Assembly (NCBI GenBank): GCA_910585075.1
Contig: CAJUED010000012.1
Location: 1-24,000, forward strand
Source of the DNA: an uncultured Lachnospiraceae bacterium
GTDB taxonomy: Bacteria; Bacillota; Clostridia; Lachnospirales; Lachnospiraceae
Direction of reading: 5' to 3'
DNA: 24,000 nt
In this document: one piece after another, positions 1 through 24,000 of the stretch
Numbering within the stretch: the first letter of the stretch is position 1
Layout of the letters: every line of letters starts with the position of its first letter
The notes under the pieces: model-generated
Seen by the model: only the letters and a program-made list of their open reading frames with translations
What the model was told of the DNA's origin: nothing
Database searches by the model: none
Position numbers and translations under genes: made by a program

Positions 1-1053
1 CTCATATCCCTGCTCCATCAGTTTCTTTTCCAGACGCCTGACCGCAGATTCCCTCAGCTGCCGCCGCCTTTCCCTTTTGTTTTCTGAATTTCGTTTTTCC
101 ATATCGGAAGCGTGTACGATCTGTATCCCGTTACGGATATCCTCCAGGTCCTGCATCAGATCCCGACTCTCCCGCTGTTCGGCACGGACGTTCAGAATCT
201 CAAAGGAAAAATACCTGCCGTGGTATTCAGAGAAAAACAGTTCCGTAAAATAGTGGTTCCGCATTTTCTCCTTTATCTTATCCTGGCAGAGCCTGGCGCA
301 TATTTTGGCGATATCCATGCTCACCGGATGGTCAAACAGCTTTTTTCCCTTAATGATCTGGGTATCCATCTGCCCCTCAAACAATGTGCCGTTTAAATCG
401 CACCTGAGATATGTGATCTTAACATCATAAAATACATTTCCCCTCTTTTTATCCAGCTCATGCCCCAGAACCGGGCACATCCCTGCGCACCTCCTTAATC
501 CACAGTAATAAGGATCATAATTCATTTCCCATTCCAGCGTATCCCTGTTAAACCTCGTATGCTCCCGGCAGACGCGACCCTTCTTCTGCAGCTCGAAACT
601 GACCTCCTGCCTTCGTATCTCTTCATCATGGAGTTTTAAGATATGCTCCACACTTCCTTCATAACAGTATTCTTCATCTGTCATATGAACTTCACAATCA
701 TACCGGAGTACGCCGTGATCCTGAAGGTACTCATGTTTCAGCGTACATTCCTTTTTTTCATAAGGACAGTGGATCGTTGCCATATCGTTTTCAAACGTCC
801 ACTCAATACCCATGTAACTCATGTTGCTGTGGCACTGGAGTCCTTTACACTGCAGACCGCAGGGAGTCTTAAAGGTCTGCTCATAGATCCACCAGCGTTC
901 ATAAGTAAAGCCTCCATAAAAATTATCAAGGGTCTTTTTCTCCCATGCGGAGACATCTACCCTTACATAGTCCGGATGGCGGTCTGCGGTATAGCCTTCC
1001 GCCAGCAGCCGTTTTGTCAAAGTGTTGTATTCCTTATACTCATTCTCTTTCAT
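1..1053 (-). CDS. Cys-rich conserved hypothetical protein of conjugative elements, partial (3' end runs off the window)
   Basis: Not in the supplied ORF track because it has no stop in the window. Hand translation from ATG at 1053-1051 gives MKENEYKEYNTLTKRLLAEGYTADRHPDYVRVDVSAWEKK...CGLQCKGLQCHSNM...YYCGLRRCAGMCPVLGHE...MEQGYE. It is open for all 351 codons down to position 1. The plus-strand ORFs 112-1294 are antisense junk. Confidence 0.75.
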   Translation of the reverse strand, partial: MKENEYKEYNTLTKRLLAEGYTADRHPDYVRVDVSAWEKKTLDNFYGGFTYERWWIYEQTFKTPCGLQCKGLQCHSNMSYMGIEWTFENDMATIHCPYEKKECTLKHEYLQDHGVLRYDCEVHMTDEEYCYEGSVEHILKLHDEEIRRQEVSFELQKKGRVCREHTRFNRDTLEWEMNYDPYYCGLRRCAGMCPVLGHELDKKRGNVFYDVKITYLRCDLNGTLFEGQMDTQIIKGKKLFDHPVSMDIAKICARLCQDKIKEKMRNHYFTELFFSEYHGRYFSFEILNVRAEQRESRDLMQDLEDIRNGIQIVHASDMEKRNSENKRERRRQLRESAVRRLEKKLMEQGYE

Positions 1054-1064
1054 TTTCTTCCTCC

Positions 1065-1268
1065 TTACAGGCCCTGGCAGGGGCGCATCCCAAAATAGTC
1101 TTCCATGCGGTCCCTCAGCCTCTCCGCTGACATGCCGTATTCTCCGGCAATACAGGATTCACAGCATGGATATTTGTATGCCAGGGTTTTTGATAACCGG
1201 GCATCCCAGCTGTTTAACTGCTGTCCGCATTTGTTACAGTCCTGATCCAGCCATCTTACTTTCTGCAA
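1065..1268 (-). CDS. Cysteine-rich VLP-domain small protein (conjugative-element associated)
   Basis: 67 aa with CNKCG...CCESC motifs and ending ...YFGMRPCQGL, which I recall as the Cys_rich_VLP family pattern. TTG start with GGAGGAG Shine-Dalgarno at 1273-1280. Stop lies 11 nt before the next backbone gene. Confidence 0.7.
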   Translation of the reverse strand: MQKVRWLDQDCNKCGQQLNSWDARLSKTLAYKYPCCESCIAGEYGMSAERLRDRMEDYFGMRPCQGL

Positions 1269-1280
1269 TCGTTCTCCTCC

Positions 1281-1379
1281 TTCCTGATATATAAATTTCT
1301 ATCCTCAGCCTTCCCGGCATCTGGGCAGAAAAAAAGCAGGAATGACTTCCCTGATATATATGGTGTCCATAATTTCTAT
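1281..1379. repeat. Direct repeat TTCC(C)TGATATATA...AATTTCTAT. Copy 1 is 1281-1302; copy 2 is 1347-1379 and carries a 10-nt insertion, TGGTGTCCAT.
   Basis: Read directly from the sequence. Copy 1 lies immediately upstream of the Cys-rich-VLP gene. Copy 2 fills the loop of the 12-bp inverted repeat at 1335-1399. Confidence 0.6.
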
Positions 1380-1399
1380 GAACCGGCGTCATTCCTGCT
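1329..1399 (-). terminator. Perfect 12-bp inverted repeat AGCAGGAATGAC (1335-1346) / GTCATTCCTGCT (1388-1399) with a 41-nt loop, followed on the minus strand by a T6 run. Terminator-like insulator or boundary structure.
   Basis: Arms are exact reverse complements and an A-run at 1329-1334 follows. The loop is much larger than in a canonical intrinsic terminator, so function is uncertain. Confidence 0.35.
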
Positions 1400-1719
1400 C
1401 TGATAAGAGATTATTAAATTCTAAACTAAAAAGCCAGCGGTAAATCACTTGCTGGGCATAGTGATACTGCTGGCACATTCATACAAACTTAACAGCGTGT
1501 GCAATGCGGGAAATATTCCGCCTACAGGTGTTTCTAACTGTATCTCCATAAAAGGATTCGCACAAAAATCAATTACAAGGGAAGTGTAGCACAAGATATG
1601 GAATCCGTCAACGAAAAAACTATAGGAGAACCTTTTCAGATTCTATTTAGATAACATAGAAATGACCAAATATCAGCTCAATGTGATATCAGTTCTCCCT
1701 ATATATTGTTGGTATTTCG

Positions 1720-1728
1720 TGATATAAT
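1720..1728 (+). promoter_or_regulatory. Extended -10 promoter element TGATATAAT upstream of gajA
   Basis: TGnTATAAT match 35 nt upstream of the GTG start, followed by GAGGAGGGG Shine-Dalgarno at 1748-1756. It is embedded in an imperfect inverted repeat, TTGGTATTT...AAATACtACCAA (1709-1742). No good -35 at 17-nt spacing. Confidence 0.4.
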
Positions 1729-1762
1729 ACAAATACTACCAACGAGATGAGGAGGGGTTATA

Positions 1763-3448
1763 GTGAAATTTAATTCTGTGACAATAAAGAATTTCAGGAA
1801 TTTTGAAGATATATCAATAAACTTAACCAATAAAAACGTCCTTTTTGGGATGAATGATGTAGGTAAGACAAACTTTCTGTATGCGTTAAGATTTATTTTC
1901 GATAAAGACATCAGAAAACAGAACTTCAATGATACGGATTACTACAAAAAGAATGTGGCTAATCCAATAGAGATTGTTATTGCAATTGATATTAGCGATA
2001 CAGAAGATGCAGATAGTCAAAAACTGCGTGCAAAATTGAAAGGCGCTATCCTTTCGGATCAGAATATTGTATATATCAAACTAATAGCCGATTATGACAA
2101 AAAGGAAATGATTGGCATTCCTGTTTTATACTGGGGTGGAGATATTGAAGATCTTGAAGAGATGAAAGTTCACGGCACATTCTTTGAGATTGATTATGTC
2201 TTTAATGTGATTTATATTGATGCATATGTTGATTTATATACACTATTTAAAAAGAATGCTAATACGCTACTTGTTAATGATAAGGAACAGGATAAAGATA
2301 TTTTAGAACGTATTGATAAGACATGTGACGAATTAAATACTCAGATATCTGGATTGTCCGGCATAAAGACTTTTGAAGAAAAAATTGCACCCGAATATAA
2401 AAAGTTTAGGCATGACGATATATCCGTGTCTGTAAAATCAGAAATAGCAGTAAAAGGTTTATATTCGAATATCGTTCCTTATATTAAACAAGATACTGAC
2501 GATTCTTTATATCCGACGTCTGGTGAGGGACGCAAAAAGCTTTTGGTATACGCTATTTTTGATTTACTCTCTAAAGAGGAAGAAGAAAAGAAAATCACTA
2601 TTTTTTTAATCGAAGAACCAGAAAACCATCTGCACCGTTCTATGCAGATAGCATTATCCCATATTTTATTTCTTGATAACAAATATCAATATTTGTTTAT
2701 GACAACTCATTCACCTTATGTCCTGGCAGAAATGGATCAGGTAAATCTGGTTCGAATATATAATGAAGACAAAATCGTGAGCAAAAGTGTTCTTTATACA
2801 GTGCCTGCTGAATTTAAAAGCCAAAGAAAAATGCTGAACAGAGGGCTGATAGAAGCTATTTTTGCTGATAAAGTGTTGCTTGTTGAAGGACCATCTGAAA
2901 ATGTTTTATTTGGAAAAGTATTGTCAGAGATAAACCCATTTTATGAAGCAGACGGAATTTACATACTTCCAGTAGGAGGATTTGGATTCAAGCCATATTA
3001 TCAGATATTAGATGCTTTGCAGATCGAAAATATTATTAAAACTGACAATGATTTGAGAAAGATAAAGGGAAAAGAAAAATATAGTGTATTAGGTTTTTCA
3101 AGATTAAATAATTATATAGGGAAAAAAATTCTTCCAGTTACTCCTATTAGTGAAACTGGTGTTGAAGCAAAGCGAAAACTATATGACAATAATCAACAAA
3201 AACTTGATCAAATTAGATCTGAATATTCAATCTATCTATCAAGATGTAGCCTGGAGGAAGATTTGGATGAAGTAATTCATGACCAGATGATTTCATACCT
3301 ACCTAATGCAGATGGGGATGTAATTGGATATTTGCAAGACGCTAAAAATAATCATATGGTTGAACTTGTTGAAAAACTTACAATAGAGGATTGTAAATGC
3401 ATTTATGAACACTATAACTTTGCTTGTTTAAAGGAGGTAATGCAGTAA
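1763..3448 (+). CDS. gajA: GajA, Gabija ATP-dependent OLD-family endonuclease (N-terminal ABC-type ATPase, C-terminal Toprim)
   Basis: 561 aa. N-terminus MKFNSVTIKNFRNFEDISINL..FGMNDVGKTNFLYALRF carries the Walker A motif. LIEEPENHLHRS is the Walker B/D-loop. VLLVEGPSENVLF..KTDND is the Toprim domain. C-terminus reads EHYNFACLKE. From memory these blocks closely parallel Bacillus cereus VD045 GajA; no alignment was computed. Confidence 0.9.
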   Translation: MKFNSVTIKNFRNFEDISINLTNKNVLFGMNDVGKTNFLYALRFIFDKDIRKQNFNDTDYYKKNVANPIEIVIAIDISDTEDADSQKLRAKLKGAILSDQNIVYIKLIADYDKKEMIGIPVLYWGGDIEDLEEMKVHGTFFEIDYVFNVIYIDAYVDLYTLFKKNANTLLVNDKEQDKDILERIDKTCDELNTQISGLSGIKTFEEKIAPEYKKFRHDDISVSVKSEIAVKGLYSNIVPYIKQDTDDSLYPTSGEGRKKLLVYAIFDLLSKEEEEKKITIFLIEEPENHLHRSMQIALSHILFLDNKYQYLFMTTHSPYVLAEMDQVNLVRIYNEDKIVSKSVLYTVPAEFKSQRKMLNRGLIEAIFADKVLLVEGPSENVLFGKVLSEINPFYEADGIYILPVGGFGFKPYYQILDALQIENIIKTDNDLRKIKGKEKYSVLGFSRLNNYIGKKILPVTPISETGVEAKRKLYDNNQQKLDQIRSEYSIYLSRCSLEEDLDEVIHDQMISYLPNADGDVIGYLQDAKNNHMVELVEKLTIEDCKCIYEHYNFACLKEVMQ

Positions 3449-4974
3449 TGTTATCCCCTATGCAAACGGAAATTGTTGAACAACCAGGAAATCTGATTGT
3501 TAGAGCGAGTGCTGGTACAGGAAAGACACATACCATGGTATCTAAAATTGTGTATGACATAGAACATCAACATACGCACAAGGTGGTTGCTGCAATCACT
3601 TTTACAATTAAAGCAGCTAATGAGATTAAAGAACGACTAACAATAGACACAACCAGCCATTTTATTGGAACAAACAACAGTTTCGCTATTGAAGAAATTA
3701 TTAAACCTTTTATGAAGGATGTGTTCGGTAAGACATATAAACTGGATATGAGTACGGACTATTCAGTAAAAGTAAACACATTTGAAGAAGGATTGGCAAA
3801 AATCAGAGACGAACAGGTTTTATGTTCGTATGTGAACAGTAAAGAAAACTTTATATTTCAGCTTGCTTTAGATATTTTGAAAAAGTCTAAAGCGTGTCAA
3901 TTATACTTACAGGCAAAGTATTTCAAGATTTATGTTGATGAATACCAAGACTGTGATAAAGATATGCATGCTCTTTTTATGTATATCTGTGAGTCTCTGA
4001 GCATAGACACTTTTGTTGTAGGCGATGAAAAGCAATCAATTTATATGTGGCGTGGGGCATATCCCAAAGCTTTCATAGGGATTTGGAACAGAAAAGATTT
4101 TTCCAAAAAGTTCATGAGAGATAATTTTCGTTCTTGTCAGCAAATACAAAACTATTCAAATTTACTGTGTGATGAAACCAGAGATTTATATAAGCCTATA
4201 GATGATTTGTCTTCTGTGATAATGATATGTGCCACTTCGGCTAATTGGGTATCATCGGTTATTCCGTATTTAGATTCCAATGAAAAATGTGCATTACTAA
4301 GATATAGCAATGCAAATGCTGAGGCGGGAGCTATAGATTTAACGAATGGAAATATGGAGTTTACATATATCCCACAAACACCGATTGCTGATATAACTAC
4401 AGAAACAGCATGGCTTTACAATGCCGTTGCCAAATTCTTTATTCTACCGAAATATTCGGCTTATGACTTTAGAGATGAAATACCCAACGAAGTAGTTGGA
4501 AACAAGAGAATCTTAAATTACATCAAAAAGGCATTAAGCGTTTTAGAGGGATGTATAAAGCAAGAAGATGCTTCTGGCTTTGAAAAACAAATTATACTAA
4601 TGGCAAATTACTTAGGGTATGAGACAAAGTCGGATCATTGTGATAGGCTGTATAGAACAATTTGCAATCAACGATATCATCCAGCATTTAATATTGACGG
4701 ATTGAAGCGGATCGCCATTACATTTCATTCATCAAAAGGGTTGGAGTTTGAACAGGTTATTTTATTTGTATCAGATTATAGATTATCAAGTGAACAGGAG
4801 ATATATAATTATTATGTTGCTACCACACGAGCAAAATCTAAATTGATTATGGTATATATTGATGATGACTGGAACGCAACCCAGTTTGCTAAAAATATAA
4901 ATAAGATTTTCGCCGAGTCGAATTTAAAAATGAGCGACGTAGCAACTGTTATAAATTGCTTGTGCTGTAATTAA
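3448..4974 (+). CDS. gajB: GajB, Gabija UvrD/PcrA-like superfamily-1 helicase/NTPase
   Basis: Motifs: ASAGTGKTHTM (Walker A), NFIFQLALDILKKS, YVDEYQDCDKDM (motif II), VGDEKQSIYMWRG, NFRSCQQIQNYSN and HSSKGLEFEQV..ATTRAK. Start placed at ATG 3448, giving a TAATG overlap with the gajA stop, with AAGGAGG at 3431-3437. The track's TTG at 3424 is in frame but unlikely. Confidence 0.9.
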   Translation: MLSPMQTEIVEQPGNLIVRASAGTGKTHTMVSKIVYDIEHQHTHKVVAAITFTIKAANEIKERLTIDTTSHFIGTNNSFAIEEIIKPFMKDVFGKTYKLDMSTDYSVKVNTFEEGLAKIRDEQVLCSYVNSKENFIFQLALDILKKSKACQLYLQAKYFKIYVDEYQDCDKDMHALFMYICESLSIDTFVVGDEKQSIYMWRGAYPKAFIGIWNRKDFSKKFMRDNFRSCQQIQNYSNLLCDETRDLYKPIDDLSSVIMICATSANWVSSVIPYLDSNEKCALLRYSNANAEAGAIDLTNGNMEFTYIPQTPIADITTETAWLYNAVAKFFILPKYSAYDFRDEIPNEVVGNKRILNYIKKALSVLEGCIKQEDASGFEKQIILMANYLGYETKSDHCDRLYRTICNQRYHPAFNIDGLKRIAITFHSSKGLEFEQVILFVSDYRLSSEQEIYNYYVATTRAKSKLIMVYIDDDWNATQFAKNINKIFAESNLKMSDVATVINCLCCN

Positions 4975-5295
4975 ATTATTATGAAACTAGCCTAGAAAAA
5001 CAGACACAGGGATGATTATATACTATTATAGAACAAAATGGAACTGTCGAAAGTGTGACTTGAGGGCTTGAAGCGTATCCAGTAGATGGAGTAAGCAAGG
5101 CACCCAAATAGTATTTACCACCAAACAGAATAGATTGTCTTATATGAGATAATTTATTTATAATAACATGGCAGAACTTTATAAACGTTATAAAAATGAA
5201 AAATATAGTTGGATTAGTCAAGCAAATAATAAAATACCAAAAACGAATCGAAGTTTGACATAACTTAGTCAACTCAATCAGTTAGGAGTGAAAAA

Positions 5296-5889
5296 ATGAA
5301 TTTAGATTTTAACCTCGCAGATTTTTTTAAATTGCCAACAAAAATTATGTTTGCTCTTGCCCTTGCTTCTGGTCTGGTTTTGTTTCTTCCAGATAGCATA
5401 GTCACGAAAATGTATATGGTTGATTTCAGAAATAAATATGGTTTTGTCATTGGGCTACTATTTTTAATTTCTTTTTCAATACTTGTAGTCACTGTTTTTA
5501 TAGGCATATATAAGTATTTTAATCATTTATATTTTATGAAGAAATTCAGAGCAACTGCAAAAGAAAGACTACAAAAGTTGGATAATTACCAAAAAGCAAT
5601 CGTGTATGGTCTGTATATGGAAGATAACCACACTGGCGAATTACCATTACATGACGGGGCTGTAAAATTGCTTAAGCAAAATATAATAATTACAGAAACC
5701 ACAAATCAATATGCTGTATCAGATTTAAACAATGCTGTTTTTCCTTATATGTTGCACCCATGGGTTATTGAAGAACTTCAAAAAGATAGTGAGTTGCTTT
5801 CCATTTTTAATGCAGCATATAAAGAAATGAATAATAAATACAAACTTCAAAGTCAATATGAGTCCTCATACCTTGACTTTCCGTACTAA
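5296..5889 (+). CDS. Two-TM membrane protein, superinfection-exclusion-B (SieB)-like; function unproven
   Basis: 197 aa with AGGAG Shine-Dalgarno at 5284-5288. Two hydrophobic helices (KIMFALALASGLVLFL; GFVIGLLFLISFSILVVTVFIGIY) are followed by a soluble domain, LDNYQKAIVYGLY...GELPLHDGAVKLLKQNIII. This layout resembles my recollection of Pfam SieB. It shares the AT-rich composition and strand of Gabija. Confidence 0.55.
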   Translation: MNLDFNLADFFKLPTKIMFALALASGLVLFLPDSIVTKMYMVDFRNKYGFVIGLLFLISFSILVVTVFIGIYKYFNHLYFMKKFRATAKERLQKLDNYQKAIVYGLYMEDNHTGELPLHDGAVKLLKQNIIITETTNQYAVSDLNNAVFPYMLHPWVIEELQKDSELLSIFNAAYKEMNNKYKLQSQYESSYLDFPY

Positions 5890-6067
5890 TCTATCAAGGA
5901 ATAATGAATTTTCTTATTGTCCTTTTTAATTGATAGTTATTTTTGATAAAATACGGTTCAACGGGTTGCTGGTTACCCACTCTTATAGACAGCTGATCAT
6001 TCCAGCACTTTAATGAAGAATTTAGAAAGTAACATATTAACCAGCTTGAATAGAAAAAGCATATAGT

Positions 6068-6112
6068 AAAATGGTCTAAGAAACCTGCATTTTCGGTTCC
6101 CTAGACCATTTT
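6068..6112. terminator. Bidirectional hairpin terminator between the convergent SieB-like and abiEii genes
   Basis: Perfect 11-bp stem AAAATGGTCTA (6068-6078) / TAGACCATTTT (6102-6112) with a 23-nt loop. A/T runs are built into both arms. It lies 8 nt beyond the abiEii stop. Confidence 0.5.
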
Positions 6113-6119
6113 ATTAGCT

Positions 6120-7043
6120 TCAATAAAAATTACTGAAATAGTCTCTACTGATAATTTCTCCTATTCCTCCTATAACCGTTTCGTAAGGAAGATATGTAAA
6201 CAACATCCTGCCTGTAATCTCTTCATAATCATTCCGGTATATTTCCTTATCCACAATTTCTGTCAAAAGGTCATTGATACATACCTCTTTTTGGGCAGAC
6301 GGACAGACCGGAAGAGGTTCCCGCAGGCATCGTACTTCCTTAACAAGCTCTGACAATGAAACATCTGGCGTTGTGTATTCCAGGATCTTATAGATATCAT
6401 ATAAATGTCGAGAATGCCGCTCTACCTTGCCAGACAGATAATAGTCACAGAGGGCAAAGACTTTATCAATAAGAGTCCGCTCAATCGCCTGGGTTGTGAT
6501 TTCAAAAGGCATAAGGTCAAATTCTTCTGCCAGTTCTTCCCGTCCTGCCATTTTCAGAAAACGATAAATATAGTTGTCAGCAATCCGATTTACTGTTGGA
6601 AACGGCAGGAGGGCAATATAGGTCTCGATGACCAGTTCCGGCTTTAATTCCAAAAGCGGGGAATAAATGCTGGGATAGCTGGCCTTGTAACAGTTATAAC
6701 TACGCCGGCTGCGGGTTTCTTCAAGGTTTGCAACAGAAAACCCAAGGGATTCTACAGAAGAAACCACCGCCTTTTTTAACTGACGCTTGCGGCTTTCGCC
6801 AGGAATGCCGTCTGATGCCGCATAAGAAATATCAATATCCTCCGAAAAACGATCCAGAATCTGATAGCACTTTGTAAGCGAGGTCCCTCCTTTAAAGACC
6901 ATTCCCTTCACCCTGGCGGCCAACTCTTTAAGAACAAGTGTAACATAATAATCTTTCTCAATGATTCCGGGCGGTATGTGCAGTTCGTTGGAAGCGGCAA
7001 CAACCAGTTCGCTGAATGCTTCCTTGTCATGATGTAAATTCAT
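6120..7043 (-). CDS. abiEii: AbiEii/AbiGii-family nucleotidyltransferase toxin (type IV TA / abortive infection)
   Basis: Carries FKGGTSLTKCY...RFSEDIDI, the signature of DUF1814/AbiEii nucleotidyltransferases. Start taken as ATG 7043 (MNLHHDKEAF), which overlaps the abiEi stop by 17 nt. The track's TTG at 7061 is less likely. Confidence 0.85.
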   Translation of the reverse strand: MNLHHDKEAFSELVVAASNELHIPPGIIEKDYYVTLVLKELAARVKGMVFKGGTSLTKCYQILDRFSEDIDISYAASDGIPGESRKRQLKKAVVSSVESLGFSVANLEETRSRRSYNCYKASYPSIYSPLLELKPELVIETYIALLPFPTVNRIADNYIYRFLKMAGREELAEEFDLMPFEITTQAIERTLIDKVFALCDYYLSGKVERHSRHLYDIYKILEYTTPDVSLSELVKEVRCLREPLPVCPSAQKEVCINDLLTEIVDKEIYRNDYEEITGRMLFTYLPYETVIGGIGEIISRDYFSNFY

Positions 7044-7653
7044 AAATAATACCCCATTCAATCAGTTTTTTTGCGGTAGACCCTGTAATGCCGGGCAGCA
7101 CGCCGGAAAGAAGAGCCTTGCTGTAATTTTTCTGTTTTGCATAGTTTTTTAAAAGCGCTCCGGTTTCTGCATCTGAAAGCTCCGAATATTTTTCTGCCTG
7201 GGAAACAGCATCAAGAAACTGGAGCAGTCCCGCATTTTCAGATGTTATAGCAACAGCTGGACGTTTCAGCCGGACGTTTTGGGAACCGACAGTAACATTG
7301 CGCCCTTTTGTCGCTTCTTTCGATGTTATGATTTCCAGTATAGCCGGCATCTGGGTCGTCAGGCCAATCTGGTTAGCAAACGTAGCTCCGGCGAAATAAC
7401 CGTAGACTTCTGTTGTGTTTTGGATATATTTGCGTATAATGACCTTCATGGGGTCTAAATAACTTTTTTTCAGCAGACGTGATGCTTTGGGAAGATAATA
7501 GATCCCAGTATCAAACCGGGCAAGGTCACCGGATTTGAGCATCCGTTTAAAATACTGACGCAGGGCATTATCATTGATTCCGTCCAGCCGGATCTCGTTA
7601 ATGAAAATCGGTTCATTGTAACCATAGTTTTTTTCCAGATATTCTTTCAGCAT
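7027..7653 (-). CDS. abiEi: AbiEi-family antitoxin / transcriptional regulator (type IV TA)
   Basis: N-terminal winged-helix-like region with ...SGDLARFDTGIYYLP, typical of AbiEi_4/DUF6088 proteins. It sits directly upstream of, and overlaps, abiEii. Start preferred at ATG 7653 (MLKEYLEK), which has GGAAGGAG upstream. ATG 7680 has no Shine-Dalgarno and would lie inside the predicted promoter. Confidence 0.75.
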   Translation of the reverse strand: MLKEYLEKNYGYNEPIFINEIRLDGINDNALRQYFKRMLKSGDLARFDTGIYYLPKASRLLKKSYLDPMKVIIRKYIQNTTEVYGYFAGATFANQIGLTTQMPAILEIITSKEATKGRNVTVGSQNVRLKRPAVAITSENAGLLQFLDAVSQAEKYSELSDAETGALLKNYAKQKNYSKALLSGVLPGITGSTAKKLIEWGIIYEFTS

Positions 7654-7682
7654 ACAGGCATCCACTCCTTCCACCTCCATAC

Positions 7683-7728
7683 TACTATATTTATACCTAA
7701 AAGGTCAATAGATATGTCAAATATAGTA
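7683..7728 (-). promoter_or_regulatory. abiE promoter with a flanking 10-bp inverted repeat (candidate AbiEi operator)
   Basis: Arms TACTATATTT (7683-7692) and AAATATAGTA (7719-7728) are exact reverse complements. On the minus strand they bracket TTGACA and TATAAA(T) hexamers with a 19-nt spacer. AbiEi proteins are known to autoregulate through promoter inverted repeats. Confidence 0.45.
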
Positions 7729-7846
7729 TGTATGATTTTTCAAAAATTATACACGGAGGATAAAGGAGCGGAAAGCTTTGTATATAAGCCTGTATACCAT
7801 AATTTCCCTTTTAAAGTGTAGTTTTCAGGTCTAAGAACAGAAATTT

Positions 7847-8371
7847 TTACAGTTCCGTATCTGCCCGGTCATAGTACAAATGCCCCTGTGCCACTTTCGC
7901 ATGGTTCAAAATCAGTATGAAATGCCTGTCCTGGTTCTCCAATGCCTTTTTATATCCGGTTTTCGTCAGAAACAGTCTCATCCGACTCCCTTTATCCCCT
8001 ATGGGAGACTTTTCCGAAAGTACATCAAACACAATCATATGCTCTACTTCCGGATCAAAGCGTTCCAATGCCATGATATCATGTCCTTCCAGCTTCCGGG
8101 CACCGGATTTCTGCCGGGCCACAGCAATCATTTCCCCGACAGTCCTTGCGCTATGGGGCAGATGATAATTTCTCTGAATGTCACAGATCAGTTCTCTGCA
8201 GTCATCCTCCGAAAGTTCACGCAGTTTCTTTAACAGATTTTCTGCAGTATCCTTTTTATCATGGTCACGGGTATACCTGCAGAATACAGCAATCTCCTGT
8301 ATTGCATCATATCTGCCGCACCCCTCCAGCTGAAAGACCATCCTTTTCTCATCTTCAGTCAATGTTATCAT
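7847..8371 (-). CDS. TTRAP-like (transposon-transfer assisting) N-terminal domain fused to an uncharacterised C-terminal domain
   Basis: Start placed at ATG 8371 (MITLTEDEKRMVFQLEGCGRYDAIQEI...) with GGAGGA at 8377-8382. The N-terminal roughly 70 aa follow the TTRAP pattern as I recall it (xTxEExxxxxxx....L..L..LSDxD). I do not recognise the C-terminal roughly 100 aa. Confidence 0.5.
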   Translation of the reverse strand: MITLTEDEKRMVFQLEGCGRYDAIQEIAVFCRYTRDHDKKDTAENLLKKLRELSEDDCRELICDIQRNYHLPHSARTVGEMIAVARQKSGARKLEGHDIMALERFDPEVEHMIVFDVLSEKSPIGDKGSRMRLFLTKTGYKKALENQDRHFILILNHAKVAQGHLYYDRADTEL

Positions 8372-8419
8372 ATATTTCCTCCAATCCATAATTGCCTGTA
8401 TATTTCATATAGCTGCCTG

Positions 8420-8965
8420 TTATTGCTCTCTGGCATCCTTATCATCCGGAAAGAACTTCTCCAGAATGTCGATACTGTCTTTGGATGTATACCCCCACAA
8501 GATAGAGCTGAGTGCGTCAATCGCCTCCCGTCTTCTGCGGTAATAAGTGCGGAAACTGATATCCCGGATATGGGGGCGCAGTTTCTCTATGATTTCCTCC
8601 ACATTCCGCAACTGTTGTGGAGAAAGGAAAGAGTAATACAGCAGCCAGTAATAGCTCTCCCCATTCTTGTGTTTAGTGCGGAGCAGGTCGATGGAAGTAT
8701 CCAGTAGTTTCAGCATCCGGTGGCTCCGTTCAATGCATTTGGCGTGATGTTCGATACTGCGGTCTGACAGATCGATCCCGGCAACATAGACGGACTCCAG
8801 AAAGTCCTCAATGGAACTGCCGTATTCAATCTCGAACCGGCTCCGTACCTGCTGGACGGACAGTTCCAAGCTCCACACCACATCCCTGTATTTCTTCAGC
8901 AGTTTCCAGGTATCATGGTACAGCGGGTTGTCAGTGATGTTCATTTCTTCCTGATTCTTTTTCAT
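8420..8965 (-). CDS. Sigma-70 region-4 / ArpU-like transcriptional regulator of the mobile element
   Basis: 181 aa. The C-terminal ...ISFRTYYRRRREAIDALSSILWG resembles the HTH tail of ArpU/sigma-like regulators found in clostridial conjugative transposons. ATGA overlap with the upstream HTH gene (8962-8965). Shine-Dalgarno GGGGGAG is present. Confidence 0.5.
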   Translation of the reverse strand: MKKNQEEMNITDNPLYHDTWKLLKKYRDVVWSLELSVQQVRSRFEIEYGSSIEDFLESVYVAGIDLSDRSIEHHAKCIERSHRMLKLLDTSIDLLRTKHKNGESYYWLLYYSFLSPQQLRNVEEIIEKLRPHIRDISFRTYYRRRREAIDALSSILWGYTSKDSIDILEKFFPDDKDAREQ

Positions 8966-10119
8966 GCTCTTTCTCCCCCTTCCTCATTCTTTTCAGCAGG
9001 CATGAGAACCAGCTCAAAAGTGTAGACTGGCTTATCTTCTCCGCAGCATACCGCCATTCCAAAACGTACTGCAGTCTTTGGTGTATGACATATATACTCT
9101 TCCCTGCAGGCGTCTGATAAAGGATATAACTTATATATAGATTTCTGGCACTGAAAACAGGAAATTCCCTGTGCATCAAGGACTTGCGCTATTTTTCTGA
9201 TAACAGCATCCATGTCTGATTTTGAAACGCAGGATAATTCTTCTGAAACGCATGCCTCATACCCAGTAACAACAGAATCTGCCTGCGGCTCTTCTTTATC
9301 CGGCAGCGTGATATTGATTTTCAGGATCATGGCAACCTCCTCTTTATCCACAAGAACATCTGATATCTGGAACATGGTGGAAAGATAGCTGTGCAGATAG
9401 ATCACACTGCCTGTTTTTCCGGGAAATGACATGAGAGAAATATAGTCCATGTCAGCAAGTTTTTTCAGCACACGCCCTGTCGTGGCTTTGGAGATGCCCC
9501 AGCGGGCAGCCATCTCACTGTAAGCCACTAACGGGGAGCCGGTGCCATTGCGGAAGTAAGCAACCGGGCCAATCTCCGAACCCTGCACCTGGCTGTCATT
9601 GTAGACAGCAGACATCCACAGATCCAGCAGGATATCCATTTCGGAACAGCGGCCGGCGCTGACCAGTTCGGTTGCAACAACAACCGGCATAAAGAAAAAG
9701 CCCGTATCTTTCTGACAGGGGCAGTTGTAATCCAGTACCGTATTCTGTTTTTTCCAGTCACGGATCTTATATTTGATTACCTTCCCACGGTCGAGGAAGA
9801 GATAGGAGATCAGGTGGCGTTTCTGCAGCTCGTCCAGGATGGAGACTGCCTGGCACTGGAAACGGGTACGGAACCATGCAGACAGTTCCTTTACGGTACA
9901 GATCCACTCGCCGGGATATACCGTATAGCCGATTCCATCTATACGGAGATAAGAGGTACGGAAGTTTGCATAGTTGCAGAGCACCGTATAATAAAACAGA
10001 CCGGAGCCTCCATTTGTACGAATGCTCCGGTCTGCCATTAAGTTCTGGATAAACTGCCGATAGATCCGGCAGCGTGGATAATCCACAATCTGTTTGATTT
10101 CTAATTGATATTCTGACAT
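8962..10119 (-). CDS. Helix-turn-helix (winged-helix) domain protein of the element; putative replication or regulatory function
   Basis: Start at ATG 10119 (MSEYQLEIKQIVDYPRCRIY...) with AGGAGAAAATC upstream; the track's 10209 start lacks a Shine-Dalgarno. Internal HTH reads YSEMAARWGISKATTGRVLKKLADMDYISL. Translationally coupled to the sigma-like gene. Confidence 0.6.
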   Translation of the reverse strand: MSEYQLEIKQIVDYPRCRIYRQFIQNLMADRSIRTNGGSGLFYYTVLCNYANFRTSYLRIDGIGYTVYPGEWICTVKELSAWFRTRFQCQAVSILDELQKRHLISYLFLDRGKVIKYKIRDWKKQNTVLDYNCPCQKDTGFFFMPVVVATELVSAGRCSEMDILLDLWMSAVYNDSQVQGSEIGPVAYFRNGTGSPLVAYSEMAARWGISKATTGRVLKKLADMDYISLMSFPGKTGSVIYLHSYLSTMFQISDVLVDKEEVAMILKINITLPDKEEPQADSVVTGYEACVSEELSCVSKSDMDAVIRKIAQVLDAQGISCFQCQKSIYKLYPLSDACREEYICHTPKTAVRFGMAVCCGEDKPVYTFELVLMPAEKNEEGGERA

Positions 10120-10188
10120 GATTTTCTCCTCATTTCTTAAAGTTTTTCTGATGCGAAAATTAAGTTTCTGCTGTTTACTCATTTTCTG

Positions 10189-10229
10189 CAAAAAAAATCT
10201 ACAAGACAAATTTCCAATGTCTTGTAGAT
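10189..10229 (-). terminator. Rho-independent terminator: 12-bp stem, 9-nt loop and T-run on the minus strand
   Basis: ATCTACAAGACA (10197-10208) and TGTCTTGTAGAT (10218-10229) are exact reverse complements. On the minus strand the stem is followed by T7 (plus-strand A-run 10190-10196). It sits between the uvrB junction and the first element gene. Confidence 0.6.
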
Positions 10230-10347
10230 CATAAATCAGCCTCTATTTCTTTTTCAAAATACTTTCCACGACGAATTTTGTTCACAATTCCTATGATTCC
10301 ACCCTGTTTTTTCAGTCCATACAGTCCATTCATTCCACAAGATATAG

Positions 10348-10377
10348 TATAAATAGGACTAAATAACACTAAATACA
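10348..10377. repeat. Three tandem 10-bp units (TATAAATAGG / ACTAAATAAC / ACTAAATACA) next to the element/uvrB junction
   Basis: Read directly. The core (C)TAAATA recurs with 10-bp helical phasing, 20-50 bp inside the apparent junction. Confidence 0.55.
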
Positions 10378-10397
10378 GTAGTTAGAAGTGCCTACTC

Positions 10398-10670
10398 CTA
10401 GTAGCTTACAAAGTACTCCACCGCATTCTCAGGGAAGAACTCCTTGAACTCGCCGTACAACTGTCCGGCCAGGGTTTTATTGTGGGCTATTACCAAAGTA
10501 GGCTTGTTTATAGCGGCAATCACATTTGCCATGGTAAAGGTCTTTCCGGAACCCGTTACCCCCAGTAAAGTCTGGAATTGATTGCCTTCTTTGAAGCCTT
10601 TGACCAGGGCTTCTATGGCCTGCGGCTGGTCGCCGGTAGGCTTATATTCACTGTGCAGTTTAAACTCCAT
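10398..10670 (-). pseudogene. uvrB: uvrB 5' fragment (excinuclease ABC subunit B, first 90 codons only), interrupted by the mobile element
   Basis: [52 protein letters not shown]...[14 protein letters not shown] is the canonical UvrB N-terminus including Walker A. Full-length UvrB is about 660 aa and continues YYDYYQPEAY. Here a TAG follows at 10398-10400 and the downstream DNA is unrelated. Confidence 0.85.
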
Positions 10671-10780
10671 AAACCTAATTCACCTCCAGAAATAAAATTT
10701 AAATGCTCTATTCCCACAGCAAAAAATCTGACCATTGATACGGCATTCCTGTATATGCTGCCTGTGCAAAAGCAGTTTTG

Positions 10781-10809
10781 ATTATAACATACGGGATAAA
10801 ATTTGTACA
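10781..10809 (-). promoter_or_regulatory. Candidate uvrB promoter: extended -10 TGtTATAAT and -35 TGTACA
   Basis: On the minus strand, TATAAT is the complement of 10781-10786, preceded by TGt. TGTACA lies at 10804-10809 with a 17-nt spacer. It is about 110 nt upstream of the uvrB ATG. Confidence 0.4.
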
Positions 10810-10819
10810 GCACTTTTCA

Positions 10820-10831
10820 GAACATTTGTTC
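10820..10831. promoter_or_regulatory. LexA (Cheo-type SOS) box GAACATTTGTTC
   Basis: aGAAC-N4-GTTCt palindromic arms match the Firmicutes LexA consensus CGAAC-N4-GTTCG core. It sits just upstream of the candidate -35 of uvrB, a classic SOS gene. Confidence 0.55.
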
Positions 10832-10964
10832 TTATTTCATAACAGTTCAGCCTTCAACTTCACTGTTACGGAATCTCTCCGGTTTCATACAATAATGGGA
10901 AAGTTGATGTTTCCGGCATTTATCTCAACCGAAAATACAACTTTCCCATTTATTCTTAACCATA

Positions 10965-12266
10965 TTACTGCTTCTTAGCAATTTCCTGCTCTAATATCTC
11001 AATCGCCTTATCCACCTGGTTATCGCTTCCGCTGGCCTCGCTGGCTTCATAGTCATACTCCAATTCAATATCCGGTTTGATTCCCGTACCATGGATATTC
11101 CTTCCCAGGGGCGTATAATAAGCGCTGATGGTCAGCTTAAGGGCGGTACCGTCGTTGAGCCGGTGTATCTGCTGGACAATTCCCTTTCCGTAGGTAGTGG
11201 TTCCAACCAGCGTGCCCTTTTTATAATCCTGAATGGCCCCTGCCAGTATCTCGGAAGCGCTTGCCGAATATTCATTTACCAGTACCACCAGGGGAACATC
11301 CAGCTCCTTTTCCCCGTCGCAGGAGTATTCCTTCCGTGTTCCCTGTTTGTCCTCGGTGTATACGATAAGCCCCTCCGGCAGTATTTTTCTGGCGATTTCC
11401 ACCACCGCATTTAAATCGCCCCCGGGATTGCTGCGAAGGTCAAGTATCATACCTTCCATACCGTTTGCCCGCAATTCCGCCATCGCCTCCGTATACTGGT
11501 CCACGGTCACCGCGTCAAACTCCTGAATCCGCAGATACCCGATATTGTCGGCATCCTCCAACATACCGCTGTCCACCGTGTTGGTCTCCAGCCGTTTGCT
11601 CCGTTTGATTTCCATCCGCTGGAAATCAACCTCGCCTTCCCTGTAAATCGTCAATTCCACAGTGGTTCCTTCCCGTCCCTTCACCAGGCTGACCACCTGG
11701 GTAAGGCTCATTCCCTGGGTGGACTCGCCGTCCACCTCATAAATGATATCCCCTTCCCTAAGACCTGCCTCCTCAGCCGGGGAGCCTTCCATAACCCCGT
11801 TAATCATGGCGATATTCATCTGCTTGCTCATGGAAATATAAGCCCCTATTCCATAAGAAACCCCCTGATTGCTGTTTACCACTTCCTCCAGTTCTTCTTT
11901 GGAATAATACTCGGAATAAGGGTCCCCTAAGGCATTTACCATTCCTTTATAAATGCCTTCCTGTATTCTTTCTTCGTCTATCTTATCCTCATAGAAATAA
12001 TACTCATTGATAGCATTCTCTATAATCTGCATTTTCTCAAAGGTGTCGGCAGTCACCACACTTTCACTGCCGCCCTCCGCAGCCGTATCCACCACGCGCC
12101 CTTTGTACAGCCGGTAAATCGTCCTTCCCAGATATCCGCATGTAAAAAGCAGGGATATGACAAGCATTCCCGTAACCATACCGCCTAAAAAGTATCCGGA
12201 ATGCTTCCCCTTCACCGGCTCATCCTGTCTCTCTATTCTGTTGTCCGTTCCCTCTGCCTTGTCCAC
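10965..12266 (-). CDS. S41 family C-terminal processing (tail-specific) protease with N-terminal TM anchor and PDZ domain
   Basis: 433 aa with a TM helix (FLGGMVTGMLVISLLF) and PDZ-like GDIIYEVDGEST. S41 catalytic blocks are LDLRSNPGG, SASASEILAGA and KGIVQ. GTG start with GGAGAG Shine-Dalgarno. Confidence 0.85.
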   Translation of the reverse strand: MDKAEGTDNRIERQDEPVKGKHSGYFLGGMVTGMLVISLLFTCGYLGRTIYRLYKGRVVDTAAEGGSESVVTADTFEKMQIIENAINEYYFYEDKIDEERIQEGIYKGMVNALGDPYSEYYSKEELEEVVNSNQGVSYGIGAYISMSKQMNIAMINGVMEGSPAEEAGLREGDIIYEVDGESTQGMSLTQVVSLVKGREGTTVELTIYREGEVDFQRMEIKRSKRLETNTVDSGMLEDADNIGYLRIQEFDAVTVDQYTEAMAELRANGMEGMILDLRSNPGGDLNAVVEIARKILPEGLIVYTEDKQGTRKEYSCDGEKELDVPLVVLVNEYSASASEILAGAIQDYKKGTLVGTTTYGKGIVQQIHRLNDGTALKLTISAYYTPLGRNIHGTGIKPDIELEYDYEASEASGSDNQVDKAIEILEQEIAKKQ

Positions 12267-12320
12267 TTATATTCTCTCCATTCCGGTCAATCTCTGTCTT
12301 TCCACAATCTCACAATTTAT

Positions 12321-13541
12321 TCAGCCCCCTAAGTACTTCCTGGGATTCACATAGCTTCCGTTTAACCGTACCCCAAAGTGCAGGTGGTTTCCCGTGGAAC
12401 GCCCCGTGCTTCCCACTGCTGCAATCTTAGCTCCCTTTGAGACTTCCGCCCCCTTTGAAACATAAAGAGCTGACGCATGCATGTAAATCGTATACAGGCC
12501 GTCGCCGTGATCTATCATAATATAGTTTCCCATACTGCCGCTGTAGGCTGCAGCCACAACTTTTCCATCATAGGCCGCCAAAATGGGACTTCCTCCCGGC
12601 GCCGCCATATCAAGGCCGTTATGAAATTTCTTCACCTTTAAGGTAGGATGCATACGCTCCCCGTATTCGTCAGAAATCCTTGTATAGGAAGGCGCGGGCC
12701 ACGTAAACATGCCTCCGTCATACCGGCGTGCCTGCTCCTCCGCCAGCTTCTTCTTCTCCTCGGCAACCGCCGCTTCCAGCGCCGCAATAGTCTCATTTTC
12801 AGATGCAATGCTGGCCTCGTACTCCTTGATGGCAGCCTCTTTGTCCTTGATGTCCCCTGAAACCTTATAAATTTCCTGTTCCTTGGCCGCTATCAGTTCG
12901 TTTAAAGAGGCTTCTTCTTTCCTGGCCGCCTCCTTGGCTTCCTCCAGGACTCCCTTTTCTTCTTCCAATCCTTCTTTGCACAGCGACACATACTCCGCAT
13001 AAGCCACATATTCATCCAGCATTTTCCTGTCATAGGCGGAAAGCATCTCTATGTAATCCGCCTTATTCAGCATATCTCCAAAGCTCTCCGCCTCCAAAAA
13101 GAGCTCCAGAAACAGAGTATCACCTTTTTCATACATGAATTTGATGCGGTTCTTCATGGCTTTATACTGGTCCTGCTGGGTTTCGATGGCCTCCTCCAGC
13201 TCCCCGGTTTTCACATTGATTTCTTCTTCTTTCTCCTCAATCATTGTTTTGAGTTCGTTGAGCTTTGCCTGAATACCCGCAAGGTCAGTGTCCAGCTTCG
13301 CCACATAATTGGCCAGATCCGCCTTGGACGCCTCCAGCTGCTTTTTCAATTCTTTTACATTTGTAAGGCCGCCCTGCAGCGCCTTTTTTTCTTCCTTTGC
13401 TTTATTGATTTCTGCTTCCTTCTTTTTGATACTGTCATTGGTCAGCTCGCTGGCATAAGCAGTGGTCTCACCCTCCCAGGCAATTCCCCAAACCAGTCCA
13501 AGGCAAAGCAGCACACAAAGCATATTTCTCCATCGCCTCAT
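12321..13541 (-). CDS. M23 family metallopeptidase with signal peptide and long coiled-coil N-terminus (EnvC/PcsB-like FtsEX partner)
   Basis: Signal-like MLCVLLCLGLVWGIAW, then a roughly 250-aa K/E/A-rich coiled coil. C-terminal LytM motifs are HNGLDMAAPGGSPI and GNHLHFGVRLNG. Directly downstream of ftsEX. Confidence 0.85.
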   Translation of the reverse strand: MRRWRNMLCVLLCLGLVWGIAWEGETTAYASELTNDSIKKKEAEINKAKEEKKALQGGLTNVKELKKQLEASKADLANYVAKLDTDLAGIQAKLNELKTMIEEKEEEINVKTGELEEAIETQQDQYKAMKNRIKFMYEKGDTLFLELFLEAESFGDMLNKADYIEMLSAYDRKMLDEYVAYAEYVSLCKEGLEEEKGVLEEAKEAARKEEASLNELIAAKEQEIYKVSGDIKDKEAAIKEYEASIASENETIAALEAAVAEEKKKLAEEQARRYDGGMFTWPAPSYTRISDEYGERMHPTLKVKKFHNGLDMAAPGGSPILAAYDGKVVAAAYSGSMGNYIMIDHGDGLYTIYMHASALYVSKGAEVSKGAKIAAVGSTGRSTGNHLHFGVRLNGSYVNPRKYLGG

Positions 13542-13552
13542 CTTTACCTCAA

Positions 13553-14449
13553 TTACACCTTAAGGTGTTTCCTGACCGTAGTCACACTGCCCAAAAATCC
13601 CATGCCCACTCCCATGATAATGGATGCCGGCAGCAACGTGTTAAAGATAATCTCCACCGGCAGGAAGGATAACAATTTTGTCAAAATGGAAAACCTTAAC
13701 ATAATATATTCAATCACTTTTTCATAAAGAACGTACAGGATTCCCACCGGTATCATTGCGCCAATCAATCCAATCATCATGCCTTCAATCACGAAAGGAG
13801 CCCGGACAAAAAAGTCTGTGGCGCCAATATACTTCATAATATTAATTTCCTCTTTCCGCACGGAAATACCGATTGTTACCGTGTTGCTGATAAGGAAAAT
13901 GGACACTGCAAACAAAATGACTATGATACCTACTGAAATATATGCGATCAGGGCATTCACCCCTGTCAGTGTGGACGCCATGACCTCAGACCTGTTTACC
14001 TCCCTGATTCCTTCCGTCTCCTCCAGATAGGAAACCAGCGCCGGCTGCATGGACACGTCGCTCAAGTAAATCTCATAGCTGGCTGAATTCTCCAGGGGGT
14101 TTTCCGTAAAACCGTCCGCATATTCTCCCAGGTAATCCTCCCGAAACTCCGCCCATGCTTCGTCTGCGGATTTAAACACCACTTTGGAAACTTCCGTGCG
14201 CTTTTCGATCATTGCGCCAATCTCCTGTATCCGCTCCTGGCTGATTCCCTCATCAAAGAACACTGTTACCGACATGCCTTCCTCGGCATTTTTCACAATA
14301 CTCTGAAAATTCATTACAATAGCATAAAACAATCCAAACAAAAACAGACAGGCCCCGATCGTGGCTATGGATGCCAGCGAAAACCATTTGTTTCTGAAAA
14401 TATTGATGATTCCCTGCTTAATGGTATAAAAAAATGTACTAATCCTCAT
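13553..14449 (-). CDS. ftsX: FtsX-like cell-division permease
   Basis: 298 aa with an N-terminal TM, an extracellular domain and three C-terminal TMs. Overlaps the ftsE stop by 11 nt. Confidence 0.85.
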   Translation of the reverse strand: MRISTFFYTIKQGIINIFRNKWFSLASIATIGACLFLFGLFYAIVMNFQSIVKNAEEGMSVTVFFDEGISQERIQEIGAMIEKRTEVSKVVFKSADEAWAEFREDYLGEYADGFTENPLENSASYEIYLSDVSMQPALVSYLEETEGIREVNRSEVMASTLTGVNALIAYISVGIIVILFAVSIFLISNTVTIGISVRKEEINIMKYIGATDFFVRAPFVIEGMMIGLIGAMIPVGILYVLYEKVIEYIMLRFSILTKLLSFLPVEIIFNTLLPASIIMGVGMGFLGSVTTVRKHLKV

Positions 14450-15185
14450 CTATGTAGCCACCTTTTTCTTCGTCGCTTACAATGACGCCTTTCTTCATGG
14501 TAACAACCCTCTTTTGCATTGCATTGACAATCTCACGATTGTGGGTTACCACAAGCACCGTCGTTCCGTTTTCGTTAATCTGCTCCAGCAGCTTCATAAT
14601 TTCCCAGGAATTCTTAGGGTCCAGATTACCCGTAGGCTCGTCCGCAAGCAGAATGCTGGGGCGGTTCACAAGCGCCCTGGCAATGGCCACTCTCTGCTGC
14701 TCCCCTCCGGAGAGCTGTCTGGGTTTTGCTTTATACTTTCCCGCCAGCCCCACAATTGCCAGAATGCTGGGAACATTCCGCTTAATTTCTTTGTTTGACA
14801 CCTGTATAATGCGCTGTGCAAAAGCCACATTTTCATATACGTTTCTGTCCTTCAAAAGACGGAAATCCTGGAACACAATACCAAGATTTCTTCGGAATTT
14901 GGGTATTTTCCTGTGGCGTATCCGCACCAGATCGTACCCCATCACATTAATATCGCCTGAAGTGGGTACAAGTTCTCTAAGCAGGAGCTTGATCATGGTA
15001 GATTTCCCCGATCCGCTGTCCCCTACAATAAATACGAATTCGCCCTTTTTAATATGTAAACTGACTCCGTTTAACGCAGGGGCCCCTGTGGCATACGCTT
15101 TACTTACATTGTTCAGCGTAATAATTTCATCCCCTCCGGAAATATGCTTTTTTCTTCTCCTGCTTCTTGCGTCACTTCTTACCAC
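14439..15185 (-). CDS. ftsE: FtsE cell-division ABC ATPase
   Basis: Walker [10 protein letters not shown], signature [15 protein letters not shown] and Walker [16 protein letters not shown] start at 15185 with GGAGGA upstream. The exact start is ambiguous (see finding). Confidence 0.9.
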
Positions 15186-15218
15186 AATTATCCTCCGCCT
15201 GTACTTTCGTACTTCATT

Positions 15219-16307
15219 TTAATAATCAAGACTTTCCATATAATTCATATATTTCACTACCATAAGCGCAATTCTAAATGTAATGGCATCTTCAAAAATC
15301 CGAAGATCCAGCCCGGTACTCTTTTGCAGCTTATCCAGACGGTACACCAATGTATTCCTGTGGATAAACAACTGCCTTGAAGTCTCGGATACATTCAGGC
15401 TGTTTTCAAAAAACTTGTTGATGGTTGTAAGGGTTTCCTCATCAAATTCATCCAGCCCCCTGCCTCCAAAAATTTCTTTGATAAACATCTTACAAAGGGG
15501 AATGGGCAGCTGATAAATCAAACGGCCAATCCCAAGCTCGCTGTAGGCAATGATATTTCTCTCGTCAAAAAAGATTTTTCCTACATCCATAGCCATTTTT
15601 GCTTCCTTGTAGGAGCGGCTTACCTCTTTAATCTCCCTGACCACCGTCCCATAAGCAATATGTACTTCCGTCATGCCCTCTTTCTTTAAGAAGGCCTCCA
15701 TGCTGTCCGCATTCCTTTCAATTTCCTTAGCGCTGTCTCCTTCGGACAAATCTTTAACCACAATCACATTATTTTCATCCACTGCAGTGACGAAATCCTT
15801 CGTGTTACTGCCGTAAAAACTCCTTATGGTTTCTAAGATATTACTGTCCCGGCTGGCGCCTGTCTCAATGACCATCACCACACGCTTTACATCCGTCTGT
15901 ATATGCAGTTTTTTGGCGCGGCTGTAAATATCCACCAAAAGCATATTATCCAGCAGAAGGTTTTTGATAAAATTGTCCTTGTCAAACCGTTCTTTATAAG
16001 CCACCAGCAGATTTTGAATCTGGAACGCTGCCATCTTTCCAACCATGTACACGTCCTCTCCGATTCCCGCCGCAATCAGAACATACTCAGGCTGCTGCTC
16101 ATCATATATTTTAAAATATTGATATCCCCGTATCTCCTGAGAATCCGCCGGTGATTTGGCAAACTCCACCGTCTCCGTCTCACAGCCCGACATGGCAGGC
16201 GACGTGCAGGCAGCTTCTTTCCCATCCACATCCATAACGCAAAAATCTACCCTTGCAATTGCCTTAAGCCCCTCAATTGTGTTTTGCAAAATTTGATTAG
16301 AAATCAT
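15219..16307 (-). CDS. PucR/CdaR-family transcriptional regulator
   Basis: 362 aa. The C-terminal [33 protein letters not shown] matches the PucR C-terminal HTH pattern. Strong Shine-Dalgarno AAGGAGGGGG. Confidence 0.8.
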
Positions 16308-16555
16308 TTGCCCCCTCCTTATTATTGTCTAAATTGCTATGCAAAATAAACAATATTTCTTTTGATTAATTGCTCTCCCCATTAGACTTCTTTTCTATAT
16401 TAATATAAATACACAAGAAAATCTACCGGTATTTATAAAATTTTTGTGTATTTTTTATGTTTTCCGGTACTTTTTTCCATTCTGAAATTCTATGCAACCT
16501 TCACAAAAGAAAAAGGCGAAACACTAAACTAATTATTCCACTTTTTTCTAATTTG

Positions 16556-16564
16556 TGGTATAAT
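16556..16564 (+). promoter_or_regulatory. Extended -10 element TGgTATAAT in the divergent intergenic region upstream of the YjfB-like gene
   Basis: TGnTATAAT match, with a weak -35 (TTCCAC) at 17-nt spacing. It would give a leader of about 150 nt. Confidence 0.35.
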
Positions 16565-16724
16565 AGATTCAAAGATTGTAGATGGCTTAATACAAAACAA
16601 GATACGTATAATCATAAGATTTTTTATGGCGTATGTCAAAATCAAATTGTAAATGTTCACAAAAATTTAATTATTTTACCAGTAAAGCCCAATTTCAGGG
16701 CCTATGGCAGAACGGAGTGTAATT

Positions 16725-16913
16725 ATGAATATCCCTGAATTATCAACCGCTTTGGCAAATGTACAACTTTCCAATCAGGTGGGAATCGCGGTTCTCGACA
16801 AAGCAATGGAAAATTCCGAAGTACTCGGTGAAAGTCTGATTAGCATGATGAACAATTCCATGGAATTATCAGTGAATCCCCACATTGGGGGAAATATTGA
16901 CATGTTGATTTAA
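16725..16913 (+). CDS. YjfB-family small protein (putative motility protein family)
   Basis: MNIPELSTALANVQLSNQVGIAVLDKAMENSEVLGESLISMM...IGGNIDMLI fits the YjfB_motility pattern as I recall it. Start at ATG 16725 with GGAG 7 nt upstream; the track's upstream start at 16704 is unlikely. Confidence 0.7.
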   Translation: MNIPELSTALANVQLSNQVGIAVLDKAMENSEVLGESLISMMNNSMELSVNPHIGGNIDMLI

Positions 16914-16963
16914 TTTTGCCCCCTGGCAAACAACTTGAGGAATCAGGTTGTCACGTTTCTTTA

Positions 16964-18004
16964 TTATTGGAGGATTTTTTGGACAACCGCAAAGAAAATC
17001 CCCGTCATCATACTCAAGCAGAGGATAAGAGCCAGTACAAACGGTACGGAAACCATCTTATCCTTTTTTTCTGTCTTCCGATACGTTGACTCATAAGACA
17101 TTACCTCCCCAGGCACATGCTCTTGGAACATTGTTTCCGGAACTGACGTCTCCCGGGGCAATTCCTTCTTAAGCAGTTTTCTCTTGGGCAGAAACACCGA
17201 CAATGCCCCCTGTCTGCCTTCATTGATACCGAGCCAGATCAGCACGGCCCAGGCCAGCGGCAATGTCACTGCTGCCAATACCAGATAAACTCCAATCCCA
17301 TAAAATAAAAAGTCTGTTGTAATTACTTCCGCCTGTTCACTGTAAAGATTTGGATTTACTTTAAGCGCTCCATACAAAAGCATGGTCTGACTCCCATTTA
17401 TAAAGCCATGATAGAGAATGCAGGGCCACAGGCTTCCCGTTGCTTCCAGCAGAAGAACCGACAGAATCCCCATTGCAAAAGCATAGCTTGCCTGATTAAA
17501 ATTCATATGAACCAGGGCAAAAATAAGCGCCGACATAATCATTGCACCAAAAGCGCTCCCTGATTTGCGGTAGGAATGATAGTAAGCCCCCCTGCAGGTA
17601 ATTTCCTCAATCACAGGCGCAATAATTCCCATGGAAAGGTACAAAACCCCAAAGGCCATCTCTCCCGCGCTCAAGCTTTCCATGGATGACGCCACTTCAT
17701 TTTCCACCCAGAGCTGGGAAAAAAGATTCAGTACCGTAAGCAAAGGCATGCTCAGGAACGTAAACAGCCCCGTCATAAGCACGGTAGTAAATTTTATCCT
17801 GCGAAATCCTAAAAAAGAAACTATTTTCTCCTTTGACGCCAGCGCAAAAACCATCACCGGCAATACCACCACTATCTCGCAGGCCAGATTACTGAAAAAC
17901 AGGCTCTCAGCTACGAAAGGGAAAAACAGGGCAATTACAAGCAGCATCCCTACATAGCATACAATTGTTATAAAAAATGCCCAATTTGCTTTTTTACTGT
18001 TCAT
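16964..18004 (-). CDS. CPBP-family intramembrane glutamic endopeptidase (CAAX protease-like) with C-terminal extension
   Basis: Polytopic membrane protein with EEITCRG (EExxxR) and FALVH (FxxxH) motifs. Shine-Dalgarno GAGGAA. Confidence 0.8.
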   Translation of the reverse strand: MNSKKANWAFFITIVCYVGMLLVIALFFPFVAESLFFSNLACEIVVVLPVMVFALASKEKIVSFLGFRRIKFTTVLMTGLFTFLSMPLLTVLNLFSQLWVENEVASSMESLSAGEMAFGVLYLSMGIIAPVIEEITCRGAYYHSYRKSGSAFGAMIMSALIFALVHMNFNQASYAFAMGILSVLLLEATGSLWPCILYHGFINGSQTMLLYGALKVNPNLYSEQAEVITTDFLFYGIGVYLVLAAVTLPLAWAVLIWLGINEGRQGALSVFLPKRKLLKKELPRETSVPETMFQEHVPGEVMSYESTYRKTEKKDKMVSVPFVLALILCLSMMTGIFFAVVQKILQ

Positions 18005-18086
18005 TACGTTTCCTCACACACTCAAAGCCACTGTCCCGATCATCCTTACGGACGAACCATACCGGCAGCATCCCTCTCCATTACCT

Positions 18087-18929
18087 TCATGTCAGCTTAA
18101 TCCCATCCGCTTCTATCACAATAAGCCGTTGCTTGTACAAATTACCTACCGCCCGCTTAAATTCATTCTTACTCATACCCGTAACGCTCCTGATAAAGTC
18201 CGGATCCGCTTTATCGTTAAAGGGCAGTCTCCCCCCTTCTTTCTTCAGCATTTCCATTATCAGCTCCGCATCTTTTCCGATTTGGATATAGGCTTTTTCC
18301 CGAAGGGTCAAAGTCAGTTTCCCATCCTCAAGTACACCCGCCACCCGGGCAGTAATCTTGTCTCCCACCTTAACGCTTCCTGCCGGCTCTCTTTTGGGAA
18401 TCATCCCACAGAAACAGTCGTCCACGGCCACAAACACACCAAAATTTTCGATTATCTCGTAAATACGGCCTTCCACTCTGTCGTCCTTTTTGTAAGGACT
18501 GTCCTTACGCAGGTAAGGGTAAACCTTCATTGTGGTGCAGAGCCTCCCGCTTTTGTCAATATAAAGGGCAACCAGGCACTCGTCTCCCTCCTGCACCTTT
18601 GCAGTCTGTTCTTTAAAAGGAAGAAGCAAGTCCTTCTCCAGCTTCCACCCAAGAAAAGCGCCTATCTTACCTGTCTCCTTTACTTTAAGCACCGCCGTTT
18701 CCCCCACGGAAAATTCCGGCTGCCTGGTGGTGGCTATGGGCCGGTCCATGGAATCTCTGTATATAAATACCTCTAAGCTGCTTCCCACTTCAACGTCCTG
18801 GGGCACTTCCTTTTTTGGAAGGAGCACTCTTTCCTCCCGGTTTCCTTCCTCCCCTGTGTCGGCCAGATATACGCCAAAATCAACCCTTTTTACTACTGTC
18901 AGCTCCTGCCTTTTTCCTAATTGTATCAT
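18087..18929 (-). CDS. cvfB: CvfB/YitL-family S1 RNA-binding domain protein
   Basis: 280 aa. N-terminus MIQLGKRQELTVVKRVDFGVYLA, repeated S1-like segments and a C-terminal winged-helix-like tail (...FKRAVGNLYKQRLI). Shine-Dalgarno GGAGGA. Confidence 0.8.
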   Translation of the reverse strand: MIQLGKRQELTVVKRVDFGVYLADTGEEGNREERVLLPKKEVPQDVEVGSSLEVFIYRDSMDRPIATTRQPEFSVGETAVLKVKETGKIGAFLGWKLEKDLLLPFKEQTAKVQEGDECLVALYIDKSGRLCTTMKVYPYLRKDSPYKKDDRVEGRIYEIIENFGVFVAVDDCFCGMIPKREPAGSVKVGDKITARVAGVLEDGKLTLTLREKAYIQIGKDAELIMEMLKKEGGRLPFNDKADPDFIRSVTGMSKNEFKRAVGNLYKQRLIVIEADGIKLT

Positions 18930-19044
18930 TACTTCCTATCCTCCGTATTACCTCGCCCTACGGCGTTTCAATCCTGACTGAATCTCTCATGCACCCTGCA
19001 TTGCCCGCAGCCCGGCTTTATTCCTCTTACAGCTTCGCAATCAT

Positions 19045-19764
19045 TCATCCGGCTTCACTGTTACATAACTCCACGATACAACAAACCGTACCTCCATCGT
19101 CCTTCAGCACAACTATAAACTTATTATCCTCCGTAACCGTTGTGTAAGGAATGAGCACATCCCCCAGCACCACCTGTTTCTTATACTCTGCCCGCAGCTG
19201 TTTTATTTGACATCTTTCATTCAGACTGTCTATGGCAATCCTGACAAACTGCCCGTTGTTCACATGATGGTTTGTATCCAAATGGTGAGCACGGATTTCC
19301 ACCTTTTCCCTCTGCTCCATATTTTCCGGAATCTGTATCTTCCTTGGCGCATATTCCATATCAAGTTTCGGACCCAACACATATTTTTCGCGCATATCCT
19401 CAGGCGCCTTCACCGGCATACCTGTTCCGGTATCTAAAAGACTCCAGACCGTGTTGGCCACGGCCAGCCGCTTTCCCTCCTCATCTGTCATGAGAAAATT
19501 ACGAAATCCCAAAAAACCTTTAAAATCATAAGGTACGGTTCCCACCGTAACCGTCTCGCCCAGTTTTGGATAACGCTCCACCACAATCTGCCAGGAAGAC
19601 ATTACCCACACCAGGTGGCGCTCCTTTAAACAATCCACCCCCAGTCCCAAATCTTCCGACTGAAAGGTGGAACAATCCTGAAAATAATCAAGCAGCGATT
19701 CCAATCTCAAATGCCCCGACTCGTCCAACTCACTGTATCTGATTCTGCTCTTATAACTGTACAT
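19045..19764 (-). CDS. Acyl-ACP thioesterase
   Basis: MYSYKSRIRYSELDESGHLRLESLLDYFQDCSTFQSEDLG... is the typical double hot-dog acyl-ACP thioesterase N-terminus. Start at ATG 19764 with GGAGAGGA upstream; the track's 19779 is 5 codons longer. Confidence 0.8.
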   Translation of the reverse strand: MYSYKSRIRYSELDESGHLRLESLLDYFQDCSTFQSEDLGLGVDCLKERHLVWVMSSWQIVVERYPKLGETVTVGTVPYDFKGFLGFRNFLMTDEEGKRLAVANTVWSLLDTGTGMPVKAPEDMREKYVLGPKLDMEYAPRKIQIPENMEQREKVEIRAHHLDTNHHVNNGQFVRIAIDSLNERCQIKQLRAEYKKQVVLGDVLIPYTTVTEDNKFIVVLKDDGGTVCCIVELCNSEAG

Positions 19765-19926
19765 GACTATCCTCTCCATCCCATTGTTATCTTCGCCCGG
19801 AGCGGCGTTTTAATCTTATTATATCCATTTTACCGCCTGCCCACAACCCTGACTTTCATCAAGGTTTTATTTCCAATACCCCGTAGCTCTGCTGCGTAAC
19901 AAGCTTGCTGCGGGGTATTAGACCGC

Positions 19927-19963
19927 ATAAAAAACCCTGGTGAAAGGATTCACCAGGGTTTTT
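19927..19963. terminator. Bidirectional intrinsic terminator downstream of tRNA-Gln
   Basis: CCCTGGTGAA (19935-19944) / TTCACCAGGG (19949-19958) form a 10-bp stem with a 4-nt loop. It is flanked by an A-run (19928-19934) and a T-run (19959-19963). Confidence 0.8.
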
Positions 19964-19965
19964 CG

Positions 19966-20037
19966 CTGGGCTACAAGGATTCGAACCTTGAAATGACGGA
20001 GTCAGAGTCCGTTGCCTTACCGTTTGGCGATAGCCCA
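19966..20037 (-). tRNA. tRNA-Gln (anticodon CUG), 72 nt, no encoded CCA
   Basis: Minus-strand sequence: TGGGCTATCGCCAAACGGTAAGGCAACGGACTCTGACTCCGTCATTTCAAGGTTCGAATCCTTGTAGCCCAG. Acceptor stem is TGGGCTA/TAGCCCA, anticodon stem ACGGA/TCCGT with loop CT-CTG-AC, and T-arm contains GGTTCGAATCC. The U1-A72 pair is typical of tRNA-Gln. Confidence 0.9.
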
Positions 20038-20055
20038 ATGTCATTTACTTAAGCT

Positions 20056-20084
20056 AGTATACACGATAATCATGGATTTGGCAA
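20056..20084 (-). promoter_or_regulatory. Sigma-A type promoter for tRNA-Gln (TTGCCA, 17-nt spacer, TATACT)
   Basis: Minus-strand -35 is the complement of 20079-20084 and -10 the complement of 20056-20061. The spacer is exactly 17 nt. The -10 ends 18 nt before the tRNA 5' end. Confidence 0.6.
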
Positions 20085-20259
20085 GTATTATTTTAAAAAT
20101 TTTTTTAAAATATAATTTCTGAAATTTTTTAATTATTCTGAATCTTTTTTGGCAATTTATGCATTCCCATCCAAAAAAATGTTTTCAATTTCATAAAAAT
20201 CTGGTATCTTTAAATAATAAGAATGCTCATATATGTATTTTGACTAGGAGGGTTATTTT

Positions 20260-20931
20260 ATGAGGTATTTTTTTAACGGTAAAATTGACAAAGAGGATGA
20301 TCTCTACACCATCCGCATTCCCTTTAACGTGTGGGAAGTTTGCAAGAAGCGTGATGTAATTGAAGCCGAGCTGGTTCTCGACAACAAAATTATTGAATGT
20401 GAGTTAATCCCTGAGGCAAAGGGCAATTACAAAATCCATCTGCAGGAAGAAGATGTTTCACACGTTGATGTATCAAAAGAGCACAAAATTCTCCTTCACA
20501 TTACGGGGAGCCTGATTCAACTTAATCGAAACAGTCCCTACAGCTTCGATAATCCCATCCGTAAAATTGACGGCGTGGACATTATCATCCAGCCCGAGGA
20601 CGGTCTCTGCGGCCAGACCTGTGTTGCCATGCTTGCAGGTGTTACAATCGCCGAGGTTATCAGCGTTATGGACTGCCGGGAGTGGCAGGGAACCATGGGA
20701 CGCGTGATTTCCGCTTTAAATTATTATGGAATCGACCACAGCGACGTCATTGTTTATACGGAAGGCAAACCGGCCACTCTGCCTAAATGCTGTATCATGA
20801 TGGAAAAGATGGGGCTTTACTGCCATTATCTGGTGCATTATGACGGCAAATTCTACGACTCCAACCTTGGCATCATTCCCGAATATGATATGAGTAAGCT
20901 TCTCGGCTATCTGGAAGTAAAGGTTGAATAG
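20260..20931 (+). CDS. Uncharacterised two-domain protein: DUF1905-like N-terminal beta-barrel plus C39-like (papain-fold) cysteine peptidase domain
   Basis: 223 aa with Shine-Dalgarno TAGGAGGG. N-terminal IRIPFNVWEVCKKRDVIEAELVLDNKIIECELIPEAKGNYKIHL resembles DUF1905. C-terminal QPEDGLCGQTCVAMLAG ... CHYLVHYDGKFYDSN fits a Q/C...H/D peptidase_C39-like arrangement. Confidence 0.55.
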   Translation: MRYFFNGKIDKEDDLYTIRIPFNVWEVCKKRDVIEAELVLDNKIIECELIPEAKGNYKIHLQEEDVSHVDVSKEHKILLHITGSLIQLNRNSPYSFDNPIRKIDGVDIIIQPEDGLCGQTCVAMLAGVTIAEVISVMDCREWQGTMGRVISALNYYGIDHSDVIVYTEGKPATLPKCCIMMEKMGLYCHYLVHYDGKFYDSNLGIIPEYDMSKLLGYLEVKVE

Positions 20932-20972
20932 TTGCATATTCAATGACTCAGGCATGAAAGTACTCCTGAAAC

Positions 20973-21002
20973 AAAATCCCCCGGCAGCTGTCCGGGGGAT
21001 TT
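20973..21002. terminator. Bidirectional intrinsic terminator between the convergent 223-aa gene and glnN
   Basis: ATCCCCCGG (20976-20984) / CCGGGGGAT (20992-21000) form a GC-rich 9-bp stem with a 7-nt loop, flanked by AAA and TT. Confidence 0.75.
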
Positions 21003-21015
21003 ACCATCTTATTAT

Positions 21016-23127
21016 TTACACTTCAAAAATCAAATCGCCATAAGTCGGAATCGGCCATACCTTCTTATCCACCATCATTTCCACCTCATCCGCCGGCGCC
21101 CGCAGCTCATCCATTGCTGTCTTCACAACATCTTTATAGTAGAAAGCCTGCTCCTTGGCGTCACTCACGGTACCGGCCTTGGCCAGCGCATCTTCCAGTT
21201 TAGCCAATGCCCCTTTCATGGCGGAGAGTTTTTCGGAAACCGCCTTTAACAAGTCCGCACTGGCGGAGGCATCCGCGCCCGCTTCCCTTACGGCAATCAC
21301 AGTATCCGCAAGGGATTTCGTATAGCGGATCACAGCCGGTATAATCTGCTTTGAAGCCATATCAATCATGGTAAGAGCCTCAATATTGATGGTCTTTGTG
21401 TATGTCTCGTAGAGAACCTCCTCCCGGGACTCCAATTCCGCTTTCGTGAAAATACCAAATTTTTCAAAAAGTTTCACAGCTTTATCGGTGGTAAGCGTAT
21501 CCACCGCCTCAACCATGGATTTAATATTAGGAAGTCCCCTTCTCTCGGCCTCGGCCACCCACTCCTCCGAATAACCGTTGCCGTTAAAAATGATTCTCTG
21601 GTGCTTTGTCAGATATTCCTTGATCAAATCATGGACTGCCAGGTCAAAGTCATCCGCCTTTTCCAGAATATCGGCCGCCTCACAGAAGGCCTCCGCAACG
21701 ATTGCATTTAAAATCGTATTAGGGCTTCCAATGGAATCGGAAGAACCAACCATACGGAACTCAAATTTGTTTCCTGTAAAGGCAAAGGGCGACGTCCTGT
21801 TCCGGTCGGTTGCATCCTTTGTAAAGTCAGGCAGTGTGGAAACCCCTGTCTCCAGCTTGCCACCCTGTAACACATGGGCTGCCTCACCCGTCTCCACCAG
21901 CTGCTTTACCACATCCTCAAGCTGCTCGCCTAAGAATACGGATATGATCGCCGGAGGCGCCTCGTTGGCTCCAAGCCTGTGGTCGTTTCCTACGTCGGAT
22001 GCACTCTGACGGAGCAAATCCGCATGAATGTCAACAGCCTTGATGATGCAGGCAAGTACCAGCAGGAACTGAATGTTCTCGTTGGGCGTATCGCCGGGGT
22101 CTAACAGGTTCACGCCATTGTCCGTACCAAGAGACCAGTTGTTGTGCTTTCCGGAACCGTTCACCCCTGCAAACGGCTTTTCATGGAGCAGGCATGTAAG
22201 CCCGTGGCGGCCTGCCACCTTTTTCATGGTCTCCATAACAAGCTGGTTATGATCTACGGCAATATTTGCCGTTTCATAGATGGACGCAAGCTCGTGCTGA
22301 GCAGGAGCCACCTCGTTGTGCTGGGTCTTAGCCGTCACTCCGAGTTTCCACAGCTCAATATTCAAGTCCTTCATATATGCGCCAATACGTTCCCGTATGG
22401 TTCCGAAATAATGATCCTCAAGCTCCTGCCCCTTAGGTGCGGACGCTCCAAACAAAGTGCGGCCTGTAAAAATAAGGTCCAATCTCTGTAAATATTTCTC
22501 CCTGTCCACCAGGAAATATTCCTGTTCCGGTCCCACACTTGGCACCACCTTGGTAGCCTGTGTATTTCCAAAAAGTCTTACGATACGCAGAGCCTGCTCA
22601 TTGATTGCCTCCATGGAGCGCAGCAGAGGAGTTTTCTTATCCAGCGCCTCCCCCTTATAAGAACAGAACGCTGTGGGAATGCATAAAATCACACCTGTCG
22701 CATCTTCCTTTAAAAAGGCAGGGGATGTAATATCCCATGCGGTATATCCTCTCGCCTCAAAGGTAGCCCTAAGACCGCCCGAAGGAAAAGAAGAAGCATC
22801 CGGCTCGCCCTTGATCAACTCCTTACCGGAGAATTCCATAAGCATTTTCCCATTTTCATCAGGATGGGAAATAAAGGAATCATGCTTTTCAGCGGTAATC
22901 CCCGTCAGCGGCTGAAACCAGTGGGTATAGTGGGTGGCGCCGTTTTCTACTGCCCAGTCTTTCATTTCCTTGGCAACCACATCAGCCGTTGCCAGCGATA
23001 ACTCGCCGCCCTTTTCCATCACCCTGATTACTTCTTTGTAAACATTTTTCGGCAGCCTTTCTTTCATTGTAGCCCGTGTGAATACCTTACTCGCAAAAAA
23101 TTCTTCAACGTTAATAACTTCGCTCAT
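21016..23127 (-). CDS. glnN: Glutamine synthetase type III
   Basis: Length is 704 aa from ATG 23127 ([33 protein letters not shown]...[12 protein letters not shown]...), with GGGAG Shine-Dalgarno 7 nt upstream. The length and N-terminal blocks are characteristic of GSIII. The track's 33-codon upstream extension is unlikely. Confidence 0.85.
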
Positions 23128-23379
23128 CCTTTTACTCCCTTTCCTGAAATTCTCCGTATAATTTTTCATATGCGGTCCTGTGCATAAAAAAATGTCCCAA
23201 AAAAACTTTGGAACATCTTTGTTCATAATATCTCTTTATTTTCTTCGTTTTTAAAGATACATGATAATTTATAAAAATGCAAGACATATTTTTATTTTTA
23301 TTATATTTTGCTAAAAAGCAATCAGACAATTCCTCCGGAACAGGCATATTGTACATCCGCCTGCCTCCATAATTGTCTT

Positions 23380-24000
23380 TTAAGATTTATTTTGCATCCT
23401 CAAAATATCATATTTCTCCGGGCGCTCGCTCAGCTCCACCCAGAGGATTTCCTTCGCATGGGGTGCGCTCGCAACCTGTTTCCCTTCCTCTGTGACGAGA
23501 GATAATACCCGGACGGGCACATTTCTTCCGTCGGGTTTCATGATTTCTATGCCATCTCCCACGCCGAACTTATTTTTCTGCTCTATCCGGGCCTGCCCTG
23601 TTTCCGATACTTCCTCAACAATACCCAGATAAATGTACTCGCTTACATAGGTACTGTTGTCGTAAATCTGCGTATTTTCATCGGGCCTGCCAAAATAAAA
23701 TCCTGTGGTGAACTGGCGGTAAGTACACTTTGCTATCTCCTTAAGATACCAGTCCATATTGGCCCGGTACTTTTCTTCCGATTCCATGCAGTCGTCAATT
23801 GCTTTTCTGTAGGTTCTCGCCACCGTAGCCACATACAGCGCGTTCTTCATCCTTCCCTCTATCTTAAAACTGTCAATACCAGCATCAAGCAGCTCCGGAA
23901 TATGGCCTATCATACATAAATCCCTGGAATTAAAAATATAGGTCCCTCTCTCATTTTCGTAGACAGGAAGGTACTCTCCCGGCCGCTTTTCCTCCACAAC
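23380..24000 (-). CDS. Peptidase U32 family protein, C-terminal part (5' end outside the window)
   Basis: ...IFNSRDLCMIGHIPELLDAGIDSFKIEGRMKNALYVATVARTYRKAIDD... is the conserved U32 core following the catalytic region. The frame stays open to position 24000, so the track's GTG at 23997 is internal. Confidence 0.75.
   Translation of the reverse strand, partial: VVEEKRPGEYLPVYENERGTYIFNSRDLCMIGHIPELLDAGIDSFKIEGRMKNALYVATVARTYRKAIDDCMESEEKYRANMDWYLKEIAKCTYRQFTTGFYFGRPDENTQIYDNSTYVSEYIYLGIVEEVSETGQARIEQKNKFGVGDGIEIMKPDGRNVPVRVLSLVTEEGKQVASAPHAKEILWVELSERPEKYDILRMQNKS

Follow-up and report, generated by a model that had tools for sequence, protein, structure and literature searches.

Positions 1-10397 of the window, the stretch of 24,000 nucleotides analysed here, very probably represent the attL-proximal end of a gut Lachnospiraceae ICE inserted at codon 90 of uvrB, which carries between the genes for p67 and a DUF5720 protein a hotspot holding three independent, intact modules: Gabija, a SieB-family gene and AbiE (Table 1). 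Judged by the occupants of the slot in related elements, this is a defence hotspot of a mobile element, in which one backbone-flanked position harbors different defence systems. The relatives used for comparison are 39 elements with shared flanking backbone, mostly from mouse-gut Lachnospiraceae.

A preliminary description of this DNA had placed Gabija, a SieB-like protein and AbiE in a cargo hotspot. Pfam and PADLOC profile matches support the presence of all three: the five cargo genes depart by a few codons at most from the positions first assigned to them, their family matches are far beyond chance, and all five look intact in sequence. The ORF list also bears out the proposed layout, with gajA, gajB and sieB on the plus strand, and abiEi, abiEii and every visible backbone gene on the minus strand. 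In the relatives, the slot delimited by DUF5720 and the Cys-rich 67-aa gene is occupied by many different genes, mostly for defence. Since the HMM searches uphold Gabija, AbiE and the SieB family, and since relatives carry different genes in the same slot, the cargo reading of the preliminary description stands; it needs amending for AbiE, which appears older and semi-conserved and lies outside the recently exchanged segment.

Table 1. Features of the slot, its flanks and the element end, in window coordinates
Feature	Position	Strand	Description
p351	1-1053	-	backbone; C-terminus lost at contig start
p67	1065-1268	-	Cys-rich, 67 aa; left flank of slot
conserved region upstream of p67	1269-1624		backbone, ends at left breakpoint
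gajA	1763-3448	+	predicted OLD-family ABC ATPase plus TOPRIM nuclease
gajB	3424-4974	+	predicted UvrD-like SF1 helicase
spacer between gajB and sieB	4985-5269		285 bp, window-specific
sieB	5296-5889	+	PF14163; two N-terminal TM helices plus soluble C-terminal domain
abiEii	6120-7061	-	DUF1814 nucleotidyltransferase toxin (predicted)
abiEi	7027-7680	-	antitoxin and regulator (predicted)
DUF5720 protein	7847-8389	-	right flank of hotspot; PF18987, E = 2e-41
p181 and p415	8420-10209	-	backbone genes, conserved in relatives
element left (attL-side) terminus	10210-10397		97.9% identical to L012
displaced host uvrB 5' stub	10398-10670	-	codons 1-90 then TAG; TIGR00631 positions 1-89

The uvrB-targeting element and its backbone

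The uvrB stub beside the element terminus is only 84.7% identical to that of L012, and contig C22 ends with the remainder of the host uvrB. All stubs share the junction motif ...GTGTCCTAC|TA in the junction alignment. Read from these junctions, the element interrupts uvrB at codon 90 and supplies the gene with a substitute 5' end. In a 104-kb relative with two tyrosine integrases, the genes for IntA and IntB directly precede an intact uvrB at a distance of 104 kb from the stub, and the products encoded between stub and integrases include VirD4, a VirB4-PrgI fusion and a VirB11-like protein. The relatives G001 and G002 possess two tyrosine integrases beside a restored uvrB and the common junction motif, and tandem arrays among the relatives leave displaced uvrB stubs. 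The window holds only the attL-proximal 10.4 kb, and its status as an ICE rests on these relatives because the rest of the element, integrases and any T4SS genes included, is missing from the 90%-complete bin; the integrase end was not recovered from this genome, in which the best integrase match is 28% identical. One relative, L019, measures only ~24 kb and may be non-conjugative. No description of the uvrB-ICE family was found in the searched literature.

The gene order uvrB stub-p415-p181-DUF5720-slot-p67-p351 is common to 39 related loci, across which the DUF5720 protein is 79-99% identical (aa). On the left flank, p67 is 94-98% identical in relatives; the label Cys-rich-VLP first given to it is apt only as regards its seven cysteines, and no Pfam model matches at E <= 0.01. 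Its neighbour p351, which in L012 has a full-length form of 401 aa, is 82-97% identical (aa) beside p67 in at least 10 relatives and gave no family in profile searches. On the right flank the initial labels change. The gene called TTRAP encodes the DUF5720 protein, its TTRAP match being sub-threshold (E = 0.009). The label 'sigma' (8420-8965) found no family match in profile searches, and 'HTH' (8962-10209) no significant one, so that p181 and p415 are left with a sub-threshold MarR match as their sole profile hit; both are possibly regulatory.

Contents and boundaries of the slot

The Gabija assignment is supported along both genes. GajA matches PADLOC PDLC00081 (E = 1e-233) and the Pfam families AAA_15 and OLD-like_TOPRIM, aligns over its full length with the solved GajA of B. 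cereus (E = 1e-145) and keeps, in line with that protein, the Walker A motif (GMNDVGKTN), the TOPRIM Glu (EGPSE) and the DxD motif (KTDND). GajB matches PDLC00122 (E = 3e-183), Pfam UvrD-helicase and the GajB structure in the PDB (E = 2e-93), with helicase motifs I (AGTGKT), II (DEYQD) and VI (VATTRAK) preserved; read from a TTG start, gajB overlaps gajA by 25 nt, and an alternative ATG is located at 3460. GajA would act as a nucleotide-sensing ATPase/TOPRIM nuclease and GajB as a UvrD-like helicase and, from what is known of the family, the pair would cut DNA once phage replication depletes nucleotides.

AbiE is likewise well matched. AbiEii fits PADLOC PDLC02292 near full length (E = 7e-79) as well as PF08843 (91.5 bits), and AbiEi fits PDLC02236 (E = 7e-72, aligned from residue 10) and Pfam DUF6088. 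The abiEi gene lies upstream of abiEii in a bicistronic arrangement with a 35-nt overlap; the end at 7653 first given for it is an internal Met, codon 10. In analogy to the family, AbiEii would halt growth by nucleotidyl transfer and AbiEi would neutralise it.

The borders of the variable DNA are sharp. Blastn homology to L012, L021, L023, L030, L040 and L044 ends at 1611-1624, with the left breakpoint placed at ~1614-1624. On the right, L012, L021, L030 and L040 become homologous again at 6108-6115, just past the abiEii stop codon, where a 9-bp inverted repeat (6070-6078 / 6102-6110) abuts the breakpoint. The sharply exchanged segment is 1625-6107, with 32% GC; GC content is 31-34% across ~1500-6000, as opposed to 43-49% in AbiE and the backbone. 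The backbone shares 96-99% identity with L012, whose cargo differs and which is devoid of gajAB and sieB; for the cargo, identity is 89-91% with L047 and L084, the backbones of which reach only 84-86%. By these identities, the window is a mosaic, and gajAB and sieB would be a low-GC cassette gained via recombination in conserved flanks with a related element. Within the cassette, the Gabija module spans exactly 1764-4989, a unit common to eight unrelated genomic contexts, and the sieB unit (5270-6033) is common only to the window, L047 and L084. As judged from the extent of these homologies, the slot is a composite of the independently acquired units gajAB and sieB, and Gabija, SieB and AbiE would all have been acquired separately.

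The distribution of AbiE bears on this point. If the whole block from 1763 to 7680, including AbiE, were one recent cargo island with no conserved component, as a literal reading of the preliminary description would have it, it would make sense that AbiE type 1 is missing from about half of the relatives, and that Lamassu, Ietas, AbiL plus CBASS, or AbiE type 2 directly follow DUF5720 there. Yet, the AbiE genes have a backbone-like GC content (43-45%) and are, as is the backbone, 97-98% identical to L012, the relative without gajAB and sieB, and the breakpoint falls at 6108-6115 rather than between 7680 and 7847. We therefore regard a single recent island as improbable. AbiE type 1 directly adjoins DUF5720 in ~16 of ~35 informative relatives; abiEi is present in 21 relatives, and abiEii is 83-97% identical in 15. 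Based on composition and distribution, AbiE is an older, semi-conserved cargo of the element family. Its semi-conservation within one ICE family suggests an extra role in element maintenance, and AbiE probably also stabilises the element.

The relatives illustrate what else the position accommodates. Their slots contain Lamassu, AbiL plus CBASS, Mokosh, Ietas, DruB, PDC-M37, a NACHT protein, a second AbiE subtype, a TetR/ABC exporter, a PLD nuclease together with MatE, and several genes that match no family; counted over the 39 loci, the interval from DUF5720 to p67 accommodates no fewer than 10 different systems, known or candidate. Efflux cargo in the slots of L012, L013, L026 and L030 shows that the hotspot does not serve defence alone. 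A 298-aa uncharacterised protein recurs in six loci of the hotspot, and several slot proteins of 326-635 aa match no family. Because such unannotated genes sit where known defence systems normally sit, they are practical candidates for new defence systems. Going by family knowledge, the three defence layers of the window would jointly protect the host of the ICE and travel with the element.

The SieB-family gene

The SieB-family gene was missed by PADLOC, and its assignment comes from Pfam: PF14163 matches at 115.1 bits (gathering cut-off 26), spans all but the last of its 147 profile positions (1-146) and is found in all 87 SieB homologues. By this match, the protein is a member of the PF14163 sequence family. 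It comprises ~195 aa with two hydrophobic helices, roughly residues 15-32 and 49-76, which are also helices in the AlphaFold model (pLDDT 83.7). A fold search with this model returned no match at E <= 0.001. The weak matches include a phage P22 N-operon protein (195 aa, E = 0.04, the best viral match) and MarR-type regulators; the C-terminal domain may be winged-helix-like in the model, which we take as a hint only, given the outcome of the fold search.

Because gajA, gajB and sieB share strand and low GC, and because their order is kept in L047 and L084, SieB could be seen as the third, accessory part of a Gabija subtype, a membrane effector or regulator, and the slot as a three-gene Gabija variant plus AbiE. 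At an independent locus, L061, another Gabija-like pair moreover has sieB immediately before it, so that functional coupling retains a small probability. Class-wide genome sampling gave only one other match in 399 genomes, and the Gabija loci for a broader comparison were instead taken from a metagenome scan. In this set, 64 of 65 loci with a close GajB (73-90% aa identity, 900 nt or more available downstream) have no SieB, and the sole exception is the same element as that of the window. Since only one in 65 close Gabija loci has it, SieB does not appear to be a Gabija accessory. In addition, Gabija homology stops at 4989, before sieB, the 285-bp spacer of the window has its own promoter-like site, and SieB homologues mostly occur without Gabija. 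Together, these observations make a three-gene Gabija very unlikely, and we continue to treat sieB as an independent module.

The spacer is missing from L047 and L084. In a promoter scan, the highest-scoring sigma-70-like match of the region falls within it (5135-5164, plus strand, 10/12), and sieB probably has its own promoter. Two other views of this interval were discarded: a 97-aa minus-strand ORF (4979-5272) has a low-complexity hydrophobic translation and no family match, and is missing from L047 and L084, and the spacer is not a repeat or MITE, as it is single copy in the genome and has no Rfam match.

Three sampled homologues (L058, L060 and L062) are located in ICE conjugation modules beside FtsK-like/VirD4-like coupling genes, and many exclusion factors are, like SieB, small membrane proteins. 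The protein might on these grounds serve the ICE in conjugative entry or surface exclusion rather than act against phages. We consider such a role unlikely. Other homologues reside in non-conjugative defence contexts, adjoining a reverse transcriptase or a KAP NTPase that neighbours Kiwa, within a Pycsar-like locus, or in a guaA-adjacent island; in the window, sieB occupies a defence slot far from where the relatives have their T4SS genes, and it is missing from most ICE relatives. Furthermore, phage SieB, on which the Pfam family was founded, aborts the lytic cycle of superinfecting phage (PMC10461980). Homologues also occur as solo cargo of Tn916-like and other ICEs, and a phage collection contained almost no matches; the genomic context of the homologues is ICEs and defence islands, not prophages. 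Extrapolating from the founding member, the SieB of the window would reside at the membrane and abort the lytic cycle of an infecting phage. No test of SieB function in Gram-positive bacteria was found in the searched literature. That SieB, with its two TM helices and a winged-helix-like cytoplasmic domain, forms a complete abortive-infection module from one gene and is widely carried by Bacillota ICEs and defence islands, with further uncharacterised defence genes in the hotspot, is a tentative proposal for which we see limited but real chances.

Relation to known systems

The concept of swappable defence cargo on mobile elements is already well established. To our knowledge, mobile immunity has been little studied in gut Lachnospiraceae. 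The present analysis defines a sharp-bounded defence hotspot in an ICE family of this group, shows cassette exchange between related elements and indicates SieB-family genes as common stand-alone cargo of Gram-positive conjugative elements.

Each of the modules has a known counterpart. Gabija of Bacillus cereus VD045 (PDB 8J4T, 8SM3, 8TK0) likewise consists of a pair of neighbouring genes that encode the same domains in the same arrangement, whereas the predicted Gabija of the window is carried by an ICE in a Clostridia host. In the AbiEi/AbiEii systems of Lactococcus and Streptococcus agalactiae (type IV TA), an upstream antitoxin gene also overlaps a DUF1814 toxin gene; unlike these, the AbiEi of the window belongs to a DUF6088-type subfamily, and the module is semi-conserved within one ICE family. 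The SieB proteins of phages lambda and P22, which are prophage-encoded and come with an Esc-type self-immunity product, share the Pfam family, a length of ~195 aa and an N-terminal membrane anchor with the protein of the window, the type of which is, however, encoded on Bacillota ICEs and defence islands rather than prophages. The element itself resembles the gene-regenerating islands that target tRNA or tmRNA genes, in that it carries a copy of the target end and leaves the gene intact after insertion. While those islands use the 3' end of an RNA gene, the uvrB-ICEs target a protein-coding gene of DNA repair in its 5' part, codons 1-90 of uvrB together with the promoter.

Hotspot 5 of the SXT/R391 ICEs is a defence hotspot of an integrative mobile element. 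Defence hotspots have also been described for P2/P4 (PMC13586616) and for genomic islands of Pseudomonas (PMC12629846). Similar to all of these, the slot of the uvrB-ICEs is a fixed site between backbone genes at which defence systems vary among relatives, with cargo of atypical GC and predicted exchange by recombination in the flanks. It differs from them in its gut Lachnospiraceae host, its uvrB target, two tyrosine integrases and DUF5720/p67 backbone, and in the efflux genes that form part of its cargo.

Variable cargo between DUF5720 and p67

The genes named in the preliminary description, Gabija, a SieB-like gene, and AbiE, were all recovered by ORF listing and HMM scans, in a window whose first base is also the start of its contig, C12. 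The solved Bacillus cereus Gabija proteins aligned over their full length with those of the window (GajA, E = 1e-145; GajB, E = 2e-93). Walker A and the TOPRIM Glu and DxD motifs are kept in GajA, as are helicase motifs I, II, and VI in GajB, and both genes therefore look intact. The GC content of the block at ~1500-6000 is 31-34%, compared to 43-49% in AbiE and the backbone. The backbone labels were less robust: DUF5720 is solid (E = 2e-41), whereas TTRAP received sub-threshold matches only. The 67-aa protein termed "Cys-rich VLP" (p67) is Cys-rich by eye but matched no Pfam model, and the proposed sigma and HTH proteins obtained no significant family match in profile scans.

Coordinates of features in the window (no prefix) and in other contigs (G000, the window's genome bin; G001, a relative's genome; L, other loci)
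Feature	Position	Strand	Remarks
GajA	1763-3448	+	PADLOC E = 1e-233; Pfam AAA_15 and OLD-like_TOPRIM
GajB	3424-4974	+	PADLOC E = 3e-183; Pfam UvrD-helicase
SieB family	5296-5889	+	PF14163, 115 bits (cut-off 26)
AbiEii	6120-7061	-	PADLOC E = 7e-79; PF08843
AbiEi	7027-7680	-	PADLOC E = 7e-72
uvrB stub	10398-10670		UvrB residues 1-90, then TAG
End of contig C22	L004:3190-3252		
Region of the two tandem tyrosine integrases and uvrB	G001:C1:145111-149865		
IntB integrase fragment	G001:C1:42424-42945		decayed, C-terminal
Second p351/p67 region	G000:C97:2799-3761		69-76% nt identity
298-aa slot protein	L032:10635-11531		
Slot occupant, 326-635 aa	L034:12450-14357	-	
Slot occupants, 326-635 aa	L020:12944-13924 and 14503-16101		
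Slot occupant, 326-635 aa	L033:11513-12889	-	
Slot occupant, 326-635 aa	L025:7774-9162		
Slot occupant, 326-635 aa	L015:4053-5357	-	
SieB-family gene and cyclase	L057:5238-6564		Planococcus contig

With the DUF5720 protein as query, a scan identified 39 loci, the majority of them in Lachnospiraceae of the mouse gut. Cultured carriers include Acetatifactor aquisgranensis DSM 110981 (L014) and MGBC isolates. The order common to these relatives, as judged by tblastn synteny, is uvrB stub (a displaced 5' piece of host uvrB), p415, p181, DUF5720, slot, p67, and p351, and blastn against six different relatives placed the breakpoints of the slot at 1614-1624 and 6108-6115. The same slot is filled by differing, mainly defence, genes across relatives, in agreement with the cargo reading first put forward for this region. 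The slot thus behaves as a cargo hotspot, mostly for defence genes, though not for defence only.

Occupants of the slot in related loci
Occupant	Loci
AbiE type 1, adjoining DUF5720	~16 loci
Second AbiE subtype (DUF6577-type AbiEi)	~7 loci
TetR and ABC exporter	L012, L013, L026
PDC-M37A/B	L021, L040, L042
NACHT protein, 1946 aa	L023
Lamassu (LmuA/LmuB)	L024, L028, L043
AbiL and type II CBASS (cyclase, E1-E2, 2TM/SAVED effector)	L019
Mokosh	L038 (MkoA/MkoB); L039 (MkoB homologue, by clustering)
Ietas (IetA/IetS)	L037
DruB-like gene	L035
PLD-like nuclease and MatE	L030
Gabija and SieB, as in the window	L047, L084

Several slot proteins had no PADLOC or Pfam match. One of these, a 298-aa protein, occurs at six loci (L032, L024, L028, L039, L043, and L045); its gene directly follows DUF5720 in five of them and lies farther downstream in L039, and in some cases Lamassu comes after it. 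It is a candidate uncharacterised hotspot gene. Other occupants of 326-635 aa (L034, L020, L033, L025, and L015) showed no family match, or a weak HEPN or PDC-M36A match only, and are possible novel defence genes. A second insertion point is located between DUF5720 and abiEi (window ~7700-7860). The second AbiE subtype, DUF6577-type AbiEi with AbiEii PDLC02299, is inserted there in L023, L031, L044, and L047 (~10540-12610), and the same loci have lost type-1 abiEii, while an orphan or truncated abiEi remains.

Integration at uvrB and the history of this copy

Chromosomal housekeeping genes, including a ctpA-like S41 peptidase, an M23 peptidase, ftsX, and ftsE, occupy the window from 10965 on, and the remainder of uvrB (profile positions 69-658) is on C22, another contig of this genome bin, and extends to that contig's end. 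In the junction alignment, all stubs read ...GTGTCCTAC|TA, followed by the conserved element terminus. The 5' overlap at the end of C22 corresponds to the element-type uvrB 5' sequence of G001, G002 (a second relative's genome), and L047, and gave no match to the window's displaced host stub in that alignment. The order in G001 is stub, p415, p181, DUF5720, ~100 kb of other genes, two tyrosine integrases, and intact uvrB; this interval of ~104 kb also encodes a VirD4-type coupling protein, a VirB4-like ATPase-PrgI fusion, a VirB11-like ATPase, and a C39-like hydrolase. Insertion takes place at uvrB codon 90, and the element brings its own promoter and uvrB codons 1-90, downstream of the two tandem integrases, so that uvrB is regenerated. 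In G002, the 24-kb relative L019 lies in tandem ahead of a second copy, L013, with two uvrB stubs 24 kb apart and one intact uvrB; tandem copies leave behind a series of displaced stubs. Together, the stub junctions, the layouts of G001 and G002, and the conjugation genes argue for a family of integrative elements that target uvrB and regenerate their target; the 104-kb form, at any rate, would be conjugative. The integrase end of the window's element was not found in its own genome bin (90% complete), which leaves this copy incomplete. This bin also carries a second, divergent p351/p67 backbone region on contig C97. In G001, the decayed IntB fragment just upstream of the stub indicates an earlier element at the same uvrB site.

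Segment-by-segment identity marks the window as a mosaic. Compared with L012, which is without gajAB and sieB, its backbone and AbiE show 96-99% identity; its gajA, gajB, and sieB show 89-91% identity to L047 and L084, the backbones of which reach only 84-86%. Identity of the uvrB stub to that of L012 falls to 85%, as would be expected of DNA outside the element. Exchange of the cassette between related elements, via homologous recombination in conserved flanks, is the simplest explanation. Homology of eight unrelated metagenomic Gabija loci to the window covers exactly 1764-4989, the sieB unit (5270-6033) is common only to the window, L047, and L084, and the 285-bp spacer (4985-5269), which holds the region's best promoter-like site, occurs in the window only. 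Judged by these boundaries, gajAB and sieB are separable units inside the cassette.

SieB as a probable independent module and its likely action

Among 65 Gabija loci with GajB relatives 73-90% identical and 900 nt or more of sequence downstream, SieB is present at one, and this locus belongs to the same element type as the window. The settings of SieB homologues (46-81% identical) vary. L058, L060, and L062 have the gene solo, inside conjugation modules of Tn916-like or other ICEs; L051 has it next to a reverse transcriptase, and L055 next to a KAP NTPase that itself adjoins Kiwa. In the Pycsar-like locus L057 it comes straight after a nucleotide cyclase, L053 carries it in a serine-recombinase element, and in a single case, L061, a different Gabija-like pair lies downstream of it. 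The phage collection contained almost no homologue. From this distribution, the preferred reading of SieB is a mobile module that consists of one gene and is independent of Gabija.

Single SieB-family inserts recur in Tn916-like and other Firmicute ICE conjugation modules (L058, L059, L060 at ~7001-7600, and L062:7001-7552), often in the opposite orientation; a gene for an FtsK-like or VirD4-like coupling protein lies on one side of them and DUF961 or Maff2 genes on the other. In L057, the SieB-family gene starts 29 nt after a 244-aa nucleotide cyclase and beside a PycTM-containing Pycsar locus; SieB-family proteins could possibly be membrane effectors of cyclase-based systems. In the AlphaFold model of SieB (pLDDT 83.7), two TM helices precede a compact alpha/beta domain. 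All Foldseek matches were weak: one was to a P22 phage protein of 195 aa from the N operon (probability 1.00, E = 0.04), and others were to MarR-type winged-helix regulators (E ~0.03-0.1). These similarities are compatible with the SieB family assignment and give no more than a hint of a winged-helix domain.

None of the three families, Gabija, AbiE, and SieB, is new. From what is known of them, the TOPRIM nuclease of the GajA/GajB complex would be kept inactive by cellular nucleotide levels, and the complex would cut DNA once phage replication depletes nucleotides. AbiEii would act as a nucleotidyltransferase toxin, countered by an autoregulating AbiEi; AbiE would be an abortive-infection module and probably also an addiction module, which would fit its semi-conservation beside the backbone.

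Our literature search found no paper on this family of Lachnospiraceae elements that target uvrB, or on its hotspot. The main value of the locus is practical: the hotspot has clean boundaries, and several of its occupants are uncharacterised. The locus also adds evidence that genes of the SieB family commonly travel as stand-alone cargo of Gram-positive mobile elements. Defence hotspots are already well documented on ICEs, satellites, prophages, and genomic islands (e.g. PMC12629846, PMC13586616). As an alternative to phage defence, SieB might serve conjugative entry exclusion. P22 SieB halts macromolecular synthesis midway in the lytic cycle of a superinfecting phage (PMC10461980), and, by analogy, the ICE-borne homologue probably works like P22 SieB, from the membrane.

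Follow-up and report, generated by a model that had tools for sequence, protein, structure and literature searches.

The sieB locus and its immediate surroundings

The open reading frame at 5296-5889 on the plus strand (ATG at 5296, TAA at 5887-5889) encodes a 197-aa protein that we assign to the SieB family (PF14163). Its ATG is preceded by a Shine-Dalgarno sequence, AGGAG (5284-5288, plus strand), which lies 7 nt 5' of the start codon and has been kept with the gene in every context that we surveyed. The window, by which we mean the whole 24,000-nt stretch analysed, is the first 24 kb of its contig in a genome of 4.4 Mb in 126 contigs, and a genome-wide six-frame search with PF14163 found sieB there in a single copy. 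Upstream and on the same strand lie the two genes of a Gabija system, gajA (1763-3448) and gajB (3448-4974), which together span 1763-4974 and are recognised by PADLOC with E values of 5e-233 and 3e-183, respectively. They are separated from sieB by a gap of 321 nt (4975-5295). Downstream, Pfam and PADLOC identify an AbiE pair on the minus strand (6120-7680) consisting of abiEii (6120-7061), which directly follows sieB and is convergent with it, and abiEi (7027-7680). Both systems are neighbours that fall outside the sieB unit as it is defined below. GC content is 0.31-0.34 over 2001-6000, whereas most of the window outside this block has values of 0.42-0.51. The position and strand of the gene, the 321-nt gap and the AT-rich block shared with gajAB that were described in the initial annotation are thus borne out by the reading frame, the PADLOC calls and the GC content of 31-34%. 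Pfam annotation of the neighbourhood revealed no phage genes. Beyond the AbiE pair, the product of an open reading frame at 7847-8389 contains DUF5720 (E 2e-41), weakly matches TTRAP (transposon-transfer assisting protein) and therefore marks the backbone of a mobile element that bears the defence genes as cargo. A 90-aa helicase (ResIII) fragment is encoded farther on, at 10398-10670, and past it lie housekeeping genes.

The 321-nt gap between gajB and sieB consists mostly of a 285-nt insert (4985-5269) that is missing from two otherwise collinear sister islands (L027 and L023), which have about 85 nt between the two genes. The insert holds the best sigma-70-like promoter match of the region, TTGTCT-18-TATAAT (5135-5164, plus strand; 10 of 12 positions), which is a match to the consensus only, in a region no richer in such sites than shuffled sequences. 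No other copy of the insert was found in the genome. An RNA element or an additional gene in the gap was considered and rejected because Rfam returned no match, predicted folding was ordinary (z -0.11), a 97-aa open reading frame on the minus strand resembles noise and the insert, which makes up most of the gap, contains no credible reading frame. A search for terminator-like sites after gajB detected none, and sieB may be transcribed by read-through from gajAB. At the other end of the gene, a weak hairpin followed by a U-run (5891-5936, plus strand; -9.9 kcal/mol, z -2.4) lies within the tail that travels with sieB. A much stronger hairpin (6064-6116; -21.1 kcal/mol, z -6.0, with 0 of 200 shuffles as stable) lies where sieB and abiEii converge and is a probable bidirectional terminator. 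The segment 6034-7012, comprising the abiEii toxin gene and this hairpin, is absent from the two sister islands, which retain only abiEi (82-89% identical); the AbiEii toxin was either lost there or gained in the window. Antisense promoter-like sites, of the kind that could drive an antisense RNA like sas, are no commoner at the locus than in shuffles.

Family membership and predicted architecture

The 197-aa protein matches PF14163 with 115.1 bits (E 2.6e-33), far above the curated gathering score of 26 bits that serves as the cut-off, and residues 18-164 align with profile positions 1-146 of 147. No other Pfam family was reported at E<=0.1. The same profile recognises lambda SieB with 103.5 bits (1e-29) and P22 SieB with 101.4 bits (4e-29), so that the family name carries the phenotype of these two proteins. 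Pairwise comparisons are less telling: BLASTP found no similarity between the 197-aa protein and lambda SieB, while hhalign with a profile of 91 homologues gave a probability of 80% (E 1.4e-5) for lambda SieB and only 6% for the single P22 SieB sequence. Homology to the characterised proteins thus rests on the Pfam profile. Eighty-seven close homologues, distributed from Clostridia to Bacillaceae, all contain PF14163 and bear the NCBI name "superinfection exclusion B family protein", and at E<=1e-3 a broader search returned 889 representatives out of 1.84 billion. The protein is not represented among the PADLOC models, and the sole match here, a marginal one to ThsA1 (E 0.008) confined to the transmembrane region, was set aside as compositional. 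Judged by its sequence, the product of the open reading frame is a true SieB-family protein.

The assignment to SieB/PF14163 that the initial annotation had offered as a weak one was therefore correct, with 115 bits, an E value of 2.6e-33 and a match over the full profile. To call the gene the best candidate in the window for an undescribed defence function was an overstatement, since the family is known and its homologues are already named superinfection exclusion B by NCBI. The accompanying remark that SieB proteins of Firmicutes are essentially uncharacterised agrees with our literature search, which found no paper describing one. What is already known, then, is the SieB family itself and its routine annotation. 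What we regard as modestly new is the carriage of the Firmicute clade by integrative and conjugative elements (ICEs), islands and plasmids rather than phages, with a conserved slot in the Tn916 family; the behaviour of the gene as a one-gene cassette; and, with modest structural support, the interpretation of the cytoplasmic domain as MarR-like.

AlphaFold2, supplied with the 91-sequence alignment, predicts the full-length protein with a pLDDT of 95.3 and a pTM of 0.78. The model begins with an N-terminal peptide (residues 1-14), followed by a helix at 15-30 (TM1), a short outer loop and a long helix at 42-86 that includes TM2 (about 50-72) and is predicted to run on as a basic cytoplasmic stalk. 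The remaining elements are a helix at 97-108, a strand at 113-117, a helix at 121-128, strands at 132-134 and 148-153, and helices at 155-163 and 165-193. In the alignments, the N-terminal peptide (aa 1-16; 5296-5343, plus strand) displays a D..KLP..I motif that is conserved even in the broad set of 91 sequences (25-60% identity), and it corresponds to the segment absent from P22 Esc. The transmembrane hairpin (5344-5511, plus strand), which is apparent from hydropathy as well as from the model, comprises TM1 (about aa 17-31), an 18-aa outer loop and TM2 (about aa 50-72). The two N-terminal transmembrane helices and the soluble part of about 110 aa expected from the initial annotation are thus recovered by both approaches, the C-terminal domain measuring 114 aa. 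Residues 73-100, which follow TM2, have a net charge of +6, and by the positive-inside rule this places the C-terminal domain, and hence also the N-terminus, in the cytoplasm. We infer a topology in which both termini face the cell interior.

The C-terminal domain (aa 84-197; 5545-5886, plus strand; pLDDT 94.6) ends in two long helices and is predicted to adopt a MarR-like winged-helix fold. When the full model was compared with the PDB using Foldseek, the top matches were exclusively MarR-type regulators (E about 0.02, probability 0.97), and with the isolated domain all 50 of the top 50 matches were of this type (E 0.008-0.15, TMq 0.40-0.49). Among viral models (BFVD) the best match was P22 SieB itself (Q38660; probability 0.99, TM 0.39), followed by phage MarR/PadR-like proteins. 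These comparisons lend modest support to a domain built of a MarR-like winged helix with flanking helices, the latter being the part that forms the dimer interface in MarR proteins. The protein shares with MarR regulators the predicted order of helix, winged helix and two helices, and MarR-type structures were the only ones retrieved. It differs from them in the lack of any sequence match, in TM-scores below 0.5, in the tethering of the domain to the membrane and in the composition of the putative wing (about residues 135-147), which has no basic residues and thereby makes DNA binding doubtful.

A near-invariant methionine, Met18 (5347-5349), marks the start of TM1 and aligns with the first position of the Pfam profile and with M25 of lambda SieB. 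It also falls near the start of P22 Esc (M25), which according to the annotation of the P22 record begins at SieB codon 25 and so is made without the first 24 residues. An Esc-like internal start at Met18 is nevertheless unsupported, because no Shine-Dalgarno sequence precedes this codon despite its alignment near the Esc start.

sieB as a one-gene cassette in diverse mobile contexts

To place the gene within its clade, loci were gathered by exact-protein look-ups, by scanning 185,579 species genomes (which yielded 17 loci) and from plasmids, and their neighbours were annotated with Pfam, PADLOC and tblastn; after dereplication, about 15 loci underlie the resulting survey. The arrangement of the window, an island with the order gajA-gajB-sieB-abiEi, recurs in a few relatives (L002/L003, L027 and L023), with identities of 93% for GajA, 90% for GajB and 85% for SieB. 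A second and larger group consists of ICEs of the Tn916 family (L004-L009, L011-L015, L024-L026, L028 and L029), in which sieB always occupies one slot, flanked by the FtsK-like orf21 on one side and the DUF961 genes on the other, is read from the opposite strand and is not accompanied by Gabija. These copies come from many gut metagenomes and from Fumia, Erysipelotrichales, Eubacteriaceae, Neobacillus and Amphibacillus, and range from Clostridia to Bacilli. Some of them are 80-82% identical to the SieB of the window and occupy the interval between orf21/FtsK and DUF961 alone, as in the slot at L004:8519-11335, and across the group the divergence of sieB parallels that of the element backbone.

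The other contexts are varied. At one locus (L010) a gene 88% identical to that of the window follows RhuM/PDC-S05, and at another (L019) a homologue whose product is 61% identical to the window protein is followed by a different, larger Gabija subtype and then AbiA. The latter region, a defence island (L019:9001-18588), reads, in order, a sieB-like gene, a 41-aa open reading frame, the large Gabija subtype (686 and 646 aa), a 203-aa open reading frame, AbiA (RT plus HEPN) and an AAA_15 ATPase. Elsewhere, sieB comes directly after VirD4/TraG in an ICE with a type IV secretion system (T4SS; L020), resides in a Priestia island with type I restriction-modification and serine recombinases (L021/L022), is embedded in the series HsdR-sieB-SIR2-HerA (L030), follows HEC-06/GmrSD (L035) or DRT UG31 (L036), or lies beside an RT (L032). 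Further copies include a truncated one beside PDC-S49 (L039), one near an integrase fragment (L037) and several on small and large plasmids of Carnobacterium, Bacillus and Enterococcus (H2-H10).

In Bacillus yapensis (L031:1990-13921), a TniQ-like gene of the Tn7 type lies upstream of PifA (KAP NTPase), a sieB-like gene, DUF5677 and PDC-S06 (AAA_13), so that the order TniQ ... PifA-sieB-DUF5677-PDC-S06 looks like a transposon cargo of defence genes; the same 720-aa open reading frame is found upstream at another locus (L033). A Planococcus locus (L038:7450-11479) has the order PycTM-PycC-sieB ... HsdR, with two PycC cyclases (one of them divergent) and one PycTM upstream, a PycC-sieB gap of 17 nt, and a 266-aa open reading frame without matches followed by the type I HsdR downstream. 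The idea that SieB acts there as a Pycsar effector, suggested by its position right after PycC, was rejected because a genuine PycTM (8486-8998, E 1e-29) lies beyond the cyclase and SieB itself does not match PycTM. On the Enterococcus faecium plasmid pXD5 (L046:3983-4360), a 125-aa SieB remnant consisting of the soluble domain only stands directly behind a transposase and ahead of a helicase, a PD-(D/E)XK nuclease and a methyltransferase, in what is probably a plasmid defence cluster. We considered whether such soluble-domain-only plasmid homologues from Enterococcus might be Esc-like inhibitors and rejected this as well, the pXD5 copy behind its transposase being probably the result of truncation by an insertion sequence.

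Outside the ICEs, the immediate neighbour of sieB is recognised by PADLOC in most contexts. The link to defence islands proposed in the initial annotation is supported by these neighbours, which include AbiE, AbiA, SIR2-HerA, PifA, DRT, GmrSD, type I restriction-modification, Pycsar and RhuM/PDC-S05. Phage structural genes were seen in none of the surveyed sieB neighbourhoods, and tblastn against 50,697 phage records returned a single, partial match. The clade is thus nearly absent from sequenced phages, and its biology may accordingly differ from that of prophage-borne SieB.

Nucleotide comparisons define the unit that has moved among these contexts. Using blastn, homology between the window and the RhuM/PDC-S05 locus (L010) is confined to 5276-5968 (87%), and that between the window and a Tn916-family element (L004) to 5281-5927 (82%); with one of the sister islands (L027), the segment around the gene matches over 5270-6033 (86%). 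The DNA shared between contexts therefore amounts to the gene with about 20 nt before it and 40-145 nt after it, which means that the mobile unit is a ribosome-binding site, an open reading frame and a 40-145-nt tail with a weak hairpin. Promoters are provided locally. sieB has thus been shown to travel as a single-gene cassette, and its carriers include defence islands, Tn916-family ICEs, a T4SS ICE, a Tn7-like element and plasmids.

The gene carried in this way is real and under purifying selection rather than a chance reading frame, as dN/dS was 0.11-0.25 against eight orthologues with dS values of up to about 1. It is also rare: matches to PF14163 above the cut-off were found in 2 of 301 genomes sampled from the same order, the window genome included, whereas the 31 other genomes from the same family yielded none. 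Rarity, purifying selection and the single copy in the genome together argue that sieB is not a housekeeping membrane protein. A housekeeping membrane gene scattered at random, the alternative against which the initial annotation had set its proposal, fits neither these 2 genomes in 301 nor the defence-island neighbours.

Explanations for the function of sieB

The reading that we consider probable is that the open reading frame encodes a SieB-family protein that constitutes a self-contained, single-gene phage-exclusion module of the abortive-infection type, carried as mobile-element cargo that adjoins Gabija and AbiE and is independent of both. The repeated placement of sieB beside many unrelated systems and in ICE cargo slots points to an independent anti-phage gene rather than a Gabija subunit. 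The genetics of SieB go back to the 1970s, and the P22, lambda and Rac proteins belong to the same Pfam family, in which the window protein scores as well as or better than they do. The P22 and lambda proteins are similar in size (192 and 184 aa versus 197 aa here) and share a layout of a short N-terminal peptide, two transmembrane helices and a cytoplasmic helical/winged-helix domain; their genes, too, are lone mobile-element genes with their own ribosome-binding site. The differences lie in the setting. The gene described here is mobile-element cargo in a Firmicute host rather than a prophage gene, with relatives in ICEs, a transposon and plasmids. It is not positioned antisense within a PL operon, and neither an Esc-like start nor a sas-like antisense RNA is supported. 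The prophage site, the Esc start and sas control that typify P22 were thus not found at this locus, and they are features of the P22 system, not of PF14163.

Other small defence proteins offer instructive comparisons. SpbK of ICEBs1, a TIR-domain protein, and the lactococcal Abi proteins are likewise encoded by single accessory genes on conjugative elements or islands and presumably protect against phages; their protein families are unrelated to the window protein with its two-TM hairpin and winged-helix domain. PycTM, the 2TM effectors of CBASS and TM-ThsA resemble it in being small, in combining two transmembrane helices with a cytoplasmic domain and in residing in defence islands; in contrast to these, however, neither the window protein nor its Planococcus ortholog (L038) is matched by a PycTM or other effector model.

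Among the alternatives, we think it quite unlikely that sieB is a gene for competition between mobile elements, for example one with which its carrier ICE bars the entry of other conjugative elements or interferes with them on arrival. A fixed slot beside the coupling-protein gene, found in diverged ICEs of the Tn916 family all the way from Clostridia to Bacilli and with sieB divergence tracking the backbone, would suit such a role, as would the position directly after VirD4/TraG in the T4SS-type ICE (L020) and the near absence of the gene from phage genomes. Many copies, however, are located in islands that have no conjugation genes and are flanked by anti-phage systems, and phage exclusion is the sole phenotype known for the family. 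Moreover, no exclusion protein of a Gram-positive ICE, YddJ of ICEBs1 included, is known to be related to SieB.

Equally improbable, in our estimation, is a role outside defence as a membrane-tethered MarR-like regulator or sensor, or the status of a domesticated or inactive remnant. That the top Foldseek matches are all MarR-type transcription regulators is what speaks for a regulator, yet Pfam returns no match to a MarR/HTH model even at E<0.1, and the wing is devoid of basic residues. That the gene is under strong purifying selection and has repeatedly entered defence islands by horizontal capture speaks for an active, portable function.

The initial annotation had left open whether the gene is a stand-alone exclusion gene or an accessory of the adjacent Gabija. 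The first of these options is favoured by our results and the second is not, given that relatives with 80-88% identity have no Gabija and that the DNA shared with them is the gene. A role as an accessory to this Gabija or as its third component, such as a membrane effector or a backup acting with GajAB, could be imagined from the common strand and AT-rich block, from the preservation of the gajAB-sieB order in both sister islands (L027 and L023), in which gajB and sieB stand only about 85 nt apart with no detected terminator behind gajB, and from the 61% identical homologue directly upstream of a different Gabija subtype (L019). A third component would be expected to show conserved co-occurrence and co-orientation with gajAB, but Gabija is near sieB in only 2 of about 15 distinct contexts, the window type and L019, and the gene order is reversed between them. 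Its closest relatives outside the island (80-88%) lack Gabija, homology between contexts stops at the borders of the gene, no PADLOC model for Gabija or any other system covers the SieB protein, and a literature search found no paper that links, or even names together, SieB and Gabija. Adjacency to many systems is, besides, what the general clustering of defence genes in islands leads one to expect. We therefore regard membership in Gabija as very unlikely, while its presence beside sieB in two unrelated arrangements may leave room for some functional interplay.

Returning to an independent exclusion module, the following course of events can be envisaged for it. The SieB protein would be anchored in the membrane, its two termini facing the cytoplasm, and would probably form a dimer or oligomer through its MarR-like domain. 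During infection, this domain may sense a cue made by the phage, upon which the transmembrane hairpin and the conserved N-terminal peptide could compromise the membrane. By analogy with P22 SieB, macromolecular synthesis would then halt and the infection would abort. P22 SieB halts macromolecular synthesis midway in the lytic cycle of superinfecting phages (PMC10883804), and Esc guards P22 against SieB (PMC12197685). If the analogy with Esc holds, killing would require the N-terminal peptide and SieB would function as an oligomer. One unlikely extension of these ideas is that the SieB family as a whole consists of membrane-tethered MarR-like dimers in which the winged helix would be the phage sensor and the transmembrane hairpin with the N-terminal peptide the killing device. 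The Firmicute clade would then be a long-term resident of the Tn916 slot that has repeatedly been captured into defence islands, providing an ICE-borne form of abortive infection that cooperates with nucleolytic systems such as Gabija.

For annotation, the practical consequence is that the gene beside this Gabija should be scored as a separate system, which current PADLOC models miss. The Firmicute clade, being compact, highly conserved and confidently modelled, offers a tractable entry to the way in which SieB proteins sense phages and arrest infection, and the gene adds a likely anti-phage function to the cargo of the Tn916-family elements of gut Firmicutes.

Follow-up and report, generated by a model that had tools for sequence, protein, structure and literature searches.

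SOS-inducible mobile elements such as lambda, SXT and ICEBs1 carry a cleavable repressor (CI, SetR and ImmR/ImmA, respectively), and direct control by LexA is known for coliphage 186 tum and for CTXphi. In Tn916, a leader-peptide attenuator at tet(M) reportedly allows read-through that drives activation of the element. The left end of Tn916 carries a terminator that shields the element from host read-in, and read-through at this end is expected to be costly, as it would turn on genes for unwinding and rolling-circle replication (PMC12084037). With respect to target genes, dusA-specific islands replace the 5'-end of the gene into which they integrate (Farrugia 2015, PMC4482086), and streptococcal ICEs integrate in the 5'-end of ftsK, rbgA and ebfC (Ambroset 2016, PMC4701971). 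As for uvrB, LexA of C. difficile was shown to bind the uvrBA operator (PMC4234289). A literature search for uvrB as an integration target found no paper; PMC4894674 deals with the uvrB of plasmid pCF10 and was set aside as irrelevant to this question.

Judged by its sequence, the window, i.e. the whole 24,000-nucleotide stretch of DNA analyzed here, holds the left junction (attL) of an ICE-like element, probably of the tyrosine-integrase type, that targets uvrB at codon ~89. Like the dusA islands and the ICEs of ftsK, rbgA and ebfC, this element family, as seen in isolates, relies on a tyrosine integrase, leaves the original 5'-end of its target as outer boundary and provides a new 5'-end together with a promoter. 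Unlike these elements, its target is uvrB, and it exchanges a long segment that comprises the leader and about 270 nt of the coding region. This segment includes a LexA operator, so that SOS regulation would be copied as well. The operator has the same palindrome as the B. subtilis GAAC-N4-GTTC motif and the C. difficile uvrBA operator and belongs to the same gene, and the motif is also found at recA here. Unlike in the LexA control of uvrB described in Firmicutes, however, the operator of the window drives not uvrB but a 90-codon stub facing a mobile element, while uvrB would be served by a second, element-borne copy of the operator. As in Tn916, a putative intrinsic terminator is located just inside the end of the element and faces host transcription, and read-through would have consequences for the element; unlike in Tn916, neither a conserved leader peptide nor an antiterminator was found, the backbone is unrelated, and transcription comes in from one and the same SOS promoter in every case rather than from a random host promoter. 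Finally, the locus resembles lambda, SXT, ICEBs1, 186 and CTXphi in that DNA damage is a possible cue and a LexA operator stands upstream of element genes, but it differs from them in having no S24 or M78 gene within the element, in that the LexA box is part of a host-type promoter and in the terminator that lies in between. A LexA box at uvrB is textbook knowledge and element-edge terminators are known from Tn916.

The uvrB attachment site and the two ends of the element

All relevant genes at the junction are encoded on the minus strand. On the host side, genes of FtsE, FtsX, an M23 peptidase and a CtpA-like S41 peptidase (15185-10965) are positioned upstream of the uvrB frame; the ctpA-like gene (10965-12266) is the native neighbor 5' of uvrB, and the other three lie farther upstream. 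The open reading frame that follows (10398-10670) was recognized by homology as the displaced 5' stub of the host uvrB, comprising codons 1-90 with the Walker A motif and then TAG. In same-genus relatives uvrB is uninterrupted, and the homology of these genomes to the window stops at about 10408-10393. Comparing attL, attR and intact uvrB, we found that the sequences change partner at CCTA[C/T]TA, placing the att core, with the crossover beside CTA, at 10399-10405 and the boundary between host and element at about 10402/10401. Beyond CTA-Y-TA, the reconstructed att sites have little in common.

The element side of the junction consists of an att arm (10230-10401, minus strand), defined by a conserved block and by repeats. 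Direct repeats of ATGGACTG are located at 10329-10322 and 10320-10313, and an invariant block of 30 nt at 10291-10262 contains ATTCGTCGTGG at 10276-10266. The arm is a putative binding region of the integrase, which in this element family has an arm-DNA-binding domain. Searching with the 30-mer, we recovered it without a mismatch at 27 loci, in isolates and MAGs of Lachnospiraceae from the mouse gut. The block is placed identically after uvrB codon 89 in 25 of the 27, and the remaining two are look-alike secondary sites within other genes, with the orientation unchanged. At both secondary sites, L081 (bacterium C-53) and L072 (a MAG), the interrupted host gene points into the element. Examined by eye, one of them follows '...AFAND' in the 5' part of a gene that resembles an AlbA_2/divergent-AAA gene, and the other, GAATATTTTTAAGCATAC, is a mimic of the uvrB attB within a histidine-kinase-like gene.

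The opposite end of the element was observed in isolates with long contigs, where the uvrB stub and a full-length uvrB are found ~104 kb apart on one contig; the full architecture of stub and replacement was seen in four genomes (G441, G442, G444 and G382). One genome carries an array in the order stub, 24 kb, stub, 103 kb and full uvrB. At the attR of the 104-kb element the order is integrases, LexA box, promoter, leader, uvrB codons 1-89, core and host uvrB. The integrase genes are two, both of the tyrosine type, and the last of them encodes an Arm-DNA-bind_4 domain (G441). The LexA box that the element supplies at this end reads AGAACAAAAGTTCG, the promoter is of the extended -10 type, and the leader of the element-supplied uvrB carries three copies of ATTCGTCGTGG, the motif that it has in common with the att arm of the window. 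The reconstructed attP contains the promoter-stub unit, and the order of promoter, stub, att, terminator and gene is identical in the integrated and tandem states and would be so in the circular state.

The element of the window and that of G441 are 96.8% identical over 10664-6115 and 1614-1, the difference between the two being confined to defence cargo. The stretch between these segments (6115-1615), encoding Gabija, SieB and their neighbors, is swapped in G441 (contig C1) for another segment of 3.2 kb (L083, 7783-11027), and the Gabija/SieB block thus appears as an exchangeable cargo slot between conserved backbone genes. With PcfJ, a primase/YodL protein and a coupling protein of the VirD4 type among its products, we consider the element ICE-like: large, integrative and probably conjugative. 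Profile searches for AAA_10 (VirB4) and for a PF03432 relaxase gave no match inside the element. A search for the integrase in the genome of the window returned matches of ~24% identity at best, and the far end of the element falls outside this assembly. The TTRAP/DUF5720 backbone of the element resembles that of Clostridial conjugative transposons with serine recombinases; the possibility of a serine-recombinase element is contradicted by the repeats of the att arm and by the tyrosine integrases at attR. Acetatifactor aquisgranensis DSM 110981 (locus L070) is a cultured carrier of an element of this attL class, and the loci L061, L065 and L074 come from mouse-gut isolates.

At least three more att subfamilies occupy the same position in uvrB (L021, G004:C8; L022, G009:C3; L023/L024, G008; L052/L053, G382). 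Their junctions read CCTA/ATTTGG and CCTA/GTATA, and one of them has the arm motif ATTCGTGTAAT. These subfamilies form tandem arrays in which the older element-supplied uvrB stubs decay by an in-frame stop or a frameshift, and some of the inserts consist of only ~3 kb of defence-type cargo without an integrase.

The SOS promoter of the stub and a probable chimeric uvrB

The original prediction had placed a LexA-type box at 10820-10831 and proposed that it and a candidate promoter drive the truncated uvrB toward the element. A motif scan recovered the box at exactly these coordinates. Its core, GAACATTTGTTC, is located at 10820-10831, and on the gene (minus) strand the Cheo-type operator of the native host uvrB promoter reads AGAACAAATGTTCT (10819-10832). 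This is the single GAAC-N4-GTTC site of the window, and the 4.44-Mb genome has 36 such sites, fewer than the ~64 expected from its composition. The exact 14-mer AGAACAAATGTTCT occurs twice in the entire genome, in the recA promoter and in the promoter of the uvrB stub. Both lexA and recA are encoded in this genome, and near-consensus LexA boxes are found at lexA as well. LexA-type boxes are present 5' of intact uvrB in 6 of 10 same-genus relatives, counting those with enough upstream sequence, and 5' of the uvrB stub at 20 of the 27 related element junctions. The predicted promoter was likewise found: a sigma-A-type TGTACA-17-TG-n-TATAAT with an extended -10 (10809-10781, minus strand) matches the scan at 10 of 12 positions. 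The LexA box lies upstream of its -35, at a distance of 10 nt, and the same arrangement of box and TGTACA is repeated in L056 and in the element-supplied promoters. Because the 14-mer is common to recA, boxes are found at uvrB of the relatives and LexA of C. difficile binds the corresponding operator, we take the promoter at 10781-10809 to be the native, SOS-regulated uvrB promoter of the host. By all these features, the site at 10819-10832 is a bona fide SOS operator of the ordinary type, as far as motif and context can tell.

This genome also contains at least 18 copies of an intergenic repeat, dispersed and some 90-100 nt long, which ends in a conserved hairpin (GTAACAGTGAAGCCGAAGGCTGAACTGTTAC; full copies e.g. 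at G000:C53:13890-13990, C3:20160-20260 and C5:126086-126190). A partial copy that comprises the 3' hairpin only is located at 10840-10876 of the window (minus strand), between the ctpA stop codon and the LexA box, and a stretch related to the repeat is also found in the recA leader. An Rfam search with the repeat gave no family match.

The remainder of uvrB, residues 69-658, is found at the end of contig C22 of the same genome. The first 62 bases of this contig end are identical (62/62) to the element side of attR in the isolates G441 and G444. The sequences first differ right at the core CCTA[C/T]TA, and past the core identity falls to 77% and 68%. Over the equivalent codons, the window's own stub is identical to C22 at only 43/63. 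We considered that the divergent codons of C22 are due to a MAG chimera and rejected it: the match to the element side of attR is free of mismatches before the core and deteriorates right after it. With the displaced start in the window and an element-supplied start fused in frame at C22, uvrB of this organism is probably an intact chimera of an element-supplied 5'-end and a host 3' part. It had been suggested that excision of the element restores uvrB; given that uvrB is probably intact, excision is not needed for this purpose. By analogy with the isolates, the chimeric gene is probably still behind a LexA box and SOS-regulated; as the integrase end is absent from this assembly, this box is one that we infer. 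In correction of the earlier suggestion, uvrB would be neither sacrificed nor awaiting excision, the element having copied the start of the gene together with its SOS operator.

The hairpin beside the att arm and the first operon of the element

A terminator with a 12-bp stem at 10189-10229 had been singled out as the only visible barrier to transcription from the uvrB promoter into the element, and the analysis agrees with this down to the coordinates. The structure is borne by the element and, on the minus strand, pairs 10229-10218 with 10208-10197 in a 12-bp stem that encloses a loop of 9 nt; the T-run behind it extends to 10190 and counts seven T (eight with the last base of the stem). Its folding energy is -15.2 kcal/mol for the hairpin alone and -19.8 kcal/mol with flanks, the latter with z = -3.35 versus shuffles. 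Of the 27 related copies, 26 retain both the hairpin and the T-run, the exception having a deletion. Across 16 distinct sequences, stem pairing is preserved in 100% of cells; 4 of the 12 stem pairs vary, each on one side and each to G.U. Since the stem shows no double compensatory changes, the support from covariation is moderate. The G.U variants keep the pairing in the gene-strand RNA, while they lose both the pairing of the opposite strand and the symmetry of the DNA palindrome. The loop varies freely and in L066 is replaced outright, and the T-run after the repeat is invariant. Fold and conservation make an intrinsic terminator plausible, and transcripts arriving from uvrB would be expected to end here.

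Folding of the 296-nt leader returned the hairpin in both the minimum-energy and the centroid structures, and no competing antiterminator structure was seen in this fold. The upstream sequence TCTTGTGGA was considered as antiterminator; compared manually, it could form 9 bp with the 5' arm in the window and 7 bp in the common class, and was rejected as too weak. A leader-peptide attenuator of the Tn916 orf12 type was rejected for lack of conservation of the 34-codon sORF ending at the hairpin: no copy other than the window has its ATG (10333), in-frame stops interrupt it in at least 13 of the 27 copies, and the position of the stop shifts. An Rfam search of 9800-11100 gave only a sub-threshold match to csRNA, on the wrong strand.

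The first gene behind the hairpin, P0001 (8962-10119, minus strand), encodes a protein of 385 aa and has a strong Shine-Dalgarno sequence, GAGGAG, in front of its ATG at 10119. The protein is of the multi-winged-helix type, carries the database label 'MarR family' and belongs to a family of 1,874 matches. Domain searches (Pfam, NCBIfam, PHROGs) gave only weak wHTH matches, and a structure search with its AlphaFold model (pLDDT 62) gave no PDB match at E < 1e-3. P0001 is also the first gene in related elements with quite different integration modules. A role as regulator is reasonable but unproven. A second fragment of a P0001 gene (residues 252-385, 80% identical) at a contig end, G000:C93:6592-6993, may stem from another related element of the same genome. 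The stop codon of P0001 is overlapped by the gene of a 181-aa HTH protein, possibly sigma region 4-like (8420-8965, minus strand), whose matches are weak (PRK00118, E = 0.066; phrog_36 'transcriptional regulator', E = 1.5e-3), and the next gene (7847-8389, minus strand) is a TTRAP-like backbone gene with DUF5720 (E = 1.8e-41).

Looking for promoters of this operon, we found no sigma-A-like site in the gap that separates the T-run of the window from the ATG (10119), and all the copies lack such a site after the T-run. To this extent the original prediction, that no good promoter is evident in these 70 nt, stands; what it overlooked is a promoter-like site abutting the hairpin, TTGAAA-18-TATGAT (10257-10228, minus strand), which matches the scan at 10 of 12 positions and whose -10 box shares two bases with the beginning of the hairpin. 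The site is confined to the window's subclass and two other copies, and one of this kind is present in 6 of 25 copies. For 18 of the 25 copies the scan gave no sigma-A-like promoter anywhere from the att core to the start of the first gene. The common class has its promoter-like -35 and -10 spaced by 20-26 nt; no site passes the scan there, and only ~30 nt separate the T-run from the ATG.

Proposed insulation versus possible SOS-dependent read-through

We propose that integration displaced the LexA-repressed uvrB promoter of the host along with 90 codons and turned them into a dead-end stub aimed at the element. The far end would supply a new LexA box, promoter, leader and codons 1-89 fused to what remained of the host uvrB; with this replacement, the gene would stay whole and probably SOS-regulated. 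The terminator adjoining the att arm on its inner side would then stop most transcripts of the uvrB promoter before they reach the operon of P0001, the sigma-like HTH protein and TTRAP, acting as an insulator against read-in in the manner of the left-end terminator of Tn916, a reading to which we assign a probability of about 0.6. The anatomy of the junction, its conservation and the chimeric make-up of uvrB were read directly from the genomes compared; insulation would be the role for which the hairpin was selected. In favor of insulation, the terminator is strong, conserved and located at the very place where a constitutive-plus-inducible host promoter reads in. Against it, other att subfamilies that target uvrB are without the hairpin and have canonical promoters instead, and insulation is therefore not obligatory at this site. 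Furthermore, a perfect insulator would leave the first operon without a visible promoter in 18 of the 25 copies.

This last point bears on a different reading, in which the first operon is promoterless and is expressed only by read-through from the uvrB promoter past the terminator. Loss of LexA upon DNA damage would in this case increase expression of P0001 and the sigma-like protein in proportion and prime excision or transfer. We regard such a leak as possible and put it forward tentatively. It would account for the copies that lack a sigma-A-like promoter before the first gene and for the absence of any such promoter after the T-run, and it is in keeping with the constancy of the order promoter-stub-att-terminator-gene in every state of the element. 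Moreover, in and beside the 104-kb element GAAC-N4-GTTC is limited to the two uvrB promoters, that of the attL stub and that of attR, and the element encodes no repressor-protease of the S24 or M78 type: searches for Peptidase_S24 and Peptidase_M78 domains gave no match within G441:C1:43.5-147.9 kb or G442:C2:13.9-118.3 kb. On the other hand, the terminator is strong and under purifying selection, no alternative antiterminator fold was seen, and the 34-aa sORF lacks the conservation expected of a leader-peptide attenuator. Many ICEs are not SOS-inducible, and the operon may have a promoter that is non-canonical or dependent on a sigma factor encoded by the element. Because most copies have no recognizable promoter for the first gene and a repressor-protease was not found inside the element, leaky read-through in proportion to SOS induction is retained as a less probable alternative to insulation.

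In the window's subclass, the operon may be transcribed from the site that abuts the hairpin. Transcripts initiated at TTGAAA-18-TATGAT would start inside the 5' arm, and being without a complete hairpin these transcripts of the element itself would escape termination, while transcripts reading in from uvrB would be stopped. The score of 10/12 speaks for such an embedded promoter, as does the recurrence of this layout in L061, L065, L074, L078 (with TATAAT) and L077; in addition, A2, T3, A5 and T6 of the hexamer that precedes the stem are invariant among the copies, although part of this conservation is accounted for by the stem itself. Given that the common class, with its longer spacer, has no site that passes the scan, we consider this explanation rather improbable. 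An embedded promoter and insulation are mutually compatible. The inverted repeat might also act as DNA, either as an operator for P0001 or as a site for a recombination directionality factor. It is a perfect 12-bp palindrome adjoining the att arm and stands upstream of a gene for a DNA-binding protein; yet all four substitutions in its arms break the DNA symmetry and keep the pairing of the gene-strand RNA, the loop was swapped wholesale in L066, and an invariant T-run follows the repeat. Taken with these observations, a role as DNA site is very improbable, and we retain the terminator as insulator as the preferred reading.

The insulator reading aside, the element family copies the start of uvrB with its operator, and for this reason an SOS promoter precedes the element in each of its forms, be it a single copy, a tandem or the excised state. 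It is conceivable, if unlikely, that the family took the SOS promoter of uvrB as a damage sensor, which is carried in attP and met again at every attB. In the same speculative reading, which we likewise judge unlikely, a promoterless regulatory operon behind a leaky terminator would be expressed at a level that rises with cleavage of LexA, with no need for a cleavable repressor encoded by the element. That an SOS promoter is invariably paired with an apparently promoterless first operon is of modest interest in itself. If the terminator does leak, a gut ICE with defence cargo would have in this arrangement a highly economical means of sensing DNA damage.

Follow-up and report, generated by a model that had tools for sequence, protein, structure and literature searches.

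A displaced uvrB start at the end of a mobile element in an uncultured Lachnospiraceae bacterium: a probable case of integration that regenerates its target

A mobile element in the reading frame of uvrB raises the question of whether its host has lost nucleotide excision repair or still possesses a complete gene. This question is posed by a stretch of 24,000 nucleotides from an uncultured Lachnospiraceae bacterium, called the window here at its full length, in which a uvrB gene breaks off after 90 codons and DNA of an element follows. With a probability of about 0.8, this fragment, uvrB', is the displaced original start of uvrB and the attL-side stub of an element that regenerates its target at codon 90/91. 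The event would probably be a site-specific integration that applies the principle of the islands in tRNA genes to the 5' end of uvrB.

The uvrB fragment, its junction, and the element in the window

The following features of the window are needed first.

10965..15185, minus strand: host flank with the genes for an S41 peptidase (10965-12266) and an M23 peptidase (12321-13541), ftsX (13553-14449), and ftsE (14439-15185)
10819..10832, no strand assigned: palindrome AGAACATTTGTTCT of the GAAC-N4-GTTC (LexA/SOS box) type, read from the sequence, upstream of uvrB'
10781..10809, minus strand: promoter-like site of uvrB' (TGTACA, 17-nt spacer, TG-TATAAT) with 10 of 12 consensus matches and an extended -10 site
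10398..10670, minus strand: uvrB', the probably displaced uvrB 5' fragment, codons 1 to 90 with Walker A plus TAG
10400..10398, minus strand: stop codon TAG of uvrB', supplied by the element end
10395..10412, minus strand: junction and putative attL core region, ...TTTGTAAGCTAC followed by TAGGAG; uvrB identity ends after TAC TA
8962..10122, minus strand: first long element gene, 386 aa, weak helix-turn-helix (HTH) match
7847..8965, minus strand: backbone genes for a 181-aa protein without family match and a DUF5720 protein
6120..7680, minus strand: AbiEi/AbiEii abortive-infection pair (E values of 7e-72 and 7e-79)
1763..5889, plus strand: Gabija genes gajA (1763-3448) and gajB (3424-4974), and sieB (5296-5889)
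1..1090, minus strand: cysteine-rich element gene cut by the window edge, so that the element extends past position 1

Since the gene is located on the minus strand, “downstream” of uvrB' means toward lower coordinates. UvrB residues 1 to 90, with the Walker A motif GVTGSGKTF, are encoded by 10670..10401 and end in ...EYFVSY; TAG comes next, and the sequence beyond it has no similarity to uvrB. The open reading frame matched chain residues 5 to 92 of the UvrB structure 2d7d_A (E value of 1.2e-39) and was 95% identical to residues 10 to 97 of the closest intact UvrB obtained, that of locus L072. An independent metagenome-assembled genome (MAG) contig, GCA_949022135.1 (L001), was 99.94% identical to positions 20670..10190 of the window, a region that spans the junction and 208 nt of the element, and the six mismatches were apparently all in the element part. 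The junction is therefore not an assembly error at 10398, which a first interpretation from the letters alone (the sequence-only reading) had named as a possible objection. The same reading had described a uvrB N terminus with Walker A that proceeds to ...EYFVSY and then meets TAG, and reading frame, structure match, and independent MAG all agree with it. No second UvrB-like segment was found when the rest of the 24-kb window was compared with UvrB, so that the remaining codons, about 570, are absent from the window, as had also been said of the DNA past the junction.

The gene order S41 peptidase, M23 peptidase, ftsX, and ftsE also precedes uvrB in relatives. The host flank additionally contains a tRNA gene at 19966-20037 on the minus strand (Rfam RF00005, 62.9 bits).

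DNA of the mobile element occupies positions 1 to 10397 and continues past the left edge of the window. It had been called unrelated and AT-rich; unrelated it is, while AT-rich describes it only in part, with a GC content of 0.38 just past the junction and of 0.31 to 0.51 over the heterogeneous element as a whole. The first long gene has a 385-aa counterpart at the matching position of locus L052, and an exact-sequence look-up of the 386-aa protein itself returned no record. Together, the HTH gene and the gene for the 181-aa protein showed about 70% DNA identity to a region of a Vescimonas plasmid that lies beside VirD4-like and PrgI-family genes. In the plasmid and phage collections, distant relatives of the backbone were located on Vescimonas and Subdoligranulum plasmids, outside uvrB. 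Neither a recombinase nor an integrase was found in the 24-kb window, nor were genes for a coupling protein, a relaxase, or a mating channel in the 10.4 kb of element seen.

The visible cargo is anti-phage defense, consisting of Gabija, SieB, and AbiEi/AbiEii. The two Gabija genes are adjacent to each other (E values of 1e-233 for GajA and 3e-183 for GajB), as are those of the AbiEi/AbiEii pair, and the Gabija-SieB block, with a GC content of 0.31 to 0.36, is AT-rich in contrast to the remaining element. The cysteine-rich gene seems to be present in more than one kind of element: positions 1 to 1611 only of the window were 83% identical on the DNA level to 9433-11052 of a contig listed as viral in IMG/VR (IMGVR_UViG_2858553787_000006, L206), where the neighbors differ and neither uvrB nor an integrase is present within 10 kb. 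This occurrence among different neighbors indicates that this backbone gene moves between elements. Searches of viral contigs with the element end motif, the integrase relatives described below, and the cysteine-rich protein gave no match that was close or that reached an element end.

Codon 90/91 of uvrB and the arms of the elements

The uvrB' protein was searched against 5.8 billion proteins, and all counts given here refer to the 120 best matches. Directly after ...EYFVSY(Y), 77 of the 120 continued with a tail that was not UvrB, although a handful of these tails look like frameshifts or sequence variants; 11 ended after ...EYFVS and 7 after ...EYFVSY, and only 22 continued as uvrB. The tails fell into at least 7 to 10 unrelated families, for example YVHNSTPQYLVA, YYYSYLYTIYR, YGT, YNFA, and YVFWFFGRIASP. 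About 95 of the 120 best matches thus stop at the same codon and are followed by unrelated element ends, which identifies this codon as a recurrent attachment site. On the DNA level, nine near junctions were compared with intact genes, and uvrB identity was always lost within codons 90 and 91; the shortest shared uvrB end was that of L131, ...GTN WSN TA. Contigs retrieved for six stub fragments led to six different elements: one was window-like and one was an RtcB/type I restriction island, a third contained an IS1595 transposase together with an HTH_17 excisionase-like gene, two others contained a DNA ligase and a DUF927 protein, respectively, and in the sixth case the contig ended at the junction. 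In every locus examined, the first element genes were co-oriented with uvrB. The site-specific junction at the same nucleotides is present in independent genomes, and the recurrence in many loci sustains the proposal that a mobile element inserted site-specifically into the uvrB frame at this position.

A different end was seen in three UvrB fragments (P0012, P0013, and P0016), which terminate with ...ASVSCIYG at about residue 145; one of them has 587 member sequences, on contigs of up to 42 kb. They may mark another break point of uvrB or simply be ends of contigs.

The element arm next to the junction contains a series of short features.

10367..10381, minus strand: element-arm motif CTACTGTATTTAGTG, conserved among relatives
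10332..10347, minus strand: element-arm block CTATATCTTGTGGAAT, with a short core (...TCC.TAT...) common to integrase-linked uvrB leaders
10270..10284, minus strand: TGAACAAAATTCGTC, candidate arm-type integrase or excisionase binding site, 117 nt from the junction
10229..10333, minus strand: small open reading frame of 34 aa that overlaps the arm site, doubtful as a gene
10191..10231, minus strand: terminator-like hairpin followed by T8 (dG of -19.8 kcal/mol, z of -4.5)

The counterpart of CTACTGTATTTAGTG in relatives, C(T/A)A(C/T)ATATAGT(G/A) at +24 to +36 from the junction, is kept across the otherwise different element ends of L049, L006, L182, L174, L175, and L185. Between the arm site and the junction of the window are the CTATATCTTGTGGAAT block and a ..ATATAGTG-type motif, both of which were found in other elements, and the motifs of the window arm come in the same order as there. 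The arm site TGAACAAAATTCGTC occurs once in the window, with a chance expectation of 0. It belongs to the motif family TGA(A/C)C-N3-4-ATTCGT(C/G), which is found across the loci at two fixed places and in one orientation. The place in the element arm is 99 to 117 nt past the junction, and that in the leaders, both those of integrase-linked modules and those of former modules that have been displaced, is 351 to 413 nt before it. The version in the arm of the window, TGAAC-N4-ATTCGTC, recurs in integrase-linked leaders. Judged from their sequences and positions, the conserved motifs on both arms may be binding sites for the integrase or an excisionase.

The hairpin of the window follows the arm site and precedes the first long element gene, and equivalents with a T-run exist in L049/L052, L006, L174, and L185; in five element families, hairpin and T-run are located about 200 to 300 nt inside the near end. 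They presumably stop transcription coming from the displaced uvrB promoter. Capture of an SOS promoter by the element, with simple read-through from uvrB' into the element genes, was considered and rejected, since the near end contains a conserved terminator-like hairpin, which speaks against it.

The palindrome AGAACATTTGTTCT is a candidate LexA site, judged by its fit to the Firmicute consensus GAAC-N4-GTTC. Similar boxes are present upstream of the intact uvrB at the empty site L066 and also directly after the stop codon of the integrase gene in L193, L058, and L061. In the latter three loci, the integrase stop is followed by the GAAC-N4-GTTC-type box, a -10 element, the leader, a Shine-Dalgarno sequence, and uvrB, which starts with VQTAQ....

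Element-derived uvrB leaders also contain an ATTCGT... motif with an inverted partner about 50 nt downstream (L193, 4440-4540; L058, 1525-1600; L049, 9955-10030), and the partners show compensatory changes, GTCAAGG/CCTTGAC and GTCCAGG/CCTGGAC. The sequence of these inverted pairs would be compatible with protein-binding sites arranged in pairs or with a conserved hairpin of the leader RNA; an Rfam scan of the uvrB leader gave no family match.

Complete uvrB genes at the far ends of related elements

Two loci contain both ends of an element on one contig. L186 (40 kb) carries, in this order, a uvrB' fragment at 1006-1314, an island of 14.4 kb, a full-length uvrB for 660 aa at 15872-17854, the gene for an AIM24 protein, and uvrA. 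The fragment and the full-length gene form a direct repeat of 444 bp with 92% identity that comprises codons 1 to about 88 and, with the promoter, about 180 nt of the sequence preceding the ATG. This repeat is a mosaic, with 100% identity upstream of the ATG and about 10% divergence in the coding part. A Q-to-R change at a conserved position of the stub suggests decay. The far end of L186 recurs in L188 and L190, which come from other samples. In L131, from a sheep-gut MAG, the stub, an insert of 1.2 kb, and a full uvrB follow each other in a row, with a repeat of 252 nt and 93% identity. Neither of these two elements carries an integrase, and the content of both is unlike that of the element in the window.

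The far ends of other elements do contain an integrase. In L193/L196, on 18 contigs, a full-length uvrB is preceded at a distance of 260 nt by the gene for a tyrosine integrase of 442 aa with the domains Arm-DNA-bind_4, Phage_int_SAM_3, and Phage_integrase; AbiE-type cargo is located upstream of the integrase gene and uvrA downstream of uvrB. Homologues with 45 to 65% identity are encoded upstream of full-length uvrB in the species-representative genomes L058, L061, and L090, and they keep the catalytic residues R, H-x-x-R, H, and Y. The gap between integrase gene and uvrB is about 220 to 320 nt in L058, L090, and L193/L196. It amounts to 1.3 kb in L061, which is the isolate Lachnospiraceae bacterium MGB1 and has two tandem integrases. 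These integrases upstream of uvrB were detected by tblastn and had been missed by a regular-expression screen for recombinases. The cluster of the L193-type integrase at 90% identity has 961 members. The regenerated uvrB next to the integrase possesses its own SOS-box-like promoter.

All far ends that were observed for this attachment site (L186, L131, L193/L196, L058, L061, and L090) hold a complete uvrB, in which the promoter and the first 90 or so codons are a repeat of the displaced fragment, while the window-type elements (the window, L049 to L054, and L006) are represented by near ends only, the 38.9-kb contig of L006 stopping short of the far end. The integrase is linked to the window only by arm motifs in common and by a single common cargo gene, namely that for AbiEi, the window version of which is 86% identical to the gene adjoining the integrase in L193. 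The rest of uvrB had been expected beyond the far end of the element, and in the relatives uvrB is indeed located there. A full-length uvrB elsewhere had been named as evidence against a split gene; the relatives do have a full-length gene, located not elsewhere but at the far end of the element.

Two side observations concern the history of such sites. Upstream of the 90-codon stub in L175 (9365-10000, also in L176 to L180) are a remnant of 37 integrase residues, an old leader with the arm motif, here 599 nt before the junction, and an older uvrB start of about 15 codons. These stacked relics indicate serial insertions, each of which displaced the previous module. In L072 (2570-9980), 7.4 kb of accessory genes, including genes for GntR, ABC-2, and an Agr-like LytTR two-component pair, are located between the S41 peptidase gene and a uvrB with an element-type N terminus (VQNEQK...), with no integrase there; this block may be a decayed island.

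These data can be combined into a model for the generation of uvrB'. An element of this kind would encode a tyrosine integrase with an arm-binding domain and, beside it, a substitute 5' module of uvrB composed of an SOS-box-like promoter, a leader, and codons 1 to 90. Recombination at the core around codon 90 would, as seen in the relatives, fuse this module in frame to codons 91 to the end of the host gene, so that the far end has a full-length uvrB with uvrA behind it and the near end retains the host's own promoter and first 90 codons as a dead stub. The event would be catalyzed by the integrase, with strand exchange probably in ...TTTGTNWSNTA..., and subsequent homologous recombination between the long repeats could generate mosaics and elements without an integrase. 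In the window, the integrase and the regenerated uvrB would be situated past position 1, so that the host would keep its repair gene intact and thereby nucleotide excision repair. The model presumes an active integrase, a crossover at this position, and expression of the regenerated uvrB. It also would allow the N-terminal module to be exchanged horizontally, as observed in relatives.

Alternatively, uvrB may be truly split, its 5' part unreplaced, and the host repair-defective or a mutator until a regulated excision. This possibility, which corresponds to the sequence-only reading of an interrupted excision-repair gene of the comK, sigK, spsM, or mutL type, is quite unlikely. The window itself would agree with it, as it contains a truncated 5' fragment only and no restoring sequence within 10.4 kb, and the far ends seen belong to other element types than that of the window. 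Against it, the relatives have a full-length uvrB at each of these far ends, and the window arm shares candidate binding-site motifs with the integrase-linked restoring modules. Moreover, a true split should leave 3' fragments that begin with codon 91. Two protein searches with C-terminal queries (from L072 and L075) retrieved full-length UvrBs only, with P0302 being a noisy assembly. A scan of metagenome DNA for codon 91 onward without a preceding uvrB gave 32 matches, none of which adjoined an element; most were due to indels, adaptors, and N-runs, and a few were 5' truncations of uvrB beside host genes (L142/L156, L148). With C-terminal UvrB queries against viral contigs, the genes were intact in all 41 loci, and the plasmid and phage collections contained no interrupted uvrB. 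Among the 80 best full-length matches to a full-length UvrB query in the genome collection, L058, L061, L090, and L131 were occupied sites. The absence of fragments from codon 91 onward, although 5'-only fragments are abundant, supports regeneration of the target.

The few 5' truncations among these matches deserve a description of their own. In L142 (around position 2077) and L156 (around 8659), uvrB from codon 91 follows directly after genes for a cytochrome oxidase and a HiPIP with an identical junction sequence; these are independent contigs, one of them from a water-column sample. In L148, uvrB is similarly truncated beside a 4-alpha-glucanotransferase gene. No element or integrase was seen in any of the three.

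Insertion by a large serine recombinase with a true split of the gene was considered separately. Such a recombinase was absent from the near ends of six families (7 to 19 kb), only full-length uvrB genes or artefacts were found, and the far ends carry tyrosine integrases, so this candidate was rejected. The accessible part of the serine recombinase supplement of Durrant et al. lists no uvrB site, and no description of uvrB as an integration target was found in the searchable literature; this target may be present, unremarked, in the large island databases.

The same arrangement as in the target-regenerating integration could also result from a RecA-dependent single crossover (Campbell type) through 270 to 450 bp of uvrB homology on a circular element. 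The long direct repeats without an integrase in L186 and L131, the mosaic structure of the repeat with its identical upstream part and diverged coding part, and recombinant N-terminal alleles such as P0188 would all be consistent with such an event. As the primary mode of insertion it is nevertheless very unlikely: many unrelated families of elements lose uvrB homology at the same nucleotides, the regenerated gene has a member of a dedicated family of tyrosine integrases encoded upstream of it in four species, and the conserved motifs are found at fixed distances on both arms. It is more likely that homologous recombination explains later losses and mosaicism rather than the primary insertion. 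An assembly artefact or a chance frameshift at 10398, finally, is conceivable as a general matter and of negligible probability, given that dozens of other assemblies contain the same junction, as does the independent MAG with its 99.94% identity.

Regeneration of the target with a foreign module leaves a trace in the UvrB proteins. UvrB alleles of one species differ at 13 to 15 positions in the first 88 residues versus 6 or fewer in the remaining 550 or so; for P0190 and P0194, there were 14 differences in the 88 N-terminal residues and 1 in the later 550 (Fisher p of 5e-12). One Lachnospiraceae species group (P0186 to P0226) has at least 4 N-terminal UvrB modules on a nearly invariant remainder, and recombinants between these modules occur, for example P0188. 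Allele P0206 was picked in the expectation of an integrase upstream of its gene, and the integrase was present (L193/L196).

If the stub is a by-product of target-regenerating integration, a truncated repair gene beside an island does not mean a host without repair. Codon 90/91, in one of the most conserved stretches of bacterial genomes, would be a crowded attachment site in Clostridia of gut and rumen that is used by many unrelated islands carrying defense genes. Horizontal exchange would affect the uvrB promoter and the N-terminal 90 residues of UvrB with their ATP-binding motif and produce chimeric alleles, which would mislead uvrB-based typing, phylogeny, and pseudogene calls. An integrase family bound to such a conserved site could serve as a broad-host landing-pad tool.

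A further thought, unlikely to be correct, is that the element rewires regulation in both directions or else lacks the restoring module and truly switches uvrB off. In the case of rewiring, the uvrB of the host would be transcribed from a promoter and leader of the element that contain candidate integrase or excisionase sites and through which the element could influence excision repair. In turn, the SOS-regulated promoter of the host, displaced by the integration, would point into the element and could act as a DNA damage sensor for its activation.

Comparison with known systems

In the tRNA and tmRNA gene islands of the Islander/TIGER class, integration splits the target and the island sequence restores it (PMC4383910, PMC12884075). 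Many islands in protein-coding genes also restore their target (PMC12884075), and 43% of mapped islands are located in protein-coding sequences (PMC12424338). The uvrB elements, as seen in the relatives, resemble the Islander/TIGER islands in having a tyrosine integrase by one end and a displaced fragment that marks the other end as a direct repeat. They differ in their target, a protein-coding DNA repair gene that is hit in its 5' part, and in the restored segment, which is large and comprises the promoter, the SOS-box-like operator, the leader, and 270 coding nt with Walker A. As this segment includes the promoter, the island would also take over transcription of the uvrB gene of the host.

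Insertion inside a conserved protein-coding gene is likewise known from e14 and phage 21 in icd of Escherichia coli, which carry a substitute 3' end of icd with synonymous differences, so that the gene stays functional. There, the 3' end of icd is replaced, whereas it is the 5' end with the promoter in the uvrB elements.

The regulated gene interruptions represented by SP-beta in spsM (PMC5499854) and phi10403S in comK (PMC7397523) as well as by skin in sigK and SpyCIM1 in mutL share with the uvrB elements a fixed insertion site within the frame of a gene that is conserved, and mutL is, like uvrB, a DNA repair gene. In those systems, the gene has no restoring sequence and stays inactive as long as the element is not excised, whereas uvrB is restored in the relatives, which makes a switch unnecessary. 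The recombinases of skin and SP-beta are of the serine type, in contrast to the uvrB-linked tyrosine integrase. The closest solved structure to the latter, although very distant (E value of 6e-7), is that of the Tn1549 integrase (Tn1549/Tn916 type, PDB 6EMY), a tyrosine recombinase of the conjugative transposon group of Firmicutes. The uvrB-linked integrase family is tied to one site in uvrB, unlike the Tn1549/Tn916-type integrases with their relaxed choice of AT-rich targets.
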